A stretch of DNA of 64,000 nucleotides. It comes from Bdellovibrionota bacterium (GTDB lineage Bacteria > Bdellovibrionota_C > UBA2361 > JBIKUX01). Position numbers and translations under genes: made by a program. Below are positions 1 through 64,000 of the stretch, one piece after another (positions within the stretch are counted from its first letter, which is position 1; every line of letters begins with the position of its first letter). The stretch spans positions 25,206-89,205 of the forward strand of contig JBIKUX010000006.1 in assembly GCA_044347345.1 (NCBI GenBank), read 5' to 3'. The notes under the pieces were generated by a model. That model was not told where the DNA came from and searched no databases. It saw only the letters and a list, made by a program, of their open reading frames with translations.

Positions 1-1039
1 AAGCGAGTCAGTTCTGGATGAACTAACTCCTCATCTAAGAGTAGCAATTGAATCTGCTGATGTACGTTTAAGTTTCCATGAAGGGATAACGGCACTAGCT
101 TTTTTGGCCTTTCGAGAGTTAGGTCTAGATTATGGTGTAGTAGAGGTAGGATTAGGTGGTCGCTTAGATTCAACTAATGTCATTACACGACCAGAAGTTG
201 CGATTATTACATCGATTGGATTCGATCATTGTCATATTCTTGGTAATACTTTAGCTGAGATAGCTAGGGAAAAAGCTGGAATAATAAAGGTAAACTCGGT
301 GACAGTTGTAGGAGAACTTTTAGATGAGGCTCTGAAACAGATAGTAAATATTGCCATGTCGAAACGTTCGCAACTCTTTATTTTTGATCGTGATTTTTAT
401 GCGAAAACACGTGATGATCAAGTTGAGATAGTATTATCAGATGAAGAAAGATTAACTACTAAATTGGCCTTACAGGGGGTACATCAACAGAAAAATGCGG
501 CTGTAGCGGCCTACGCTACACATACTATCGGTATTGATAAGCAATCAATTTCCTTAGGATTGTCTCGAGTATTTTGGCCAGGTCGATTTGAAGAGGTAGA
601 GTTACCTAATGGCCGTATTATTCTGGACTGTGCTCATAATCCAAATGGGATTGATACCTTTATTGCGACTCTTAATTTAACTCAGCATGTTATTCCCAAT
701 GCTATTGGTTTTGGTTGTTTAGATACTAAAGACTGGAGAGGAATGATTGATAGATTGGTAGCGTATGCTCCGAGTGCTGAATGGCTTATTGGTGAGCCTG
801 AATCTTCTCAATCAGTGAGTAGTGAAATAATTGAAGAATATTTATCGGGTTTTGGTATAAGAGCTACTTCTTTCAAAGCACGATATCAAGATTTAGCTTC
901 TGCTCTTTGTGCAGCGGCTTCACGACAATCACAACGGGTGGGCAATAATAATAAGGGACTAGCGGTTCTCGCCGGATCGATCTATCTCCTAGGTAAGGTG
1001 CGTCCTTACTTCGTCTCGTATAATCGCTTGATTTGGTAA
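1..1039 (+). CDS. folC: Folylpolyglutamate synthase / dihydrofolate synthase (FolC), 5'-truncated by window edge
   Basis: Reading frame is open from position 2 with no upstream stop, so the gene begins outside the window. Motifs EVGLGGRLDSTNV and IITSIGFDHCHILGNTLAEIAREKAGIIK are typical of the Mur-ligase/FolC family. Confidence 0.8.
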   Translation, partial: SESVLDELTPHLRVAIESADVRLSFHEGITALAFLAFRELGLDYGVVEVGLGGRLDSTNVITRPEVAIITSIGFDHCHILGNTLAEIAREKAGIIKVNSVTVVGELLDEALKQIVNIAMSKRSQLFIFDRDFYAKTRDDQVEIVLSDEERLTTKLALQGVHQQKNAAVAAYATHTIGIDKQSISLGLSRVFWPGRFEEVELPNGRIILDCAHNPNGIDTFIATLNLTQHVIPNAIGFGCLDTKDWRGMIDRLVAYAPSAEWLIGEPESSQSVSSEIIEEYLSGFGIRATSFKARYQDLASALCAAASRQSQRVGNNNKGLAVLAGSIYLLGKVRPYFVSYNRLIW

Positions 1040-1132
1040 TTTTTATTAGCTAGTCGGTGTCGATATAAGAGCCTCGAGATAGGGACTTAAAGATAGTGGT
1101 GGAAATCCCTTTTAAAGTCTTAGGAACTACGT

Positions 1133-2056
1133 ATGTCTTCTCTTTTTACAGTGGTTGACGCAGTTATAGAGCGATGGATTCTTGAGGAAATTGGTGAAGA
1201 TGACCTAAGATTACCCATTCGGTATATGACAACAGATAGTGGTGCGGCAGGTAAGAGAATTCGTTCTCAATTAGCATTCGCTGTTTATACTGATTGTGGT
1301 GGATTATCTATGCAGGCAATTGCACCCGCTCTTGCTGCCTTGGAAATGATGCATACTGCTACTCTTATTCATGATGATTTACCAGCTTTAGATAATGATG
1401 ACTACAGGCGCGGTAGATTGTCGTGTCATAAACAATTCTCAGAGTCGATAGCTATTTTGGTTGGTGATTGTTTAATGACAGGCGCTATCACAGTGCTTGG
1501 TACATTACCTTTTAATTCCAATGTTATAAGTGACACAATCAGATACCTTTCTGGGGCGGTAACGGCTGTTAATCGTGGTCAAGTTTGGGATCTTCGCCGT
1601 ACTCCCAATGATAATTTACGAGGCTTATATAGATTAAAGACCGGCGCTTTATTTAGAGCTGCTTTAGTCATTGGTGCTCGACTAGCCTTAAATTCATCTG
1701 GTACAGAGAGTAGTGACAATAGCGACGAAATATTCGCTGTTTTTGGAAGATTGGGAGATGAGATAGGGATTTTGTTTCAGCTTCTCGATGACCTTATTGA
1801 TAAAACTGAGGAGAAAGGGCGGCTTGGATTATCTAGTGACTTACGTCTAGAAAAAAAGACTATATCAGAATTAGACTCAGACATAGCCTCCGAATATGTT
1901 GTAACTACCGTTCGAGGTATTTTTGGAGCTTATGATGATTTGACCAGATTAGGGGTCGCAATCGAAAAAACTAGAGGTATTATTGATCCATTAATCACGA
2001 AAATAAGTAATCTGATAGTTGGTTCTGATATCGAGCAAATTGATTCAAGTATTTAA
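1133..2056 (+). CDS. Short-chain polyprenyl diphosphate synthase (FPP/GGPP synthase family)
   Basis: First DDxxD motif (LIHDDLPALDNDDYRRG) and second motif (FQLLDDLID) of trans-isoprenyl diphosphate synthases. Confidence 0.8.
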   Translation: MSSLFTVVDAVIERWILEEIGEDDLRLPIRYMTTDSGAAGKRIRSQLAFAVYTDCGGLSMQAIAPALAALEMMHTATLIHDDLPALDNDDYRRGRLSCHKQFSESIAILVGDCLMTGAITVLGTLPFNSNVISDTIRYLSGAVTAVNRGQVWDLRRTPNDNLRGLYRLKTGALFRAALVIGARLALNSSGTESSDNSDEIFAVFGRLGDEIGILFQLLDDLIDKTEEKGRLGLSSDLRLEKKTISELDSDIASEYVVTTVRGIFGAYDDLTRLGVAIEKTRGIIDPLITKISNLIVGSDIEQIDSSI

Positions 2057-2110
2057 AATTTAGTAATTAGCCTCATAACTTTTTGATGTGGTGAGATAAA
2101 ATTTTCTATT

Positions 2111-2193
2111 TTAAATTATGGGTGTCTTAAATTAGAGTGGGTGTCTTAAGTTAGAGAAGTTTTTTTAAATTATGGGTGTCTTAAATTTGGAGT
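2111..2193 (+). repeat. Three direct copies of TGGGTGTCTTAA(A/G)TT(A)GAG; the third copy contains the start codon of the IMPase-family gene
   Basis: ttaaattatgggtgtcttaaatt occurs at 2111-2133 and 2165-2187. A variant gtgggtgtcttaagttagag lies at 2137-2156. The ATG at 2172 lies inside copy 3. Confidence 0.7.
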
Positions 2194-2972
2194 ATCAGGC
2201 CGTTGTAGCTGCGGTAAAGGAAGTTGGAGATTTGCTATGTTCTTTGTGGCCCGTTAACGGTGATGCTAGCCACTTGTGTCCCACAGAAAAGGGTGATGGT
2301 AGTTTGGTTTCAAAGGCAGATTATTTAGCGAACGAATTACTGATTAAACGGATTCAGAATTGTTTTCCAAATGATCAGATTCACTCTGAAGAATCTCCTT
2401 TGATTAATTTCCGTTCTACAGATCAGTGGAGATGGATAATTGATCCCTTGGATGGAACTAAATCTTTTCTCGCTGGTCGTGATGATTTTTCGGTACTTGT
2501 CTGTCGCACCAAAGACGGTGAGCCTGACTTTGCTGTTATGTATTTTCCGGTGCGTAATGTGCTTGCACTAGCAGTTTGTGGTGAGGGAGCTACAATTAAT
2601 GGTGTTTCTAGTATGGTAGCTAATCACAAGCTACCTCGTAAGGCTGGTATCTATGTAAGAAATACTACTATAAATATTCAATCTGATAGTATATATCCAG
2701 ATAGTATGGATTCAGGGCTAGCGCAGCTAAATGTAGCGCAGGGTACTTTTGATGGAGCAATTATTGGCTTAACTACACATAGGGAGTGGGATATTGCAGC
2801 TCCGTCACTTATAGTTAAGGAGTCTGGTGGTATCGTAACCGACGAAAGTGGTACACCTATTTTGTTTAATCACCCAGGTATCACAGCTAAAATATACATA
2901 GCTGCTAGCTCTGCTAGTTACAAAACACTCTTCTCTAGTATTACACCCTATTCTAAGCAAAGCTACCACTAG
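2172..2972 (+). CDS. Inositol monophosphatase / CysQ-family phosphatase
   Basis: WIIDPLDGTKSFLAGRDDFSVLV matches the IMPase-family metal-binding signature (W-IDP-DGT). Confidence 0.75.
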   Translation: MGVLNLEYQAVVAAVKEVGDLLCSLWPVNGDASHLCPTEKGDGSLVSKADYLANELLIKRIQNCFPNDQIHSEESPLINFRSTDQWRWIIDPLDGTKSFLAGRDDFSVLVCRTKDGEPDFAVMYFPVRNVLALAVCGEGATINGVSSMVANHKLPRKAGIYVRNTTINIQSDSIYPDSMDSGLAQLNVAQGTFDGAIIGLTTHREWDIAAPSLIVKESGGIVTDESGTPILFNHPGITAKIYIAASSASYKTLFSSITPYSKQSYH

Positions 2973-3906
2973 GGTCAGCATTTCTCATAGGCGGTAAATT
3001 CATAGGCGGTAAAGTAGAAGAAGCGGGTGTTGTTGATGATGCTGTTCTAGCAGAATCAGGAGGAGAAGCGCTAGCAACACTTACACCCTTATCTGGTGTC
3101 GATTCGGCTATAGATATGGGTGTGACCGGCGGCGGCGGGGCTGGTGATGGATTTTTTAAACTATTTAAATAATTTATTCCTCCTGCTACGCCACCCTGTT
3201 GGAGTGCCGTGGCTAAATCTGCTGGCGTATGTTTAGTCTGCAGGGCTAAGTTTAAAAAATCAATTGCCTTTTCTGGGGTAATGGGAGCTAACCAACCCTC
3301 ATCATCTTTAGACTGAAGTTTTGCTTGTAAGTAACTCCTAATTGTGTAATTACTATCACCAGGTTGGTTGGGTATAGTAGTATTGAGTAGTTCTGTTAAG
3401 TTTGAGTCATTGAGCAGATTTTTAAGTTCTGTGGTTCGATCTGGATCCGTTGTGGTTAGATCTGGATCCGCAGTTACTTCTTGATTAGATGCTACTTGTG
3501 ACTGTTGTGGTGGAGGGTTTGATGAAAGGGGGGTCCACTTATCAAAAAGGTTGGGGGGGGAATTACCTACTTCCCGGCTCGCTGCGGCTCTGGCGTATGG
3601 CCTTAATTGAGACGAAGACGGATACGGATACGGATACGGATACGGAGGCGCTGTATTACTAAAAAGTCCTTGACCGGGATCAATAGATGCAACTAAAGTC
3701 CGGTTTCTCTGCGCAAGTTGTTGTTGTCGCATTAGCTGCCGTTCCTGTCTATCGTATGCAGCATCTTCTCTAATTTTTTGAATTGCTGTGTCTATTGGGA
3801 GTGTTGCATATTCGGTCACCAATTGAGAAACTGCACCCGATAATCTATTAAGAATATTTTTAATAAATTGCTGACCGAGCCTATCAAAGATTACTCCAAC
3901 ATCCAT
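2953..3906 (-). CDS. Hypothetical proline/serine-rich low-complexity protein with PYPYPYPY repeat
   Basis: Long ORF. Pro/Ser/Thr/Gln-rich C-terminal two-thirds. Contains (GATACG)x4 encoding PYPYPYPY, a ~20-bp tandem duplication, and a G8 homopolymer inside the CDS. No recognisable family. Confidence 0.45.
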   Translation of the reverse strand: MDVGVIFDRLGQQFIKNILNRLSGAVSQLVTEYATLPIDTAIQKIREDAAYDRQERQLMRQQQLAQRNRTLVASIDPGQGLFSNTAPPYPYPYPYPSSSQLRPYARAAASREVGNSPPNLFDKWTPLSSNPPPQQSQVASNQEVTADPDLTTTDPDRTTELKNLLNDSNLTELLNTTIPNQPGDSNYTIRSYLQAKLQSKDDEGWLAPITPEKAIDFLNLALQTKHTPADLATALQQGGVAGGINYLNSLKNPSPAPPPPVTPISIAESTPDKGVSVASASPPDSARTASSTTPASSTLPPMNLPPMRNADPSGSFA

Positions 3907-3926
3907 AATATTAATCTAGTCCAAAT

Positions 3927-4838
3927 CTAACACTTAGATTTTTTATTAAAGTTTGCGCCTAATTGTTGTGAGCGACACTTTTTTGAGCAAGTTTTATATT
4001 GTTGTCCATATTCAATACACTGATCACACACTACAGTGTTTTTGCTACAGGAGCTGCATGAAATTCTTATAGCTCCAGGGTTACCACAGTGAGGACACAG
4101 ATTATAAATGCTTGATGGAGCAAGCTCTTGTGTTACGGCTACTCGTTTATCAAAAACAAAACATTCACCTCGGAAAAAACTATTTGGATAAGACTCTAAG
4201 TAATTTAATATCCCACCATCTAATTGATAGACTTCTTTAAAGCCTCGTTCCTTAAAGGAGAATATCGCCTTTTCGCACCTTACTCCACCCGTACAAAAAA
4301 TTAGAGTTTTTTTGTCTTTAGGAAGGGAAGCGTTGTCCAGATAGTCTGGTAATTCTGAAAATTTTTGAATATTTGGAGTTATAGCTCCATCAAAAGTGCC
4401 AAGCTGCCACTCATAAGTATTTCTTGTGTCTACAATGAGAATATCTTCACCTGACGTTAATAGTGACTGCCATTCAGATGGAGAAATATGGTTATTTCGA
4501 GTCGAAATATCATTGGTATGATTTACCTCGTGTGGCTTACGAATAAAGAGAGTAATTATCTCAGGTCGAATAACTACTTTGAGTATTTTAAAAGGCTTTT
4601 GCTTTACCCAACTTTTTTTTATCTGTAAGCCTTCGGTATTAAAGTGAGTTGCAAATCCATTTAAGAAGTGATGAAAATTTTGCTCCTCGCCAGAAACAGT
4701 TGCATTATATCCTTCAGGACTAATGATAAAGTGTCCCACTATGTTAAAAGAGCGGCCTATTTCCTCAAGATATGTTTTATGCTGAGCTAGTTCTTCAGAG
4801 GATATTTGGGTAAAGAGATAAAAAGATGCAACGATCAT
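3927..4838 (-). CDS. trhO: Rhodanese-domain tRNA U34 hydroxylase TrhO (YceA/UPF0176 family) with Cys-rich C-terminal extension
   Basis: Rhodanese active-site loop CTGGVRCEKA. C-terminus carries four CxxC pairs (CPHCG..CSSCS..CDQC..CSKKC), suggesting a zinc ribbon. Confidence 0.65.
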   Translation of the reverse strand: MIVASFYLFTQISSEELAQHKTYLEEIGRSFNIVGHFIISPEGYNATVSGEEQNFHHFLNGFATHFNTEGLQIKKSWVKQKPFKILKVVIRPEIITLFIRKPHEVNHTNDISTRNNHISPSEWQSLLTSGEDILIVDTRNTYEWQLGTFDGAITPNIQKFSELPDYLDNASLPKDKKTLIFCTGGVRCEKAIFSFKERGFKEVYQLDGGILNYLESYPNSFFRGECFVFDKRVAVTQELAPSSIYNLCPHCGNPGAIRISCSSCSKNTVVCDQCIEYGQQYKTCSKKCRSQQLGANFNKKSKC

Positions 4839-4922
4839 TAAATACTACTTCTGTATATATCTAAATAGAAACCACGCTAAAGAGGTTTTAAGGAGTAAGC
4901 AAATAACTTTAAGCTATCTGAG

Positions 4923-6536
4923 TTAATAAGCTCTGGCAAATATCGCCCTCACTCTGGCAGGACGACCTGTAAGAACGCATGAACCTAACTCGCCATCTTT
5001 ATAAAAAGTGTCTCCTTCAATAGGGATACACCGCACAGAGACTTTAAGTGGCGCAAGTAATTCTTCAGTCTCAGCCGCTTCACTCCACGGAGCTACTATA
5101 AAGCCAGAGGAAGAAGAAGCATTTGCAGTGCCTGCTAATCCAATGTCATTTTCAGCCTCCTCCTTTCCTGCTTCAAAGTAATGCTGAAAATCTTTAAATG
5201 TTGCTACGGATGACTCTGTCCGAGATTTTAAAATATCAAACGCTTGAGATCTGTAAGTATCTTGAATTTCTTGTAAAATATCAGCAGCCTGAGATAGGAA
5301 TTGGGTTCTGTCAATGATTAGCTTATCTTTTGGTTCTTTATCTCTCCGATACAAAACTATATTGCCACTGGCTACATCTCGAGGGCCTACTTCCACTCGA
5401 AGGGGTATCCCTTTTTTAATCCATTGCCAGTTTTTTTCACCACCGCGAATATCACGGTCATCTACAGTAACTCTCAAAGTCTCACCCCAACAAGTTACGT
5501 TTTCTAGCGAATTTTTAAGATCAGTACAAAATTTTATTACAGAGTTCGCGCTATCTGACTTTGGTATAACTGGAAGAATAACTATATGCTTAGGCGAAAT
5601 TCGAGGAGGAAGGCGCACTCCGTTATCGTCTCCATGCACCATTAACATACCCCCAATTAAACGAGTAGAAACGCCCCATGAGGTGGTAAAAGCATGCATA
5701 CGCACGCCTGTTTCATTTAAAAACATTATATTGCAAGCTTTGGCAAAATTCTGACCGAGATAATGAGAAGTCCCAGCCTGAAGTGCCTTGCCATCTTGCA
5801 TCATCGCTTCAATGGTAAAGGAATTCTCTGCCCCTGGAAAACGTTCGAATTTAGGTTTTTCACCTCTAATGCATGGGATAGCCATACAGTCGTTGACAAA
5901 ATCATAATAAATTTTGTGCATTAGCTTAGTCTCAGCTAATGCTTCCTCAGCAGTAGCATGTACAGTGTGGCCTTCTTGCCACAAAAATTCGGAAGTTCTG
6001 AGGAATAAACGAGTTCGCATTTCCCATCGGACTACATTTGCCCATTGGTTAATTAATAACGGAAGATCACGATAAGATTGAACCCATCTAGAGAAAGCGT
6101 CACCGATAATTGTCTCAGAAGTTGGTCTCACAACTAAAGGTTCTTCAAGTTGGCCTGCTGGTACTAATTTGCCATCTTTACTCTCAAGACGATGATGGGT
6201 AACAACGGCACATTCCTTGGCAAATCCTTCGATGTGAGCAGCTTCCTTTTCAAGAAAACTAAGCGGAATAAAAAGCGGAAAATAAGCATTTTCATGTCCA
6301 GTAGATTTGATTTTTTCATCAAGAAATCGCTGAACACGTTCCCAAATTCCGTAGCCCCACGGCTTTATAATCATGCATCCACGCACCGGAGAGTGCTCTG
6401 CTAGTGAACCAGCTTTTATAATAGCCTGATACCACTCAGGAAAGTTTTCCGCACGCGTGGGTGTTATTGCTGTTGATGATGATGATGATGTTGTTGTTGC
6501 TGTTGTCTCGTCACTCATAAGTGGATAAAAAGTCAA
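4923..6536 (-). CDS. proS: Prolyl-tRNA synthetase, eukaryal/archaeal-type (no bacterial insertion/editing domain), with Ser/Thr-rich N-terminal extension
   Basis: FPEWYQAIIKAGSLAEHSPVRGCMIIKPWGYGIWERVQ resembles the N-terminal catalytic region of archaeal/eukaryal-type ProRS. Class II aaRS motifs present. Length 537 aa. Confidence 0.85.
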   Translation of the reverse strand: MTFYPLMSDETTATTTSSSSSTAITPTRAENFPEWYQAIIKAGSLAEHSPVRGCMIIKPWGYGIWERVQRFLDEKIKSTGHENAYFPLFIPLSFLEKEAAHIEGFAKECAVVTHHRLESKDGKLVPAGQLEEPLVVRPTSETIIGDAFSRWVQSYRDLPLLINQWANVVRWEMRTRLFLRTSEFLWQEGHTVHATAEEALAETKLMHKIYYDFVNDCMAIPCIRGEKPKFERFPGAENSFTIEAMMQDGKALQAGTSHYLGQNFAKACNIMFLNETGVRMHAFTTSWGVSTRLIGGMLMVHGDDNGVRLPPRISPKHIVILPVIPKSDSANSVIKFCTDLKNSLENVTCWGETLRVTVDDRDIRGGEKNWQWIKKGIPLRVEVGPRDVASGNIVLYRRDKEPKDKLIIDRTQFLSQAADILQEIQDTYRSQAFDILKSRTESSVATFKDFQHYFEAGKEEAENDIGLAGTANASSSSGFIVAPWSEAAETEELLAPLKVSVRCIPIEGDTFYKDGELGSCVLTGRPARVRAIFARAY

Positions 6537-6566
6537 AGAACTAGATGTGAACTCAGCTCTTGCATG

Positions 6567-7346
6567 TTAGCCATCAATGGAACCGGCAATTTGAGCTTGA
6601 ATCCCTTGCTCTTGAATTTCTGCTCCTATTTGAGGAGTACCGGAAACGTGAATAACGTTTGTTTCAGGAGCAATTGAGACCTTTAGGTCGTCGCTAAATC
6701 GAGAAAAGCCGTACCTGACTGCTCCGCCGTTATCTCTAAGAAGATCCCGACATGCTTTATCTTGACCGCTAAACCAAAGTTGCTGGTATCTCTCTAGTAG
6801 AGCGCTATCGTCTAAAAGCTCTCGGTCGATCATGGCTAGACATCTTGTGTCAATAAGCACTAAGCCCGTCTCTTTGCTTCCTGATAAATCTCCTTCGCAA
6901 TCTTCACCCCTTACTCCTTCAGGATGGATAATAATAGAGGATTTATAAGGATTACGATGAATTCGATAGGTGCCGGAATCAAGTGCGATAACCTGTCCTC
7001 CGTACTGACTTACTACCTCATTTTTGACCTCTGGAGCTTCATCTATGATTTTCGATAAGCTTGCAATAAAGCGCGGATTGGCAAGCATGAACTGGTCAAT
7101 TAAAACTAAGTTACCACTTTCAACTGCTATTCTCTCTCGTTTGTTACCGCTATCAAAGCTTTGTCGGTGGTGACGCGACCTTCTGTGACGTCCACTGTGA
7201 TGACGTCCACTACTATGCTGTCCACTATTATGCTGTCCACCGTGATGCTGATGCCCGCCGCGACCTTCTGAATGATTACCATTATTATTTCCGTGATGTT
7301 GGCCTCTACGACCGCTGCCTCTTCGAGCAGAATGCTCCTTACGCAT
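6567..7346 (-). CDS. Hypothetical protein with ~60-aa His/Gly/Arg-rich N-terminal tail
   Basis: N-terminus is MRKEHSARRGSGRRGQHHGNNNGNHSEGRGGHQHHGGQHNSGQHSSGRHHSGRHRRSRHHRQ, followed by a ~190-aa globular-looking domain of unknown family. Confidence 0.5.
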   Translation of the reverse strand: MRKEHSARRGSGRRGQHHGNNNGNHSEGRGGHQHHGGQHNSGQHSSGRHHSGRHRRSRHHRQSFDSGNKRERIAVESGNLVLIDQFMLANPRFIASLSKIIDEAPEVKNEVVSQYGGQVIALDSGTYRIHRNPYKSSIIIHPEGVRGEDCEGDLSGSKETGLVLIDTRCLAMIDRELLDDSALLERYQQLWFSGQDKACRDLLRDNGGAVRYGFSRFSDDLKVSIAPETNVIHVSGTPQIGAEIQEQGIQAQIAGSIDG

Positions 7347-7806
7347 GTACTGACCTCAAATAAAACTAGAACAATTAAAGCTGCTTGGCGTACATACTGC
7401 TTCAACAAGAATCGAAGCTTTTCAGTTTTTTAAACCAAGTTTTTTAAACCACTGAGAGTATGTGCAATTTTTTCTCTTCTATACTTGTATCACCCCTTAA
7501 GCACGTCATGCAAGGAATCTACAAAGTAAGTCTCTTGAGTCTAGGTCTGGACGGGGAGCCATCCTGAGGAAATGCCTAAGCATCCTAAGTATTATAGCTA
7601 GATTTAAAAATCACTTTCGTGTCTCAACTATGAAGGGGCATGAGTAGTAAACGGATAGACTGTTCAAGCAGAACTGGTTTGTGACCGATACCCTAATACA
7701 AACGTGAGTGCTTTGGGTTATTAGAGAATCGCTCAGGTTTGAAGAACAAGCAAGATTTAGCGATTTAATAACTGAAATAAGCACAGCGGTAAAGTAACGT
7801 GAATCA

Positions 7807-8292
7807 GTGTTGGTAAGCATGCGAGATGAGACCGTTTTGACTAATGCCTATCTCGGACAGGAAGGTTTGAGCTTCGACCCAGAAGAGGTAATCCTTGAAG
7901 GTGTATACCGAGATGAACTTTCAGCATACAGAGCTCGCCGAGTATGGCGAGAAGCTTTGGAAAGCAACTTTTTGTTAGAATTAGACCGAGATTTTAAACT
8001 TAATGTTGCTTTTGAGGATGAAAAAGACGTGTTTAAATTACGGTGTGATTTTGGTTCTGCTTGTGGACGCTATGCTTTCTGGAGACTAACACACAATCAG
8101 GCTCCGGAAACGCAGTATTTACTTGAAACTGGGCATATACCTGTATCAGAGCAAAAACATAAAGAGCTTTGTGATGCTGCTGACTTATCTGTTGAAAGAT
8201 ACCTACCAGCGATACTTAGAGGATCATACAAGCATGATTCTACTTGGTCATTACAACGACTTTCTCACTGGGTTCGATCTATATTTTCATGA
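7807..8292 (+). CDS. Hypothetical protein (161 aa), uncertain
   Basis: ORF only. Relatively GC-richer than its surroundings. 3' end overlaps the convergent bioB by ~28 nt. No recognisable motif. Confidence 0.25.
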
Positions 8293-9344
8293 ATTAGGGA
8301 ATGAGCTAATTCGTATGAAGCTGACCTTTGTTCATCTGAGTCTTGCCGCCAGTACATTCCTAATTTATTTAGAAGTTCTGTATCTTGATCTGAGTCAGGG
8401 TTTGGAGTAGTTAAGAGCTTCTCTCCGGCAAAAACGGAGTTTGCTCCAGCTAATAAACACAAAGCGTGCCCTTCGTCGGATAACTGCATCCTACCAGCTG
8501 ATAATCTCACCATTGATTTTGGCATAGTGATGCGAGCTAGAGCGATAATTCTCACAAAATCAATTATTGAAATATCGTCTGAGTTGGCGAGGGGAGTGCC
8601 TTCAACTTTTACTAACATGTTGATAGGCACACTCTCTGGATGAGGATTTAGCGTAGCAAGCTGGGTAAGGAGGCCGATTCGGTCATCTAGAGATTCGCCC
8701 ATCCCAACAATTCCACCACAACAAACAGTTATTCCAGCGTCACGCACAGCCTGGATAGTACGAAGCCGTTCATCGTAAGTCCTTGTAGTAATGATATTAC
8801 CGTAATATTCAGGCGAAGTATCAAGATTATGATTGTAAGCAGTACAACCAGCCTGACGTAAACGCTCAGCTTGAGCTTTTGATAGCATTCCTAAAGTACA
8901 ACAAACCTCCATATCAAGGGAACGAACCGTGCTTACAAGGTCAAGAAGCGCATCAAACTCTGGCCCATCCCGGACTTCACGCCAAGCGGCTCCCATACAA
9001 AATCTGGTACTTCCTTGCGCTTTGGCTGCTGAAGCCTTTTCTTTAACGATATTTTTTGGCAGAAGTTTATGTTTTTCTACTCCTGTAGAATAGTGAGCAC
9101 TTTGAGGACAATAAGAGCAATTTTCAGGACAACCACCTGTTTTAATCGACAACAGAGTTGAACGTTGTACCTCATAAGGGGAGAAGAATTTACGATGAAT
9201 TAGTTGAGCTGCCATCAATAGGTCAGGAAATGGCAAGGTAGCTAAGTCTTTTATTATTTCTCTAGTCCAATTGTGCTTTGGCTCGTATTCCTCGAGATTT
9301 GTAACTTCTAGAAAAATTTTTTCTTGGGATTTAGTCTTAGACAT
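8265..9344 (-). CDS. bioB: Biotin synthase (radical SAM)
   Basis: Radical-SAM CxxxCxxC motif ([11 protein letters not shown]). BioB-like length and overall pattern. Confidence 0.9.
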
Positions 9345-17461: not shown

Positions 17462-18604
17462 CTATGAAGTTAATGCTTCTTTGTAAAGAGAATCATAGTT
17501 AGCGGCACATTCAGAAATATAAGTTGGTTTTGGAACTTCAAAAGAGCGCCAAGAATCATTTTCTAAAAACCACCTTAGAGTCTCACTTATACATTGAATA
17601 TCACCCGCCCGAAATTTTTTGCCATTTATGCCGTCATGTACTCTACTTCCAAGGGCGCCGATATCAGATACTGCTGCTATTTTTTGACCCGCCCAAATTT
17701 CTGATAGCACTATGCAAAAAGTTTCTGGGAAAATACTTGGAATTACCGCTACATCAAACATTGATAAAATTACTGAAAGATCTGCCTCATCAAATGCGCC
17801 GTGATAAAAAATCCGTTCTGTTGACTTAGGCAACTCTTGTGCTCCTCCAAATAAATGAAGCTCAGTATTGGGGTAGTCTCGTTGTAATATGTTAAAGCCA
17901 GCAACAAGGCTTTGCCATCCTTTCTGGGGAATAAGAGCACCTAAATAGCCAAAGCGAAAATTAGTCCACTTGTTTTTTGGGACAACACATTTAAAAGGAT
18001 TAATTCCGTAGGGGATAATCTGAAAGGTATTATTAAAAACGACCGACAGCTTTGAAGCTAAAAATTCTGATGGTACAACCGCGTAGTTTGTACTTTCAAT
18101 TGATTCAGTCAAAACGGCGCGACGGTCTATTAAATATTTTGAAATATCATTATTAAACCAAGTTAAGGCGTATTCTGGCGATACAACCTTCAAAGGGTCA
18201 TCTTCTCCTTGTAGCGTCCATAATGGAGTGAGTGCAAAGTAGTCGTGAAAACTAATCACAGTTTTAATACCACTTAAGCGAGCTTGTTCAATCACACCAA
18301 GATGCCAACCTAAAAAATGCATAATATGGATAAGGTCGGGTTTGACTATATCTAGTATTTTTTTGAGAGAAGCCGATATGTGAGGGGCATTATATGGGGC
18401 TAAAATACTGAGAGATTCGGATGGGAAGCTTGTGTGATGACCTTGAGGACTTCTTAAGTATAGCTGACCTTGTGCCGGATAAGTAATCCAAAACTGATAT
18501 TTGGTGCTTAAATACGCACTTAAAGTTCTAACATGCCCTTCTACCCCTGCCCGATTATATAGTGAGTGTGTAATTATCAGTATGCGCGGAGAAGTCTGAC
18601 TCAT
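17462..18604 (-). CDS. Glycosyltransferase family 1 (GT4-like)
   Basis: C-terminal Glycos_transf_1-like E-x7-E region (ETFCIVLSEIWAGQKIAAVSDIGALGSRV). Confidence 0.7.
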   Translation of the reverse strand: MSQTSPRILIITHSLYNRAGVEGHVRTLSAYLSTKYQFWITYPAQGQLYLRSPQGHHTSFPSESLSILAPYNAPHISASLKKILDIVKPDLIHIMHFLGWHLGVIEQARLSGIKTVISFHDYFALTPLWTLQGEDDPLKVVSPEYALTWFNNDISKYLIDRRAVLTESIESTNYAVVPSEFLASKLSVVFNNTFQIIPYGINPFKCVVPKNKWTNFRFGYLGALIPQKGWQSLVAGFNILQRDYPNTELHLFGGAQELPKSTERIFYHGAFDEADLSVILSMFDVAVIPSIFPETFCIVLSEIWAGQKIAAVSDIGALGSRVHDGINGKKFRAGDIQCISETLRWFLENDSWRSFEVPKPTYISECAANYDSLYKEALTS

Positions 18605-18659
18605 AAGCTAAGTATTTTAATGTAATACTTACAAATAACTTTTTTCTTGAATTTACACT

Positions 18660-19721
18660 ATGAACATTTTTTTTCTTGCAGGGAAGTGTTTGCCTATTCA
18701 TGCTTATTCCTTAGATGAGCGTCCGCTTGGGGGCACCGAAACATCAATAATTAGAGTCGCTGATTTTTTGCAGAAAGCTGGACATGAAGTAACGGTTTTT
18801 TCATCTCATCGTTCTCCTCCTGAGTCATCTCCAAAGTATCGCTCTGTTGCTGATATCTCTACAGCTGAGCCAGCTGATATTTTGATAGCGGTGCAAGATT
18901 GGTGGCCATTATTTTGGCCGATAAAAGCTTCCAGACGGATGTTTTGGACCGGTGATGGAGCTGAACAATATTTGACTTACGGTTTAGGTGACAAGCGCGT
19001 GCAGAAACAGATTGATCTTCTGTTAGTAGCAAGCAATTGGCACGCTCAACATCTTTGTGAGGAAAGCGGATTTCCTATTAGTCGCACCGTAAGCGTTGGA
19101 TGTGGAGTCAATTTAGATTGGTTTGGTGGTGGCGAACAGCGAAATAGAAAAAGACTAATTTACACTTCTACTCCTTATCGCGGTTTGGAACTTGTTCCAA
19201 GTTTATATCTGGAATTGAAGAAAAAACATCCAGACCTTGAACTAAGAGTATTTTCTGGATTAAGCGTTTACGATACTGATACGAAGTTTAGTGGTCTAAG
19301 AAAACAGCAATTTGATGACCTTCTTCCAATTATTAAATCTCTTCCCGATTGCCAATATTTTGGAAATATTCTGCAACAAGATTTAGCTCGTGAGTTAATG
19401 CGCTCAGGTTTATACTTTTACCCTAACACTTGGCGAGAGACCGCTTGTATTTGCTGTATTGAGGCCAAGGCAGCTGGATGTCCGATAGTAACAACAAATT
19501 ACGGAGCTCTTTCAGAAACTGTGGGTAAGGGAGGAATAGTTATTGATTCACAACCTGGAACATTAGATTACAGTAGAAAATTCCTAAATGCTTGTGATCG
19601 AATAATTTGTGATGATCAACTTTTTACTCAACTCTCGAAAAATGGACGCTTGGAAGTGTCTCAAAAATTTAGTTGGGAGCATGTGGGACAAAGATTTTTA
19701 GATTTATTAAGTGATTTTTAA
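18660..19721 (+). CDS. Glycosyltransferase family 1 (GT4-like)
   Basis: GGTETSIIRVADFLQKAGHEV N-terminal motif and ETACICCIEAKAAGCPIVTTNYGALSETV C-terminal motif. Confidence 0.7.
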   Translation: MNIFFLAGKCLPIHAYSLDERPLGGTETSIIRVADFLQKAGHEVTVFSSHRSPPESSPKYRSVADISTAEPADILIAVQDWWPLFWPIKASRRMFWTGDGAEQYLTYGLGDKRVQKQIDLLLVASNWHAQHLCEESGFPISRTVSVGCGVNLDWFGGGEQRNRKRLIYTSTPYRGLELVPSLYLELKKKHPDLELRVFSGLSVYDTDTKFSGLRKQQFDDLLPIIKSLPDCQYFGNILQQDLARELMRSGLYFYPNTWRETACICCIEAKAAGCPIVTTNYGALSETVGKGGIVIDSQPGTLDYSRKFLNACDRIICDDQLFTQLSKNGRLEVSQKFSWEHVGQRFLDLLSDF

Positions 19722-19857
19722 TATTTTGAACCATTGATTGTGAATAAGATGTGGCATTATGAAACCGAGAAAGAAAGTAAAATAATGCTTGTATACTTAT
19801 TATTTAAAACATATGTAAAATGTAATCTGGTTAAAGCATGAGAACCCGAGATAAAAA

Positions 19858-21081
19858 GTGAAAACAAAGCTGTCTCTTCTTTTATTGGCCTTTACATTAA
19901 TTATACATACAAATTTATTCGCTGAATCTGATCATTCGGTAGCCACTTCAGATACCTCAAATACTTCAGACACTTCTGATTCTATCAAGCAATCAATGAA
20001 GACTCTTTATACTGAGTTTCGTAATCTTCATCCATTTATGGTGTCTCGAGAAAACTTTTTGATGACCAAGAATCAAAACGAAATATCAGGTATTCTTACA
20101 CGTTTAAAAACAACAGTTGATTCATTGGAAAAAGTGCATCCACTTTTTAAAAGTCATCAAAATTTAGACGGAATTCTTTTGACTTTGTATGATACTTTAG
20201 CGGACGCTGAAAGAGGTTTTAGTGAAGGTAGAAAAGGGTGGGCATTATGGCGTCTCAGGTCAGTAGCTAATGCCTGTATGACTTGTCATATTTCCTACAA
20301 AAAAGACCTCAAATTTTGTGATTCCTCAGAACCAGAATTAAATGAAAGCGATTACAGTAAAGGAGAATTTTATTTAGCTACTCGTCAGTTCGGCCGTGCA
20401 AAAGATGCTTTTATGAAAGCAGTACTTAAAGAGCCACTGCTACCTGCATCTGATTATCAACGCATTGATGCACTTCGCAAATGGTTAACTGTTTATACTA
20501 GGGTGACAAATAGCCCAGATGAAGCTCTGAACCAGTTAAATGAAATTTCTAGAAAGGTTAAGTTTCTTGCTTTTGAATTGGAAGAGATTAGTGCATGGGT
20601 AGAGTCATTAAAGAATTGGCAGCAAGAGAATAAGCCTAAAATTCTAGTTCCGTTAGTTCGTCAAGCTGAAAATCTGCTACGTCGAGGTCTGACTCACGAT
20701 GATCCAATATTTGCGACTCAAGTAGGTACTGTAGAGCTTCTAAGAGCGACCTCATTACTTCATGCTACTCTTGAAGAACAAAAAGCATTATCGTCAGCCG
20801 AAAGAGGACATATCTTATATTTGTTGGGCTTTGCCTATGCGCGTCTTCCACAGTTTTTTATTAATGAACTTCCTGAAATTTATCTGGAGCAAGCTATACG
20901 AGAAAGTCCAAAATCAGATGCAGCATTGCGGGCAATTAGACTTTATACTCAATTAATTACTCAGGAGTATACGGGAAGTGGTGGGACTCATATACCAGAA
21001 GAGATTCTTGGTAAACTCTCCGAGTTACACCGAATTGCCACTGAAGGTCGCGTTACTGAAGGAAGGCCTTCAAAAGAATAA
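19858..21081 (+). CDS. Hypothetical secreted protein with Thr/Ser/Asp repeats and one CxxCH motif
   Basis: Signal peptide MKTKLSLLLLAFTLIIHTNLFA. TSDTSNTSDTSDS repeat. CMTCH at residues 140-144. Helical, TPR-like remainder. Confidence 0.5.
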   Translation: MKTKLSLLLLAFTLIIHTNLFAESDHSVATSDTSNTSDTSDSIKQSMKTLYTEFRNLHPFMVSRENFLMTKNQNEISGILTRLKTTVDSLEKVHPLFKSHQNLDGILLTLYDTLADAERGFSEGRKGWALWRLRSVANACMTCHISYKKDLKFCDSSEPELNESDYSKGEFYLATRQFGRAKDAFMKAVLKEPLLPASDYQRIDALRKWLTVYTRVTNSPDEALNQLNEISRKVKFLAFELEEISAWVESLKNWQQENKPKILVPLVRQAENLLRRGLTHDDPIFATQVGTVELLRATSLLHATLEEQKALSSAERGHILYLLGFAYARLPQFFINELPEIYLEQAIRESPKSDAALRAIRLYTQLITQEYTGSGGTHIPEEILGKLSELHRIATEGRVTEGRPSKE

Positions 21082-21141
21082 AAGCTCTTATAGGTTAACT
21101 GTTAGGTTCAATATTTACTATAGTTAGAATATCTTGTTTTG

Positions 21142-22902
21142 TTATTCAGCTAATAAATCCAAAATTTCTAATTGTCTTGTTTCGTATTTCTCTCGGTCAT
21201 CACTTAAATGTTGAAGTAGCTCAAAGTCTCCCTCTAGACCAGCTTTTTCAATGTCTTGAGTGTTATTTTTCAGGAGTTTGTCTAGGGAAGAAAATTCAGC
21301 CTCCAATTGTTTTCGCTTTAGCGGATTAAGGCTCTTTTTTTCGTCATTTTTATCCTTTTTTTGCTTTATTGGACTATTAGATTTGGATGGGCTAATACAC
21401 TCTTGTTCGTCAGCTCCCCATCCTTTTTGCGAGAGAAATTCATCGTATGATCCTGGAAAAAATTCTGCACCGTTTGAAGTGAATACAATAAGCGAAGTGC
21501 ACAGCGCACGCAGGACAGTTTCGCTGTGAGTTACTACGGCAATACCACCTGAAAAAGATTTAAGAGCATCAATTAGTGCTTCTATAGATTCCATGTCAAG
21601 ATGGCTTGTCGGCTCATCTAATAGAAGCAGATTTACGGGAGTAGCTAAGATTCGACCGAGAAGAACGCGACTTTTTTCTCCACCTGAGAGTACTCCTATC
21701 TTTTTATCTCCACTGTCACCACCAAAAAGCATAGCGCCACAGATCGCTCGTATTTTGGTTCGAGAAAGCATAGGATTAGCATCCTGAATCTCCTCTTCAA
21801 TACGTTTCAAGTCATTTAGACGAGAGATATTGGTTTGTCCAAAATATCCAATAGATGTAGCCTCATGAAGAGCCACTAGACCTTCTAATGGCTTTATTTC
21901 TTGAGCTAGTAATTTAAGTAATGTTGATTTACCCCTACCATTTTTGCCAATTATTCCAATACGAGCATCTTTACTTATTGTGATGGAAAGTCCTTGTATC
22001 AGTAGAGGGCCATCAGGGTACCGGAAAGATAAATCTTTTGTACGACCGAGAGATGGTGCTGAAAAAGGCTTTTGTGAAAACATAAATGAAAGATTGTTGA
22101 TAGTGCTGAGAGCCTCATGTTGCTCCATTTTCTGCAAAGCCTTAACTCTTGATTGCACAAGAGTCGCTTTTGATGCTTTTGCACGAAATCTATCAATAAA
22201 TTCTTGAATTTCTTCTCGTCTTTTTTCAGTATTAACGCGAGTTTTTTCGTATGTTTCTTCATCTTGGGCAATTAGTTTTTCCAGTTTTCTTGTTCCGCCA
22301 AGAGCCTTTCTGATTTTATACCGATGAATTCCTAAAGTATGGGTAGTAATGCTATCCATAAAGTCACGATCGTGGGAGATTAGCATAAGTTCACCCCGCC
22401 ACTCATTAAGCTCTCTTTGAAGCCATCTTACAGAAATAATATCAAGGTAATTGGTTGGTTCATCTAGTAAGAGAAGATCCGGATCAGAGAGAAGAAGCTT
22501 GGCTAAATTGATGCGAATTTGCCATCCTCCAGAAAAGGTTGAGGGAGAGTTTAAAAGAGAATCTTGCTCAAACCCTAACCCCATAAGTATTCGCTCGGCA
22601 CGCCAAGATGAATCACTCCTTTGAGATTCAGGTAATCCCAAACATGCTTCAGCAAGCACAGAATCTTCGGTAAATATAAGAGTTTGAGGAAGGTGACCAA
22701 TTCGGTAGCCACGGGGAATATTTATCTTTCCATCATCTGGCTCCTCTTGCCCAAGTAAAAGCCGAAAAAGGGTTGATTTGCCATGCCCGTTACGACCGAT
22801 AACACCTACCCGTTCTCGACGCTCTAGCGAAAAGCTTGCATCATTGAAGAGTAAATTTGTACCGTACGATTTTGAAATACTCGCTACTTGAATCATATAC
22901 AA
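21142..22902 (-). CDS. ABC-F family ATPase (tandem ABC domains, no TMD)
   Basis: Two Walker A motifs (GRNGHGKST, GKNGRGKST) and two ABC signatures (LSGGWQIRINLAKLL, LSGGEKSRVLLGR), with a linker between them. Confidence 0.85.
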   Translation of the reverse strand: MYMIQVASISKSYGTNLLFNDASFSLERRERVGVIGRNGHGKSTLFRLLLGQEEPDDGKINIPRGYRIGHLPQTLIFTEDSVLAEACLGLPESQRSDSSWRAERILMGLGFEQDSLLNSPSTFSGGWQIRINLAKLLLSDPDLLLLDEPTNYLDIISVRWLQRELNEWRGELMLISHDRDFMDSITTHTLGIHRYKIRKALGGTRKLEKLIAQDEETYEKTRVNTEKRREEIQEFIDRFRAKASKATLVQSRVKALQKMEQHEALSTINNLSFMFSQKPFSAPSLGRTKDLSFRYPDGPLLIQGLSITISKDARIGIIGKNGRGKSTLLKLLAQEIKPLEGLVALHEATSIGYFGQTNISRLNDLKRIEEEIQDANPMLSRTKIRAICGAMLFGGDSGDKKIGVLSGGEKSRVLLGRILATPVNLLLLDEPTSHLDMESIEALIDALKSFSGGIAVVTHSETVLRALCTSLIVFTSNGAEFFPGSYDEFLSQKGWGADEQECISPSKSNSPIKQKKDKNDEKKSLNPLKRKQLEAEFSSLDKLLKNNTQDIEKAGLEGDFELLQHLSDDREKYETRQLEILDLLAE

Positions 22903-22934
22903 TCGCCTATCCGTTTCATATCAACAATGCCGTC

Positions 22935-23759
22935 ATGAGCTATATACTTTCAAGTCTATCTGCTGTTTTTATCGGAATGGCTATGGGTTTTATGGGTGGA
23001 GGTGGTGGAATATTAACAGTGCCTCTTCTTCGGTTTGGTTTTGACCATCATGAAAAAGTAGCTATTGCTGAATCATTAGTAATGGTTAGCCTTGTAGGAG
23101 TGGTAACAACCTTAAGTATCCTACGAGAGGGAATAATTTGGTGGCGTGGTGTTGCATTGCTTGCTATTACTGGCTCCATAGGCTCATTTGTCGGCAGTTA
23201 CATATCTTTTTTCGTCACAGGATATACGCAGCTTTTTTGGTTATCCCTGATAATGCTAGTAGCTTCAGGATTAATGTTTAGACCGAATTATTCAGAGATT
23301 AATGATGCACAGTCAGTGGAAAAATCATTAAACGATAATTTGATGTCCGGTTTAACACTCAGGAGTAAGTTATGCGGACTGATAGCTGGATTTATGTGTG
23401 GCATTCTGACTGGTTTTTTGGGGGTTGGAGGAGGATTTTTACTAGTCCCAGTTTTATACGCTATATTTATAGTGCCCATGCCGGTTGCAGTTGCTACTAG
23501 CTTAGCTATTTTATCTTTTAACGCTTCAGTAGGACTTGTTTATCATCTTCCAAAGCTTGTAGAAGAAAAATTGCAAATTGATGTTTTCTTCATTTTATCT
23601 TTTGTAATTGCTGGTCAAGGAGGGGGATATATTGGCCGGATTTTGGCCAAAAGGGTGTCTCCCCGACTAACTAGACTAATTTTTGCTACCTTTCTTCTAT
23701 TTTCCGCTATTGGGGTATTTACTGCGATAAACTTACCGCAGTTACCTCTTCCCGAATAA
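22935..23759 (+). CDS. TauE/SafE (DUF81) family anion exporter
   Basis: Start trimmed to the ATG at 22935 to avoid overlap with the ABC-F gene. Duplicated 4-TM halves with glycine-rich motifs (GFMGGGGGILTVPLL, GFLGVGGGFLLVPVL). Confidence 0.7.
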   Translation: MSYILSSLSAVFIGMAMGFMGGGGGILTVPLLRFGFDHHEKVAIAESLVMVSLVGVVTTLSILREGIIWWRGVALLAITGSIGSFVGSYISFFVTGYTQLFWLSLIMLVASGLMFRPNYSEINDAQSVEKSLNDNLMSGLTLRSKLCGLIAGFMCGILTGFLGVGGGFLLVPVLYAIFIVPMPVAVATSLAILSFNASVGLVYHLPKLVEEKLQIDVFFILSFVIAGQGGGYIGRILAKRVSPRLTRLIFATFLLFSAIGVFTAINLPQLPLPE

Positions 23760-23782
23760 AAAAAAAAGGCACAGTATAGAAC

Positions 23783-23805
23783 TTTCTCTAAACAGAGAAA
23801 TTTGT
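23783..23805 (+). terminator. Possible weak intrinsic terminator after the TauE gene
   Basis: tttctct-aaac-agagaaa hairpin followed by TTTGT. The stem is AT-rich, so this is weak. Confidence 0.2.
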
Positions 23806-23835
23806 AAAAAATATGTTTGTTCTGCTGGAGTATAT

Positions 23836-24675
23836 ATGTCTAAAGACCGTGATCGTCGGTTCGGATGCTCAAAATTTTATCTATTTCCTGCATGGGCTAC
23901 CCTAAGCTTGTTAGGCTTGTTTAGTAGTGCCTGCACTCAGGAAAAAGAGTCTACGTCATCATCAGCATTGCCGACTCAAAGTATTGAGAGTAAGCCCGCT
24001 GATAGTAAACCCTCTAATACTAAGGGGGATAACGAGGGTAGTGTCATGGATTCTAAAAAAATAAGTTATATAATTGGACATAATATCGGTAAAAGTCTCT
24101 TATCTGATGGTGTTAGTGTAGAGAGACAATCTTTGCTTGAAGGGTTGAGCCAGGCTCTTGAGGGTAAAAATTCGCAATTTTCAGAGCAAGAGGCCACTCA
24201 AGCGCTACAACAACTGCAAAGAGAAGTTATGATGAAGCGTCAAGAAGCTTCAAAAGTACAAGGTAAAAAGAATGAAGAAGATGGCAAAGCGTTTTTAGCT
24301 CAGAACAAAAGTTTAGAGGGATGGATAGAGCTTCCAAGCGGCTTACAATACAAAATTGTAAAAGAAGGTTCGGGAATTAGTCCAAAATTAGAGGATACAG
24401 TTGTGGCGCATTACACTGGAACTCTTATAAATGGCACTAAGTTTGATAGTTCTCGTGATCGTGGCCAACCAGCTGAATTTCAATTAAGTGGTTTGATTAA
24501 AGGGTGGCAAGAGGCTTTGCAGATGATGAAGCCTGGTTCCAGATGGGAACTCGTAGTACCTTCTGACTTAGCTTATGGATCTCACGGTGCTGGCCCAGGT
24601 AGCCCCATTGGTCCTAATGAAACTCTTAAATTCGATATTGAATTAGTCCAAGTGAAGAGCTCATCTACTAAGTAG
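23836..24675 (+). CDS. mip: Mip-like FKBP-type peptidyl-prolyl cis-trans isomerase (probable lipoprotein)
   Basis: Signal peptide with Cys (LFSSAC). Long helical dimerisation region. C-terminal FKBP domain (VVAHYTGTLINGTKFDSSRDRGQPAEFQLSGLIKGWQEALQMMKPGSRWELVVPSDLAYG). Confidence 0.85.
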   Translation: MSKDRDRRFGCSKFYLFPAWATLSLLGLFSSACTQEKESTSSSALPTQSIESKPADSKPSNTKGDNEGSVMDSKKISYIIGHNIGKSLLSDGVSVERQSLLEGLSQALEGKNSQFSEQEATQALQQLQREVMMKRQEASKVQGKKNEEDGKAFLAQNKSLEGWIELPSGLQYKIVKEGSGISPKLEDTVVAHYTGTLINGTKFDSSRDRGQPAEFQLSGLIKGWQEALQMMKPGSRWELVVPSDLAYGSHGAGPGSPIGPNETLKFDIELVQVKSSSTK

Positions 24676-25750
24676 TAAGTAAAGATTTGTTTAGCCCACC
24701 ATCCAGAAGTGAAAGAAAGTGGTTTTCATCAGCGATTAAGGTAGTCTGTACAGTTACCACTATAAAACACTCTCTGAGATGGTGATTAAGAGGTATTATT
24801 TCATTAATTTTTATAGCGTCCTTTGCAGTTGTAATAATTAGAGCATTATTTGGTAATTTATCTGCATACTGCGTTAGGTCTGATAGTGAATAACGTGCAT
24901 GATCTTTGGCTAAAAATTGATGTGAAATTTTCAAGCCAGTTGATTTTACAGTTTGAATAAAACCATTGGGATTAGCTATCCCACACAAAATAGCTACTTC
25001 GTTCTTTATTTCTTCTTTCTTTATTAAAGTACCATCAAGTCGTTTGAGTATGGGAGGTGTAAGAGCCGTTTCAAAAAACGGAATTTTTTTTGGCAGAATA
25101 GCTACTAGATCATCTGGAATTGATTGAATATTAGAAATAACCTTTCGATGAGACAATATAATGGCTGAGGCTCTTTGCAGACCCTTATCTCTATCTTCTC
25201 GAAAAAAGCCTGCTGGTAAAAGCTTACCCTTTAAAAAATTATCAATTGCCTCTGAAGTACTTACATCGACCGTGATAAAATTTAAATCTCGGTGTATGTA
25301 TCTGTGCTGTAATCCGTCATCTAACAGTATGACGTTAATTTCAGGGTGATACTGTAGCAAAAGCTTTACTCCGTCACTTCTCTTTGGTGATACAACTATG
25401 GGAACGTGAAGTGTTTCTGATAGTAACTTTGGTTCATCGCCGACTACATTGCTTAATGTATCACTGTCAACAAATGTTGGCTTAGTAGCTGAACCACCGT
25501 AACCACGTGAAATAATCCCAACCTTATAGCCTTGCTGAGTAAGAGTATTGCAGAGATAAATAATAAAAGGAGTTTTTCCAGTCCCTCCAACAGTAAGATT
25601 ACCCACGCTTATCACACTAACCGGAGCGTGATATTGTTTAATTATATTTTGGTCGAAAAGAGTATTCCGAATGGAAGTTATTTGCCCATAAAAATAACTT
25701 AATGGATTAATAATCAGATTAGGTACCGACATATTCATATTCATATTCAC
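24668..25750 (-). CDS. lpxK: Tetraacyldisaccharide 4'-kinase
   Basis: VISVGNLTVGGTGKTPFIIYL matches the LpxK P-loop signature. Begins GTG-(AATATG)x3, giving MNMNMNM. Confidence 0.85.
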   Translation of the reverse strand: MNMNMNMSVPNLIINPLSYFYGQITSIRNTLFDQNIIKQYHAPVSVISVGNLTVGGTGKTPFIIYLCNTLTQQGYKVGIISRGYGGSATKPTFVDSDTLSNVVGDEPKLLSETLHVPIVVSPKRSDGVKLLLQYHPEINVILLDDGLQHRYIHRDLNFITVDVSTSEAIDNFLKGKLLPAGFFREDRDKGLQRASAIILSHRKVISNIQSIPDDLVAILPKKIPFFETALTPPILKRLDGTLIKKEEIKNEVAILCGIANPNGFIQTVKSTGLKISHQFLAKDHARYSLSDLTQYADKLPNNALIITTAKDAIKINEIIPLNHHLRECFIVVTVQTTLIADENHFLSLLDGGLNKSLLTT

Positions 25751-25820
25751 GATTAAATATTCTATTTATCGGGATAGCACTTTAAAGAATATCAATAATT
25801 ATTGATCCCTAATGCATTTT

Positions 25821-27095
25821 TTATACTGTTTCTAAAAGCTCTGAGCAAAGAGCTTGAATAGTACGACCGGTAGCGCCAATATGATTTTGAAAAGTCTGGT
25901 ATCCTTGTTCGCCGATATTTTTAAGTGCTTCTGGACATTCGACAAGTTTTCTTAGAACTTCAGTTGCTCCTAATTGATTGGTGATTTCAATTATTCCGTT
26001 GGTTTTTTTGAGATCTGATACAATCTCCCCAACAGTGAATGAATGAGGACCCATTACTACTGGCACTCGATAAGCCGCTGCCTCTAATGGATTGTGGCCA
26101 CCAATCGGTACTAATGAAGCTCCTATAAATACGAGTGATGAGTAGGAATAAACTCGCTCAAGTTCACCAAATGTATCAAGTAATACAATACGCTCATTGT
26201 CGTTAGCAGGGCGCTTTTCAGCTTTAAGAGTGGTAAATCTGACGGCAGAAAGACCAGCATTACTGAGAGCATTTTCAAAATACTCAAACTTTTCTTTATG
26301 ACGCGGCGCTACAATAAGTTGAAGATCGTGATATTTAGACATAATTTCACGAATCGGATCAAACCAAATTTTCTCCTCCTGTGGTCTTATGCTACCTAGG
26401 GTAATAATGCTTTTGGGAGTACTAAATATAGTATGAGCGTATACTGTAGCCTCCTCTTTAGATGTTATTGATGGTTTACGATCGTACTTTGTGTTTCCGG
26501 TGATGATTATGCGATTATTTGGAATGCCAAGGTTTGCATATCTATCCTTTGATGCTCTGTCGATCACACAAGCTAGAGATATAGCTTTAACTACATCCCT
26601 TAAAAAAGGAGCTAGAACTCGATAACGGTTAACTGTTGTATCGGAAATTCGGCCATTAATAATAAGCACCTTACCTCCTTGATTTTTTACGAATCTTATC
26701 AGTTCAGGCCAAAGCTCTGTTTCACAAATAATAAGAAGTTTAATAGTAGAATTTTTTAATGCTTGTTTTAAAAATTTTTTGCTATCAAAAGGAAGAAACG
26801 CTGAACCATCGAATAATTCTTTTCCAATTTTTTCTGCATAGTTTGAAACACTTGTGTGAAGAAAAAAGCTGGATGGAAACTTTGACTTAAAGAAGGGTAA
26901 AAGCTCCGCCACTGATTGAGTTTCTCCGAGGGAGGCTCCATGAAACCAAACAATTGACTGATTAGTTGGTAAGCTGAATGGCCAGAAACCATACCTCTCC
27001 TTGAGTCGGTATCTTCCTCTTGAAGAAGCAAAAAAAAATGGATAGGAAAGATAACCGAGAGCTAGCATTAAGAAGCGGTAAGAAAGTGTTCCCAT
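25821..27095 (-). CDS. waaA: 3-deoxy-D-manno-octulosonic acid (Kdo) transferase
   Basis: IWFHGASLGETQSVAELL N-terminal signature of WaaA/KdtA. GT30 C-terminal domain pattern. Confidence 0.85.
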   Translation of the reverse strand: MGTLSYRFLMLALGYLSYPFFFASSRGRYRLKERYGFWPFSLPTNQSIVWFHGASLGETQSVAELLPFFKSKFPSSFFLHTSVSNYAEKIGKELFDGSAFLPFDSKKFLKQALKNSTIKLLIICETELWPELIRFVKNQGGKVLIINGRISDTTVNRYRVLAPFLRDVVKAISLACVIDRASKDRYANLGIPNNRIIITGNTKYDRKPSITSKEEATVYAHTIFSTPKSIITLGSIRPQEEKIWFDPIREIMSKYHDLQLIVAPRHKEKFEYFENALSNAGLSAVRFTTLKAEKRPANDNERIVLLDTFGELERVYSYSSLVFIGASLVPIGGHNPLEAAAYRVPVVMGPHSFTVGEIVSDLKKTNGIIEITNQLGATEVLRKLVECPEALKNIGEQGYQTFQNHIGATGRTIQALCSELLETV

Positions 27096-27122
27096 AAAAT
27101 TTTCAATACTATCGATACTTTT

Positions 27123-30100
27123 CTAGCTGTACTTTTGATCTGGATTGTCGTTATGGTTTCCAGCATCCTCTGGGAATGTAATATCAATTTCATTTGTAAT
27201 CTTTTTACAAGAATTGTCGACAGAGGAGCTACCATCGAGAGACGAACTAACGAGAGATGCGCTAAATTGTAGCTCGTAGAGACGTTTGTACTCGCCGTCT
27301 TTATCCATTAATTCGTCATGTGTTCCTATTTCAACTACTACTCCATCTTTTAAAACAAAAATTCTATTGGCTGAGCGGATTGTTGAGAGACGATGAGCTA
27401 TCACAAGAGTTGTTCTGCCCTTTTCAAGAACCTCTAAGGCTTTTTGAACCTCACGTTCGGAACTATTATCAAGAGATGCTGTTGCTTCATCTAGTATCAG
27501 AATCGGAGATTTACTAATTAAAGCTCGTGCTATAGCGATTCTTTGTCTCTCGCCGCCTGATAAGGTCATTCCACTTTCACCAATAATTGTAAAGAAACCT
27601 AGAGGAAGCTGCTTTATAAATTGATAAGCATAAGCAAGTCGGGCAGCATTCTCTACGTCCTCGAGGGTCGCATCTCTTCTGCCATATCTTATGTTTTCAA
27701 AGATAGAATCCTGAAACAAAAATGTGTGCTGGCTTACCATAGCTATTCTCGAGCGAAGCTCAGAGAGAGAAAGTTTTCTTATATCAATTCCTCCAAGAAG
27801 CAATCGACCCTGAGTTGGATCGATAAAGCGCGGGATTAGATCGACAAGTGTTGATTTCCCTGATCCAGATAGACCAACAAGTGCAATTTTTTCTCCCTCT
27901 TCGATGGACATTGTGACATTGGTAAGGGCTCCTCGGGAGGAAGAACGACTATATGAGAAAGAGATATTTTCAAAAGAAATGCAGTTTGTTTTCGGCATGG
28001 AAACTGGATTTTCTGGTGAAGCTATAGTTACTTGAGCATCGAGCACTTCGAAAATACGATGACTGCCCGCTATGCCTTGTTGTAGTGCACCTGTAACTCG
28101 ACTAAGCTTTTTAAAGGGATCGTACATTAAAAAGACTGCTAGTAAAAAAGCTATAAAGTCACCCTGCGTTCTGCTGCCGGAGATAACTGTAGTACCTCCA
28201 TAGAAGATAATTGTACCAATTGCTATACTAGCTAGCACTTCGTTAATTGGTCCTACAAGAGCTCTAACTTTTTCTGACCGAATTAAGGTTCGAGTAAGAG
28301 AGGAGTTAGCTTGCCGAAAACGTGATTGTTCGTAGTCTTCTGCTGTGAATAATTTTACTATTTTATTGCCGTGAATAGCTTCGCTAAAAAGAGAGGACAG
28401 AGATCCTATAGCTTCCTGACCTTTTCTTGACAGCCTTCTCATCTTCTTTCCAAATGAACTGACTGGAATAATGCCAAGAGGGAATACAATCACTGCAATA
28501 AAAGCGAGAAATGGATCGAGAAAGAAAGCAGCAAAAGTGAGAGCAATTATTCTAACAATATCTCGAAGAATTGCTGATGTAGAATCCGTTAGAAGCGTGC
28601 GCACTAATTGAACATCTGCAGTAGCTCTAGCCAATAAGTCGCCACTGGATTTATCAGAAAAAAAACTCGGACTTAGTAATAATAATTTTTGGTGTAGTTT
28701 GTTTCTAAGGTCTTCAACGACTCGGTGCCCTACTGAATTTTGTAGATATTGTTGGCCAAAATCAACGAAGGCTCGAAAAAAACTAATGCTTACCAAAATA
28801 ATTGGAAAAATTAGTAAAACATCTCTTTGTCCATTTGTTAAAACCTTATCTAAAGCAAATTTAACAATAAACGGAACCGCTCCATCTGTTGCCCCGTAGC
28901 ATACCATACATAATATAGCTAAAATAAATCTGCGCTTGTGTGGTCTTAACAGTTCTAATAAGCGACGGTTCTCAGTGATTAACGGTGGTTTCGTGGCGGC
29001 AAGTTTTAGCGCAGTTTTAGCTACTCGAAGGGCTGCATCCTCTTTTGACTCATTAGAGGTTTCATTAGCTGAGAGATATGAAAGAAGATTTTCGCTTTTA
29101 TCCCTTTCATCGTAGCTAGATAATTGTTTGCGGATTAGAGCTAAATTATCTTCGATCTGCTTTCGGTAAGCATTATCTGTAAGTAATCTGTCTACTTCAT
29201 CTGCAACATTACTGACCGTAAAATCATCTTGTAGAAGTTCTCGAATAGTATTTGGTATAAGTATGTTTACTATGGAGAATTGCTTAAGTGGAGAGAGTTT
29301 TCTTATGATTGTTGCTGAAATTGGATGAACTGCATAGACCATCGCAAAAGGAAGGCCCGCATAGGCGGCTTCAAGGTTGCATGTACCTGACTTTAAAATA
29401 CCGATATCGCTACCGAACAAAACCGTTTTTGTATCTCCTTGCCAAACTATACACCAGTCTAAATGAGGACGAATTAATTCGTAGGTACCGGCGATTAAGT
29501 GGGAAGGAATGGGTATCACTGCTGTAATTGGTTTACCTCTTTTTCTGGCTTCTAAGAGGCCGTTAATTAATATTGGTAAATTCGCGGTAACTTCCTGAGA
29601 ACGGCTACCAGGGAAAATTGATACAACATTGTCGGATGAGGGGATTGCTAAAGTGCGCCGAAGTTCTGAGCTAATTTTTGTTCGCGTAGATGCTACGTCA
29701 TTAGGAAACTTATCCTTAAAAGGGTGCCCTACATAAGAAGTTCGGTAAAACCCATGTTTTGCTAAAAATTCCTTTTCAAAAGGAAATATAGTAGCTACAT
29801 GATGAACGTAGCGGTCGAGAGCACGGACTCGGCTTGGACGAGAAGCCCATAACTTTGGCGGTACATAATATAATACCGGTATTTTTAAATCTCGAGCTTT
29901 TTTTGCAACACGCAGATTAAAAGTTGGAAAATCAATCAAAATAATTACATCTGGTCGCCATGTTCGTAGAGTTTTTGTAATCGTAGAGAACGCCGTAAGA
30001 AGTTGTTTACCAGAGCGGATTACTTCAATAATCCCCATCACCGCACCAGCAGATTCTGAATCAACTACTATATTAATTCCTTGAGCCTTTGAATAGCGTC

Positions 30101-30356
30101 CTCCCATTCCTTTTATTTCGGCGTGCGGCACTAGGCTAAAAATAGCTTGGGCTAACTCTGCTGCTCTTTGGTCTCCTGAAACCTCTCCGGCAATAATAAA
30201 TATCTTAGGTCGGTCACACGCTGAATCTACTGTTTTAGCTAATACAGAATTTTCATCGACAGCTAATCCATCTTTAGCTAAAGGGATTGCGTTATTTGTT
30301 ACACCTGTCTTTGATGTTACTGAGTTTGTCATGCTGATATTTGGCATAAATTTCAA
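27123..30356 (-). CDS. Fusion protein: lipid-A-disaccharide synthase (LpxB) N-terminal domain plus MsbA-like lipid A ABC exporter C-terminal domain
   Basis: N-terminal KIFIIAGEVSGDQRAAELAQAI and IDFPTFNLRVAKKARDLKIPVLYYVPPKLWASRPSRV are LpxB-like. C-terminus has 6 TM helices, Walker A (GLSGSGKST), ABC signature (LSGGERQRIAIARAL) and Walker B (ILILDEATASLD). A single 1077-aa ORF with no internal stop. Confidence 0.8.
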   Translation of the reverse strand: MKFMPNISMTNSVTSKTGVTNNAIPLAKDGLAVDENSVLAKTVDSACDRPKIFIIAGEVSGDQRAAELAQAIFSLVPHAEIKGMGGRYSKAQGINIVVDSESAGAVMGIIEVIRSGKQLLTAFSTITKTLRTWRPDVIILIDFPTFNLRVAKKARDLKIPVLYYVPPKLWASRPSRVRALDRYVHHVATIFPFEKEFLAKHGFYRTSYVGHPFKDKFPNDVASTRTKISSELRRTLAIPSSDNVVSIFPGSRSQEVTANLPILINGLLEARKRGKPITAVIPIPSHLIAGTYELIRPHLDWCIVWQGDTKTVLFGSDIGILKSGTCNLEAAYAGLPFAMVYAVHPISATIIRKLSPLKQFSIVNILIPNTIRELLQDDFTVSNVADEVDRLLTDNAYRKQIEDNLALIRKQLSSYDERDKSENLLSYLSANETSNESKEDAALRVAKTALKLAATKPPLITENRRLLELLRPHKRRFILAILCMVCYGATDGAVPFIVKFALDKVLTNGQRDVLLIFPIILVSISFFRAFVDFGQQYLQNSVGHRVVEDLRNKLHQKLLLLSPSFFSDKSSGDLLARATADVQLVRTLLTDSTSAILRDIVRIIALTFAAFFLDPFLAFIAVIVFPLGIIPVSSFGKKMRRLSRKGQEAIGSLSSLFSEAIHGNKIVKLFTAEDYEQSRFRQANSSLTRTLIRSEKVRALVGPINEVLASIAIGTIIFYGGTTVISGSRTQGDFIAFLLAVFLMYDPFKKLSRVTGALQQGIAGSHRIFEVLDAQVTIASPENPVSMPKTNCISFENISFSYSRSSSRGALTNVTMSIEEGEKIALVGLSGSGKSTLVDLIPRFIDPTQGRLLLGGIDIRKLSLSELRSRIAMVSQHTFLFQDSIFENIRYGRRDATLEDVENAARLAYAYQFIKQLPLGFFTIIGESGMTLSGGERQRIAIARALISKSPILILDEATASLDNSSEREVQKALEVLEKGRTTLVIAHRLSTIRSANRIFVLKDGVVVEIGTHDELMDKDGEYKRLYELQFSASLVSSSLDGSSSVDNSCKKITNEIDITFPEDAGNHNDNPDQKYS

Positions 30357-30596
30357 ATTGAGTACTATTCCCGCAATAATAGCATTATTAAAACAATTCT
30401 ACGACCTGTGACGAGGATACTTTTTGCTTGTGAATGATCTTTCTTGAAAGAGTAAAAAACCTTATTTTTTTGCAGGTTTTATGCTATTTTAAGGATGGTA
30501 ATAGGAATGCTAAGAATGGGTTAAATAGTTTTTTAGCTCACTAAAAAGGGTGTTTAAGTCTGCTCTTAGTTTTTCCTATTTTATAGAGGAGGTAGT

Positions 30597-30875
30597 ATGA
30601 AAACTAATTTACTCGTTTCCAGTGGTATTGTTCGCGCTACGTTAATAACTAGCATAAGTGTAGCGATGATTGGATGTGCTTCAGTAGGTGAAGTTCGTTC
30701 CTTGCGAGATGAGGTTAGGGGTTTGCGTTCAGCACACTCAGAAATATCTCAGGAAGCTCGCAGAGCTGGTGACGCAGCTGAAAAGGCTGAGTTACAAGCT
30801 AAAGAGGCTAACGAAAGGTCTGTCCGTACTGAAGAAATGCTCAATCGGAGCTTTCAAAGGAGGATGTATAAGTAA
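30597..30875 (+). CDS. Braun-lipoprotein (Lpp)-like small coiled-coil lipoprotein
   Basis: Strong SD (AGGAGG) upstream. Signal peptide with lipobox Cys (AMIGCAS). About 60 aa of heptad-like helix (LRDEVRGLRSAHSEISQEARRAGDAAEKAELQAKEANERSV). C-terminal ...RRMYK ends in Lys, as in E. coli Lpp (...TKYRK). Confidence 0.5.
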   Translation: MKTNLLVSSGIVRATLITSISVAMIGCASVGEVRSLRDEVRGLRSAHSEISQEARRAGDAAEKAELQAKEANERSVRTEEMLNRSFQRRMYK

Positions 30876-31977
30876 CACTAACTGATTCAGGAATGCCGTT
30901 AGCGTGGCTGATTAGTCTATCGATTTCTTTGCGAGAAGTTGGAGAAAAACCGCGAGATTGTAGAAGTTGATAAATTTTGTTTGTTTTAACCAATTTGTTA
31001 AAGGTTAAAGTTGAACTTTGTACCTGACTTGAACCTGACAGCGTTGAGTCTCGGGGCTGTTCACGTTGAAAATGATGTGATTGATTAACTGGTTGGTGAG
31101 TGATGTTGGGAAAGTTAGAATCGTCCTGTGATAAATCAGGATGAATTTCGACAAATACGGAGTTATGTCGCTCACCAACCTTGATTTGTTCGTCAATAAT
31201 TGTAACTTTTGTTCCTAGAGTTACCACAGCGAATAATTGGGCTATATCCTCAGGATACATTCGGATGCAGCCGTGAGTAACTAAAAGACCGATACCCATG
31301 GCTTTCTCAAGATTAGTTCCGTGAATAAGATAAGTGCTGTTACTTAGTCGTAAAGCAAATTGTCCAAGGGGGTTGTTGGGTGAACCGCCCTTAATGATAG
31401 TGGGGAGCGTATATCCGCCGGCAAGTGCTTCACGGTGAAGTGAGGGCGGAGGAATCCAATCTGGATGAACTATCTTTTCGGTTATTATTTTAACCCCCAG
31501 CGGTGTCTCCCAACCTTCTCTACCGAGGCTAACCGGAAAAGTCATTACATCTGTAGAATCATCACCTTTTGGAAAATAATACAAGCGCATTTCAGCTCTG
31601 TTAAGTATTATGCCGGTGCGTGGTCCAGGGGGTAGAACATACATTTGCGGGATTTTAACCTTAGTTCCGTCACCAGGAAGCCATACCGAAATATTTGGAT
31701 TAGCCTGTACAATCTGTTTAAATCCAAGATCGTATCTGCGAGCTATGACTGGTAATGTATCTTCCTTGGATGCTGTAATAAAAAATTTATTACCAATGAC
31801 GGATTCCTTAGGTGAATTTAAGTTAAAAGTTTCAGCAAGGGCAAATTTTTTACTATTATCCGAAATCAAATTAATGCTGATTAATATTGCCAAAACCACT
31901 AAACTGACTCGTAGTATGTGATTAATTAATAATATTACCGTTAGATTACTTAATAGATTCTTCATTAGTTTTTTCAT
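30841..31977 (-). CDS. L,D-transpeptidase (LysM plus YkuD domains)
   Basis: LysM-like DTLPVIARRYDLGFKQIVQANPNISVWLPGDGTKVKIP. YkuD catalytic motif LVTHGCIRMYPEDIAQLF (H...C). Confidence 0.8.
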   Translation of the reverse strand: MKKLMKNLLSNLTVILLINHILRVSLVVLAILISINLISDNSKKFALAETFNLNSPKESVIGNKFFITASKEDTLPVIARRYDLGFKQIVQANPNISVWLPGDGTKVKIPQMYVLPPGPRTGIILNRAEMRLYYFPKGDDSTDVMTFPVSLGREGWETPLGVKIITEKIVHPDWIPPPSLHREALAGGYTLPTIIKGGSPNNPLGQFALRLSNSTYLIHGTNLEKAMGIGLLVTHGCIRMYPEDIAQLFAVVTLGTKVTIIDEQIKVGERHNSVFVEIHPDLSQDDSNFPNITHQPVNQSHHFQREQPRDSTLSGSSQVQSSTLTFNKLVKTNKIYQLLQSRGFSPTSRKEIDRLISHANGIPESVSVTYTSSFESSD

Positions 31978-33292
31978 CTAATGCGGAGGAATACTCGAGC
32001 TTTATGTTAAGTAGTGAGCTATACAAAGAGATAAGTGTCTCTCGAAAAGCTCTTTGAGAGTATTTATTGTCCGCCAAATTTTTTGCAGCTTCGCCAAGAG
32101 CTTTGCACCGCACTGGATTATTAAGGAGCGAGTTTATTCCCTCAGCAAGTGCATGTGAACTAACTTCGGTCAAAACTGCTGATTGATTGTCGATTATTTG
32201 CAAGTGACTTTCAATAGCTGTGGCTATAATTGGTTTGCCGGCGGCTAGATAAGAATAAAGTTTCATAGGTGTGTTGGTACCGTAGCGTCTTGGAGATACT
32301 AAAATATCGGCTTGAGCTAGGAGATATGGAAGTTCTGGTAAAGGCCGTGGTCCTAAGAGATGAATTTTATTTTGTGCATCTGATGGTAAGGATCTAATTA
32401 AATTCTTTGTTCGTTCTATGTCAGCCAAAGTTCCGCCGATAAGGACTAAATGGGCATTTTCGTTGATGTTTTGCCACGCTTGGACAAGTAAATCAGTGCC
32501 TTGGTATGGCTCAAAATTTCCTACATATAATACAATCATAGAATCGGCAGGAGCCTGAATTAAAGATTGAATATTAGGATGATTGTTATTTTGTGAGTTA
32601 TTGGACGGAATAGCAAAATCACGAAGTATAACTACTTTTGGTGTATTAGCCGAATAGGCTACTTTTGCCAATGAATCACATACTGCAATAGTGGCTAGAG
32701 AGTCACACATTATCTGACTTTCTATTCGCTTGAGTATTTGCTCTCCCGGACCTACCCACCACCACTTAGCGCGCACAAGTTCAGATAAATGCGAGTCCAT
32801 ATCGTAAATGTAAGGTATTTTAAATAGACGCATGAGTATCCAGCCTATACCCGCTGCTTCCTCAACCCCGTGTACGAGGGTATAGGGAAAATTACTTGCT
32901 TTGTTTTGCCGCATAAGTTGTACAGCAGCTTTAAGGAGATAGAGGTCAGCAACACATTTTTTTATTGAGACACCTGGTCTCATATTCTTGAGGAAATTGC
33001 TCACAACTGAAGGAGGTTTTATTCGATGAATTATTAATCTTGGATGAAAAATAGGCTCACCCTCTGCTACTGTTAGTATGTCAATGTAAAGTGTTGGAAA
33101 GCAGGCTAGTAACTCCTCAACAAGTTGCTTTACTGCGATAGGAGTACCGCGCTCAGTATAAAAGGGCTGAGGCGCAATTAGAAGAATCCGTCTTCTGCTG
33201 AGGGTATCTTTAAGGCCATTTATCATCTGTTTAGTAAGCGACTCTATATACACTGGTTTGGGCAGTATCAGCGAGTATGTTACTGTTAGCAA
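31946..33292 (-). CDS. Glycosyltransferase family 1 (GT4-like)
   Basis: C-terminal Glycos_transf_1 region (SPRRYGTNTPMKLYSYLAAGKPIIATAIESHLQII). Confidence 0.7.
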   Translation of the reverse strand: MLTVTYSLILPKPVYIESLTKQMINGLKDTLSRRRILLIAPQPFYTERGTPIAVKQLVEELLACFPTLYIDILTVAEGEPIFHPRLIIHRIKPPSVVSNFLKNMRPGVSIKKCVADLYLLKAAVQLMRQNKASNFPYTLVHGVEEAAGIGWILMRLFKIPYIYDMDSHLSELVRAKWWWVGPGEQILKRIESQIMCDSLATIAVCDSLAKVAYSANTPKVVILRDFAIPSNNSQNNNHPNIQSLIQAPADSMIVLYVGNFEPYQGTDLLVQAWQNINENAHLVLIGGTLADIERTKNLIRSLPSDAQNKIHLLGPRPLPELPYLLAQADILVSPRRYGTNTPMKLYSYLAAGKPIIATAIESHLQIIDNQSAVLTEVSSHALAEGINSLLNNPVRCKALGEAAKNLADNKYSQRAFRETLISLYSSLLNIKLEYSSALDEKTNEESIK

Positions 33293-33333
33293 AGTTTGTC
33301 ATTGTTTAAGTTAATTCTTTATGAGGTGATACC

Positions 33334-34086
33334 TTGCTTGAGGCTCCTGATATTCATAGTGGAAGTATTGAGTATGCTTCTCGTTTTTCTGGCTTAGTTG
33401 GAGCTTGGATGCTTGACGTTCAGTGGCACGCTATTAACAAGCTTATTGCTCTAACGGTGCCCCCGCCTGGACCAGTTTTAGATATAGGAGGAGGTCACGG
33501 CCAGCTTGCTATGCGCTTAGCTAAAGCAGGATATGATGTCACAGTTTTAGTTTCTAACTTTTCAGCATGGGAGAACTTAAGACAAGAAATAAACGGCTTG
33601 GAATCAGAAGCTGATAAGCTGGCCTCTGAGCGGCTAACCATAGTTGAAGGATTAATTCATCGACCCAGCGAACTCTTTTCTCCTGACTCGTATCCTTTAG
33701 TTTTAGCCGTACGAATATTATCTCATTTAGAGCAATGGGAGACCTTTCTAAAAGAGATGTGTTTGGTGGCAAGAAAACAAGTAGTTTTTGATTATCCGTC
33801 GAACATGAGCATAAATCTTCTCAAAGAAATGTTATTTACAATGAAAAAAAGAGTTGAGGGTAACACTCGAAGTTTTTTGGTATTTGACGATAATGAAATT
33901 GAAAAAGCCATTAAAAGTTCTAATTACACTATAGCCAAAAAGTATCGGCAGTTTTTTTTGCCTATGGCGCTTCATCGTTTCATTCAAGTGTCTGAAGTAA
34001 GTAAAACCCTAGAAAAAATTGCCCATTCGGTAGGTATTACGCCACTTTTCGGTTCTCCAGTGGTGCTTTCTGCTGTTGCAAGTTAG
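33334..34086 (+). CDS. Class I SAM-dependent methyltransferase
   Basis: Motif I VLDIGGGHGQLAMRLAKAGYDVTVL. Confidence 0.6.
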   Translation: MLEAPDIHSGSIEYASRFSGLVGAWMLDVQWHAINKLIALTVPPPGPVLDIGGGHGQLAMRLAKAGYDVTVLVSNFSAWENLRQEINGLESEADKLASERLTIVEGLIHRPSELFSPDSYPLVLAVRILSHLEQWETFLKEMCLVARKQVVFDYPSNMSINLLKEMLFTMKKRVEGNTRSFLVFDDNEIEKAIKSSNYTIAKKYRQFFLPMALHRFIQVSEVSKTLEKIAHSVGITPLFGSPVVLSAVAS

Positions 34087-34122
34087 ACTTATGGTTAAAA
34101 ACTACGCTGGAGGTATCAATAT

Positions 34123-34575
34123 ATGAATAAAACTTATGTTTGTCGGCAGTTATTTACAGTCTTTGTTTTCAGTGTAGCCTTAAGTGCTTGTACCGCTAGT
34201 CAGAACCCATTTGTAGCATCTAGTCGCCCGAGTTTGTATCCTAATGAGCACCTTCAAAAAGTGGGAATGCAGCGAGCAAATGCTGATATTGACGAATGTA
34301 TGGCACTAGCTGACCAATATGCAGAGCAGCCTTCTCAGTGGCAAGAGGCATTAAAAAGTTCAGCCAAAGGAGCTGTTGCTGGAACTGCGGTTGGAGCTGT
34401 GGGTGGTTCAGTATTTAGTAAAGCGGGTAGAGGTGCTGGTGCTGGTGCTGCTGTAGGAGGTATGTTAGGACTCTTAAGTGAATTAAATAATATGGGCAAT
34501 AGAACTCCTTCTTATGAAAGATTTACGGAATACTGCTTACAAAAGAAAGGTTATGAAATCACTGGTTGGAGGTAG
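34123..34575 (+). CDS. Glycine-zipper outer-membrane lipoprotein (SlyB / 17-kDa-antigen-like)
   Basis: Lipobox LSACTAS. Gly-zipper GAVAGTAVGAVGGSVFSKAGRGAGAGAAVGGMLGLL. Confidence 0.6.
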   Translation: MNKTYVCRQLFTVFVFSVALSACTASQNPFVASSRPSLYPNEHLQKVGMQRANADIDECMALADQYAEQPSQWQEALKSSAKGAVAGTAVGAVGGSVFSKAGRGAGAGAAVGGMLGLLSELNNMGNRTPSYERFTEYCLQKKGYEITGWR

Positions 34576-34590
34576 TTTAATCAGGATAGG

Positions 34591-35679
34591 TTATTTTAAG
34601 ACAGATAAATCTAGCAAAATTCCTTGATGGTCAGAACCTTCAATAGGTACCACTGAAAACTCATATTCAATGGTACCTTTCTTAAATCCATGTATAAGTG
34701 CGTGATCAATAGGAAGCATAGATAAAATTGTTAAACCGCTTTTTGTTGTAAATGGCGACCAAGTTGGCTTAAGGCCGTAACCTATTCGAGTATCCTGAAA
34801 TTGCGAATTATGAATAAAGCGTTTAAAGGATGGGGTCCAGATTGGAGTGTTAAAGTCACCAATTGCAATGGTGGGCCGGTTTTTAGATTTAACGTAGTTT
34901 GCTAAATAATCAAGATGAAGTTGTCGGTTTTTCCAGCCTGAGTAAGTGATGGGGTTTTTAGTATGAAGCCCTAGAAGATGAATGTTGACTCCGTTCATCG
35001 TAAGTAGTGCCTCTACCATAGGAGGCAAAGTTTTTTCTAAAGTGATTATTCTTGAATAATTTACAAAAATGTTTTCTTCTTTACAAAATAATCCAATACC
35101 GTATCCATTTACAATGCTTCGACGAGTGACCAGCTTTTTATGCTGAGGTAGAAATTTTTTGATGGCATCAGTCCATTTTTTGTTTAACTCCATAGCAACA
35201 AAACAATCGGGATTTAATTCAGCTATTTGACCAGTCACCGTGCGATAGGCTGTATTTGGTCTGAGAAGATTAGTAGATAAGAGTCGCAGTGGCTTTGCAA
35301 TTTTTACGGGCGTCGTTTCACTCTTTAAACTTGTAAATTTTATTCTACTTAAGGCGTTTGCAGATGTTGGTATGTAAGGGCTAATTTGAATTAAACAAAT
35401 AACAATTGTTAAGCAATATAGAAGAACAGATATAGGTGATATTTTTGTACGCCTTTGTGGTAGAACACAGAAAAACATTACGCATAATGACAGAGGAATG
35501 AAAAATGGATAAAAATTAGCTAACAGTTCGCTTAAAAAAGTAATAGGCGTAATTAACGGAAAGAGAGAACTTAAAAATAGGGTCCATGCTGATATTGAGA
35601 TTAAGTTGGATTTTCTAAACGAAGCATGAAATGCTAGCTGCTTTGTGAATGATAAAAGTCTTATAATTTTAGTGCTCAA
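34591..35679 (-). CDS. Endonuclease/exonuclease/phosphatase (EEP) family protein with N-terminal TM segments
   Basis: Three N-terminal hydrophobic helices. C-terminal EEP catalytic region ending IEGSDHQGILLDLSV (SDH motif). Confidence 0.55.
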   Translation of the reverse strand: MSTKIIRLLSFTKQLAFHASFRKSNLISISAWTLFLSSLFPLITPITFLSELLANFYPFFIPLSLCVMFFCVLPQRRTKISPISVLLYCLTIVICLIQISPYIPTSANALSRIKFTSLKSETTPVKIAKPLRLLSTNLLRPNTAYRTVTGQIAELNPDCFVAMELNKKWTDAIKKFLPQHKKLVTRRSIVNGYGIGLFCKEENIFVNYSRIITLEKTLPPMVEALLTMNGVNIHLLGLHTKNPITYSGWKNRQLHLDYLANYVKSKNRPTIAIGDFNTPIWTPSFKRFIHNSQFQDTRIGYGLKPTWSPFTTKSGLTILSMLPIDHALIHGFKKGTIEYEFSVVPIEGSDHQGILLDLSVLK

Positions 35680-35830
35680 GTTATCTGTACATTATAAACA
35701 TTAGCCTTCTAAGTAACCTTTTACAATTACGACTACAATCAAGGCTACAGGTAAAAATGAAACAAAAATCAAAAATAGCTTCAAAAATATATTGTATTGT
35801 AGGATTCTTAGTAAGGTAAATTAAATTGAT

Positions 35831-36538
35831 TTATGGTACTACAGCAATTGTTCCTACAATTGTAGCTGAACCTGGAATTTGGCTCCAAGTCCCATTTGCA
35901 CTACCCCTTGCAATCGCTGTTAGTCTGAATCTGACTGGTGTCGTCATTATGTTACCAGAATCAAGAGTTTGACCGGATTGATCTTCTCCTAAAGCTTCTT
36001 GTTCTAATCTCTCAACTTGAACCCACTGACTTAATCCTTGATTATTTGAAATCAGATAATCAGGAGGAGTATCTGGACGAGCTTGTAATTGTCGGTGTAT
36101 TGGTTGAGCCAAAGAAACAGTTGTTGCATAGTCTCCAGCAAACGGTCCGATATTTTTAACTAAACCACCAGAATAGGGGTACATATTTCGATGACAACCT
36201 GGACTGTTGATCTCACAGTGAGGAATGCCGTTTTGATCCTGCGCACTGAGGGGGCTGTAAGCCTGATAGTTTAATGGAGAATCAAGAGTTTGTAACGCAT
36301 CCCACTGTTTTGCATTCGAGGCAATTTGAGCTGCTTGGCTATAAAGAGCTCCCTCAGCAGCGGCAAATAATTGCGCAGACTGCTCGTAATTATTTGATGT
36401 TTGCAGCATATTTCTGCCCATGAGGCTGACTACGGCAGCAACCATCACCATAGTAACAAGAAAAAAAAGAGCTACTGGCAGGGCAAACCCGGATTGCTGT
36501 GATACTTTCAGGAGCTTATTATCAGCATCGGTGATCAT
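35831..36538 (-). CDS. Minor pseudopilin, GspK/PilX-like
   Basis: N-terminal QQSGFALPVALFFLVTMVMVAAVV hydrophobic segment, without Glu at +5 (typical of GspK/PilX). Last gene of the pseudopilin operon. Confidence 0.5.
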   Translation of the reverse strand: MITDADNKLLKVSQQSGFALPVALFFLVTMVMVAAVVSLMGRNMLQTSNNYEQSAQLFAAAEGALYSQAAQIASNAKQWDALQTLDSPLNYQAYSPLSAQDQNGIPHCEINSPGCHRNMYPYSGGLVKNIGPFAGDYATTVSLAQPIHRQLQARPDTPPDYLISNNQGLSQWVQVERLEQEALGEDQSGQTLDSGNIMTTPVRFRLTAIARGSANGTWSQIPGSATIVGTIAVVP

Positions 36539-37215
36539 ACCGTTTTTCTCCTCATGCCTACACTACTTTGGAAAGGAATCAGACGTGGATTATTTGTTTG
36601 ATTTTTTACCTCGATCTGAAACGCTATACTAAGGGCGTTATTTTCTATAGTAAAAACTTTACCGTTGTTAATCTCTGGGGCACGAATTCTAGAGGTCATT
36701 AATAGAGCAGAATTGAGCGGATCTGTAGCGGGTGTATTGCAGGTTCCATCTGATTGTCTTGATGGTGGATTATTCATAAGAATCTGACCACGGACAAGCT
36801 CATTTTTGGCTGGATTGAAACGGTAACCAACGTACCAAAGTTGTTGGCCTCTACCGGCGCTTTGGCTTACTGAATCGTGGCTGACAAAAAATCTAATATC
36901 GTTCCCGTCAGTGCTGATTTCAACCTGATTAGGACACATTTCAAGAGCTGAATTAATCCCACCAAAGTATGGAGATAGTATCCCAGCCATTCTCACTTCT
37001 GCGAGTAATGAGTGTAAAATGTAACGAGCTTGCATTGATGATTCAGCAGCTTGAGTCTCAAAAGATAGTGTGCTGTAAGCAGAGGATGTTGCACTAGCAA
37101 TACTTAAGATGGTGACACCAAGTAAGACTACTGCTACAAGCATCTCCATGAGTGTATAGGCTTGACTATTTTTAACCTTAGAAGAGATACGATGAAGTGG
37201 TTTACCTGAAGTCAT
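36535..37215 (-). CDS. Minor pseudopilin, GspJ/PilW-like
   Basis: Prepilin-type N-terminus QAYTLMEMLVAVVLLGVTILSIA (Glu at +5, Ala instead of Gly at -1). Confidence 0.55.
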   Translation of the reverse strand: MTSGKPLHRISSKVKNSQAYTLMEMLVAVVLLGVTILSIASATSSAYSTLSFETQAAESSMQARYILHSLLAEVRMAGILSPYFGGINSALEMCPNQVEISTDGNDIRFFVSHDSVSQSAGRGQQLWYVGYRFNPAKNELVRGQILMNNPPSRQSDGTCNTPATDPLNSALLMTSRIRAPEINNGKVFTIENNALSIAFQIEVKNQTNNPRLIPFQSSVGMRRKTV

Positions 37216-37226
37216 GCAAATTCCAT

Positions 37227-37700
37227 CTATCTAAAATCAGCTAAAACAGTTGAGAATTGGTAGCTGATGGGAGCATAACCTGCTCCCATCTTATTGCGTA
37301 CAACCAGATTTATCTCTACCCAGTCAGGTAAAATAGCTGACGGAGCACTCATACGAGCTATATATTCAATATTTATTGAGTAGTTTGCTTTTTCAATAGA
37401 TGTAGCAGAAGTTGGAGAAAAAATTGTTTGAGTGACAACTTGGTTTTTGGTAATCGCATCACTGCCAAAGATGCTCACGATATTTTGAGCATAAGGTTTG
37501 CTTCGCATTGATTCAATTAAACCTTGAGCTGCAAACATAGCTTCTGTATTTCTTCGAGAATGAGACGTTGAGTGAATAGATCTTATTAAAAGTCCCCCAA
37601 AAGCAATAAGTGTCATGCTTATGAGCGAGAGCGCAATCATGTTCTCAATAATTGAGATACCTGAGTTTTTGCCTCGAAATTGTTTTTTAAATCTGAACAT
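37227..37700 (-). CDS. Minor pseudopilin, GspI/PilV-like
   Basis: Prepilin-type N-terminus GISIIENMIALSLISMTLIAFGG (G|xxxxE). Confidence 0.6.
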   Translation of the reverse strand: MFRFKKQFRGKNSGISIIENMIALSLISMTLIAFGGLLIRSIHSTSHSRRNTEAMFAAQGLIESMRSKPYAQNIVSIFGSDAITKNQVVTQTIFSPTSATSIEKANYSINIEYIARMSAPSAILPDWVEINLVVRNKMGAGYAPISYQFSTVLADFR

Positions 37701-37715
37701 ATCTTTTACACTTGC

Positions 37716-38237
37716 TCACTTAATCCCTTGCTCCATTGACACAGATCCAAATGGATTAACTATCACCGTCTGTTTTATTGTCCCTAGTTGTATTGTTAAA
37801 GTAATAGGATTTAAAATAAGTTCTCCGTTTTGATAGACATGACCCAATCCAGAAAACGTGAACTGTTGAGGCAGTTCTTCCCACTTAATCAGTTTTTTAG
37901 TTAATTCTTCCTTAAAGCTAAATTCGTCGTCGCGAAGCGTTCCTGTGCCAGCTACATCGTAAAAAAAACCGTTCTCTTCAAAAGATACCGTTACTGGTCT
38001 ATGAGATCTTATTGCTTCAAAGCGAGAATGTTGTAACTTCAGTGCTATTGTCCGTCTTATCACGCCTAGACTTTGCCATTTGGTAGTTTCAGAAATACTA
38101 GCGTATGCTACACCTAAAACTATATTTAAAATTCCTACTGAAATAATGAGCTCTAAAAGAGTAAAACCTCGACAATAGTTTAATTGAGATCTTTTTATCT
38201 CAGCCCATTCCTTCATACTCAAGGTCCACTGTATCAA
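37716..38237 (-). CDS. Minor pseudopilin, GspH/FimT-like
   Basis: Canonical prepilin motif RGFTLLELIISVGILNIVLGVAYA (G|FTLLE). Confidence 0.7.
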   Translation of the reverse strand: MIQWTLSMKEWAEIKRSQLNYCRGFTLLELIISVGILNIVLGVAYASISETTKWQSLGVIRRTIALKLQHSRFEAIRSHRPVTVSFEENGFFYDVAGTGTLRDDEFSFKEELTKKLIKWEELPQQFTFSGLGHVYQNGELILNPITLTIQLGTIKQTVIVNPFGSVSMEQGIK

Positions 38238-38504
38238 CTTACATTCTTAGCTCATTTAGTCGGCTTTTTGTAAATAAAACATAAGTGATAATTAGTTTAC
38301 TGAGAATTATTCTTATTACGATCATCAGATTTCTAAGATTTTAGTGAGAGCTAATGAAGGCTTAAAAATTTACTAATGAAAAACTAACAAAGTTGGAACT
38401 AAATTTTAATATTGTGAACTTTTGATAAAAGGCATTGTTTTGGTTTTTTTTTCAGATATACCTTCGCACTAAGATATTCTTTTATTTAATTTTTTATTAA
38501 TCTG

Positions 38505-39263
38505 ATGAATAACTCCGCTGAGTCGTATTTTGGATATGAGTCTACGTTTGTCTCTGGGAAGGGTGGCAGATTCCCTAGGCATTTTAACAATATAGATTCT
38601 GTAAATGAACCGATAATTGGTGAACAATTCAAGCCAGAGCCAGCGTATTACGAAACAAATAGAGAAAATAATTTTATTGAAGTAGATGATGAAGGCAACT
38701 ATACGGTTAAAAATAGCTCAGTTGTTGATATAAAAGAGATTTTTCCGCTTTCACCATTACTTGTACTTGAAAAGACATGGCATTATCTTTTTTTTGTCAT
38801 TCTTACCCTTACAATTTATGTAGGTCGAAATGGATGGGAAGAATTATTTTATCCGCACCATTGGACTGAGGCTCTTGAGTTGCTGCTAATTAGGGTTAAG
38901 CTTTTCATGTGGACCGTAGCAGGTTTGTATTGGGAGTGGATTCGTCGTGGTACAGAAATTTATCTGTATGGTTTGCGTCTTGAAATAGCGCAAGGGATTT
39001 TCTTTAAAAAGAGAGCATCGGTGCATCTTTTACCCCATACTACAGTGTATGTGTTGCGACACGGATGGTTTGATCATATTTTTAATACAGCTACCCTTAA
39101 AGTTTGTCCGGTGAATATGCCTGACGAAGACCTTGTAACAATTACATGTTTACCTATAGATAGGGCTCATAGATTGCGGCGTTATTTAACTCAGCAAATA
39201 GATAAGCAATTAAATGTTGATAAAGATCATCCGGTTTTTGTGGAATCTAAAAAAGTGGTATAG
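38505..39263 (+). CDS. Hypothetical membrane protein (possibly bacterial PH-domain, YdbT/DUF304-like)
   Basis: Soluble N-terminal ~90 aa, then a TM hairpin (HYLFFVILTLTIYV / LFMWTVAGLYWEWI), then a ~100-aa domain. Assignment is tentative. Confidence 0.3.
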   Translation: MNNSAESYFGYESTFVSGKGGRFPRHFNNIDSVNEPIIGEQFKPEPAYYETNRENNFIEVDDEGNYTVKNSSVVDIKEIFPLSPLLVLEKTWHYLFFVILTLTIYVGRNGWEELFYPHHWTEALELLLIRVKLFMWTVAGLYWEWIRRGTEIYLYGLRLEIAQGIFFKKRASVHLLPHTTVYVLRHGWFDHIFNTATLKVCPVNMPDEDLVTITCLPIDRAHRLRRYLTQQIDKQLNVDKDHPVFVESKKVV

Positions 39264-39351
39264 TTTGGGTGGCGCATACCAATTAGCCCTTGCTTTAGTA
39301 CAAATAACTTTTCAGTAGTGAAAGCGATTCAGATTTATGCTGTAAGAATAA

Positions 39352-40050
39352 ATGATAGTAAAAAAAATGTTTACAGGTATTGTAGCAGGCTGTGGTAGTG
39401 TTAATTCGTTTAAATGTTCTCAAGGCTACAAAGAGCTTATCATCGAAGCACCTGACGAAATATTAAAGTCGTGCGAAAAAGGCGCTAGTATAGCAGTAGA
39501 CGGAGTATGTCTGACTGTAAAATATATTGATCAAAATTTTGTAGCCTTTGATGTTGGAGCCGAAACTAGACGTTTGACAACCTTAGATCAGTATCAGGTA
39601 GGATATAAGGCCAATTTAGAGCGTTCTTTAAAATTAGGAGACGAGATTGGCGGGCATATGTTATCTGGTCACGTTGATGGTGTTGGAAGGGTACTAAATA
39701 TTAGTAGTACCTCAGGGAATACAATTCTTCAAATAGCTGCTCCAGTAGGACTTTATAAATACATTTTTTTAAAAGGTTACATCGCAGTTAATGGTGTGAG
39801 TTTAACTATAAATGAACTTTACCTGCCCAGCGTAATTCATGAATCTGATAAGGTTACGCCTATTCAAAAAGCGAGTGAGAGTAACAACGGATTTTTCATT
39901 TGTCATCTTGTGCCTGAGACACTTAAGCGTACTAACCTTGAAAAATTGAATTGTGGTTCTTTGGTCAATTTAGAAATATCTCGTAATGATCAAGTACTTG
40001 TCGAGACAGCTCTCCGGTGGTTAGAGCATAATTTCAGCAATAAATCCTGA
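39352..40050 (+). CDS. ribE: Riboflavin synthase alpha subunit
   Basis: MFTGIVAGCGSV N-terminal signature. Second lumazine-binding repeat (GHVDGVGRV). Confidence 0.85.
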   Translation: MIVKKMFTGIVAGCGSVNSFKCSQGYKELIIEAPDEILKSCEKGASIAVDGVCLTVKYIDQNFVAFDVGAETRRLTTLDQYQVGYKANLERSLKLGDEIGGHMLSGHVDGVGRVLNISSTSGNTILQIAAPVGLYKYIFLKGYIAVNGVSLTINELYLPSVIHESDKVTPIQKASESNNGFFICHLVPETLKRTNLEKLNCGSLVNLEISRNDQVLVETALRWLEHNFSNKS

Positions 40051-40202
40051 TTACTCAAATATCAAATGCCTTGTTTTTTACGGCAGTTCCTTTTATTAAC
40101 GATAACTTAGTTTCAGTATTTTAGTAAATCTAACTTAAAAGCGATAATAAACTGTGAGCAGTAAAAAAGGCCTAATAAGTCTCTCCACCCTCAGGGTATT
40201 TA

Positions 40203-40487
40203 ATGATCCGATTTTTCTTTTCTTTAGTTTTTTATGTTGTTGTAGCAAGGTGGGTATATGTAGAGATTGCCACATTTATGCCCCATGCTATTCCGTACAT
40301 TGATGCAGGAGTGAGAATAATTTCGATTCCACCGCATACTCAATGGGGACCCGTAATTGCCAAGGTAAAAAGTAGGCTCCAGAAATTTTCAACTAAGCCA
40401 TACATAGCGAACACTGAGTTAATTCCAAATTTGCCAAAAGCCCGTTTGAGAGAGGACTGGTGGTTAACCGGCAATGTCTCAGAGTAA
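40203..40487 (+). CDS. Hypothetical small protein, doubtful
   Basis: 94-aa ORF only. Hydrophobic N-terminus. Confidence 0.2.
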   Translation: MIRFFFSLVFYVVVARWVYVEIATFMPHAIPYIDAGVRIISIPPHTQWGPVIAKVKSRLQKFSTKPYIANTELIPNLPKARLREDWWLTGNVSE

Positions 40488-40569
40488 GTTTTTTAAAGAC
40501 TGAAGTAGAGTTTAATTTAAATTTGTATTTTTTAGTTTACGCGTTCATTGTTTGCTATTTGGGAGAGAT

Positions 40570-41181
40570 TTAGCCGTTTGAAACTCGAGCAGTAGTAGAG
40601 TTTTGTACCGAGGAACAGCACTCAGTAAAAGTAGTTTTGTATAGCTCTAAAGCATCTAAAACTATTTGTTGAGCAGCACTTTTTCCGACAAATTGGTCAA
40701 CTAAAACAGCTTTATTCTCTAACTTTTTGTAGTCTTCAAAGAAATTACGAAGTTCAAGGAGGATATGTGGAGGAAGATCATTTACATCATCGTAATGTTG
40801 CACGCTCATGTCATTAACTGCAACAGCAATGATTTTATCGTCATGCTCTCCTTGATCTACCATCTGCATGGCACCAATTACTTTAGCTTCAACCAAGCAC
40901 AGTGGCTGAATAGCTATTTGAGAAAACACTAAAATATCTAAAGGATCTTTGTCATCGCAAAAAGTTTGGGGAATAAAACCGTAGTTTGCGGGATAATGAA
41001 CGGCTGAAAACAGCACTCTATCAAGTTTTAGTAGTCCACTATCTTTATCCAGCTCATATTTAGCTTTCGATGCTTTGGAAATTTCTATAATGGATGTAAC
41101 AATCTCAGGAGAATCTTGGCCGGGAGACACAGTGTGCCAGGGATTCTGGACAATACCCTTCTGATTATTCTTGGTAGACAT
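40570..41181 (-). CDS. ppa: Inorganic pyrophosphatase (family I)
   Basis: DPLDILV and DDKIIAV metal-binding motifs. Length 203 aa. Confidence 0.85.
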
Positions 41182-41356
41182 AATAACTTAAACTCTAACG
41201 TTTGATCTTAACAATAGTTCCTATATTTAGCTGATGAACAGCGTATTACACAAGTTGTTATAGCTAAATCTTTTGTTTTGGATCGCTCTTATTTAATTAA
41301 GCATCTTTTCTCTAAGAGTTAAATAAATTGATAGTTAAAAACTAGGTAAAAGTTTT

Positions 41357-42304
41357 GTGACCCTTAAAAAGCCTAAAGTGTTAATTTTAGGTGCTACTGG
41401 CATGCTAGGGTCAATGGTGCTTGACGTTTTTGACCGAGCTGGTTGCTTTTCATTGCATGCAACCGGTCGAGAACATGAGATGATTGAACTAGGTAGTGTT
41501 TTATTTCCGAAAGTTTCTTGGCATCCGCTTTTACTATCTCCCTTTGAGTCAAATGTTCAGCGCTTGATTCCCTTACCCGAAGTGGAATGGATTGTGAATG
41601 CTATTCATATAACGCGACCTTTTATTTCGGGTGAATCTCCAAATGATCGTGAAAGAGCACTCCAGATTAATGGTATTTTCCCTCATGAATTAGCTAGATT
41701 TGCAACATCTCGCAATATTAAAATAATACAGTTTTCAACTGATTGGGTATTTTCTGGACTAACCGGAAATTACTCGGAGAAGTCATCTCATGATGCTATT
41801 GACGTTTATGGGAAGACAATGAGTTTGGGGGAAGTAGTACTTCCTCATACTTTTGTAATCCGTACATCTTTAGTTGGGCCGGAGCCTGTGCGTTCGAAGT
41901 ATCTTCTTGAATGGCTTTTGGTTCAGCCTCTCGGAGCTAAAATATCAAGTTTTAGTAATTATTTGTGGAATGGTATTACTACCTTGCATCTTGCAAACAT
42001 TTGTAAAGCGATAATTGAACATGACCTTACACCATTTGGCATTCATCATCTTATTCCAAATGGTGTATCTTCTGAAGCTGAAACCGTTTTAGCGTTAGCC
42101 GCTAATTTTAAACGAACTGACTTAGATATTATTATATGTTCTGGTCATGATTCAGCGAATCGAATTTTGGTAACTGAAAGAGAAGCTCTCAATGAGCGGC
42201 TTTGGTTTCTTGCAGGTTATCGTGAAAAAATACCAACGTTAAACAACATGATTAAAGAGCTAGCAAACTATCCGTATCGTTTTAGGCAATTTCGAAATCA
42301 GTGA
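41357..42304 (+). CDS. NAD(P)-dependent sugar-nucleotide epimerase/reductase (RmlD-like substrate-binding domain)
   Basis: Rossmann GxxGxxG (VLILGATGMLGSMV). YxxxK-like catalytic region (NYSEKSSHDAIDVYGKTMSLGE). Confidence 0.5.
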   Translation: MTLKKPKVLILGATGMLGSMVLDVFDRAGCFSLHATGREHEMIELGSVLFPKVSWHPLLLSPFESNVQRLIPLPEVEWIVNAIHITRPFISGESPNDRERALQINGIFPHELARFATSRNIKIIQFSTDWVFSGLTGNYSEKSSHDAIDVYGKTMSLGEVVLPHTFVIRTSLVGPEPVRSKYLLEWLLVQPLGAKISSFSNYLWNGITTLHLANICKAIIEHDLTPFGIHHLIPNGVSSEAETVLALAANFKRTDLDIIICSGHDSANRILVTEREALNERLWFLAGYREKIPTLNNMIKELANYPYRFRQFRNQ

Positions 42305-42323
42305 ATAGAGAAAGCTATAATAT

Positions 42324-42755
42324 CTAACGAATCATAGCTCCATTTTTGGCACGCATTTCGAGAGATTCCTTAATACATTCAATAAGCGCAGTTGCTGAAA
42401 GATATCCAAAATCTTTTTCAACTTCGGTGCCGAGAGCTCTCTTTAGTTTCTCAACAAGCTCTTGAGTTTCATGGTCATAACTACCTGAAATTGTTACTCT
42501 ATCTGAGATACATGTAAATTCACAAAACATATTTATGAGCGTCTGCATAGCTCGTATTTGTTGTTCTTGAGCCAATTTACCTATAGATGGAGCAGTAGCT
42601 TCCGATGGTATAGGTTCTATTTGGGCGATAGCTCTTATAAGCTCGGCCCAGCGTGAGCTTATATGTGATGGACTGGTGTCAGCTCTTCTGCGTAGCTGGT
42701 TTGATCCATTACTTTGGTATTCTTTGTCTTGTTTAGTTTTGTTGGGTTCACTCAC
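42324..42755 (-). CDS. Hypothetical protein
   Basis: 143-aa ORF. No motif recognised. Confidence 0.35.
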   Translation of the reverse strand: MSEPNKTKQDKEYQSNGSNQLRRRADTSPSHISSRWAELIRAIAQIEPIPSEATAPSIGKLAQEQQIRAMQTLINMFCEFTCISDRVTISGSYDHETQELVEKLKRALGTEVEKDFGYLSATALIECIKESLEMRAKNGAMIR

Positions 42756-42825
42756 GGTAGTATCATTTTAGAGAATTCTTCTAGTAAATTGGATGATCGG
42801 CATTTATACGGATAACGTTTACAAT

Positions 42826-44349
42826 TTATTTTCTACAAGATTTTTTAATAAATTCTTTAATTATGGCTTGATAGTTAAGAAAAGTAGTTCGGTTTCGTGG
42901 TCCTTCGTGAGAAAAGACTTTTTTACCAAACATAATTATACGAGATTCTTCATGAAGAATTTGTTTTCTTCTGAGGTGTGAAAAAAGTTCGATCAGTGCA
43001 TTTACTGGAGCGCGCTCGTCATCTTCGGCACTTATAACTAAAATAGGGGGTAATAAATTTTTGGGGGGTGAAGTTAGTAATGAAATTTTCTTTAATATTT
43101 CTTCTTGCACAGATTGCACAGATTTAATGTTTCTACCCAACCACTCAGCTTTTTCATCTGGGGAGAAAATGGGAATCCTGGGGTGAGTGTCTCTTTTTTC
43201 TAATTTAAGTAAGGCGTAAGGATCAATAAAAGGTACTTCGAGAACTACTGCACAGAACAAGTGTGGCGCTGTAGCAACGCCCCTCAAGACTGGTATCGCA
43301 CCAGCGCTACGAGCTAACGCTACAGTTTGGCCTGGTGGAATGTTGTATTTTTCTGTGATTGCAATCGTCTCAGTTACATATTCCGTTGCTGAGCGTAATT
43401 TCCCAAGTCCTTGACCTTCAATAGCGCGTCCATTATCTCCAGCAATTTTTGTGCGGTATACTAAATATCCATCACGAGCAAGTAAGGATAATAGGGGAAG
43501 TGAAGGGAGTCGCACCGGTGCACCGTATGCTCCATAACCAATGCTTATGAGCCCCGTTCGTTGAGATTTAGGTTTTAGGGGAAATTGGCGCGGCTGTTCT
43601 TTTACCAAGTGTGATAAAGATCTATTTTTCTTTAAGTAAATAGGCTTCGATGTTGTTTCGTCTATCTTGTTAGTCCCCCATAAAACAATCTTATTTAGAG
43701 GTATTTCTTTACTTAGAGTGGTGGCGACTAAGGATCCGTCATTTTGATTGTTTTCTTTTACGTCCCAGGATATGTCGTAAATATTTTTAACCTCGGAGAA
43801 TGTTTTTATTGAAATAGTACCGTTTTTATTCCAACGAGCTAAGAATACATTTGCATCACGTTCTTGATTGTTAAACAGAAGAGCCACCCAAGGATATTTT
43901 GGATGAACTCTAATAGCATCTAGTGAACATGAGTCGTTGTGACATAAAGACTCAAGGATTAGACTACTCGTTTTTCCTTGACTGTTTTTTAATTGAATGG
44001 TTGGAAGGCTTCGACCAGTAGCATCGGCAATGATCGCTAATGATCCGTTTGTAGTGTTTTGAACAATTTTTACTTCATTTTTGAGTGAAGCTTGATCAGA
44101 AACGGATGGGGGAAGAGTTGCTGATAATAGTAGTTGTGTCCTCTTAATTGATCTGGTGTTTGTAGAGAGCCAAGCATTTCCCCATTCGATCTCTTGTTGG
44201 TATCTCTTTTTAAGAGATGCTTCTTTACCAGTTGGAACCTGAGAAGAAAAAGTTGAAGTGCTGCATCCTAGAAGCACGGTACATTTTATAGCCAAGATAA
44301 AACTTAAAAGTGGCAGGTTAGAGATGATATTGTCTTGAGACCAAAGCAT
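42826..44349 (-). CDS. S9-like alpha/beta-hydrolase peptidase (prolyl-oligopeptidase family-like), probable lipoprotein
   Basis: Lipobox LLGCSTS. C-terminal hydrolase fold with nucleophile-elbow variant ARSAG, an acidic ILVISAEDDERAP segment and a distal His. N-terminal beta-rich region. Confidence 0.45.
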   Translation of the reverse strand: MLWSQDNIISNLPLLSFILAIKCTVLLGCSTSTFSSQVPTGKEASLKKRYQQEIEWGNAWLSTNTRSIKRTQLLLSATLPPSVSDQASLKNEVKIVQNTTNGSLAIIADATGRSLPTIQLKNSQGKTSSLILESLCHNDSCSLDAIRVHPKYPWVALLFNNQERDANVFLARWNKNGTISIKTFSEVKNIYDISWDVKENNQNDGSLVATTLSKEIPLNKIVLWGTNKIDETTSKPIYLKKNRSLSHLVKEQPRQFPLKPKSQRTGLISIGYGAYGAPVRLPSLPLLSLLARDGYLVYRTKIAGDNGRAIEGQGLGKLRSATEYVTETIAITEKYNIPPGQTVALARSAGAIPVLRGVATAPHLFCAVVLEVPFIDPYALLKLEKRDTHPRIPIFSPDEKAEWLGRNIKSVQSVQEEILKKISLLTSPPKNLLPPILVISAEDDERAPVNALIELFSHLRRKQILHEESRIIMFGKKVFSHEGPRNRTTFLNYQAIIKEFIKKSCRK

Positions 44350-44577
44350 AAAAATTAAAGAATTATTTCGGGCTGAAAAGTATACTCCTTATCTAGATCA
44401 TTGGTCTTAAGTGAATAAGACTCTAGATGCTTCTTCGGTAGTGATTGAATTTTCCTAGAATAGACCACTACATTTAATAACGTTAAGCCTACGAGATTAC
44501 TTTTTGAATGAATAAAGATTAGGCTTGGAAGAACAAAATAATGTTTATCGATGAAATACAAGTCGATTGATTCAGTC

Positions 44578-45165
44578 TTAAGGACTTCGAAGACAGGGAT
44601 TTCGTATCCAGAGTCCTTCAACGACGTCTTGTAGCGGCCCAAGCTGGGAGATTGAAAGAGATGCTATTTTGGTAAAGCCATGAGACAAATGAAAATGGCG
44701 CGAAGCTACGTTATCGTTTGGATGCTCAACTATGAAAGCTAGTATCGTGATAGAGGAGGATAAGTCAGAAAAAAGGCGGTTATAAATTCTGTTGGCCAAG
44801 CCGAGACGACGCACCTCAGAAGCAACACAAATCTTGTCAACGTGAAAAACGGCTCGAGTTGACAACAGAGATTGTAATTTTAATGTTTCTACTCGATCTT
44901 CTGTAAAGATCTCCCGGAAAGGTTTTGAGCCCTTATGATAGCCTATAACAAATCCGAGAATTTGGCCGTTAGAGTCATGAGCCACCAGCGATACTCCTTC
45001 AGTAAACATCTGCAAGTAATCATCAGCGCTCTCAGTTCCAATTAGAAATCCTTGAGAGGAAGATCCACAACCTCTTACTAAAGCAACTGAGTTCGCCAAT
45101 TTCCAACATCCCTGAGCATCAACACTACACCCTGATACAATACTGATTTCGCCATTTAATGACAT
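44578..45165 (-). CDS. GNAT-family N-acetyltransferase
   Basis: Motif A-like ICVASEVRRLGLANRIYNRLF. Confidence 0.45.
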   Translation of the reverse strand: MSLNGEISIVSGCSVDAQGCWKLANSVALVRGCGSSSQGFLIGTESADDYLQMFTEGVSLVAHDSNGQILGFVIGYHKGSKPFREIFTEDRVETLKLQSLLSTRAVFHVDKICVASEVRRLGLANRIYNRLFSDLSSSITILAFIVEHPNDNVASRHFHLSHGFTKIASLSISQLGPLQDVVEGLWIRNPCLRSP

Positions 45166-45407
45166 AAAAGTTTCCGTTTATGCTAGTGTCCGATGGTTAG
45201 TAATTATGAGTAAAATGGCGGCAAACATTCAATAATTAAACAAAAATACTAAAGATTGGCAGGTTCTATCAGTAAGACACTAGAAGGCTGTTATATGCTG
45301 ATATATGTGTGCTTCATGCTCTGCTTACTAAGCATCTTATTTAAACACAACTAATCATTATACGGTAAGTTGTGAACTAAATTAGCGTTTGAGTTAGTAA
45401 TACTTTC

Positions 45408-46565
45408 ATGAGTTTCGCAATCTCAAGTACTGTCGATGGGGAGAATGTTCAGCTTCTAATCAGTACGGTGCGTAATTTTGTTGAAAAAGAAATTACGCCA
45501 CAAGTCAAAAAAATAGAGGAGCTAGGCTCAATTCCTCGGACTATTTGGCAGGCACTAGGATCTCTCGGGTTATTGGGAATTACTGTACCTGAGGAATATG
45601 GTGGTGTTGGTCTTGGCTACTATGCTCACTGTTTGGTCATGGAAGAGATAAGTCGAGTATCAGCTTCATTGGGCTTAAGCTACGGTGCTCATTCAAATCT
45701 GTGCGTAAATCAAATAATGCTTAATGGCTCAGATGCTCAGAGGGCAAAATATCTACCTAAATTAGTTGCAGGAGATTATATAGGGGCACTTGCTATGAGC
45801 GAGAGCTCGTCTGGCTCCGATGTAGTAAGTATGAAACTTAAAGCAGAGCGTCGTGGTAACAGCTATTTTCTTAATGGTTCCAAAATGTGGATTACCAATG
45901 GCCCACAAGCAGATATAATTGTGGTTTACGCTAAAACTAACCCAAGTTTAGGATCACGCGGAATTACAGCCTTCATTATTGAGCGAAACTTCAGTGGTTT
46001 TAAATCTGCTCAAAAGTTAGACAAACTTGGTATGCGTGGGTCAGAAACATCTGAATTAATTTTTGATTCGTGTGAAGTCCCAGCTGAAAACGTCTTGGGT
46101 GATGAAGGTGAAGGGGTACGTGTTTTAATGAGTGGTTTAGACTATGAGAGGATAGTTTTATCCGGCGGTCCAGTAGGTATTATGCAAGCTTGTTTAGATA
46201 CAGTATTACCGTATGTTCGAACTCGCGAACAATTCGGTAAGCGTATTGGTGATTTTCAACTAGTTCAAGGTAAGCTCGCCGATATGTACACCGCATTGGG
46301 CTCAAGTAGAGCCTACCTTCATCATGTAGCTAAGCTATGCGATATGGGCAAGGTCGCTAAAGAAGATGCAGCGGCAGTAATTCTTTACTGTGCTGAATCA
46401 GCAACAAAAGTGGCACTTGATGCTATTCAACTGCTCGGAGGTAATGGATACACTTCCGATTATCCGACAGGTCGTTATCTTAGAGATGCAAAGTTATATG
46501 AAATTGGTGCTGGAACATCTGAGATTAGGCGAATGTTAATCGGCAGAACCTTAGTTGATCGGTGA
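45408..46565 (+). CDS. Isovaleryl-CoA dehydrogenase (acyl-CoA dehydrogenase family)
   Basis: ACAD fold motifs ([10 protein letters not shown]..., C-terminal [35 protein letters not shown]). Context: directly followed by MCCase beta, a hydratase and HMG-CoA lyase. Confidence 0.85.
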
Positions 46566-48178
46566 TTATGACAATCCTTACTACATCGATTGATATAAAC
46601 TCCTCTCGCTTTAAAGAACAGTATTCAGAGATGGCAACACTAGTGTCGCACCACTCATCTCTCGTAAAGCGAGCGGCGTTAGGTGGAGGACGGGAAGCAG
46701 CCATTAGGCACGAACAGCGAGGGAAGTTATTGCCGAGAGATAGAATAGCGGCACTAATTGACAAGAACACTGAGTTTTTTGAGCTAAGTCCGCTTGCAGC
46801 ACATAGCGTTTATGATGAAGAGGTTCCTGGTGCTGGAATAATCACCGGACTCGGTTGGATATCTGGGCATCTTTCGGTAATCGTAGCGAATGATCCAACG
46901 GTAAAAGGTGGTACTTACTTTCCCTTGACTGTTAAAAAACATATAAGAGCTCAAGAAATTGCCTTAGAAAATCATTTGCCGTGTGCATACTTAGTAGATT
47001 CTGGTGGCGCATACCTACCGCGACAAGATGAAGTTTTTCCGGATCGAGATCACTTTGGCCGCATATTCTACCTTCAGGCTAGAATGTCAGCGTTCAAAAT
47101 TCCGCAACTTGCTATTGTACTTGGTTCCTGCACGGCTGGTGGTGCTTATGTGCCGGCAATGTCAGATGAAGCTATCATGGTAAAAGGAAATAGCACTATA
47201 TTTTTAGGTGGCCCACCTCTTGTGCGAGCTGCTACGGGAGAAAATATTGATGCTGAGTCATTAGGCGGAGCTGAAGTACACTGCACTGTGTCAGGAGTAG
47301 CCGATCATTTTGCTGATTGTGAGCAGGCGGCTTTTGATAAGGCAAGAGCAATTTTTGCTCGTTATCCGGGAGTAAATTCTGATAAATGTTATAGATATAA
47401 TTTTGCAAAGACTCCCAGATACAATCCTGAAGAAATATATGGAATTGTCCCACGAGACCTAAGAAAACAGTACGATGTAAGAGAGATTTTAGCTCGAATA
47501 GTTGATGATTCCTATTTTGATGAGTTTAAGGCTCGGTATGCACGTACCATTGTTTGTGGCTTTGCTGAAATTGGTGGACATCTCATCGGAATATTGGCAA
47601 ACAATGGAATTTTATTTTCAGAATCAGCATTGAAGGGTGCACATTTTATTCAGTTGTGTTCTCAGCGTGATATACCGCTTCTTTTTTTACAAAATATAGT
47701 GGGATTTATGGTTGGCTCCAAGGCAGAGCACGAAGGTATTGCAAAACATGGAGCAAAACTTGTTGCTAATGTAGCTACTACACATGTTCCAAAAGTCACT
47801 GTACTGATTGGAGGAAGTTTTGGAGCGGGTAATTATGCAATGTGTGGAAGAGCCTATAATCCTCGTTTTTTATTTTCTTGGCCAAATTCTCGTATATCTG
47901 TGATGGGAGGTGAGCAAGCGGCAAGAGTGATGTCAATTATTCACGCTGAAAAGCATCATAGAAATGGTCAATTATGGACAGACGATGATGAGGTATCGCT
48001 GACTGATCCGATTCGAGCTCAATATGAAATTCAAGGGAATCCTTTTTATGCTACTGCACGCCTTTGGGATGATGGTATTCTTGATCCTGCGAAAACAAGA
48101 GATCATATTATACAAGCGTTCAATGCTACGCAGTTTGCACCACTTGAAAAGCCATTAAGTAGCGTACTTCGAATGTGA
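46562..48178 (+). CDS. Methylcrotonyl-CoA carboxylase carboxyltransferase (beta) subunit
   Basis: 538 aa. Carboxyltransferase-domain motifs. Start overlaps the ivd stop by 4 nt. Confidence 0.85.
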
Positions 48179-48193
48179 AAAAGTAAGTTATAA

Positions 48194-49045
48194 ATGTCAA
48201 ATACTTGCGATAAAATTCTACCATCACCGCTGCTAATAAATGAAAATCAGGAAAAGTCGATTGTATATATAACTCTAAATAGACCTGATGCTAGAAATGC
48301 TTTTACTCGCAAAATGTTGGATATTTTACACAGTTGGCTAGTAAATTTTCCAACGACGTATTCAAGACATCAATACCGAGCAGTAGTTCTTAGGGCTAAT
48401 GGGGAGGATTTTTGTGCTGGTGCAGATCTTTCTTGGATGGCTTCAGCACAAGCAATGACTCCTGAAGAAAATGAAGCAGATGCTAGAGTGCTTGCTGAAG
48501 TTTTAAGTATGTTATCTAATTTACCCATTCCCACACTGGCTGAAGTAAAGGGAAGGGTAATCGGAGGCGGACTTGGTTTTGTAGCCGCTGTAGATATAGC
48601 TATTGCTACAGACAGCTTTCACGGTAAATTTAGCGAGTCCTTACTTGGATTAGTACCTGCCACAATAGCCCCATACATAGTACGAGCGATAGGTGATCGT
48701 GCTACAAGGGCGCTTTTTTTAACAGCAAATAGTATAAATGCGAAAAAGGCAGTTGAATTTGGACTTCTTCATGAAGTAGTTTCAACGGATCAACTATCCA
48801 ACCGTTGTGATGAAATACTAAATGCTATTTGTGCATGCGCTCCTAAATCTCAAATGGCAATTAAGGAGCAACTTTCCTTTTTGAGGGAAGAGCTTCAAAA
48901 AAAGCCGTTTATCCATATCCAGCAAGACTCAATTTCTCGGTTAGCAAAGGTGAGAGTATCAGATGAAGCAGTAGAGGGTCTAAACGCTTTTATAGAAAAA
49001 AGAGATCCTGTTTGGCGCAAAAAGACAGATCAAATAAAGGCTTAG
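48194..49045 (+). CDS. Enoyl-CoA hydratase (crotonase family; probably methylglutaconyl-CoA hydratase by context)
   Basis: Crotonase oxyanion region ANGEDFCAGADLSWM. Confidence 0.75.
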   Translation: MSNTCDKILPSPLLINENQEKSIVYITLNRPDARNAFTRKMLDILHSWLVNFPTTYSRHQYRAVVLRANGEDFCAGADLSWMASAQAMTPEENEADARVLAEVLSMLSNLPIPTLAEVKGRVIGGGLGFVAAVDIAIATDSFHGKFSESLLGLVPATIAPYIVRAIGDRATRALFLTANSINAKKAVEFGLLHEVVSTDQLSNRCDEILNAICACAPKSQMAIKEQLSFLREELQKKPFIHIQQDSISRLAKVRVSDEAVEGLNAFIEKRDPVWRKKTDQIKA

Positions 49046-49049
49046 TAAC

Positions 49050-49994
49050 ATGGCTAATCTAAAGCCTATAGATGGTGATGATAATCATGCTGTGATAGTT
49101 GAAGTAGGCTTAAGAGATGGTTTACAAGCCATCAAGAAAATTTTAACTCCAGAACAGCGAGCAGAATTAATTTTATCTTTAATTGAGGCAGGTATTCATC
49201 ACATTGAAGTGGGGAGCTTTGTTTCGCCAAAAAAAGTACCACAACTTTCAGACACAGGAATTGTGGCAGAGTTAATTGGCATACAAGAGGGCATTATTAC
49301 CAGCGCGCTTATTCCAAATGAGCGAGGACTTTACGAAGCACTCCAAACATCAATAGACGAATATGCTGTTTTTATCGGTGCTACTGATGAATTTACTCTC
49401 GGAAATATAGGAAAAACCGTTCAACAAGCGTTGGAGACATATCAAGAAATTATTAAGATAGCGTTCGCTCGAGGAAAAAAGGTCAGAGGCTATCTTTCAT
49501 GTATTGTGCGATGTCCTTATTCTGGCGCGGTTAGTTCAATTCAAGTGGCACGATTAGTGGATAAGTTACTTGAAATAGGTTGTTACGAAGTTTCGCTTGG
49601 TGAGACATTAGGAGTTGCAACTCCAGCGGACATAGAAAAAGTGCTTCATAATTTGGGAAATATATCTCTAACAAAACATGTAGCCTTGCACCTTCATAAT
49701 ACATTTGGTCAGGCATTAGCGAATATATTGAGGGGGCTTGATTTGGGAATAAGACGCTTTGATGCTGGAGTAGGAGGATTTGGCGGTTGTCCATTTGCGC
49801 CAGGTTCAGCTGGTAATTTGGCCACTGAAGATTTAGTTTATCTACTCAATGGTTTGGGTATAAAGACGGGAATAAACATCAATGCCCTTCCACAAATTAC
49901 TCGAAAAATTTCAACTCTTACTGGCGAGAGTGCGCACTCTCTAGTAAGCAAGGCACTTGAAAATCAGCTCTCATGTAAATCTGTATTTCCTTGA
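49050..49994 (+). CDS. Hydroxymethylglutaryl-CoA lyase
   Basis: VEVGLRDGLQ signature and TIM-barrel pattern. Confidence 0.85.
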   Translation: MANLKPIDGDDNHAVIVEVGLRDGLQAIKKILTPEQRAELILSLIEAGIHHIEVGSFVSPKKVPQLSDTGIVAELIGIQEGIITSALIPNERGLYEALQTSIDEYAVFIGATDEFTLGNIGKTVQQALETYQEIIKIAFARGKKVRGYLSCIVRCPYSGAVSSIQVARLVDKLLEIGCYEVSLGETLGVATPADIEKVLHNLGNISLTKHVALHLHNTFGQALANILRGLDLGIRRFDAGVGGFGGCPFAPGSAGNLATEDLVYLLNGLGIKTGININALPQITRKISTLTGESAHSLVSKALENQLSCKSVFP

Positions 49995-50009
49995 GGGAAA
50001 GGAAATACT

Positions 50010-52763
50010 ATGCAGCAAAATAAAATCTTATGGGAAGCATCGAAAGATAAAAAAACCAAATCGCAAGTATACAAGTTTATTGATACAGCTCGAAAGGATA
50101 CCGGCCGAGATTTTTCAAACTATAAGGATTTGCACTTATGGTCTTGCAAATATCCCGAAGAGTTTTGGTCATTAGTGGCAAGATTTACAAAATTTTGTGA
50201 ACAGCATCAAAATATACCTTATTCAAGCTCTGATAAATCATTTTGCTCTTCTCGTTTTGGTGATGGTGTAAATTTTAATTATGCTGAACGGGTAATTTAT
50301 CCTCCGTTCAAAACTGCTTCAGATACAGCTATAATTGAGGTAAATGAGAGTGGTGAGTGGAGCTCTTATTCTTTTGAGCAGTTGCGAACCTTAGTTTGTA
50401 GTATTAGTGATTGGTTCCATAATTTTGGAGTAGGTAAAAATGATCGTATCGCAGGAATAATCACTAATTGTGCTAATGGTGTATGCAGCTATTTAGCATC
50501 TGCTAAATTAGGAGCTATCTGGGCTTCGTGTTCACCAGAGTTTGGTGATTCTGCTATAATAGACCGCTTGCTAATGATTAATCCTGCAGTTCTAGTTGTA
50601 TCCTTGTTTAGCGCTTATAACGGAAAAAAATATGACCATAGTGAGCGAATAGCTAGCCTGCTTAAAAAAATTAGCTCGATTAAATCTGTTTTGATTATTG
50701 ATCATGATATATCTGATGATACACTAAATAAATTTGCAGATAGTATTCCAAGTACAATAACGTGTGCGCACATTTCTCAAACTAAATGTGCTAATAATAA
50801 CCAGAAATTTGAACAATTTCCTTTTTCTCATCCTTTAACTCTATTATTTTCATCTGGCACGACTGGTAAACCTAAAGCCATACTGCATGGAGCAGGAGGG
50901 ACATTACTTCAGCATCTCAAGGAGCATCAACTTCATTGTGAGTTTAATCATGATGCAATCGTTTGTTTTTATACCTCAACTGGTTGGATGATGTGGAATT
51001 GGTTAATTAGTTCTCTTGCATCTGGATCTTCAATTGTGCTTATAGATGGCTCACCGATGTTTCCATCCGTCAGTCGTCTTTGGAGACTAGTTGATCAATT
51101 TAATATTACAGCTCTTGGTGTTAGCCCGAGATATTTAAGCACTGTTGAAAAAGAGAATGGATATAGCCCAATTAAAGAACATAAGTTAAGTAGTCTTTCT
51201 CTGTTACTGTCTACCGGCGCTCCATTACTCGGGACACAATTTGATTGGATTTATAATTCAGTAAAAAAGGATTTGATGGTGGCTTCTATTTCTGGAGGAA
51301 GTGACATCATTTCTTGCTTTGCATTAGGAAACATTCTTGCACCGGTCAGGCGTGGAGAAATTCAAGCAGCTGGACTCGGGATGGATATAGCAGCATTTTC
51401 AGATGATGGAACAGAGTTAACTGATACCGTTGGAGAGTTAGTCTGCCGGACACCTTTCCCTTCAATGCCGGTTGGATTTTGGAATGATCCTAATAACACT
51501 CTGTTTAATCAGACTTATTTTTCTCGTTATCCGAGCGTTTGGATGCATGGCGATAGAGTTATAATTTATGATCATGGCGGATTGGAAATTTTAGGCAGGT
51601 CTGACACCGTACTTAATCCAGGTGGTGTGCGAATTGGCACAGGTGAAATATACTCGGTCATCTCTAAGATACCGTGGATTACGGATGTAGTAGCAGCCCC
51701 ATTAAAGAGACAAGGAGATGAAGATATTATTTTAATTGTATCATTAGCTTATAATGATAATTTGACTGAGGATAAGATAGAAGAAATTCGAAAATTAATT
51801 CGTTCGGAGCTTTCACCACGTCATGTACCAAGGTTTATATTTTCTGTTTCTAGTCTTCCGCACACTATGAATGGTAAAATCTCAGAAGTAACAGTTAGAA
51901 AAATTTTGAATAATGAGGATATAAATAATACCACTTCTCTTGCTGACTCTTCAGTTTTGACTGAATTAGTAGCGATTAGAAAAATCATAATGACCGATGC
52001 AGATTATCAGGCTAGATGTGATCTCTCGATTGTTATACCTGCTTATAATGAAGAGAACAGGTTGCCTGCTACTGTACTAAGTTATCGAACTTGGTTACTA
52101 CAAGAGCAGCAGACTTTAAATCGACTTGGTATTTCATCTATAGAAATAATTGTTGTAGATGATGGAAGTATTGATAGAACAGCAGAGGTAGTTGCATCTT
52201 TTTCATCATCCTTTTTACCGGTGCGTTTTGTTAGACATTCAAGAAATCTTGGCAAGGGAGCAGCAGTTCGTACAGGTTCACTGCAAGCAATAGGTAAATT
52301 CATTCTTGTTGCAGATGCCGATGGATCTACTCCCATTGAAGAGTTAGAGCGATTATTAATTCATATGAATAGTGGACAAGCACAAATAGTTGTTGGCTCA
52401 CGCGTTGTTACAAATAATAAAGTTAGGCGCCATATAAAATGGTATCGTCGTTTTCTGGGATGGCTCTTTAGAGGCCTAGTGCATAAGATAGCATTCGGAG
52501 ATTTACAAAATATACATGTTGAAGATACTCAATGCGGTTTTAAGCTAATGACTTATGAAGTAGCACAGGCTATATTTACAAAAGCTACCATTGATCGTTT
52601 TGCATGGGATGTCGAATTTTTACGGGTTGCTGCTCTGCAAGGGTGCACAATATTAGAGGTGCCAGTTTCATGGCATCATGTTACTGGCTCACGGATCAAT
52701 TTATTAACAGCACCTTTTTCTATGTTACTAGATCTTGTCAGAATTAGGCTAAGACATAGATAG
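50010..52763 (+). CDS. Fusion: acetoacetyl-CoA synthetase (AMP-dependent synthetase) N-terminal ~650 aa plus GT2-family glycosyltransferase (DPM1-like) C-terminal ~250 aa
   Basis: AACS-like N-terminus (LWEASKDKK...LHLWSCKYPEEFW). AMP-binding motif SSGTTGKPK. C-terminal IVIPAYNEENRL...VVDDGSIDRT...VADADGSTP are GT2 signatures. Confidence 0.75.
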   Translation: MQQNKILWEASKDKKTKSQVYKFIDTARKDTGRDFSNYKDLHLWSCKYPEEFWSLVARFTKFCEQHQNIPYSSSDKSFCSSRFGDGVNFNYAERVIYPPFKTASDTAIIEVNESGEWSSYSFEQLRTLVCSISDWFHNFGVGKNDRIAGIITNCANGVCSYLASAKLGAIWASCSPEFGDSAIIDRLLMINPAVLVVSLFSAYNGKKYDHSERIASLLKKISSIKSVLIIDHDISDDTLNKFADSIPSTITCAHISQTKCANNNQKFEQFPFSHPLTLLFSSGTTGKPKAILHGAGGTLLQHLKEHQLHCEFNHDAIVCFYTSTGWMMWNWLISSLASGSSIVLIDGSPMFPSVSRLWRLVDQFNITALGVSPRYLSTVEKENGYSPIKEHKLSSLSLLLSTGAPLLGTQFDWIYNSVKKDLMVASISGGSDIISCFALGNILAPVRRGEIQAAGLGMDIAAFSDDGTELTDTVGELVCRTPFPSMPVGFWNDPNNTLFNQTYFSRYPSVWMHGDRVIIYDHGGLEILGRSDTVLNPGGVRIGTGEIYSVISKIPWITDVVAAPLKRQGDEDIILIVSLAYNDNLTEDKIEEIRKLIRSELSPRHVPRFIFSVSSLPHTMNGKISEVTVRKILNNEDINNTTSLADSSVLTELVAIRKIIMTDADYQARCDLSIVIPAYNEENRLPATVLSYRTWLLQEQQTLNRLGISSIEIIVVDDGSIDRTAEVVASFSSSFLPVRFVRHSRNLGKGAAVRTGSLQAIGKFILVADADGSTPIEELERLLIHMNSGQAQIVVGSRVVTNNKVRRHIKWYRRFLGWLFRGLVHKIAFGDLQNIHVEDTQCGFKLMTYEVAQAIFTKATIDRFAWDVEFLRVAALQGCTILEVPVSWHHVTGSRINLLTAPFSMLLDLVRIRLRHR

Positions 52764-52824
52764 TTGGGATATAATACGTGGCGACCGGCTAATAATAATT
52801 AGATCATAATAAACAGACAAACCT

Positions 52825-54981
52825 TTAAGTGACTTTTTTTGGAGGTGCTGATGAGAACGCTCCATTTACTTCAGCTCGTGAAACTATACCAGACCATGGT
52901 TGTACTAGCCCGTTAAAGGCTGCATTTACTTGATTAATAAGTTGTAAGAGAGATCTAGCACCTAGTTTATCTGCGTAGTATAACGGGCCTCCGCGGAAAG
53001 CTGGAAACCCAGCGCCCATTACCATGCCCAAGTCGATTTGGTTTGCAGCTTCGACGCTTGGTTGTCCGGCTACACCTTCGTCTAAACATCTTACTGCTTC
53101 ATTCACGATAGCTGTTACTAAGCAGTCAGCGATTAATTCTCTGTGAACTCTCTGAGGACGAGAGTTAGATGCAATCGTTCTGACAAGTTCTGGCCATATT
53201 ATGTTTGTGGATGTTGAATAATTATAAAAGCCCTTGTTATTTTTTCTACCTAAGCGTCCAAATGAAACAAGTTCACGTGGACCAGCGGCAAGTTTCATGC
53301 GCTCACCGTATCCCTTTTCTAGAATCTCACCAACGTGAGTAACTACCTCTAGACCAACCTCATCGAGTACCCTAAAAGGACCCATTGGAAATCCAAATTT
53401 TATCGCAGCTTCCTCTATTTCAAGCGGCTCTATTCCAGCGAGCAAGAGTTTACAAGCTACTTGAAAGTATGGAAATAAGATGCGATTGACTAGAAATCCT
53501 GGAACATCTTCCACAATAATTGGGAATTTCCCGAGCTTAACGGCGAGTGCAGCAGTTATTAGTAAGGAGCGATCAGTAGTAGCTTTGCTACGAACAATCT
53601 CAACGAGAGGCATTTTTTCGACTGGATTAAAAAAGTGCATCCCAACCACTGAGCCTGGTGATGGCAGTGCAGAACTTAAACTGGTGATTGATAAAGACGA
53701 GGTATTTGATGCTATGAGAGCACCTTTATCGATTTTTGCCGATAATTCTTGTAAGACAGCAAGTTTTATTTCTACTTTTTCAGTGACAGCTTCAATTAAA
53801 AGATTGCAATCACGTAGGCGGTCATCTCCAGTGCGCTGTAAAAAAAGCAAATCCAGTAACGCTCTTTTTTCAGCCGGAGTTAAGGATGAGCGCTTATCTA
53901 AAGTTTTCTCAATATGAGATCTGGCTTTTTGGAGTGATAATTCATCTGAGTCTCTGAGCACTACCGGGATTTTTTGTTGTAGCAAGGTACTGGCAATGCC
54001 TGCACCCATTGTTCCTGCTCCTACTACTAGAGCTCTTATATCACCTAGAGAGTCAATTAGTGACTTCCCGAGTTTTTTCGCTCCTTCAGAGAGAAGAAAG
54101 ACATGGGTAAGAGATTTACTTTCTGGTGTTACTACCATCTCACCGAGAAGTTTTGCTTCATGTTCAAGACCCAAAGTTACGCCATACTTTAAACCATAAA
54201 GAACAGCTTCTAACGCCTTTAGTGGAGCCGGCAGTTGACCCTTTGTTTGTTTGATTATTTGTTTTGTTGACATACGTTGAACAAGTGCTCGTCCCAGGTT
54301 GGTATATGTTAGGAGACGTTCTTGCATTGTTGGAGGTGGTCGTGGAGGCAAAGATAGTCCGGTTAGGATTTTCTCAGCGCGCTCTATAAGGCGAGGCACC
54401 GGAACTAATTCATCAATTAGTCCTAAGGTGAGAGCCTCTCTAGCGCGGATTTTTTTACCGGTTAGAATCAAAGAGAGAGCTTTCTGTATTCCTATTAAGC
54501 GAGGGAGTCTTTGAGTACCTCCAAATCCAGGAATAATTCCAAGTAGAACCTCAGGTAGGCCAAGGATTGTAGTCGAGAGATCAGTACAGATGCGGTGATG
54601 GCATGCTAGAGCCAACTCGAGAGCTCCTCCGACGCACGGACCACTTATTGCAGCAAGTGATGGGAATGGAAGGCTTTCTATTTCGTTAAAGACCGATTGA
54701 CCCTGTTGAGCAAGAGACTTCCCTAAATTTGGGTCTACTATATCTCTTATTGCATTTATATCTGCTCCTACCGAAAACATTTGTTCACTTGGACCAGTTA
54801 TAATCATGCCTTTTGGTTTAAGATCTCGAACCTGAGCTAGGGCACTGCGAAGAGCTTCTATTCGGTCTTTGGTAAGAATGACGGTTTGCTCTGATATTCC
54901 TCCGAGGCGCACTATGACGACTCCTGAAGATAGCTCTTCTACTCTTACTAACGGATGGTTACTAGACGCGGCGTGGTTCAT
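52825..54981 (-). CDS. fadB: Fatty-acid oxidation complex alpha subunit (enoyl-CoA hydratase / 3-hydroxyacyl-CoA dehydrogenase)
   Basis: N-terminal crotonase domain. Central NAD-binding ALVVGAGTMGAGIA. 718 aa. Confidence 0.85.
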   Translation of the reverse strand: MNHAASSNHPLVRVEELSSGVVIVRLGGISEQTVILTKDRIEALRSALAQVRDLKPKGMIITGPSEQMFSVGADINAIRDIVDPNLGKSLAQQGQSVFNEIESLPFPSLAAISGPCVGGALELALACHHRICTDLSTTILGLPEVLLGIIPGFGGTQRLPRLIGIQKALSLILTGKKIRAREALTLGLIDELVPVPRLIERAEKILTGLSLPPRPPPTMQERLLTYTNLGRALVQRMSTKQIIKQTKGQLPAPLKALEAVLYGLKYGVTLGLEHEAKLLGEMVVTPESKSLTHVFLLSEGAKKLGKSLIDSLGDIRALVVGAGTMGAGIASTLLQQKIPVVLRDSDELSLQKARSHIEKTLDKRSSLTPAEKRALLDLLFLQRTGDDRLRDCNLLIEAVTEKVEIKLAVLQELSAKIDKGALIASNTSSLSITSLSSALPSPGSVVGMHFFNPVEKMPLVEIVRSKATTDRSLLITAALAVKLGKFPIIVEDVPGFLVNRILFPYFQVACKLLLAGIEPLEIEEAAIKFGFPMGPFRVLDEVGLEVVTHVGEILEKGYGERMKLAAGPRELVSFGRLGRKNNKGFYNYSTSTNIIWPELVRTIASNSRPQRVHRELIADCLVTAIVNEAVRCLDEGVAGQPSVEAANQIDLGMVMGAGFPAFRGGPLYYADKLGARSLLQLINQVNAAFNGLVQPWSGIVSRAEVNGAFSSAPPKKVT

Positions 54982-55140
54982 AAAGCCTCAAAACAAATTG
55001 TCCGCGAAACTTATTGTGTTCTTAAAACACAGTACGAAAGACATAGACAATAAAAACTGCGACAAAAATTTTATCACCGCAAGGATTCTAACGTATATCA
55101 GCGATTTAGTGCTATAGAATAAGTATAGATAAATCCACGT

Positions 55141-58100
55141 TTACTTGTTTACCTTAGAAAATATAAAACTTATTTTCCTTTCCGACTGGTTACTTAAGTT
55201 TACAATTATCTCACCTTTTTTGTTTTTTAGACTGTCTTCTGTCATTGAGTTTAAATTATGCTCCCTAACTTCTTTGATTGAGATAGAAGCCGCCAAAGTT
55301 TGTGCTGATATGTAATCAGAAAATTGTTTGATGATTTCACTGTCACGAGTGTCTTCAACAAATACCATCAAGTCTATTTTATCACTTATTATTAGGTTAG
55401 CGTCTTTTCTGGCTTGTTGGATGTGACGCACCAAATCGCGGGCAACCCCTTCCTTTTCGAGCTCGGGAGTTACGGAAACACTAAGTGCGATAATAAGTGA
55501 GTTATTGTCTTGACTGATGCTCGCTACACAAATCTGGTTTACATCTGATTTATCGCTTCCTTTAGGTACTAGGCGGATTGTGTATTCGCAAGGATCTAAT
55601 TTTATTCCGTTACAAATTACCTGACCATCATTGGTACGGTACCAATTGCCTGTTTTTGATGAGGCAATCAGATTCTTCATTTCATTACCTAATCTTGGAC
55701 CGAGCACCCTTGAATTGAGCTGAAGCTGTTCTTCCGCGAAAGCGCTAAAACTCTCTTCTAATACAACTGACTTTACATTTAATTCCTCTGCAATTAGAGA
55801 AGTAAAAACGGCAAGTTGATCGGCGGACTTACCGGCAAGAATAACTTTTTCAAGAGGAAGGCGCGTGCGGAGTCCTTTTGATTCTCGAATAGAGAGTCCT
55901 GCTGAGCAAACCTCGCGAGTTAAATCCATTGCAGTGATAAGATTCTTATTATTAGGTAAGCTTGTTGCTAGAGGCCACGCCTCAAGATGTACGCTTTTTC
56001 TTCCCGTGAGAGTTCTATACAAATGCTCAGATAGGAGAGGCAATATTGGAGCTATTACTCGACATAAACCGATGAGTGTTAAAAAGAGAGTCTCATAGGC
56101 TACCTGTTTTTTTTCACTGATGCCACTTTCCCAGAATCGTTCTCTTGAACGACGAATGTACCAATTAGTGAGTACATCAAGAAAATTTTTAATTTCTTCG
56201 CATGCCTTTGGGATATCGTAATTAGTAAGTGCTACATCGGTTTCTTCAATTAAAATCCGGAGTTTTGCTAATATATATTCATCAATTTGCGACAGAGAGT
56301 CGTTGTAATTTGGGGGTACTCTACCAGCTAATGTATCTTGTGCATGATCATGGTTAGCTGTAACTCTATCTGTGTTTGCATAGAGAGTAAAAAAGTAGGC
56401 TGCATTCCAAAGAGGATTTAGCACAGTTCGCACTATCTCGGCTATCCCTTTACCCTCGCGGTCAATAAGAAGGTCGCTACCCTTTATTATAGGGGATGAT
56501 ATTAAAAACCAACGAAGTGCATCGGCTCCGAGTTTATCAAATACTTCATCTGGGCTCGGATAATTTCTTAGTCTTTTGCTGAGTTTCTTTCCTTCTTCGT
56601 CAAGAACTACGCCGTGACACATGCAGGTTTTAAAGGGAGGCTTATCAAATAAAGCAGTACCTAGAACCATGAGAGTGTAAAACCAGCCGCGTGTTTGAGC
56701 TACATACTCAACGATAAAGTCAGCAGGAAAGTGTTGCTCGAACCACTCTTTATTTTCGAAAGGATAATGCATTTGGGCAAACGGCATTGAGCCAGATTCA
56801 AACCAGCAGTCAAATACCTCGGGGACCCGGCGCATCATGCTTTGGCCGGTTGGGTCATCGGGATTAGCGCGGATGAGCTGATCTATGGCGGGGCGATGTA
56901 GATCGGTGATATGTGCACCAAAATCACGTTCAAGTTCTGCAATACTGCCATACACGTCTGTGCGCGGATAAGATAGATTATCACTTTTCCAAACAGGGAG
57001 TGGAGTTCCCCAAAATCTAGTTCGACTGATTGACCAGTCTCGGGCGTTTTCTAACCATTTACCAAATTGACCGTCTCTAATGTGGCTGGGTATCCAATTA
57101 ATAGTTTGGTTAAGCTCAACCATTCGGTCTTTAAATTCAGATACTTTTACAAACCAAGAGCTTACTGCTTTGTAAATAAGAGGCGTATCGGTCCGCCAAC
57201 AATGGGGATAGTTGTGGAGATATGTTTCATGCCGTACTACTTTGTTTTCGGCTTTTAAGTGTTTGATAATAAGTTTATTGGAATCAAAAACTTGAATATT
57301 GTGATATGGACTTACTTCGGCGGTAAATCTTCCTTGGCTGTCGACTGGGCATATAATAGGTATTCCGTTGGCCTTGCAGAGGTCAAAATCATCTTCTCCA
57401 AATCCGGGTGCACAGTGCACGACGCCAGTTCCGTCAGTAGTGGTAACAAAATTACCAGACAAAATTGTAAAAGCCGGCTTTACATTGGCGAAAAATGGAA
57501 ATAGTGGTTCATACTTGCGATTAATGAGGTCTTTCCCGGTGATATTTCCGACATTTTTCCCCCCATCAAGCTCACTTTGATAGCGCTCGACACTGGCGTT
57601 GGCTAAAATAACGAATCTGTCTTTAAGACTGTAAATGGCGTAGTCTATATCCTCTCCGACAGCTAGTGCCAGATTAGATGGTAAAGTCCAAGGGGTCGTT
57701 GTCCAAGCGAGGATATCAAGGGGGCCAGGATCGTTTGGATTGGGGGTTAGGGTGAAGCGTACCGTGAGTGCCGGATCTTGACGCTGTCTGAAAGCGTTAT
57801 CAAGGCGAGTTTCAAAATTTGAAAGAGGGCTTTCTACTGCCCAGGAGTAGGGCATGACTCTGTGGCCTTCTGTTACGAGACCCTTGCTCCACAACCGCTT
57901 AAATGCCCAAAGAACGCTCTCCATGTAGGAGATGTCCATAGTTTTGTAATCGTTTTTGAAGTCTACCCAACGTGCCTGGCGAGTGACAAATGTCTCCCAC
58001 TCTTTGGTGTAACGAAGAACAGAGTCTCGGCAGTGGGCGTTAAATTTATCTATGCCGAAGTCTATAATGGCTCGTTGTCCAGAAATTCCTAATTCTCGCT

Positions 58101-58410
58101 CAGACTCCATTTCTGCGGGAAGACCGTGGCAGTCCCATCCGAAACGGCGCTCTACCCTCAACCCTTTCATTGCTTGGTATCTCGGGATGGTATCTTTTAT
58201 AAATCCAGTCAAAAGATGACCGTAGTGAGGAAGTCCGTTGGCAAACGGGGGACCGTCGTAAAAAACGAATTCACCACCATTTTTGGTTGTGATACTTTCT
58301 GAGAAAATGCTCTCTACCTTCCAGTAATCGAGTACTTCTTCTTCTATTTTTGGATAATTGGGCTCTCTCGACAAAGGGGCATAACAAAAGGTGGGCTTAG
58401 TCGGATCCAT
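55141..58410 (-). CDS. ileS: Isoleucyl-tRNA synthetase, type 2 (eukaryote-like)
   Basis: HIGH motif PPFANGLPHYGH. KMSKS variant KLSKRL. 1089 aa. Confidence 0.9.
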   Translation of the reverse strand: MDPTKPTFCYAPLSREPNYPKIEEEVLDYWKVESIFSESITTKNGGEFVFYDGPPFANGLPHYGHLLTGFIKDTIPRYQAMKGLRVERRFGWDCHGLPAEMESERELGISGQRAIIDFGIDKFNAHCRDSVLRYTKEWETFVTRQARWVDFKNDYKTMDISYMESVLWAFKRLWSKGLVTEGHRVMPYSWAVESPLSNFETRLDNAFRQRQDPALTVRFTLTPNPNDPGPLDILAWTTTPWTLPSNLALAVGEDIDYAIYSLKDRFVILANASVERYQSELDGGKNVGNITGKDLINRKYEPLFPFFANVKPAFTILSGNFVTTTDGTGVVHCAPGFGEDDFDLCKANGIPIICPVDSQGRFTAEVSPYHNIQVFDSNKLIIKHLKAENKVVRHETYLHNYPHCWRTDTPLIYKAVSSWFVKVSEFKDRMVELNQTINWIPSHIRDGQFGKWLENARDWSISRTRFWGTPLPVWKSDNLSYPRTDVYGSIAELERDFGAHITDLHRPAIDQLIRANPDDPTGQSMMRRVPEVFDCWFESGSMPFAQMHYPFENKEWFEQHFPADFIVEYVAQTRGWFYTLMVLGTALFDKPPFKTCMCHGVVLDEEGKKLSKRLRNYPSPDEVFDKLGADALRWFLISSPIIKGSDLLIDREGKGIAEIVRTVLNPLWNAAYFFTLYANTDRVTANHDHAQDTLAGRVPPNYNDSLSQIDEYILAKLRILIEETDVALTNYDIPKACEEIKNFLDVLTNWYIRRSRERFWESGISEKKQVAYETLFLTLIGLCRVIAPILPLLSEHLYRTLTGRKSVHLEAWPLATSLPNNKNLITAMDLTREVCSAGLSIRESKGLRTRLPLEKVILAGKSADQLAVFTSLIAEELNVKSVVLEESFSAFAEEQLQLNSRVLGPRLGNEMKNLIASSKTGNWYRTNDGQVICNGIKLDPCEYTIRLVPKGSDKSDVNQICVASISQDNNSLIIALSVSVTPELEKEGVARDLVRHIQQARKDANLIISDKIDLMVFVEDTRDSEIIKQFSDYISAQTLAASISIKEVREHNLNSMTEDSLKNKKGEIIVNLSNQSERKISFIFSKVNK

Positions 58411-58911
58411 TGAAAAAACTTCAAACTTTTACCTTCCTATACGATAAGCCGTTTGCCCTTAAAAGTCCATCAACGGAAGAAAGTTTGGTGCACCCCACCT
58501 TTGACGTTCTCAGTTTGAAGGTTTGAAAAAAAAGTTTGGTGTGGGAGGAGAGATGAAAGTAGAGGAGGAGAATAGTGAGAGGAGGAGAATAAAGAATAGT
58601 GCATACCATTTTGTAAACGGTCAAAAACGGTCAAAATAAAAATTATATTACCCATAATTAGGGCTAACTTTGATCAATCAGCTAGTCATTACAGATATGT
58701 TGGCACCAATACTTTAAACTCCAATGCTGCTTAGCTTAGAGTGCTCATAATGAATTGCATGGAGAAGTAATTACTCAAAAATCGAAACAGAGAAAGCAGT
58801 TATAGAGAAAGTAAAACACCAATTATTAAAATGTCTTGAGTTTACTCGTGTGAAATTTAAATAATTTTTGCGTTATTTTGTATTAGCAAATGGAAAGTAA
58901 AGGTCTGGCCA

Positions 58912-59907
58912 TTAAAAACAACAGCCATGCTTTGGGGGGAGCCAAGGGATAAAAGTCCCATCAGGCCACTGAGTATCTTTGAACCCTGCCTTAGCTCGCT
59001 CATAAGCATCTCTACATAAAATAATAACATCTTTAAACATTCTTAGTAGTTCTAGTCGCCGCTTGGGATTTTTACAGATGAGAAATATTTTACGTTCTTT
59101 TTTCTTTGGGGTATGAGACTTCATGTAAGGTTGTTGTTTAAGAGCTTCAGGACTGAAAGTAGTTTGCTTTTTACTTTCTAATTGTCTTTTTATCTGCACT
59201 TCTTTTTCTCGTACTGCGGTAATTATTTCTCGTCTTATCAGCTCTATTTTATGAGGCTCTGTAATGCCAAATTGTTTGAGCCAAATAAATGGTTGAATAA
59301 CAAGTTCCTGCTCCACTTTGTGCAATGAAGAATTCATTTTTTGTAATAAATTCCTATCTGACTGCTCACTAAGAATTTTATTATCTGGAAGTTTTGGGAT
59401 GCTCTTAACAGGAAACCAACAAGTTTTAATGACAATCTTTGCATTGACATCGGCTTCACAGGTACAAAAAGCTTTCCAACTCGATAAACCGGGATACTGG
59501 TCGATAGTTTGACAGAGTCTAGCTGCTACTGGGTTACAAAAGATGTAAATTAGTCTGTCAATGGCATCTTGCAATTCTGCAAGCATAAGGAGGGATGCCC
59601 TACCTTCCCAGAGAAGTAAATTTTTGCGCCCAAGAAGAGCTTTGATAGATTCAGTTAACTTTTTCTGTGTTTCACCATAGAAATTTGTGATTTGATGAGG
59701 CTGCTTTGTTACTGCCATTATGTGAGCGTGGTTAGCCATCCAACAGAAGTTAGAGAGTTCGACTTTCTGATCGCGTTGAGCTCTAGCCATAACTCCTTGA
59801 ATAATTGCATTTGATGTTCGAGTTGGTGGTAGGGGCAGACCTTCTTTTGCCCTAACTACAATTTCGTATACCTGCTTATTTAGAATAATTCGTGGTGTTC
59901 TAGCCAT
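58912..59907 (-). mobile_element. HUH (IS200/IS605-like, Y1) transposase-related protein, possibly inactive or domesticated
   Basis: YEIVVRAKEG...NHAHIMAV resembles the IS200 TnpA beta-strand plus HUH motif. It is longer than TnpA (331 aa) and I could not locate the catalytic Tyr motif. Flanks are rich in short tandem repeats. Confidence 0.35.
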
Positions 59908-59981
59908 AATTATACTAACTCGCTTACTTGAGTAAAAAGTTGCTATAATAATTCAATTAGAAATAAGTTTTTAAAAAACTG

Positions 59982-60049
59982 AATTAGTAAAAGTGCAATT
60001 AGTAAAAGTGCCATGCACCAAAATATTAAGGCAGCACCAAAATATTAAG
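59982..60049 (+). repeat. Two perfect tandem 15-mers (aattagtaaaagtgc x2) followed by gcaccaaaatattaag x2, upstream of the antiporter gene and flanking the transposase-like gene
   Basis: Read directly from the sequence. Confidence 0.7.
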
Positions 60050-60061
60050 TAAAAAAGTACT

Positions 60062-61426
60062 ATGTACCAACAACACGTAGATCCTTTTGCTCCGATGCTG
60101 GTGACACTTAGCATCATAACTGTTGCGGCGGGGTTGGGTCGGCTTCTTGCGAATAAATTAGGTCAGGCACCTGTATTAGGAGAGCTATTAATCGGGGTGG
60201 CTCTGGGTCAATTTTTACTTGCGATGAATCACCCAGAAGGCTTGTTGATTATTCATTTTGATAAGGTGAGTGAGCTGTTAAACTACGCTGCTACCAACGG
60301 TAGTAGTCTAGCAACCGTAGCTTCAGAAATATTTTCAGAATATGAATTTTCAACCGGAATACCTCAAAAGTTAATTTCAATCTTATCTTCAAATGAAGGA
60401 ATGGCTTACCAAAAAGTAGTACAGGGTATTTGGATATTTTCTAATCTTGGCCTTATTCTGCTACTCTTCATGGTGGGACTTGAAAATACTCTCTCAGAGA
60501 TGGCGGCAGTTGGTGCTAGAGCAACCGTAGTAGCAATTGTGGGGATAGTGGTGCCATTTTTGCTCGGTCTGCTAGCTGGAAAAGTGTTTTTGCCAGACTA
60601 CAACTTTTCATCACACTTATTTCTAGCAGCTACATTGTGTGCAACTAGCGTGGGTATTACCGCAAGAGTATTTAAAGATATGGGGAGATCCGCAAGTGCT
60701 GAAGCCCGAATAATTCTCGGCGCCGCTGTTATTGATGACATACTAGGTTTAATAATATTGTCGCTGGTTGTAGGACTCGCAACCACTGGCATATTGGATA
60801 TAACTAATGTTTTCAAGATTTCAGTTCAAGCGGCTGTATACATTTTTATAACGATAGCATTTGGTGTTTATCTACTTCCAAAAGTTATTACTATTCTCGC
60901 ACCTTTCTTCCGACCTAAACCAAAAGTTTTATTCCCCCTGGCGATGTGTTTTTTATTTTCGTGGCTCGCGACAAAATTTGGCCTTGCTGCAATCGTGGGC
61001 GCCTTTGCTTCAGGATTAATATTGGCGGATTATCATTTTACTTCTTCTAGTGACGAGGATAATTTAGACGATCTTATTGCTCCCTTAGAATTACTTTTCG
61101 CTCCGATTTTCTTTGTGCTCATGGGTATGCAAGTAAATGTGGATGTATTACTTAGCCCACAAAATGTTTTATTAGCGTCAGCTCTTATCGTTGTAGCTGT
61201 TGTAGGCAAATTAATTAGCGGCATAGTGGCAGGGTCAGGATTAAACCGACTTGTTGTAGGAATTGGGATGATTCCAAGAGGAGAAGTAGGGCTTATATTT
61301 GCAAGTTTGGGCAAAACTATCGGTGTTGTTGATGATAAGGTCTTTTCTGCAATTGTATGCATGGTAATTGTAACAACGCTAATTACTCCACCTCTTTTGA
61401 AAGGAGTAATTCCAAAGGAAAGGTAA
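60062..61426 (+). CDS. Cation:proton antiporter (CPA family Na+/H+ or K+/H+ exchanger)
   Basis: About 12 predicted TM helices. Gly-rich transporter pattern. Confidence 0.75.
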   Translation: MYQQHVDPFAPMLVTLSIITVAAGLGRLLANKLGQAPVLGELLIGVALGQFLLAMNHPEGLLIIHFDKVSELLNYAATNGSSLATVASEIFSEYEFSTGIPQKLISILSSNEGMAYQKVVQGIWIFSNLGLILLLFMVGLENTLSEMAAVGARATVVAIVGIVVPFLLGLLAGKVFLPDYNFSSHLFLAATLCATSVGITARVFKDMGRSASAEARIILGAAVIDDILGLIILSLVVGLATTGILDITNVFKISVQAAVYIFITIAFGVYLLPKVITILAPFFRPKPKVLFPLAMCFLFSWLATKFGLAAIVGAFASGLILADYHFTSSSDEDNLDDLIAPLELLFAPIFFVLMGMQVNVDVLLSPQNVLLASALIVVAVVGKLISGIVAGSGLNRLVVGIGMIPRGEVGLIFASLGKTIGVVDDKVFSAIVCMVIVTTLITPPLLKGVIPKER

Positions 61427-61458
61427 AAGTTAAAAAATTGAAAAAGGTAATAACCATT

Positions 61459-61480
61459 GCAAAACCAGTTTTTGCTGAGC
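61459..61480. terminator. Possible bidirectional terminator between the convergent antiporter and methyltransferase genes
   Basis: gcaaaa-ccag-tttttgc hairpin. Weak. Confidence 0.2.
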
Positions 61481-61496
61481 TTAAAGTGACTTCTAC

Positions 61497-62255
61497 TTAC
61501 AAACATCGGTAAATATACAGGGTTGTATCATTTGATACCTTAACTTGGTTTAGTGATAAAGAGCTTGATACTGAATCAGGGAGCTTAAAAGAATTAATAA
61601 TTGCAGATGAGTTAGTTGCTAATTCATCTGCAATTTTTATGGCTAGTTGTTCACTTACTTCGGGAGAAAGAAAAGCATAAATATAGTTATAATTTGAGAG
61701 AGGTTCTTGCCACAGATTAGTCCATTTAATGGATACGTTTGGTACGAGCAAGCTGCGTAGCAATCCGTAAAAAGCAAGAATTGGGCTTACTTCAACTCCA
61801 ATAAATGTTCCGCGTGGAAACTTTTTGGCTAGTTGAAAAAGAACGCTCCCAAAACCACATCCGCAATCAATAAACCGAAATGCACAATCATTTGGAAGCA
61901 TTTGAGTAAGGTGCGTAATGACAGGTGGTGAAGTCGGATAAAACGGTACATCATTCCACCAGCTCGGTAAAAAAACACCGAGAAGTATGAATGCAATTAC
62001 ACCAAGAAATATGGGCGGAATATTAAAAGAAAATGTAATAAATAGACCCCAAGGGATAGCAGCATTTACAATTTGCCAAGGCAAAGTATCCCGAAACAAT
62101 CGAGATAGAAAGCCGCTTATAATTGAGTGAAGCGAGACTCTTTGAATAATAGAGAGTTGTGGTGCAACTGTGATTCCTAAAATAATAAGGCTTGATTGAA
62201 TAATAAATAGGTTTGCCAAAGGCCTAATGGTAGTGCGACTCTTAAATTTTGTCAT
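61497..62255 (-). CDS. Membrane-anchored class I SAM-dependent methyltransferase
   Basis: N-terminal TM helices. Motif I RFIDCGCGFGSVLFQLAKKF. Confidence 0.5.
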   Translation of the reverse strand: MTKFKSRTTIRPLANLFIIQSSLIILGITVAPQLSIIQRVSLHSIISGFLSRLFRDTLPWQIVNAAIPWGLFITFSFNIPPIFLGVIAFILLGVFLPSWWNDVPFYPTSPPVITHLTQMLPNDCAFRFIDCGCGFGSVLFQLAKKFPRGTFIGVEVSPILAFYGLLRSLLVPNVSIKWTNLWQEPLSNYNYIYAFLSPEVSEQLAIKIADELATNSSAIINSFKLPDSVSSSLSLNQVKVSNDTTLYIYRCL

Positions 62256-62326
62256 ACTAGCCTAAGGTATCACTTAGAATTGATACAGGCCATCAGTAAC
62301 AACATAAAGATTTTTGGATACAGACT

Positions 62327-63643
62327 GTGGCAATTTTGATTAATGGAGATGACTCATTACCAGATATTTCGCTCTCGAAAAGAATTGCGTTATTTTTGGG
62401 ACAGGAGTGGATAGATCCAGCGGGCTCATCTAGTTCTGTTGCGAGATTTCTCAGCGCTACAGAGCTAGCTGATATAGAGGTTAAATCAGTTTATTTTTTT
62501 GGGAGTTTTGTAACTGAAGATTCCTTATCTCTTAAATTTTCCTTAGATGTTGATTTGGTGTTGATTTGTGCTAGTGATGAAGAAGTTCCAGAAGCTCTGC
62601 AAGTTTTACGCTTTTTGCGTCTATCCGATGAAGAGCCAGTAGCATTAGCACTATATCGCTCTTTGTATCAAAAGACTAAGTTAGACGAAGAAGTGGTCAG
62701 TTCTCTTTTTCAAAAAGCAATTAGCTTTGATTTACTTAAATCACAAAGTATATGGCGCGGTATAAGAGCTAGTCTGAGGCATCGTGAACGTTTTACCGAA
62801 AGTAAGCGATTAATCCTTCGTCTATCAGAAGCACAGTTGCTACTTGAGGAAAAGAATAAGAGACTAGACAGCTTTAGTGCTACTGTTGCTCATGATCTAC
62901 GTTCTCCCCTTTGTACAATCTGTATGAGGCTAGATTTAGCGTTAGAAAAACTCGCCGATTCTATTCCGGAATCTATCCGTTCTCTTCTCGTAAGCTCGCT
63001 AAAAGCCGGAGAAAACCTAAGTGAAATGGTGCAGGGTATTTATGACTTTGCTAAGCTCGGGGCAAGTTCAGGTAAAGTTGAACTAGTAGTGCTAAATAAT
63101 TTAGTAGATGAAATCTTTGCTGATCTCAAAATGAGCAGCCCTACTAATGTAGTATTAAGCAGAGAGGATTTGCCCAACATTTGGGGATATCAAGTATCTA
63201 TAAGGCGATTACTGATGAATTTAGTCGCTAATGCTATTAAATATAATGAGTCTATACCACCGAGGGTAAGTGTAGGCTTGGGTCCCTCAATTACTCGGTC
63301 TATTGGATCTTTTGTCACTATAACAATTTCGGATAATGGGATTGGAATCCCTGAAGAGGAAGTTCCGTTTCTTTTTGATCTTGGTTTTCGAGGTAGAAAA
63401 AAAATCAAAATAGACGGTAATTCAAGAGACGGTATCGGCTTTGGTTTAGCAGTTGTCAGGCGTATAATTGACCAACATTTTGGAACTATTAATGTCCAGT
63501 CAAGAGTAGGCAGTAATATTGTTAACTCTGAGATCGTTAACTCTGATATAGTGCCTTTAAGTGGAACAGTGTTTACGTGTACGCTTCCAGCCACACCAGA
63601 CGTCTTTGATCAAAAAGTTAGCCTTACCTTCCCAACTACTTGA
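62327..63643 (+). CDS. Sensor histidine kinase, soluble (no TM), with uncharacterised N-terminal domain
   Basis: H-box ATVAHDLRSPL. N-box LVANAIKYN. G-boxes DNGIGIPEEE and GIGFGLAVV. Confidence 0.75.
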   Translation: MAILINGDDSLPDISLSKRIALFLGQEWIDPAGSSSSVARFLSATELADIEVKSVYFFGSFVTEDSLSLKFSLDVDLVLICASDEEVPEALQVLRFLRLSDEEPVALALYRSLYQKTKLDEEVVSSLFQKAISFDLLKSQSIWRGIRASLRHRERFTESKRLILRLSEAQLLLEEKNKRLDSFSATVAHDLRSPLCTICMRLDLALEKLADSIPESIRSLLVSSLKAGENLSEMVQGIYDFAKLGASSGKVELVVLNNLVDEIFADLKMSSPTNVVLSREDLPNIWGYQVSIRRLLMNLVANAIKYNESIPPRVSVGLGPSITRSIGSFVTITISDNGIGIPEEEVPFLFDLGFRGRKKIKIDGNSRDGIGFGLAVVRRIIDQHFGTINVQSRVGSNIVNSEIVNSDIVPLSGTVFTCTLPATPDVFDQKVSLTFPTT

Positions 63644-64000
63644 TAACTTTTATTTAATAATCATCGCAAAAAGTATCTGCCTCGTTATCTAACTAAATTA
63701 AGAACCGAATCACGTTATAAACTAAAGGCGTTCAAGTCATTGTTCCGAAGCTATTGATGCCTCACTCGGTGTAGTGCTGCCCTGCACTGCATTGAATATA
63801 GAACGACACAATTTACAGTGGATCTGTATGGTGACATCAGCTAATCCTTTTGAGCAACTTTCCCAAGCATTTGTTGAACTAGCTACGCCATTACTTGGGT
63901 CTACTAGTGTAATTAAAAATAACATTTTTTCCTCATCTTCGGTGTCTTACTTGCTTGCTCCGCTTAGAAATCGCATTAGTTGCGGAGAACAGTTAAGTGA

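Follow-up and report, generated by a model that had tools for sequence, protein, structure and literature searches.

A single gene joining lipid-A-disaccharide synthase to a probable MsbA-family lipid A flippase in a Bdellovibrionota bacterium

Introduction

LpxB, which makes the disaccharide of lipid A from UDP-2,3-diacyl-GlcN and lipid X, works at the cytoplasmic face of the membrane. LpxK, WaaA and the late acyltransferases act between it and MsbA, which moves completed lipid A over the inner membrane and whose N-terminus is also cytoplasmic. Known control of lipid A synthesis is exerted mainly at LpxC. Free peripheral LpxB is hard to handle, and the structure of the E. coli enzyme required six or seven solubilising mutations. 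This enzyme forms obligate dimers by exchange of C-terminal segments, and its final helix completes the fold of the N-terminal domain; its key residues are D98 (catalytic base), E15, S17, G199-S200-R201, T277, E281 and the structural N316 (PMC5785501). In E. coli MsbA, the interior site for the lipid A headgroup consists of R78, R148 and K299 (PMC10945598; PMC8660845).

Here we analyse a window of 64,000 nucleotides (the whole stretch of DNA under study) from an uncultured Bdellovibrionota bacterium, in which an initial annotation, made from the letters alone, had noticed one ORF fusing LpxB to an MsbA-like flippase.

Results

A single reading frame spans both proteins

The fused gene and its parts are the following.

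27123..30356, minus strand: fused lpxB-msbA ORF, uninterrupted, 1077 codons from TTG 30356, stop codon at 27123-27125
30213..30356, minus strand: N-terminal extension, residues 1-48, predicted to be disordered, without conservation among homologues
28992..30212, minus strand: LpxB domain (lipid-A-disaccharide synthase, predicted GT-B fold), residues 49-455
28968..28991, minus strand: inter-domain linker of ~6-8 residues, residues ~456-463 (KPPLITEN)
27987..28967, minus strand: MsbA transmembrane domain (elbow helix and six TM helices), residues 464-790
27258..27986, minus strand: MsbA nucleotide-binding domain with Walker A, Q-loop, signature, Walker B and H-loop, residues 791-1033
27126..27257, minus strand: C-terminal tail, residues 1034-1077, Ser/Asp/Asn-rich, predicted to be disordered, without conservation

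The single minus-strand ORF of 1077 aa that had been reported initially is found exactly so in the ORF list. Its candidate start codons are TTG 30356, ATG 30347 or ATG 30332; the gene caller placed the start at Met4 (ATG 30347), giving a 3225-nt ORF and 1074 aa (P0001). Pfam matched the ORF with LpxB at residues 52-410 (E 3e-68), ABC_membrane at 477-745 (E 4e-50) and ABC_tran at 811-960 (E 8e-33), and the AF2 model of the fusion places a short linker between two well-folded modules.

This linker lies inside the interval of 28.95-29.10 kb in which the junction had been estimated. However, the 'short polar linker' of the initial annotation (residues ~414-438, SSYDERDKSENLLSYLSANETSNESKED) proved to be a disordered loop within the C-terminal segment of LpxB; a confident last LpxB helix at residues 441-455 comes after it. 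We looked for in-frame ATG, GTG and TTG codons between A453 and M484 and found none; therefore, the MsbA half has no start of its own. Neither a residual start nor a residual stop was present in any position near the junction of the window. The linkers of two homologues (P0003 and P0004) retain the ancestral MsbA start motif 'M(K/Y)R..YL', and alignment of the fused proteins revealed no conservation of the linker as a recognisable cleavage motif.

The fusion is not an assembly error

The ORF was identical at the nucleotide level (0 differences) in six assemblies, representing six samples and two pipelines, and carried no stop or frameshift at the junction. We found 20 fused homologues, 43-65% identical and located on unrelated contigs, as well as a distant fused protein (P0230). 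Of the 150 best matches in an exhaustive search of 1.84 billion representative proteins, only 9 were fused clusters, and 7 of 56 related loci, each from a species-level genome, contained a fused ORF. These results confirm the fusion and extend the architecture to other genomes. We considered whether an error of sequencing or assembly had joined separate lpxB and msbA genes at the junction, because in many relatives the separate genes, where stop and start overlap, may be only one base away from a fusion, and one indel error could imitate it. The identity across six samples, the homologues on unrelated contigs and the absence of a leftover start or stop near the junction effectively refute this explanation, to which we assign almost no probability.

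The LpxB half

The LpxB motifs noticed initially at residues ~50-440 belong to a whole domain of residues 49-455. It aligned with E. coli LpxB over essentially the whole length with 29% identity, and E. coli LpxB (5W8S/5W8X/5W8N) was the only PDB match for the N-terminal half. The domain scored 230.8 bits against PF02684 (cutoff 22.6) and reached 196.3 bits with the lpxB equivalog TIGR00215, whose cutoff is 190.25. Residues E15, S17, D98 and G199-S200-R201 of the E. coli enzyme correspond to E58, S60, D142 and G250-S251-R252 here, and T277, E281 and N316 to T325, E329 and N364. In the alignment of 20 fused proteins the conservation of these columns is complete or no lower than 90%, and the window protein and 18 of the 20 keep every one of the residues; in the other two (P0005 and P0008) the ribose-binding Glu is replaced by Gln. 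The hydrophobic membrane patch is mostly retained (I110, V112, I113, L119 and L120).

In the AF2 monomer, residues 51-413 form alternating strands and helices with pLDDT of ~90, and the last helix, 441-455, is confident; a monomer model cannot display the domain swap. The C-terminal segment contains a disordered polar loop of 22 residues (416-437) ahead of this last helix, an insertion that E. coli LpxB does not have. The two also differ in a short motif, which reads KSGTCNLEAA in the fusion clade and ASGTAALE in E. coli.

The MsbA half

From the elbow helix to the C-terminus, this half aligned almost without gaps with E. coli MsbA (35% identity). The six TM helices and complete ABC ATPase of the initial annotation were borne out by six long helices in the AF2 model, within residues 471-772, and by the ABC motifs, which we took from the sequence and from invariant columns of the fused-protein alignment: Walker A at G828-T836 (GLSGSGKST), Q-loop Q876, signature L932-R939 (LSGGERQR), Walker B I952-D956 followed by the catalytic E957, and H-loop H988.

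Several comparisons place this half nearer to MsbA than to multidrug exporters. Among the 192 NCBIfam models that matched, TIGR02203 (MsbA_lipidA) was the best, with 560.9 bits, which is under its cutoff of 602, and PRK11176 scored 450.5 against a cutoff of 867. A deep-branching lineage may score this low without being a different protein, because free proteobacterial MsbA was the basis of these cutoffs. Full-length searches of the PDB ranked eukaryotic two-half ABCB proteins first only through double matching, and this ranking was replaced by a search with the TM domain alone. In that search the top four matches were all MsbA; TmrA and Sav1866 scored 16-22 bits below the best MsbA and, with BmrA included, the other exporters were within ~16-24 bits of it. 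MsbA was also the top match in Foldseek. The interior residues R78, R148 and K299 correspond to R528, R598 and K749; 20 of the 21 fused proteins have this R-R-K triad, which none of the 47 other ABC proteins in the comparison shares. The exterior LPS site (R188/R238/K243) corresponds to K638, T688, which has R689 beside it, and R693; R238 is not conserved, and basic residues occupy two of the three positions. Judged by their sequences, both halves look functional.

Neighbourhood of the fused gene

Two further genes of the pathway lie directly downstream.

25821..27095, minus strand: waaA (kdtA), Kdo transferase, starting 27 nt downstream of the fusion
24668..25750, minus strand: lpxK, tetraacyldisaccharide 4'-kinase, last gene of the apparent operon

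The same order, with waaA and lpxK directly downstream, occurs in the majority of the 56 related loci, and linkage to lpxK is common to the fusion operon and the E. coli msbA-lpxK operon. No second full ABC exporter was found within the window. An Rfam scan of the whole window gave no match, hence no rRNA or tRNA. Promoter and terminator scans of 24.3-30.9 kb gave counts no higher than the shuffled expectation and did not inform the operon boundaries.

Origin from two neighbouring genes

In 32 of the 56 related loci (species-level genomes), a separate lpxB lies immediately upstream of msbA. These pairs come from uncultured Bdellovibrionota, 'Deltaproteobacteria' and Binatia genomes (L001, L003, L013-L039 and others), and in at least 18 of the 32 the stop and start codons overlap (TAATG, TGATG or ATGA). 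The genes are orthologous to the halves of the fusion, follow the order lpxB-msbA-(x)-waaA-lpxK, and share with it the motifs at the end of LpxB ('A.RVA.L') and at the beginning of MsbA ('R.L.YL.PH'), but they encode two polypeptides with a stop codon in between. The fusion thus derives from two neighbouring genes, and its origin is visible among the relatives. We propose that the stop/start junction of an adjacent, translationally coupled lpxB-msbA pair was lost, leaving one ORF, while the unfused arrangement persists in most related Bdellovibrionota-like genomes. In a neighbor-joining tree built on the MsbA domains, the fused forms were interleaved with the adjacent and the lpxB-less ones, with deep branches too short to separate a single from a repeated origin.

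In five loci (L001, L003, L004, L007 and L010), lpxB and msbA are in frame with a single stop between them. Readthrough or recoding was rejected there, because in each an ordinary ATG 4-30 nt past the stop begins the conserved MsbA N-terminus. At another locus (L045), waaA and lpxK form a single ORF, another fusion within the lipid A pathway.

Discussion

Taken together, these data suggest that the gene very probably encodes a genuine bifunctional inner-membrane protein, in which LpxB is tethered, with obligate 1:1 stoichiometry, to an MsbA-family flippase and which arose from a coupled gene pair. A catalytically competent LpxB would sit at the cytoplasmic face, tied by the 8-residue linker to the N-terminal elbow helix of the lipid A flippase; since the MsbA N-terminus is cytoplasmic and LpxB works at the cytoplasmic face, the topology of such a fusion is compatible. 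The gene would head an lpxB-msbA/waaA/lpxK operon. From the fused ORF, MsbA would be obtainable only as the fusion, which would impose the 1:1 ratio, and, because MsbA is homodimeric, a 2:2 particle would follow. The weak peripheral membrane binding of LpxB may thereby be replaced by a permanent anchor, and the membrane-phase Raetz steps (LpxB, LpxK, WaaA, late acylation, MsbA) may be gathered around the exporter. The statement of the initial annotation that the fusion physically couples enzyme and exporter does not imply substrate channelling, as the two activities are non-consecutive: three or more enzymatic steps intervene, and LpxB therefore cannot hand its product directly to MsbA. It is more likely that the fusion tethers LpxB to the membrane, fixes the stoichiometry at 1:1 and co-localises the two activities.

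The ABC half might instead be another type IV exporter, for multiple drugs or for lipids or glycolipids, fused to LpxB by chance. The score under the MsbA equivalog cutoff, the TM domains of TmrA, Sav1866 and BmrA at only ~16-24 bits from the best MsbA, and the unconserved R238 speak for such a protein. Nonetheless, MsbA models and structures came first in every comparison, the interior triad absent from the other exporters compared is kept, the msbA-waaA-lpxK context is conserved (compare the E. coli msbA-lpxK operon), and the window has no other full ABC exporter, so we consider a different exporter quite improbable.

Two other explanations accept an MsbA half and differ in what becomes of LpxB. 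The chain could be cut after synthesis, in the linker or in the 416-437 loop, with the fusion merely enforcing equal synthesis; the disordered polar loop and the short exposed linker of the AF2 model would offer sites for this. The loop, however, precedes the final helix of LpxB, with which the fold of the N-terminal domain is completed in E. coli, and the short linker carries no conserved recognisable cleavage motif; cleavage therefore seems to us very improbable. Alternatively, LpxB could be a non-catalytic remnant serving as a scaffold or a lipid-sensing regulator of MsbA, with the chemistry left to a separate lpxB, as the Gln in place of the ribose-binding Glu of P0005 and P0008 might suggest. 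With the listed active-site residues intact in the window protein and in all but two of the 20 fused proteins, the membrane patch largely retained and the lpxB equivalog cutoff passed, this is highly improbable, and the bifunctional LpxB-MsbA protein is the reading that we favour.

For this bifunctional protein, the fit of a swapped LpxB dimer beside one MsbA dimer is not obvious, as the last LpxB helix ends ~8 residues from the elbow helix. We also speculate, and hold it to be rather unlikely, that LpxB normally contacts MsbA in a membrane complex for lipid A assembly and export, also where the two are unfused. On this reading, since the swapped C-terminal segment runs straight into the MsbA elbow, LpxB might pair between neighbouring MsbA dimers and so build chains or patches, an organised LPS 'factory' in the inner membrane. 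If this were true, the fusion would be a natural 'Rosetta stone' for LpxB-MsbA contact in bacteria with separate proteins.

Our literature search found no paper describing an LpxB-MsbA fusion, and in candidate papers that matched all search words 'fusion' concerned other proteins, but fused proteins are already in public databases, under names that cover just one of the halves ('lipid-A-disaccharide synthase' or 'MsbA'). The join is rare and apparently undescribed, while its component parts are known. Under such one-sided names, pathway reconstructions of these genomes would call the other gene missing. The fusion bears on how membrane-phase lipid A synthesis is organised in space and matched to export by MsbA, and a conserved, obligate LpxB-MsbA polypeptide is an evolutionary argument that bacteria tolerate, and at times favour, a position of LpxB at the exporter. 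The fusion also offers a ready-made natural construct for testing that placement, could aid structural work on LpxB, and raises a concrete puzzle, namely how an LpxB dimer with swapped C-terminal segments is accommodated beside dimeric MsbA.

Among the described systems, LpxB of E. coli is a peripheral membrane homodimer that stands on its own, whereas in the fusion the C-terminus of LpxB is followed, ~8 residues on, by a transmembrane protein. The MsbA half resembles MsbA of E. coli, Salmonella and A. baumannii in its six TM helices, nucleotide-binding domain and retained interior site, and differs from the E. coli protein in that the first 13 residues are replaced by a whole enzyme and the exterior R238 is not conserved. 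LpxC-FabZ proteins are annotated as 'bifunctional' in Bacteroidota. Like these and the waaA-lpxK ORF of L045, LpxB-MsbA is a single polypeptide that brings together the products of neighbouring lipid A genes; unlike them, it joins non-consecutive steps, and whereas those fusions unite two soluble or peripheral enzymes, LpxB-MsbA unites a biosynthetic enzyme with the exporter of the end product.

A single reading frame joins LpxB to an MsbA-like exporter

The fusion of LpxB (lipid-A-disaccharide synthase) with an MsbA-like ABC lipid A flippase is encoded by a single minus-strand ORF, 27123..30356 (-), of 1077 aa counted from a TTG. In public gene calls the start is the ATG at 30347, three codons further in, which gives a 100% identical protein of 1074 aa (P0001). 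Three candidate start codons lie within 25 nt, and no convincing ribosome-binding site was found upstream of the ORF. Because homologues in an alignment of fused proteins start only about 10 residues ahead of the first LpxB strand, the first ~48 residues are an unconserved, probably disordered extension, or are partly untranslated.

The initial annotation read this as a single ORF, and comparison with other sequences confirmed that reading. The exact protein is on record for at least 17 contigs, and the 3225-nt ORF was base-for-base the same as in the window in 6 of 6 loci compared (three from JGI metagenomes, three from SRA runs). The same architecture occurs elsewhere: 20 additional full-length proteins with LpxB, ABC_membrane and ABC_tran domains (42-65% identity), from unrelated contigs of up to 334 kb, were recovered from 5.8 billion clustered proteins. 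These homologues can be aligned over their whole length, and columns are conserved on either side of the junction. Together with the six identical loci, they exclude a missed stop or frameshift at the junction for practical purposes.

A profile of the fused protein was run exhaustively with HMMER against 1.84 billion representatives clustered at 50% identity, and 137,540 proteins scored at E <= 1e-30. LpxB-ABC fusions made up 9 of the best 150 of these, and more distant ones could lie below the best 150.

Anatomy of the junction

A structural model of the fused protein was built with AF2 on a 20-sequence alignment (mean pLDDT 75.7).

Domains and predicted structure of the fused protein (residues of the 1077-aa form)
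51-413: LpxB module (AF2, pLDDT ~90); Pfam LpxB, 52-410
416-437: polar, disordered loop (AF2, pLDDT <50)
441-455: helix (AF2, pLDDT ~90)
456-461: six non-helical residues (AF2)
462-468: short elbow helix (AF2)
471-772: six long TM helices (AF2); Pfam ABC_membrane, 477-745
793-1033: nucleotide-binding domain (AF2); Pfam ABC_tran, 811-960
1034-1077: disordered tail (AF2, pLDDT <50)

Helix 441-455 lines up with the C-terminal helix ('A.RVA.L..EL') of unfused LpxB proteins from relatives. By position it is the counterpart of the final helix in E. coli LpxB, the one that completes the N-terminal Rossmann domain (PMC5785501). Because this helix still belongs to LpxB, the true linker is about 8 residues long (nt 28968-28991). 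The polar stretch 416-437 that had initially been taken for the linker is a disordered loop ahead of the helix. From A453 to M484, a residue within TM1, the window DNA contains no ATG, GTG or TTG in frame. In this organism the MsbA half lacks its own start codon.

Identity of the two halves

The LpxB half is 29% identical to E. coli LpxB, its sole PDB sequence match, across residues 49-378. The active site of the E. coli enzyme (E15, S17, the catalytic base D98, G199-S200-R201, T277 and E281) and the structural N316 (PMC5785501) correspond to E58, S60, D142, G250-S251-R252, T325, E329 and N364, and each of these is either invariant across the 20 fused proteins or conserved in at least 90% of them. 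The NCBIfam lpxB model TIGR00215 scored above its curated cutoff. The hydrophobic patch required for membrane association of E. coli LpxB (V66, V68, L69, L72, L75, L76) becomes I110, V112, I113, G116, L119 and L120.

In the alignment of fused proteins, P0005 and P0008 have Gln (…CNLQGA…) at the column of E329, the equivalent of the E. coli Glu (E281) that binds the UDP ribose (PMC5785501). Judged by this residue, their LpxB modules may be impaired or may differ in how they bind the donor.

The MsbA half is 35% identical to E. coli MsbA from MsbA R14 to the end, with only 3 gap positions. MsbA_lipidA (TIGR02203) was the top of 192 matching ABC models in NCBIfam at 560.9 bits, below its own 602-bit cutoff. 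The four best PDB sequences for the TM domain alone were MsbA (top 140.9 bits, A. baumannii), followed by TmrA (124.5), Sav1866 (118.5) and BmrA (117 bits), and Foldseek with the AF2 model ranked MsbA first. E. coli MsbA holds the lipid A headgroup in its inner cavity through R78, R148 and K299 (PMC10945598; PMC8660845), equivalent to R528, R598 and K749 here. In an HMM-guided alignment, 20 of the 21 fused proteins had this R-R-K triad, against 0 of 47 other ABC proteins from the same search. The exterior-site positions R188, R238 and K243 are partly kept (K638, T688, R693). The ABC half thus proved nearer to MsbA than to multidrug exporters, as had been proposed. The window has waaA (Kdo transferase) and lpxK (tetraacyldisaccharide 4'-kinase) immediately 3' of the fusion, and E. 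coli has lpxK downstream of msbA. Given this context and the MsbA-like sequence, fold and triad, this lineage's MsbA is the best reading of the ABC half.

Origin from adjacent genes

One genome per GTDB species was scanned with a junction-spanning alignment, and the 56 loci found were subjected to ORF and HMM analysis.

Gene arrangement at the 56 loci
Single fused ORF: 7/56 (L002, L005, L006, L008, L009, L011, L012)
Separate lpxB directly upstream of msbA: 32/56
msbA-waaA-lpxK with a divergently transcribed gene in place of lpxB upstream: 15/56
Uninformative: 2/56

At least 18 of the 32 separate pairs have an lpxB stop that overlaps the msbA start (TAATG, TGATG, ATGA, ATGTATAG), a classic translational-coupling arrangement, and such pairs are one base change short of fusion. 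The old MsbA start motif is still found in the linker of some fused proteins ('...RMKRYL...' in P0003 and P0004 vs unfused 'MYKRILRYL...'). These comparisons indicate that the fusion derived from adjacent coupled genes. At L001, L003, L004, L007 and L010, lpxB and msbA lie in one frame with a single TAG or TAA between them and an ordinary msbA ATG 4-30 nt past the stop; these pairs are a single point mutation from fusion.

Nearly all genomes with these loci are metagenome-assembled bins labelled Bdellovibrionota, Bdellovibrionales, Oligoflexia or 'Deltaproteobacteria', and a few bear putative Dadabacteria, Binatia or Chloroflexota labels. Fused and unfused forms interleaved in a NJ tree of MsbA domains, whose resolution was too poor for counting events. 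P0230, a distant LpxB-MsbA fusion (1013 aa, 37% identity to the window protein), is Ala/Arg-rich and has the canonical LpxB motif SGTATLD vs the clade's KSGTCNLEAA. Its differing composition and motif suggest that fusion occurred independently at least once, in a different lineage with high GC. In one related genome (L045, 7735-9969 (+)), waaA and lpxK form one 745-aa stop-to-stop ORF (WaaA 8-406, LpxK 418-717), a putative second case of fusion in this operon family.

Other features of the window

10278-14964 (+): sigma-70-family factor, FliF/YscJ-like ring protein and FHIPEP (FlhA/EscV) export-gate protein, lying together within a flagellar or type III secretion cluster
30597-30875 (+): 92-aa lipoprotein with lipobox (…AMIGC) and Pfam Alanine_zipper match
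30841-31977 (-): YkuD L,D-transpeptidase with LysM domain, tail to tail with the lipoprotein (35-nt overlap)
35831-38237 (-): four small ORFs, at least one with a prepilin-type N-methylation signal (pseudopilin-like), adjoined by an Exo_endo_phos protein
45408-49994 (+): acyl-CoA dehydrogenase, carboxyltransferase, enoyl-CoA hydratase and HMG-CoA lyase-like gene in a row, which looks like a leucine/isovalerate catabolic cluster
50010-52763 (+): unusual single 917-aa ORF with AMP-binding (adenylate-forming, 103-417) and family-2 glycosyltransferase (673-844) domains

The lipoprotein resembles Braun's lipoprotein Lpp in its Alanine_zipper, and enzymes of the YkuD class link Lpp to peptidoglycan in E. 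coli; by this analogy, the two look like an outer-membrane tethering pair adjoining the lipid A operon. FlhA is 41-55% identical to its nearest relatives. Because the nearest named ones (Oligoflexia and Bdellovibrionota bins) reach only 41-44%, the organism is a deep-branching uncultured member of the Oligoflexia/Bdellovibrionota radiation. Its sample numbers look like those of Lake Mendota bins among the scanned genomes, so that it may come from fresh water. No Rfam family reached its gathering score in window positions 1-64000, and no tRNA, rRNA or riboswitch was found there.

Probable mode of action and comparison with known systems

One polypeptide carries an LpxB that is apparently active and an ABC exporter that is apparently specific for lipid A, and the synthesis of the two is obligatorily equimolar. 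MsbA has a cytoplasmic N-terminus and elbow helix, and with this order of modules LpxB faces the cytoplasm. Both lipid substrates of LpxB, a peripheral enzyme, and its product lie in the inner leaflet. The fusion would give it a permanent anchor beside the exporter, where, with lpxK and waaA co-transcribed, the membrane-phase part of the Raetz pathway would be concentrated. LpxB is unlikely to hand its product straight to MsbA: the steps of LpxK, WaaA and the late acyltransferases come in between, and both lpxK and waaA are still present.

E. coli LpxB forms an intertwined, swapped dimer: the last 87 residues of each chain complete the fold of the other (PMC5785501). Here the corresponding segment lies only about 8 residues from the elbow helix. 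Our structure prediction covered single chains, and it is possible that the swap was abandoned, that both modules of one MsbA dimer meet around the transporter, or that pairing occurs between neighbouring MsbA dimers.

PDB sequence and Foldseek searches found no solved structure holding both modules, and full-text literature searches, mostly without subscription journals, found no published description of an LpxB-MsbA fusion. Public database names are one-sided ('lipid-A-disaccharide synthase' for RMD86063.1, or 'subfamily B ATP-binding cassette protein MsbA'). Within the literature searched, the fusion thus appears to be undescribed so far, as the initial annotation supposed, and its observation and interpretation hold overall. 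The fusion is of interest mainly as a naturally occurring hint that LpxB and MsbA lie close together, and as a handle for experiments. It is a genuine, conserved and rare joining of two well-known proteins, a new architectural variant and not a new kind of system.

Follow-up and report, generated by a model that had tools for sequence, protein, structure and literature searches.

Does a 92-aa open reading frame in the genome of an uncultured Bdellovibrionota bacterium encode a lipoprotein that tethers the outer membrane to peptidoglycan (PG), and does the convergent L,D-transpeptidase (Ldt) gene beside it encode the enzyme that makes the link? The two genes lie in a 64,000-nucleotide stretch of DNA (the window), within a cluster of lipid A/core LPS genes, next to a gene encoding an LpxB-MsbA fusion. 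We observed membership of a known lipoprotein family, a lipobox, a helix with heptad periodicity, a terminal Lys, an intact Ldt catalytic motif and conserved linkage of the two genes. We consider it probable that the ORF encodes an outer membrane lipoprotein of the Lpp/OprI alanine-zipper family that is tethered to PG by the neighboring Ldt.

The lipoprotein gene occupies positions 30597..30875 on the forward strand, and the sequence features that an earlier note had read from it are all in place. A strong Shine-Dalgarno sequence, AGGAGG (30587..30592, +), sits 4 nt before the ATG, and residues 1-26 form the signal peptide, which leads into the lipobox V-A-M-I-G-C with the lipobox Cys at residue 27 (codon 30675-30677). 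The mature protein has 66 residues and ends in ...NRSFQRRMYK, with Lys92 encoded at 30870-30872 immediately before the TAA stop codon (30873-30875). The same 92-aa gene was called by JGI on independent contigs. Between this gene and the divergent lpxB-msbA (-) lies an intergenic region (30357..30596, +) that presumably contains the lipoprotein promoter; a consensus scan around the gene found no terminator, and its only promoter-like sites were weak matches to sigma-70 at the distant, lpxB end. No second copy of the lipoprotein was found in the 64-kb window, and the window gave no matches to Rfam in a scan for marker RNAs.

Profile searches place the protein in the OprI family. Pfam PF11839 (Alanine_zipper, OprI family) matched residues 33-92 over model positions 10-69 of 69 with 33.9 bits (cut-off 23.1, E 4e-8), and the precomputed JGI annotation gives the same assignment. 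A near full-length alignment to the NCBIfam model NF040598 (Lpp/OprI family alanine-zipper lipoprotein; residues 15-92, model 6-90) scored 38 bits (E 1.8e-9), just short of the cut-off of 43. Membership of PF04728, LPP proper, was rejected at 13.5 bits against a gathering cut-off of 29.1, and hhalign against E. coli Lpp gave 95% probability, indicating remote similarity only. A search with Lpp models, which the earlier note had proposed, was therefore negative for LPP itself and positive for the related OprI family. Searching 1.84 billion library proteins gave 21 relatives at E<1e-3, and a profile search extended these to 253. Among the profile matches listed, all 120 carry PF11839, and their source names are 'murein lipoprotein' or 'Lpp/OprI family alanine-zipper lipoprotein'. 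The C-terminal Lys is present in 134 of 134 retrieved relatives and the lipobox in 133, its Cys is invariant in the family alignment, and the subfamily shares the C-terminal signature ...EEMLNRxF(K/Q)(K/R)xMYK.

The proposal of an Lpp-like lipoprotein thus holds, with lipobox, long coiled-coil helix and invariant terminal Lys, and its description as a divergent tether does not: the protein falls within curated PF11839, its relatives are named by the NCBIfam Lpp/OprI model, and OprI, the founding member, is known to be PG-anchored. Nor does the view that Lpp-type tethers are largely restricted to some Gammaproteobacteria hold up, although it agrees with a published figure of only four gammaproteobacterial orders with Lpp. 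That figure was obtained by searching with a single model, PF04728, at its gathering cut-off, and so misses OprI-type proteins; the named relatives here include the betaproteobacterium Nitrosomonas. Covalent lipoprotein tethers would then be more widespread than the quoted 'four orders of Gammaproteobacteria'.

The predicted structure agrees with this assignment. AlphaFold2 modeled residues 5-91 as one continuous helix with a mean pLDDT of 89, rising to 94-98 over the mature part. In the best heptad register, the a/d positions read S-V-L-V-L-H-I-A-A-A-A-A-A-S-T-L-S-R-K, in which 12 of 19 are core residues and six are consecutive Ala, so that a Leu/Val zipper gives way to an alanine zipper of six Ala. 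The continuous helix and this register in the 66-aa mature part bear out the coiled coil of ~60 aa that had been predicted from the sequence. Relatives have mature lengths of 52, 59, 66 and 73 aa, so that insertions and deletions within the family come as whole heptads. Comparison with solved structures matched the family profile to the Lpp-56 structures and to the OprI chain 9tz4. The Lpp-56 crystal structures provide a precedent for a trimer, and licanantase, an alanine-zipper lipoprotein, was found to be trimeric by chemical cross-linking (PMC4137666). By analogy, the window lipoprotein would form a homotrimer. The heptad-quantized mature lengths (52, 59, 66, 73 and, with licanantase, 80 aa) fit the idea that periplasm width is set by these proteins in discrete steps.

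The convergent gene (30841..31977, -) encodes a 378-aa Ldt whose YkuD match and catalytic motifs agree with its earlier placement in the ErfK/YbiS/YcfS class, the ErfK/YbiS/YcfS/YnhG group. An N-terminal hydrophobic anchor or signal is followed by a LysM-like segment (aa 71-97), a YkuD domain (aa 122-260) and a conserved C-terminal 'GIPxxV' element. The YkuD half of the earlier LysM-YkuD description is secure (Pfam YkuD, 80.7 bits against a cut-off of 23.4); the LysM half fell just below threshold as a partial match (19.6 against 20.9 bits, model 5-30 of 43). From residue ~50 onward, the N-terminal region does align with two homologues of known structure, 9tyw and 4lzh. The catalytic His lies in IHG (aa 218-220) and the nucleophile motif is T-H-G-C-I-R (aa 234-239; Cys237 codon 31267-31269), so the protein combines YkuD above cut-off with a catalytic His and the (S/T)xGCh(R/N) motif as defined in PMC10434034. 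Its best match among solved structures is 9tyw_A (216 bits, E 4e-63), which has a PDB code neighboring that of the OprI entry 9tz4. All NCBIfam equivalog models scored below cut-off: LdtE 193.9 of 480 bits, PRK10190 175 of 517 and PRK10260 172 of 583. Assignment as the orthologue of one E. coli paralogue (LdtA, B, C or E) was rejected on these unmet cut-offs and on 37% identity to LdtE. The nearest GTDB matches, at 34-49% identity, are spread over Methylococcales, Binatia, a 'delta proteobacterium' and others.

The two convergent 3' ends overlap by exactly 35 bp (30841..30875), as had been estimated, and this segment encodes the conserved ...FQRRMYK terminus on the lipoprotein side and, on the Ldt side, the final 11 codons, which are not conserved. 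Stop codons in 51 related metagenome loci are separated by 8-362 bp, and the only other overlap, of 15 bp, is in locus L023. The side-by-side arrangement of a substrate-type and an enzyme-type gene, on which the earlier note had remarked, is not accidental. A YkuD gene adjoins the lipoprotein gene in all eight related loci inspected, and a convergent Ldt gene with THGC[VILM]R follows it in 47 of 50 informative metagenome loci of the subfamily (about 94%); the convergent Ldts of loci L015-L023 are 40-49% identical to that of the window. Viewed from the Ldt side, none of 11 GTDB loci with Ldts 34-49% identical to ours has such a lipoprotein within 6 kb. One of these GTDB loci (L005) carries an unrelated 64-aa lipoprotein ending in ...LRK.

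A further YkuD gene usually accompanies the pair: in 57 of 58 informative metagenome loci, the lipoprotein gene has a short YkuD gene immediately upstream of it. These short proteins carry the DpaA-type GC-h-A motif (TxGC[VI]A), and their profile is closer to DpaA than to LdtE (hhalign 97.3% vs 84.5%). They score 16-17 bits on the DpaA equivalog model, against a cut-off of 365. By sequence they are DpaA-like, and their assignment as DpaA orthologues is excluded. In the 64-kb window, tblastn found neither a DpaA-like gene nor any second YkuD gene, and the position upstream of the lipoprotein gene is taken instead by the divergent lpxB-msbA. Lipoprotein-Ldt synteny, usually with a DpaA-like amidase, offers a genomic criterion for picking out lipoprotein-anchoring Ldts, which phylogeny cannot do.

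In the model that we favor, Sec would export the precursor, Cys27 would receive the lipid and signal peptidase II would remove the signal peptide. Given the Ala at position +2, the Lol system would deliver the lipoprotein to the outer membrane, on its inner leaflet. Three 66-residue mature chains would pack in parallel as a coiled coil across the periplasm, held first by a Leu/Val zipper and then by an Ala zipper. The neighboring ErfK-type Ldt would use Cys237 to form an acyl-enzyme with a PG tetrapeptide stem, and a covalent link between the terminal Lys and meso-DAP, presumably formed by this same enzyme, would leave the outer membrane covalently tethered to the wall. Several findings count against this model: the penultimate residue is Tyr, where characterized substrates have Arg or Lys, the window is without a DpaA-like partner, linkage is incomplete when viewed from the Ldt side, and NF040598 was narrowly missed.

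Three other explanations were weighed against this model. The lipoprotein might indeed be a tether while the adjacent Ldt is a 3-3 cross-linker like E. coli LdtE, in which case another Ldt elsewhere in the genome would attach the lipoprotein and adjacency would reflect shared regulation of envelope stiffening. We regard this as unlikely. In E. coli, lpp and ldtE are convergent neighbors, yet LdtE makes 3-3 cross-links and attaches no Lpp, which is instead attached by LdtA/B/C. LdtE is also the best NCBIfam model for the window Ldt, and Ldts that attach lipoproteins cannot be separated from those that cross-link PG by phylogeny (PMC10434034). Against this, a linkage of 47 of 50 is far tighter than expected from shared regulation alone, the usual extra DpaA-like gene points to the lipoprotein-PG bond itself, the lipoprotein and Ldt genes come and go together, and the closest solved relative of the enzyme has a PDB code beside the OprI entry. 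The LdtE score is also so far below its equivalog cut-off that the name amounts to no orthology call.

Less likely by a good margin is that the lipoprotein is not bound to PG at all, and is instead a free outer membrane or released coiled-coil protein (a spacer, a surface-exposed protein or, like licanantase, part of the secretome) whose Lys is kept for some other reason. Licanantase is the major secretome component of A. thiooxidans, and the C-terminus of the window protein is -Tyr-Lys, in contrast to the -Arg-Lys or -Lys-Lys of proven substrates. A terminal Lys in every one of the 134 relatives together with near-universal YkuD flanking is hard to explain in this way, however, and Lpp, too, keeps a conserved Tyr and Lys close to its C-terminus (...KYRK in the translation of the E. 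coli locus L014). The remaining explanation, that the 92-aa ORF is a chance frame opposite the Ldt 3' end and the intergenic region, draws on its short length and its 35 bp of overlap with another gene. It is effectively refuted by the Pfam match and the homologue searches, which recovered 253 homologues with the same architecture, and the strong ribosome binding site argues against it as well. The representative of a variant cluster (P0001) is 94% identical to the window protein with four changes, all in the N-terminal part, while the last ~45 residues are identical.

Tethering by the adjacent enzyme, the reading that we prefer, has close counterparts. The arrangement is not new, because E. 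coli K-12 has the identical convergent layout in lpp (+) and ldtE (-), there 64 bp apart. Like Lpp, the window protein has a lipobox, a terminal Lys and a coiled-coil ruler, trimeric in Lpp and putatively so here. Unlike the window protein, Lpp has a mature chain of 58 aa rather than 66 and ends in -RK rather than -YK, and it belongs to PF04728, for which the window protein scores below cut-off. The nearer comparison is with P. aeruginosa, where LdtPae2, of the ErfK/YbiS/YcfS/YnhG lineage, is the sole enzyme that anchors OprI and loss of either destabilizes the envelope (PMC10434034). OprI and the window lipoprotein are small Ala-zipper lipoproteins of the same Pfam family with a terminal Lys, and their partner enzymes are of the same ErfK-type lineage. 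They differ at the C-terminus, ...LEKASRK in OprI and ...SFQRRMYK in the window, and the window subfamily has its own conserved EEMLNRxF motif and narrowly misses NF040598. In P. aeruginosa, oprI (PA2853) is probably a neighbor of an Ldt gene (PA2854). The papers searched for it mention PA2854 and PA14_27180 and never state that adjacency.

Licanantase of Acidithiobacillus thiooxidans resembles the window protein by description, as an alanine-zipper lipoprotein whose 80-aa mature chain falls on the same heptad series, and differs in having been studied as a secreted bioleaching additive. DpaA (YafK/LdtF), the amidase that detaches Lpp from PG, is resembled by the product of the short YkuD gene that precedes the lipoprotein gene in relatives and is absent from the window. 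LimB of Coxiella burnetii was rejected as a relative, as it is Coxiella-specific and tethered via the internal Lys21 rather than via a C-terminal Lys on a coiled coil. The window pair is a further example of the known OprI/Lpp type of tether, real but fairly ordinary, and the locus alone adds one more such tether with its likely transpeptidase.

What is modestly new is the occurrence of the pair, in an uncultured host, as a ~1.8-kb indel inside an LPS-core cluster and next to an LpxB-MsbA fusion. By tblastx collinearity, window positions 34575..32009 correspond to 125..2722 of the closest related contig (L024) and 30206..25848 to its 2928..7172, so that 30207..32008 is present in the window and absent from that contig. 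Within this segment lie both genes of the pair, the intergenic region between the lipoprotein gene and lpxB-msbA, and ~50 codons from the start of lpxB-msbA. The lipoprotein and Ldt genes behave as one unit, because they are jointly present or absent relative to L024. No compositional sign of recent transfer was found for the pair: the GC3 values are 0.31 and 0.34, and the mean over the window is 0.29 (sd 0.03). At 31946..31977, the start of the Ldt gene overlaps the 3' end of the GT1 glycosyltransferase gene that lies upstream of it (31946-33292, -), which suggests that the Ldt is co-transcribed with this LPS-core gene.

We advance a wider reading only tentatively, and think it somewhat doubtful: together the lipoprotein and Ldt genes may make up a self-contained 'covalent tether' cassette of two genes, gained by a lineage outside the Gamma- and Betaproteobacteria and perhaps lost by a sister lineage, and the DpaA-like protein, OprI-type lipoprotein and Ldt may form an undescribed transferable attach/detach unit. 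If so, such a module could predict which Ldts anchor lipoproteins. As for the neighboring LpxB-MsbA fusion, a literature search found no report of one, and the one relative of this fusion with a taxonomic name, at 46% identity, comes from a MAG of Candidatus Dadabacteria. The host also encodes an IleRS of type 2.

The ORF at 30597-30875 (+) reads as a 92-aa product, MKTNLLVSSGIVRATLITSISVAMIG|CASVGEVRSLRDEVRGLRSAHSEISQEARRAGDAAEKAELQAKEANERSVRTEEMLNRSFQRRMYK, with AGGAGG at 30587-30592 and its ATG 4 nt further on, a signal-peptidase-II lipobox fit upstream of Cys27 with Ala at +2, and a mature part of 66 residues. It converges on a 378-aa L,D-transpeptidase (Ldt) ORF at 30841-31977 (-), and the 3' ends share 35 bp (30841-30875). 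The ORF, ribosome-binding site, lipobox Cys, convergent partner and 3' overlap described in the earlier note were all present when the sequence was read, and JGI gene calls on independent metagenome contigs gave this gene pair in identical order. The coiled-coil prediction proposed there as a check also came out in favor: AlphaFold2 with the family alignment as input gave one uninterrupted helix over residues 5-91 (pLDDT 94-98 across the mature part), and one heptad register puts Leu, Val and Ile (V33, L36, V40, L43, I50) and then Ala (A54, A57, A61, A64, A68, A71) at the a/d positions.

The lipoprotein passed the Pfam model PF11839 'Alanine-zipper, major outer membrane lipoprotein' (33.9 bits, cut-off 23.1) and narrowly missed NCBIfam NF040598 'Lpp/OprI family alanine-zipper lipoprotein' (38 bits, cut-off 43). 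In the suggested search with the LPP model, PF04728, it fell below the cut-off (13.5 bits versus 29.1). Searched exhaustively with HMMER, a set of 1.84 billion representatives yielded 21 relatives at E<1e-3, 69-104 aa long, each with a G/A-C-A/S lipobox, all except the N-terminally truncated P0001 with an N-terminal signal sequence, and with a common C-terminus of consensus R-T-E-E-M-L-N-R-x-F-K-R-S-M-Y-K. A profile search returned 253 proteins; among the matches listed, PF11839 was carried by 120/120, source names were mostly 'murein lipoprotein', 'alanine-zipper protein' or 'Lpp/OprI family alanine-zipper lipoprotein', and named organisms were Competibacteraceae, Plasticicumulans, Halioglobus and Nitrosomonas. 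The terminal Lys was present in 134/134 retrieved relatives and the lipobox in 133/134, and a variant cluster representative with 94% identity had four differences, all in the N-terminal part, with the last ~45 residues unchanged. The best solved-structure matches of the family profile were Lpp-56 alanine-zipper variants (1kfn, E 0.003), and it also matched chain 9tz4 (E 0.01), whose aligned sequence we take to be P. aeruginosa OprI. Alignment of the family to E. coli Lpp with hhalign gave 95% probability, a type of score somewhat inflated by coiled-coil composition.

Mature lengths among the 134 relatives clustered at 52 aa (n=6), 59 aa (n=47), 66 aa (n=43) and 73 aa (n=16), whole-heptad steps that look like discrete periplasmic 'ruler' sizes. 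One relative (among P0002-P0135) has an 80-aa mature protein, the same size as licanantase; this alanine-zipper lipoprotein from Acidithiobacillus is trimeric by cross-linking (PMC4137666).

The convergent Ldt has a YkuD domain (80.7 bits) with a transpeptidase-type T-H-G-C-I-R motif (Cys237) and an IHG His upstream of the motif. Its scores on NCBIfam LdtE, PRK10190 and PRK10260 were about equal (194, 175 and 172 bits) and all far under the equivalog cut-offs, which places it by homology in the ErfK/YbiS/YcfS/YnhG group as orthologue of no single E. coli paralogue. The YkuD assignment and enzyme group given earlier were thus borne out, and the LysM part fell just sub-threshold (19.6 bits versus 20.9). 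The best solved relative, 9tyw_A (216 bits, E 4e-63), has a PDB code adjacent to that of the presumed OprI entry, 9tz4.

E. coli K-12 also has such a convergent pair, lpp (+) and ldtE (-), 64 bp apart, so the layout in the window is not new. E. coli LdtE makes 3-3 cross-links and LdtA/B/C attach Lpp; adjacency alone is therefore no proof of an enzyme-substrate relation. OprI of P. aeruginosa is anchored by LdtPae2 alone, and loss of either protein destabilises the envelope; the study that showed this also states that Ldts which attach lipoproteins and those which cross-link peptidoglycan are not split into distinct lineages (PMC10434034). Published restriction of Lpp to four gammaproteobacterial orders was based on hmmsearch with PF04728 and --cut_ga, a search that cannot detect OprI-type proteins. 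Judged by sequence, the lipoprotein adds one more member to the Lpp/OprI alanine-zipper family already known, in a gene arrangement like that of lpp-ldtE. An Lpp-like tether was thus correct in kind, an alanine-zipper lipoprotein with an Ldt alongside, but not as a divergent or novel one, since it passes PF11839. We infer with fair confidence that covalent attachment by the window Ldt is the most likely mechanism. Points of modest interest are a near-universal three-gene module, the heptad-quantised lengths and a cassette-like indel in the LPS cluster of an unplaced lineage.

A YkuD gene adjoined the lipoprotein gene in 8/8 contigs carrying family members, with a downstream convergent Ldt (304-399 aa) in 7/8 and an upstream short YkuD (163-209 aa) in 7/8. 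The convergent Ldts were 40-49% identical to the window Ldt and carried (S/T)xGC(I/V)R, and the short proteins carried TxGC(V/I)A. Scanning metagenomes with the family C-terminal pattern gave 65 loci (53 distinct peptides), with the short YkuD in 57/58 informative loci, the convergent Ldt in 47/50 and both together in 40/43. The short YkuDs of related loci L015-L023 and L027-L091 (~165-260 aa; for example L031 2279-2902) also have a GDxKTPxG motif. GC-h-A is a proposed signature of the Lpp-detaching amidase DpaA/YafK, as Winkle et al. are cited in PMC10434034. The short-YkuD profile matched E. coli DpaA by hhalign at 97.3% (E 2e-11) and LdtE at 84.5% (E 7e-6), and the proteins scored far from cut-off on the DpaA equivalog model. 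The usual, near-universal unit is therefore a DpaA-like gene, then the lipoprotein, then the convergent Ldt.

The window holds the lipoprotein and Ldt only, with no other YkuD or family member within 64 kb. Among 11 GTDB loci with 34-49% identical Ldts, none had a lipoprotein of the family (alignment A1) within 6 kb. By these gene neighborhoods, the pairing is meaningful from the lipoprotein side and not obligatory from the Ldt side. One GTDB locus, L005, from a MAG labelled uncultured Rhodospirillaceae, encodes a 64-aa lipoprotein (7356-7550, -) with lipobox FLGAC, ending ...RDLRK, in convergent orientation ~490 bp past an Ldt 47% identical to that of the window. It is unrelated, with no match to the A1 profile, and may be a small Lys-terminated substrate of the Ldt in its own right.

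Stop-to-stop distances in related metagenome loci were 8-362 bp, typically ~65 bp; the 35-bp overlap in the window is unusual and, of the Ldt, takes in only the unconserved tail. Minus-strand order is Gly-zipper protein, methyltransferase, GT1 glycosyltransferase, Ldt, the lipoprotein (on the plus strand), an LpxB-MsbA fusion, KdtA and LpxK. The Ldt start region overlaps the GT1 end by 32 bp (31946-31977), which suggests an operon in which Ldt is co-transcribed with this LPS-core gene. The closest related contig, L024 (65% identity in the fusion protein), aligns collinearly to either side of the pair, which is itself missing: window 32009..30206 (~1.8 kb) corresponds to ~200 bp there, placing the indel at 30207-32008 versus L024 2722-2928 in an otherwise collinear LPS-core cluster. 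By this comparison, the two genes were gained or lost together. Their GC3 (0.31 and 0.34; window mean 0.29 ± 0.03) gave no sign of recent transfer.

The fusion (27123-30356, -) joins LpxB, lipid-A-disaccharide synthase, to an MsbA-type ABC lipid flippase in one 1077-aa ORF, followed by KdtA and LpxK. No description of this fusion turned up in a literature search. About 20 metagenomic protein clusters share the architecture (42-65% identity), the only organism-named one coming from a Candidatus Dadabacteria MAG (46%). The IleRS (55141-58410, -; 1089 aa) is of the type-2, eukaryote-like class, with scores of 787 bits against a cytoplasmic IleRS and ~316 bits against type-1 enzymes (S. aureus IleRS). 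Type-2 IleRS is atypical as a housekeeping enzyme of Gammaproteobacteria and may hint at the host lineage; because of this enzyme and the Dadabacteria relative of the fusion, the cassette may be located outside Gamma- and Betaproteobacteria. Also near the LPS cluster are a 150-aa Gly-zipper (YMGG/OmpA-like) protein at 34123-34575 (+) and, at 36535-37215 (-), a gene whose product carries an N-terminal methylation motif like that of type IV pilins.

What the first reader, a model, noticed from the sequence alone, without database searches (positions are those of the whole stretch)
50010..52763. Acetoacetyl-CoA synthetase fused to a DPM1-like GT2 glycosyltransferase domain
The last gene of the leucine-catabolism cluster encodes a complete AMP-dependent acetoacetyl-CoA synthetase. 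This fits the context, because HMG-CoA lyase releases acetoacetate. It continues without a stop into a ~250-aa GT2 domain with the IVIPAYNEE, VDDGSxDRT and DADGSTP motifs typical of polyprenyl-phosphate sugar transferases. There is no obvious metabolic logic linking ketone-body activation to lipid-linked glycosyl transfer. It is either an unusual bifunctional protein or a gene-fusion artefact. The GT2 domain starts near 52.0 kb.
Basis: seen in the sequence. Interest (0 to 1): 0.6.

Follow-up and report, generated by a model that had tools for sequence, protein, structure and literature searches.

The report
Ketone-body enzyme fused to lipid-sugar transferase
The last gene of a leucine-breakdown operon in an uncultured bacterium really does encode one 917-residue protein joining a complete acetoacetate-activating enzyme to an intact, membrane-surface sugar-transferase domain; the fusion is genuine and conserved in a distant relative, but it is very rare and its purpose is unknown.

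Summary
ORF 50010-52763 (+) encodes 917 aa. Residues 2-657 match the acetoacetate--CoA ligase models end to end and above their curated cut-offs. A short disordered linker follows, then a ~250-aa GT2 (GT-A) domain.

It is not an artefact. The identical protein is encoded on 14 contigs; the four retrieved come from four JGI samples. An orthologue (P0001, 48% identical, 51% vs 39% GC) has the same architecture in the same five-gene leucine-catabolism (liu) cluster. The two proteins are sisters in both domains and share GT2 indels absent from stand-alone relatives, so the fusion arose once.

The GT2 domain keeps 53 of 54 near-invariant family positions. Its top 19 structural neighbours are all polyprenyl-phosphate glycosyltransferases (ArnC, GtrB, DPMS). 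It has the amphipathic juxtamembrane helix but no transmembrane helix.

HMMER searching of 1.84 billion representative proteins found no further AACS-GT2 protein.

Best reading: a bifunctional, peripherally membrane-bound enzyme with two chemically independent activities. No functional coupling could be shown. This is a new domain combination of known families, of moderate interest.

The parts
50010..52763 (+). Whole fusion gene: 917 aa plus stop, encoding AACS, linker and GT2 domain
   Evidence: Single ORF. The identical gene is on 14 contigs; four retrieved, from four JGI samples. Orthologue P0001 aligns across residues 7-917.
49995..50003 (+). Shine-Dalgarno-like GGGAAAGGA, 6 nt before the ATG and directly after the HMG-CoA lyase stop at 49992-49994
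   Evidence: Read directly from the sequence.
50010..51989 (+). Acetoacetate--CoA ligase (AACS) module, residues 1-660. It carries the SSGTTGKPK adenylate motif at residues 281-289 and the C-terminal NGK lysine at residue 623
   Evidence: NF002937 713.7 bits > 639 and TIGR01217 654.9 bits > 520.9, covering the whole model. It keeps 148 of 168 columns that are >=95% conserved in 31 stand-alone AACS. The model is well folded.
51990..52010 (+). Inter-domain linker, residues 661-667 (MTDADYQ). Residues 664-668 have pLDDT < 50. The linker is 7 residues shorter in P0001 and has no Met there
   Evidence: Full-length AlphaFold model; pairwise alignment.
52011..52760 (+). GT2 / GT-A domain, residues 668-917: an ALG5/DPM1-like polyprenyl-phosphate glycosyltransferase catalytic domain with no transmembrane helices
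   Evidence: PF00535 at 7e-29. It is 40-50% identical to stand-alone 236-290-aa proteins annotated 'dolichyl-phosphate beta-glucosyltransferase'. Model pLDDT is 91.8. The top 19 Foldseek PDB hits are ArnC, GtrB and DPMS.
52314..52322 (+). DXD motif: D769-A770-D771 within VADADGSTP
   Evidence: Invariant in all 58 aligned family members. It aligns with the DAD of P. furiosus DPMS and of GtrB. GtrB D94/D96 bind the metal-UDP (PMC4728340).
52440..52493 (+). Amphipathic, basic and aromatic helix, residues 811-828 (WYRRFLGWLFRGLVHKIA); the counterpart of juxtamembrane helix JM1
   Evidence: Helix in both models. Residues 802-823 are the most amphipathic stretch of the whole protein, muH up to 0.74. 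It aligns with GtrB WVKQFTAKMFYKV, which is JM1, residues 130-146.
52503..52517 (+). Five-residue insertion (LQNIH, residues 832-836) between the JM1 helix and the DTQCGFK motif; specific to the fused clade
   Evidence: Present in the window protein and in P0001 (LPDIN) and absent from all 56 stand-alone relatives.
52524..52544 (+). DTQCGFK motif, residues 839-845, with invariant Asp839
   Evidence: D, Q, C, G, F and K are invariant in all 58 sequences. Asp839 aligns with the Asp of KDPVSGF in P. furiosus DPMS.
52710..52757 (+). C-terminal helix, residues 901-916 (APFSMLLDLVRIRLRH). It is a possible JM2 counterpart; the protein ends where GtrB's TM1 would begin
   Evidence: Helix in both models. 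It is only moderately amphipathic, muH 0.33. The JM2 assignment is inference.
45408..49994 (+). Upstream liu genes in the same orientation: isovaleryl-CoA dehydrogenase 45408-46565, carboxyltransferase (MCC beta) 46562-48178, enoyl-CoA hydratase 48194-49045, HMG-CoA lyase 49050-49994
   Evidence: Pfam. The same order is found in L001, with 74, 71, 40 and 54% identity.

Best explanation
This is a genuine, vertically inherited gene fusion. It produces one polypeptide with two intact catalytic modules that are most likely chemically independent.

The N-terminal module is acetoacetate--CoA ligase. It uses ATP and CoA to convert the acetoacetate released by the HMG-CoA lyase encoded just upstream into acetoacetyl-CoA, completing leucine catabolism.

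The C-terminal module is a transmembrane-less GT-A domain of the polyprenyl-phosphate glycosyltransferase type (ALG5/DPM1/GtrB-like). [quoted passage not shown] There it would transfer a hexose, probably glucose from UDP-glucose, onto polyprenyl phosphate. The product would be the lipid-linked sugar donor for a periplasmic GT-C transferase.

The fusion arose once in the ancestor of two uncultured lineages. Its consequences are strict co-expression of the transferase with the liu operon and tethering of the AACS at the membrane.

Shown here: the ORF, its recurrence, its conservation, domain identities and intactness, absence of TM helices, and single origin. Inferred: both activities, the donor sugar, the polyprenyl-phosphate acceptor, membrane docking, and the independence of the two reactions.
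For: The ORF is continuous and the identical sequence is on 14 contigs; the four retrieved come from four samples.

Orthologue P0001 has the same architecture and the same liu synteny, in a genome with 51% rather than 39% GC. A second contig from the same sequencing run (L094, 51% GC) is syntenic with window 47-6455 and carries the best ProRS match in the whole database, 72%. So the two carriers are related at a second locus as well.

The fused pair are sisters in NJ trees of both domains, 200/200 and 199/200 bootstraps, and share indels absent from 56 stand-alone GT2s.

AACS scores above the equivalog cut-offs. GT2 keeps 53 of 54 near-invariant columns, including DAD and DTQCGFK. Between the two fusion proteins it is 52.4% identical, slightly better conserved than AACS at 46.7%.

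The top 19 structural neighbours are ArnC, GtrB and DPMS. A JM1-like amphipathic helix is present and no TM segment is found.

There is no excess of promoter- or terminator-like sites and no SD before M661, and P0001 has no Met at the junction. The other carrier has a PMT_2 (GT-C) gene 118 bp upstream of its liu cluster.

There is a precedent for fusing a TM-less polyprenyl-P synthase behind another domain: M. tuberculosis Ppm1 D1-D2 (PMC3485146).
Against: No activity was measured.

The GT2 domain scores far below the curated cut-off of every specific NCBIfam polyprenyl-P transferase model; the best is PgfS at 61 bits against a cut-off of 500. Donor and acceptor are therefore guesses based on family resemblance and on annotations of relatives.

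There is no TM segment in cis and no identified membrane partner in the window. No GT-C gene lies within the 64 kb.

Survival of the fusion across deep divergence suggests some selective advantage. 'Independent activities' does not explain that beyond co-expression or anchoring.

The inter-domain geometry is not determined: pTM is 0.68 and only two sequences span both domains.
Confidence: 0.65

Rival explanations
1. Sequencing or assembly artefact: two adjacent genes, AACS and a stand-alone GT2, were joined by a missed stop codon or an indel.
For: M661 lies exactly where a stand-alone GT2 would start; compare the 7-9-residue N-termini before LSIVIPAYNE in relatives. Stand-alone AACS models end at about residue 657.
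Against: The identical 917-aa ORF is on 14 contigs. The four retrieved come from four JGI samples and are 100% identical over the gene. A fragment entry, P0241, also spans the junction. A 48%-identical orthologue assembled by another pipeline is fused in the same way, with a shorter linker and no Met.
Confidence: 0.02
2. The GT2 domain no longer works as a transferase. It serves only as a membrane anchor, an oligomerisation module or a nucleotide-sugar-sensing regulator of the AACS.
For: No TM helices and no identifiable partner. A clade-specific 5-residue insertion lies next to the acceptor-side JM1 region. There is no metabolic link between the two reactions.
Against: All 35 invariant and 53 of 54 near-invariant family residues are kept, including both metal-binding Asp residues and DTQCGFK. 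Between the two carriers the domain is slightly better conserved than the AACS half. A pure anchor would not need the nucleotide-sugar site.
Confidence: 0.1
3. True functional coupling. Either the two reactions belong to one pathway, for example leucine-derived acetoacetyl-CoA/HMG-CoA feeding mevalonate-derived polyprenyl phosphate, which is the transferase's acceptor. Or the GT2 domain glycosylates a non-polyprenyl acceptor derived from the AACS product.
For: The fusion has survived long divergence together with the liu cluster. Fusions often mark functional links. The clade-specific insertion sits near the acceptor site. HMG-CoA is both a leucine-catabolism and a mevalonate-pathway intermediate (established knowledge).
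Against: No mevalonate-pathway gene lies in the window or the related contigs. No AACS-GT2 neighbourhood exists in Legionella or near the closest stand-alone AACS genes. Other AACS fusions carry CoA or carrier-protein chemistry, never GT2. The structural neighbours are polyprenyl-P enzymes.
Confidence: 0.1
4. One gene but two proteins: internal translation initiation at M661, or proteolytic cleavage in the linker, releases a free GT2 enzyme.
For: There is an in-frame ATG at 51990, and the linker is predicted to be disordered.
Against: There is no Shine-Dalgarno-like sequence before that ATG. Promoter-like sites are not enriched: 12 found against 10.2 expected. P0001 has no Met at or near the junction. 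Cleavage cannot be assessed in silico.
Confidence: 0.08

Closest known systems
Bacterial acetoacetate--CoA ligase (AACS, EC 6.2.1.16; TIGR01217 / NF002937), e.g. the stand-alone last gene of the Legionella liu cluster
   Same: Full-length match above the curated cut-offs. ANL motifs are present. It occupies the same position after HMG-CoA lyase in a leucine-catabolism cluster.
   Different: Only about 42% identical to the nearest stand-alone enzymes. It carries a 257-residue C-terminal extension that no stand-alone AACS has. 20 of 168 near-invariant positions are changed, and several of these changes are shared with P0001.
Stand-alone bacterial ALG5-like GT2 proteins (236-290 aa), annotated 'dolichyl-phosphate beta-glucosyltransferase' by JGI and NCBI
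   Same: 40-50% identity over about 95% of the domain, and the same invariant residues. These proteins also lack an N-terminal TM helix.
   Different: Here the domain is fused behind an AACS. It has two clade-specific insertions. The family itself appears uncharacterised, and I found no conserved gene neighbourhood for it.
Structurally solved polyisoprenyl-phosphate glycosyltransferases: GtrB (5EKP), P. furiosus DPMS (5MLZ), ArnC (9ASC)
   Same: GT-A fold, DXD motif and a JM1-type amphipathic helix. They are the best sequence and fold matches in the PDB, with TM-scores 0.56-0.73.
   Different: Those enzymes carry 2-4 transmembrane helices after JM2. This protein ends at the JM2-like helix. Sequence identity is only 21-27%.
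M. tuberculosis Ppm1 (Rv2051c), a D1-D2 fusion; and human DPM1, which uses DPM2/3 in trans
   Same: A TM-less polyprenyl/dolichyl-phosphate sugar synthase catalytic domain sits at the C-terminus of a fusion (Ppm1) or depends on separate membrane partners (DPM1) (PMC3485146; PMC4728340).
   Different: In Ppm1 the N-terminal partner is an integral membrane domain with six TM segments, and it is encoded as a neighbouring ORF in other species. Here the partner is a soluble ANL-family CoA ligase from an unrelated pathway, and no unfused neighbour arrangement was found.

Membership tests
Acetoacetate--CoA ligase (TIGR01217 equivalog / NF002937) | Whole-protein score above the curated cut-off, with end-to-end model coverage | tested here: met
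   NF002937 713.7 bits > 639, residues 2-657 on model positions 2-652 of 657. TIGR01217 654.9 bits > 520.9. The acetate and propionate ligase models fall far below their cut-offs.
Acetoacetate--CoA ligase (TIGR01217 equivalog / NF002937) | ANL-superfamily catalytic motifs: the SSGTTGxPK adenylate loop and the C-terminal catalytic Lys | tested here: met
   FSSGTTGKPKAILHG and PHTMNGKISE are present and conserved in P0001. 148 of 168 near-invariant AACS columns are kept.
Acetoacetate--CoA ligase (TIGR01217 equivalog / NF002937) | Acetoacetate-dependent acyl-CoA formation | not testable with these tools
   Only context supports it: the gene lies directly downstream of HMG-CoA lyase, as in Legionella.
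Polyisoprenyl-phosphate glycosyltransferases (GT2; DPMS/GtrB/ArnC/ALG5 type) | GT-A fold GT2 catalytic domain with a DXD motif | tested here: met
   PF00535 at 7e-29. D769-A-D771 is invariant in the family alignment. Model pLDDT is 91.8. The top 19 fold hits are ArnC, GtrB and DPMS.
Polyisoprenyl-phosphate glycosyltransferases (GT2; DPMS/GtrB/ArnC/ALG5 type) | Amphipathic juxtamembrane helix JM1 in the beta5-6 loop | tested here: met
   Helix 811-828 aligns with GtrB JM1 (PMC4728340). It is the most amphipathic segment of the protein, muH up to 0.74.
Polyisoprenyl-phosphate glycosyltransferases (GT2; DPMS/GtrB/ArnC/ALG5 type) | Second juxtamembrane helix JM2 | tested here: inconclusive
   A C-terminal helix at 901-916 is present in the models. 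It is only moderately amphipathic, muH 0.33, and 0.12 for the P0001 counterpart.
Polyisoprenyl-phosphate glycosyltransferases (GT2; DPMS/GtrB/ArnC/ALG5 type) | One or more transmembrane segments in the same chain | tested here: not met
   No credible TM segment: the best 19-residue hydropathy window (1.88) is a charged and Pro-containing strand region inside the AACS core. Human DPM1 and Mt-Ppm1/D2 also lack TM segments, so this does not exclude the mechanism.
Polyisoprenyl-phosphate glycosyltransferases (GT2; DPMS/GtrB/ArnC/ALG5 type) | Membership of a curated, functionally defined subfamily (PgfS, PpgS, ArnC, halophile Dol-P hexose transferase) | tested here: not met
   Best scores are 61, 57, 51 and 27 bits against cut-offs of 500, 370, 529 and 375.
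Polyisoprenyl-phosphate glycosyltransferases (GT2; DPMS/GtrB/ArnC/ALG5 type) | Transfer of a sugar from a nucleotide sugar to polyprenyl phosphate | not testable with these tools
   Needs a biochemical assay.
Stand-alone bacterial ALG5-like GT2 family | Shared invariant residue set and about 40-50% identity over the whole domain | tested here: met
   All 35 invariant columns and 53 of 54 columns >=95% conserved are kept. E-values are 1e-48 to 1e-55.
Stand-alone bacterial ALG5-like GT2 family | Single-domain architecture, about 236-290 aa | tested here: not met
   The domain is fused behind a 660-residue AACS. Only two such proteins were found among 1.84 billion representatives.
Glucosyl-3-phosphoglycerate synthase (GpgS, soluble-acceptor GT-A) | Score above the NF010496 cut-off and best structural similarity | tested here: not met
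   29 bits against a cut-off of 262. GpgS structures rank below all the polyprenyl-P enzymes, from rank 24, with 17-20% identity.

The most novel reading that the evidence does not exclude
The fusion may mark a real and so far unknown functional link between leucine/ketone-body catabolism and envelope glycosylation. One version is that leucine-derived acetoacetyl-CoA/HMG-CoA is channelled into polyprenyl-phosphate synthesis at the membrane, where the same protein glycosylates the carrier. Another is that the GT2 domain, with its clade-specific insertion next to the acceptor site, glycosylates a new acceptor derived from the AACS product.
Probability: 0.1. Interest if true: 0.7.

Novelty: new variant of a known kind. 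Interest (0 to 1): 0.4.

Why it matters
Both halves belong to well-known enzyme families. Their combination appears to be undescribed and is confined to two related uncultured lineages among about 15 billion catalogued proteins. If the fusion is only a co-expression or anchoring device, it is another example, like M. tuberculosis Ppm1, of a TM-less polyprenyl-phosphate sugar synthase borrowing a partner. In that case it is mainly a caution for annotators: the protein should be named bifunctional, not 'acetoacetate--CoA ligase'. If the two activities are coupled, it would reveal an unexpected tie between amino-acid or ketone-body catabolism and lipid-linked sugar supply. It would also offer a handle on the uncharacterised bacterial ALG5-like GT2 family.

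Tried and rejected
- Artefact hypothesis: rejected.
- Unfused AACS + GT2 neighbour arrangement: not found in Legionella (L002), the SAR324 MAG (L092) or a JGI contig (L093).
- Further fusions: the word-indexed search of 5.8 billion proteins found only P0001. The HMMER scan of 1.84 billion representatives found only P0001 and a fragment of the query.
- Ten other long AACS proteins: their extensions are PP-binding/thioesterase, ECH, hydrolase, GNAT or hexapeptide domains, never GT2.
- Conserved neighbours of 26 stand-alone GT2 loci, looking for a GT-C or flippase partner: none recurrent. The only pattern was a phosphohexomutase in three actinobacterial loci.
- GpgS-like soluble-acceptor reading: rejected on scores.
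- Internal start at M661: not supported.
- Taxon assignment: no rRNA, tRNA or Rfam hit. ProRS gives only about 60% identity to named Protochlamydia, Parachlamydiaceae, Waddliaceae and Bdellovibrionota entries, so the phylum remains uncertain.
- Technical failures: the AFDB Foldseek library was unavailable. The mapping of stand-alone termini onto the query was spoiled by terminal-gap placement and was ignored.
- Literature searches for this architecture or for bacterial ALG5-like enzymes found nothing relevant.
Full report

Yes. The window has a single ORF at exactly 50010..52763 on the + strand, 917 aa with an ATG start. A GGGAAAGGA Shine-Dalgarno-like stretch precedes it, 15 bp after the stop of the HMG-CoA lyase gene.

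- Pfam places AMP-binding at residues 103-417, AMP-binding_C at 560-623 and Glycos_transf_2 at 673-844.
- The NCBIfam acetoacetate--CoA ligase models match end to end, residues 2-657 on model positions 2-652 of 657. Both are above their curated cut-offs: NF002937 713.7 vs 639 bits, and the TIGR01217 equivalog 654.9 vs 520.9 bits. The acetate and propionate ligase models fall far below theirs.
- The four genes upstream, in the same orientation, are isovaleryl-CoA dehydrogenase, the carboxyltransferase subunit of methylcrotonyl-CoA carboxylase, an enoyl-CoA hydratase and HMG-CoA lyase. A FadB-like gene converges from downstream.
- GC content shows no discontinuity at the junction.

**2. Artefact or real fusion?**

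It is real.

- The exact 917-aa protein is encoded on 14 contigs. The four retrieved (L003-L006) come from four different JGI samples: 3300044527, 3300042508, 3300042365 and 3300042518. They are 100% identical to the window across the gene.
- A contig-end fragment entry (P0241, residues 423-917) also spans the junction.
- A second protein, P0001 (911 aa, from run SRR19430208), is 48% identical over 99% of the length. The alignment passes through the junction without interruption. Its linker is 7 residues shorter and has no Met.
- P0001 sits in the same five-gene order, IVD-MCCbeta-ECH-HMGL-fusion. The partners are 74, 71, 40 and 54% identical, in a contig of 51% GC against 39% for the window and with unrelated flanks.
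- The best ProRS relative of the window in the whole 5.8-billion-protein collection (72%) comes from that same run. Its contig has 51% GC and is syntenic with window 47-6455.

So the two carriers are related at a second locus as well. The fusion has persisted through a divergence at which housekeeping proteins are only about 70% identical.

**3. Single origin and selection**

- In neighbour-joining trees the two fused proteins are sisters in the AACS part (200/200 bootstraps, 33 sequences) and in the GT2 part (199/200, 58 sequences).
- They share a 5-residue insertion (LQNIH / LPDIN, residues 832-836) between the JM1-like helix and the DTQCGFK motif. It is absent from all 56 stand-alone relatives. 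They also share a 5-8-residue insertion after the first helix.
- Between the two proteins the GT2 part is 52.4% identical and the AACS part 46.7%.
- The window protein keeps 53 of 54 GT2 columns that are >=95% conserved in stand-alone enzymes, and all 35 invariant ones. These include VDDGS, NxGKG, DAD, GSR and DTQCGFK. It keeps 148 of 168 such AACS columns.

Neither half looks like it is decaying.

**4. How rare is it?**

- A HMMER scan of 1.84 billion representatives, standing for about 15 billion proteins, found only the query's own fragment and P0001 with both domains.
- Ten other long AACS-like proteins carry PP-binding plus thioesterase, enoyl-CoA hydratase, alpha/beta-hydrolase, GNAT or hexapeptide domains. 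This is chemistry that makes sense after a CoA ligase, and none is GT2.
- A scan of GTDB species genomes gave only stand-alone GT2 genes, at most 43% identical.
- In Legionella the AACS is a stand-alone last gene of the liu cluster with no GT2 after it. The nearest stand-alone AACS genes elsewhere have no GT2 neighbour either.

**5. What is the C-terminal domain?**

- Its nearest relatives (E 1e-48 to 1e-55, 40-50% identity, about 95% coverage) are 236-290-aa single-domain bacterial proteins. JGI and NCBI label them dolichyl-phosphate beta-glucosyltransferase or GT2 family protein. They start directly at the first strand, with no N-terminal TM helix.
- No curated NCBIfam subfamily is reached. 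PgfS, PpgS and ArnC score 51-61 bits against cut-offs of 370-529.
- By sequence, the best PDB matches are P. furiosus DPMS (7e-14), GtrB and ArnC.
- The AlphaFold model of the domain is confident, with pLDDT 91.8 and pTM 0.90. Its 19 best Foldseek PDB matches are all ArnC, GtrB or DPMS, with TM-scores 0.56-0.73. GpgS and WrtF come after them.
[quoted passage not shown] The TM part is supplied by other chains in human DPMS (PMC4728340).
- Here DXD is D769-A-D771. Helix 811-828 (WYRRFLGWLFRGLVHKIA) aligns with GtrB JM1. It lies within the most amphipathic stretch of the whole protein, residues 802-823, muH up to 0.74.
- A C-terminal helix at 901-916 may correspond to JM2, and then the protein ends. 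No TM segment exists anywhere in the 917 residues.

The domain therefore works like a polyprenyl-phosphate glycosyltransferase catalytic subunit of the TM-less kind (DPM1, Mt-Ppm1/D2). Its donor and acceptor remain untested.

**6. Architecture of the whole protein**

The full-length model has mean pLDDT 87.7 and two well-folded modules. The AACS ends in a helix at 648-662. Residues 664-668 are disordered (pLDDT < 50). GT2 strand 1 starts at 672. pTM is only 0.68, and just two sequences span both halves, so the mutual orientation is not determined.

One inference follows. The GT2 domain hangs by about 9 residues from the C-terminal subdomain of the AACS. In ANL enzymes that subdomain rotates between the adenylation and thioester-forming states (established knowledge of the superfamily). 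Membrane docking of the GT2 would therefore hold the mobile AACS subdomain close to the membrane.

There is no sign of separate expression. No SD-like sequence precedes M661. Promoter- and terminator-like sites are at background level: 12 vs 10.2 and 2 vs 2.2. P0001 has no junction Met.

**7. Most likely function**

I commit to a bifunctional protein with two chemically independent activities.

- The AACS half activates the acetoacetate released by the adjacent HMG-CoA lyase.
- The GT2 half, docked on the inner face of the cytoplasmic membrane by its JM helix, loads a hexose onto polyprenyl phosphate for a periplasmic GT-C enzyme. The hexose is probably glucose from UDP-glucose, judging only from the annotation of relatives.

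A weak supporting hint is that the other carrier encodes a PMT_2 (GT-C) protein and a PlsC-type acyltransferase immediately upstream of its liu cluster, on the same strand with a 118-bp gap. The window has no homologue of that PMT_2 protein and no GT-C gene among the ORFs annotated.

The fusion's effects would be obligatory co-expression with leucine catabolism and membrane tethering of the AACS. The precedent is M. tuberculosis Ppm1. There a TM-less DPM-like synthase (D2) is fused behind another domain (D1), which other actinobacteria encode as a separate neighbouring ORF (PMC3485146). The difference is that here the partner is a soluble enzyme of an unrelated pathway, and no unfused neighbour stage was found.

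**8. Rivals**

- Artefact: about 2%.
- Catalytically dead anchor or sensor domain: about 10%. The complete retention of the nucleotide-sugar and metal site argues against it.
- Real metabolic coupling: about 10%. Examples are a leucine-HMG-CoA-mevalonate-polyprenyl-phosphate route, or a novel acceptor. It is attractive because the fusion has been retained so long and because of the clade-specific insertion next to the acceptor side. No gene-context evidence supports it.
- Two proteins from one gene: about 8%.

**9. Novelty and verdict**

Both modules are members of known families. The AACS membership tests are met. The PI-GT resemblance is strong, but the 'TM in cis' and curated-subfamily tests are not met. 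The combination is, as far as these collections and the searchable literature show, undescribed and confined to one uncultured lineage of uncertain phylum.

I rate it a new variant of a known kind, with moderate interest (0.4). It is a clean, well-supported oddity that yields a simple set of experiments, but without evidence yet of new chemistry.

Noticed in passing
window 27123-30356 (-): A second fusion protein in the same window, 1077 aa. Lipid-A-disaccharide synthase LpxB (TIGR00215 196 bits > cut-off 190, residues 49-413) is joined to an MsbA-like lipid A exporter (TIGR02203 561 bits, residues 463-1031). It lies next to the Kdo transferase gene at 25821-27095. A quick literature search found nothing describing it.
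   Followed up: partly
L001 2694-5310: In the other fusion carrier, a PlsC-type acyltransferase and a 548-aa PMT_2 (GT-C, ArnT/PMT-like) gene lie directly upstream of the liu cluster on the same strand, with a 118-bp gap. The PMT_2 protein is a possible consumer of the lipid-linked sugar made by the GT2 domain. No counterpart lies in the 64-kb window.
   Followed up: partly
window 45408-52763; L001 5428-12736; L002: Both fusion-carrying liu clusters lack the biotin-carboxylase (MCC alpha) gene. The Legionella cluster has that gene between the hydratase and the lyase, and also has a thiolase.
   Followed up: no
window 4923-6536, 13066-14964, 55141-58410, 35831-38237: Gene content hints at an intracellular or predatory lineage: a class-I-type ProRS, an SctV/FlhA-like export-gate protein whose C-terminal half matches the models poorly, a type-2 IleRS with DUF5915, and pseudopilin genes. 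Named ProRS relatives at about 60% are Protochlamydia, Parachlamydiaceae, Waddliaceae and Bdellovibrionota MAGs. The phylum is not resolved. No tRNA, rRNA or Rfam family is in the 64 kb.
   Followed up: partly
P0292-P0386 (proteins): AACS-like ligases with other C-terminal fusions exist: PP-binding + thioesterase, PP-binding + GNAT or hexapeptide transferase, enoyl-CoA hydratase, and an Abhydrolase_3 esterase.
   Followed up: partly
L027 8702-, L029 5020-6618, L030 8816-: In three actinobacterial MAG loci the stand-alone ALG5-like GT2 gene is immediately followed by a protein that I read, from its sequence, as a phosphohexomutase (PMM/PGM). An S-adenosylhomocysteine-hydrolase-like gene lies nearby. 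This is the only recurrent neighbourhood seen for the family.
   Followed up: no
L003 (JGI Ga0453759_0000078, 71,012 bp) vs window: By coordinate arithmetic, this identical contig starts at about window position 33,029 and runs about 40 kb beyond the window's end. More sequence of the same organism is therefore publicly available for finding GT-C partners or isoprenoid-pathway genes. L004 differs from the window by a single 2-bp gap outside the fusion gene.
   Followed up: no
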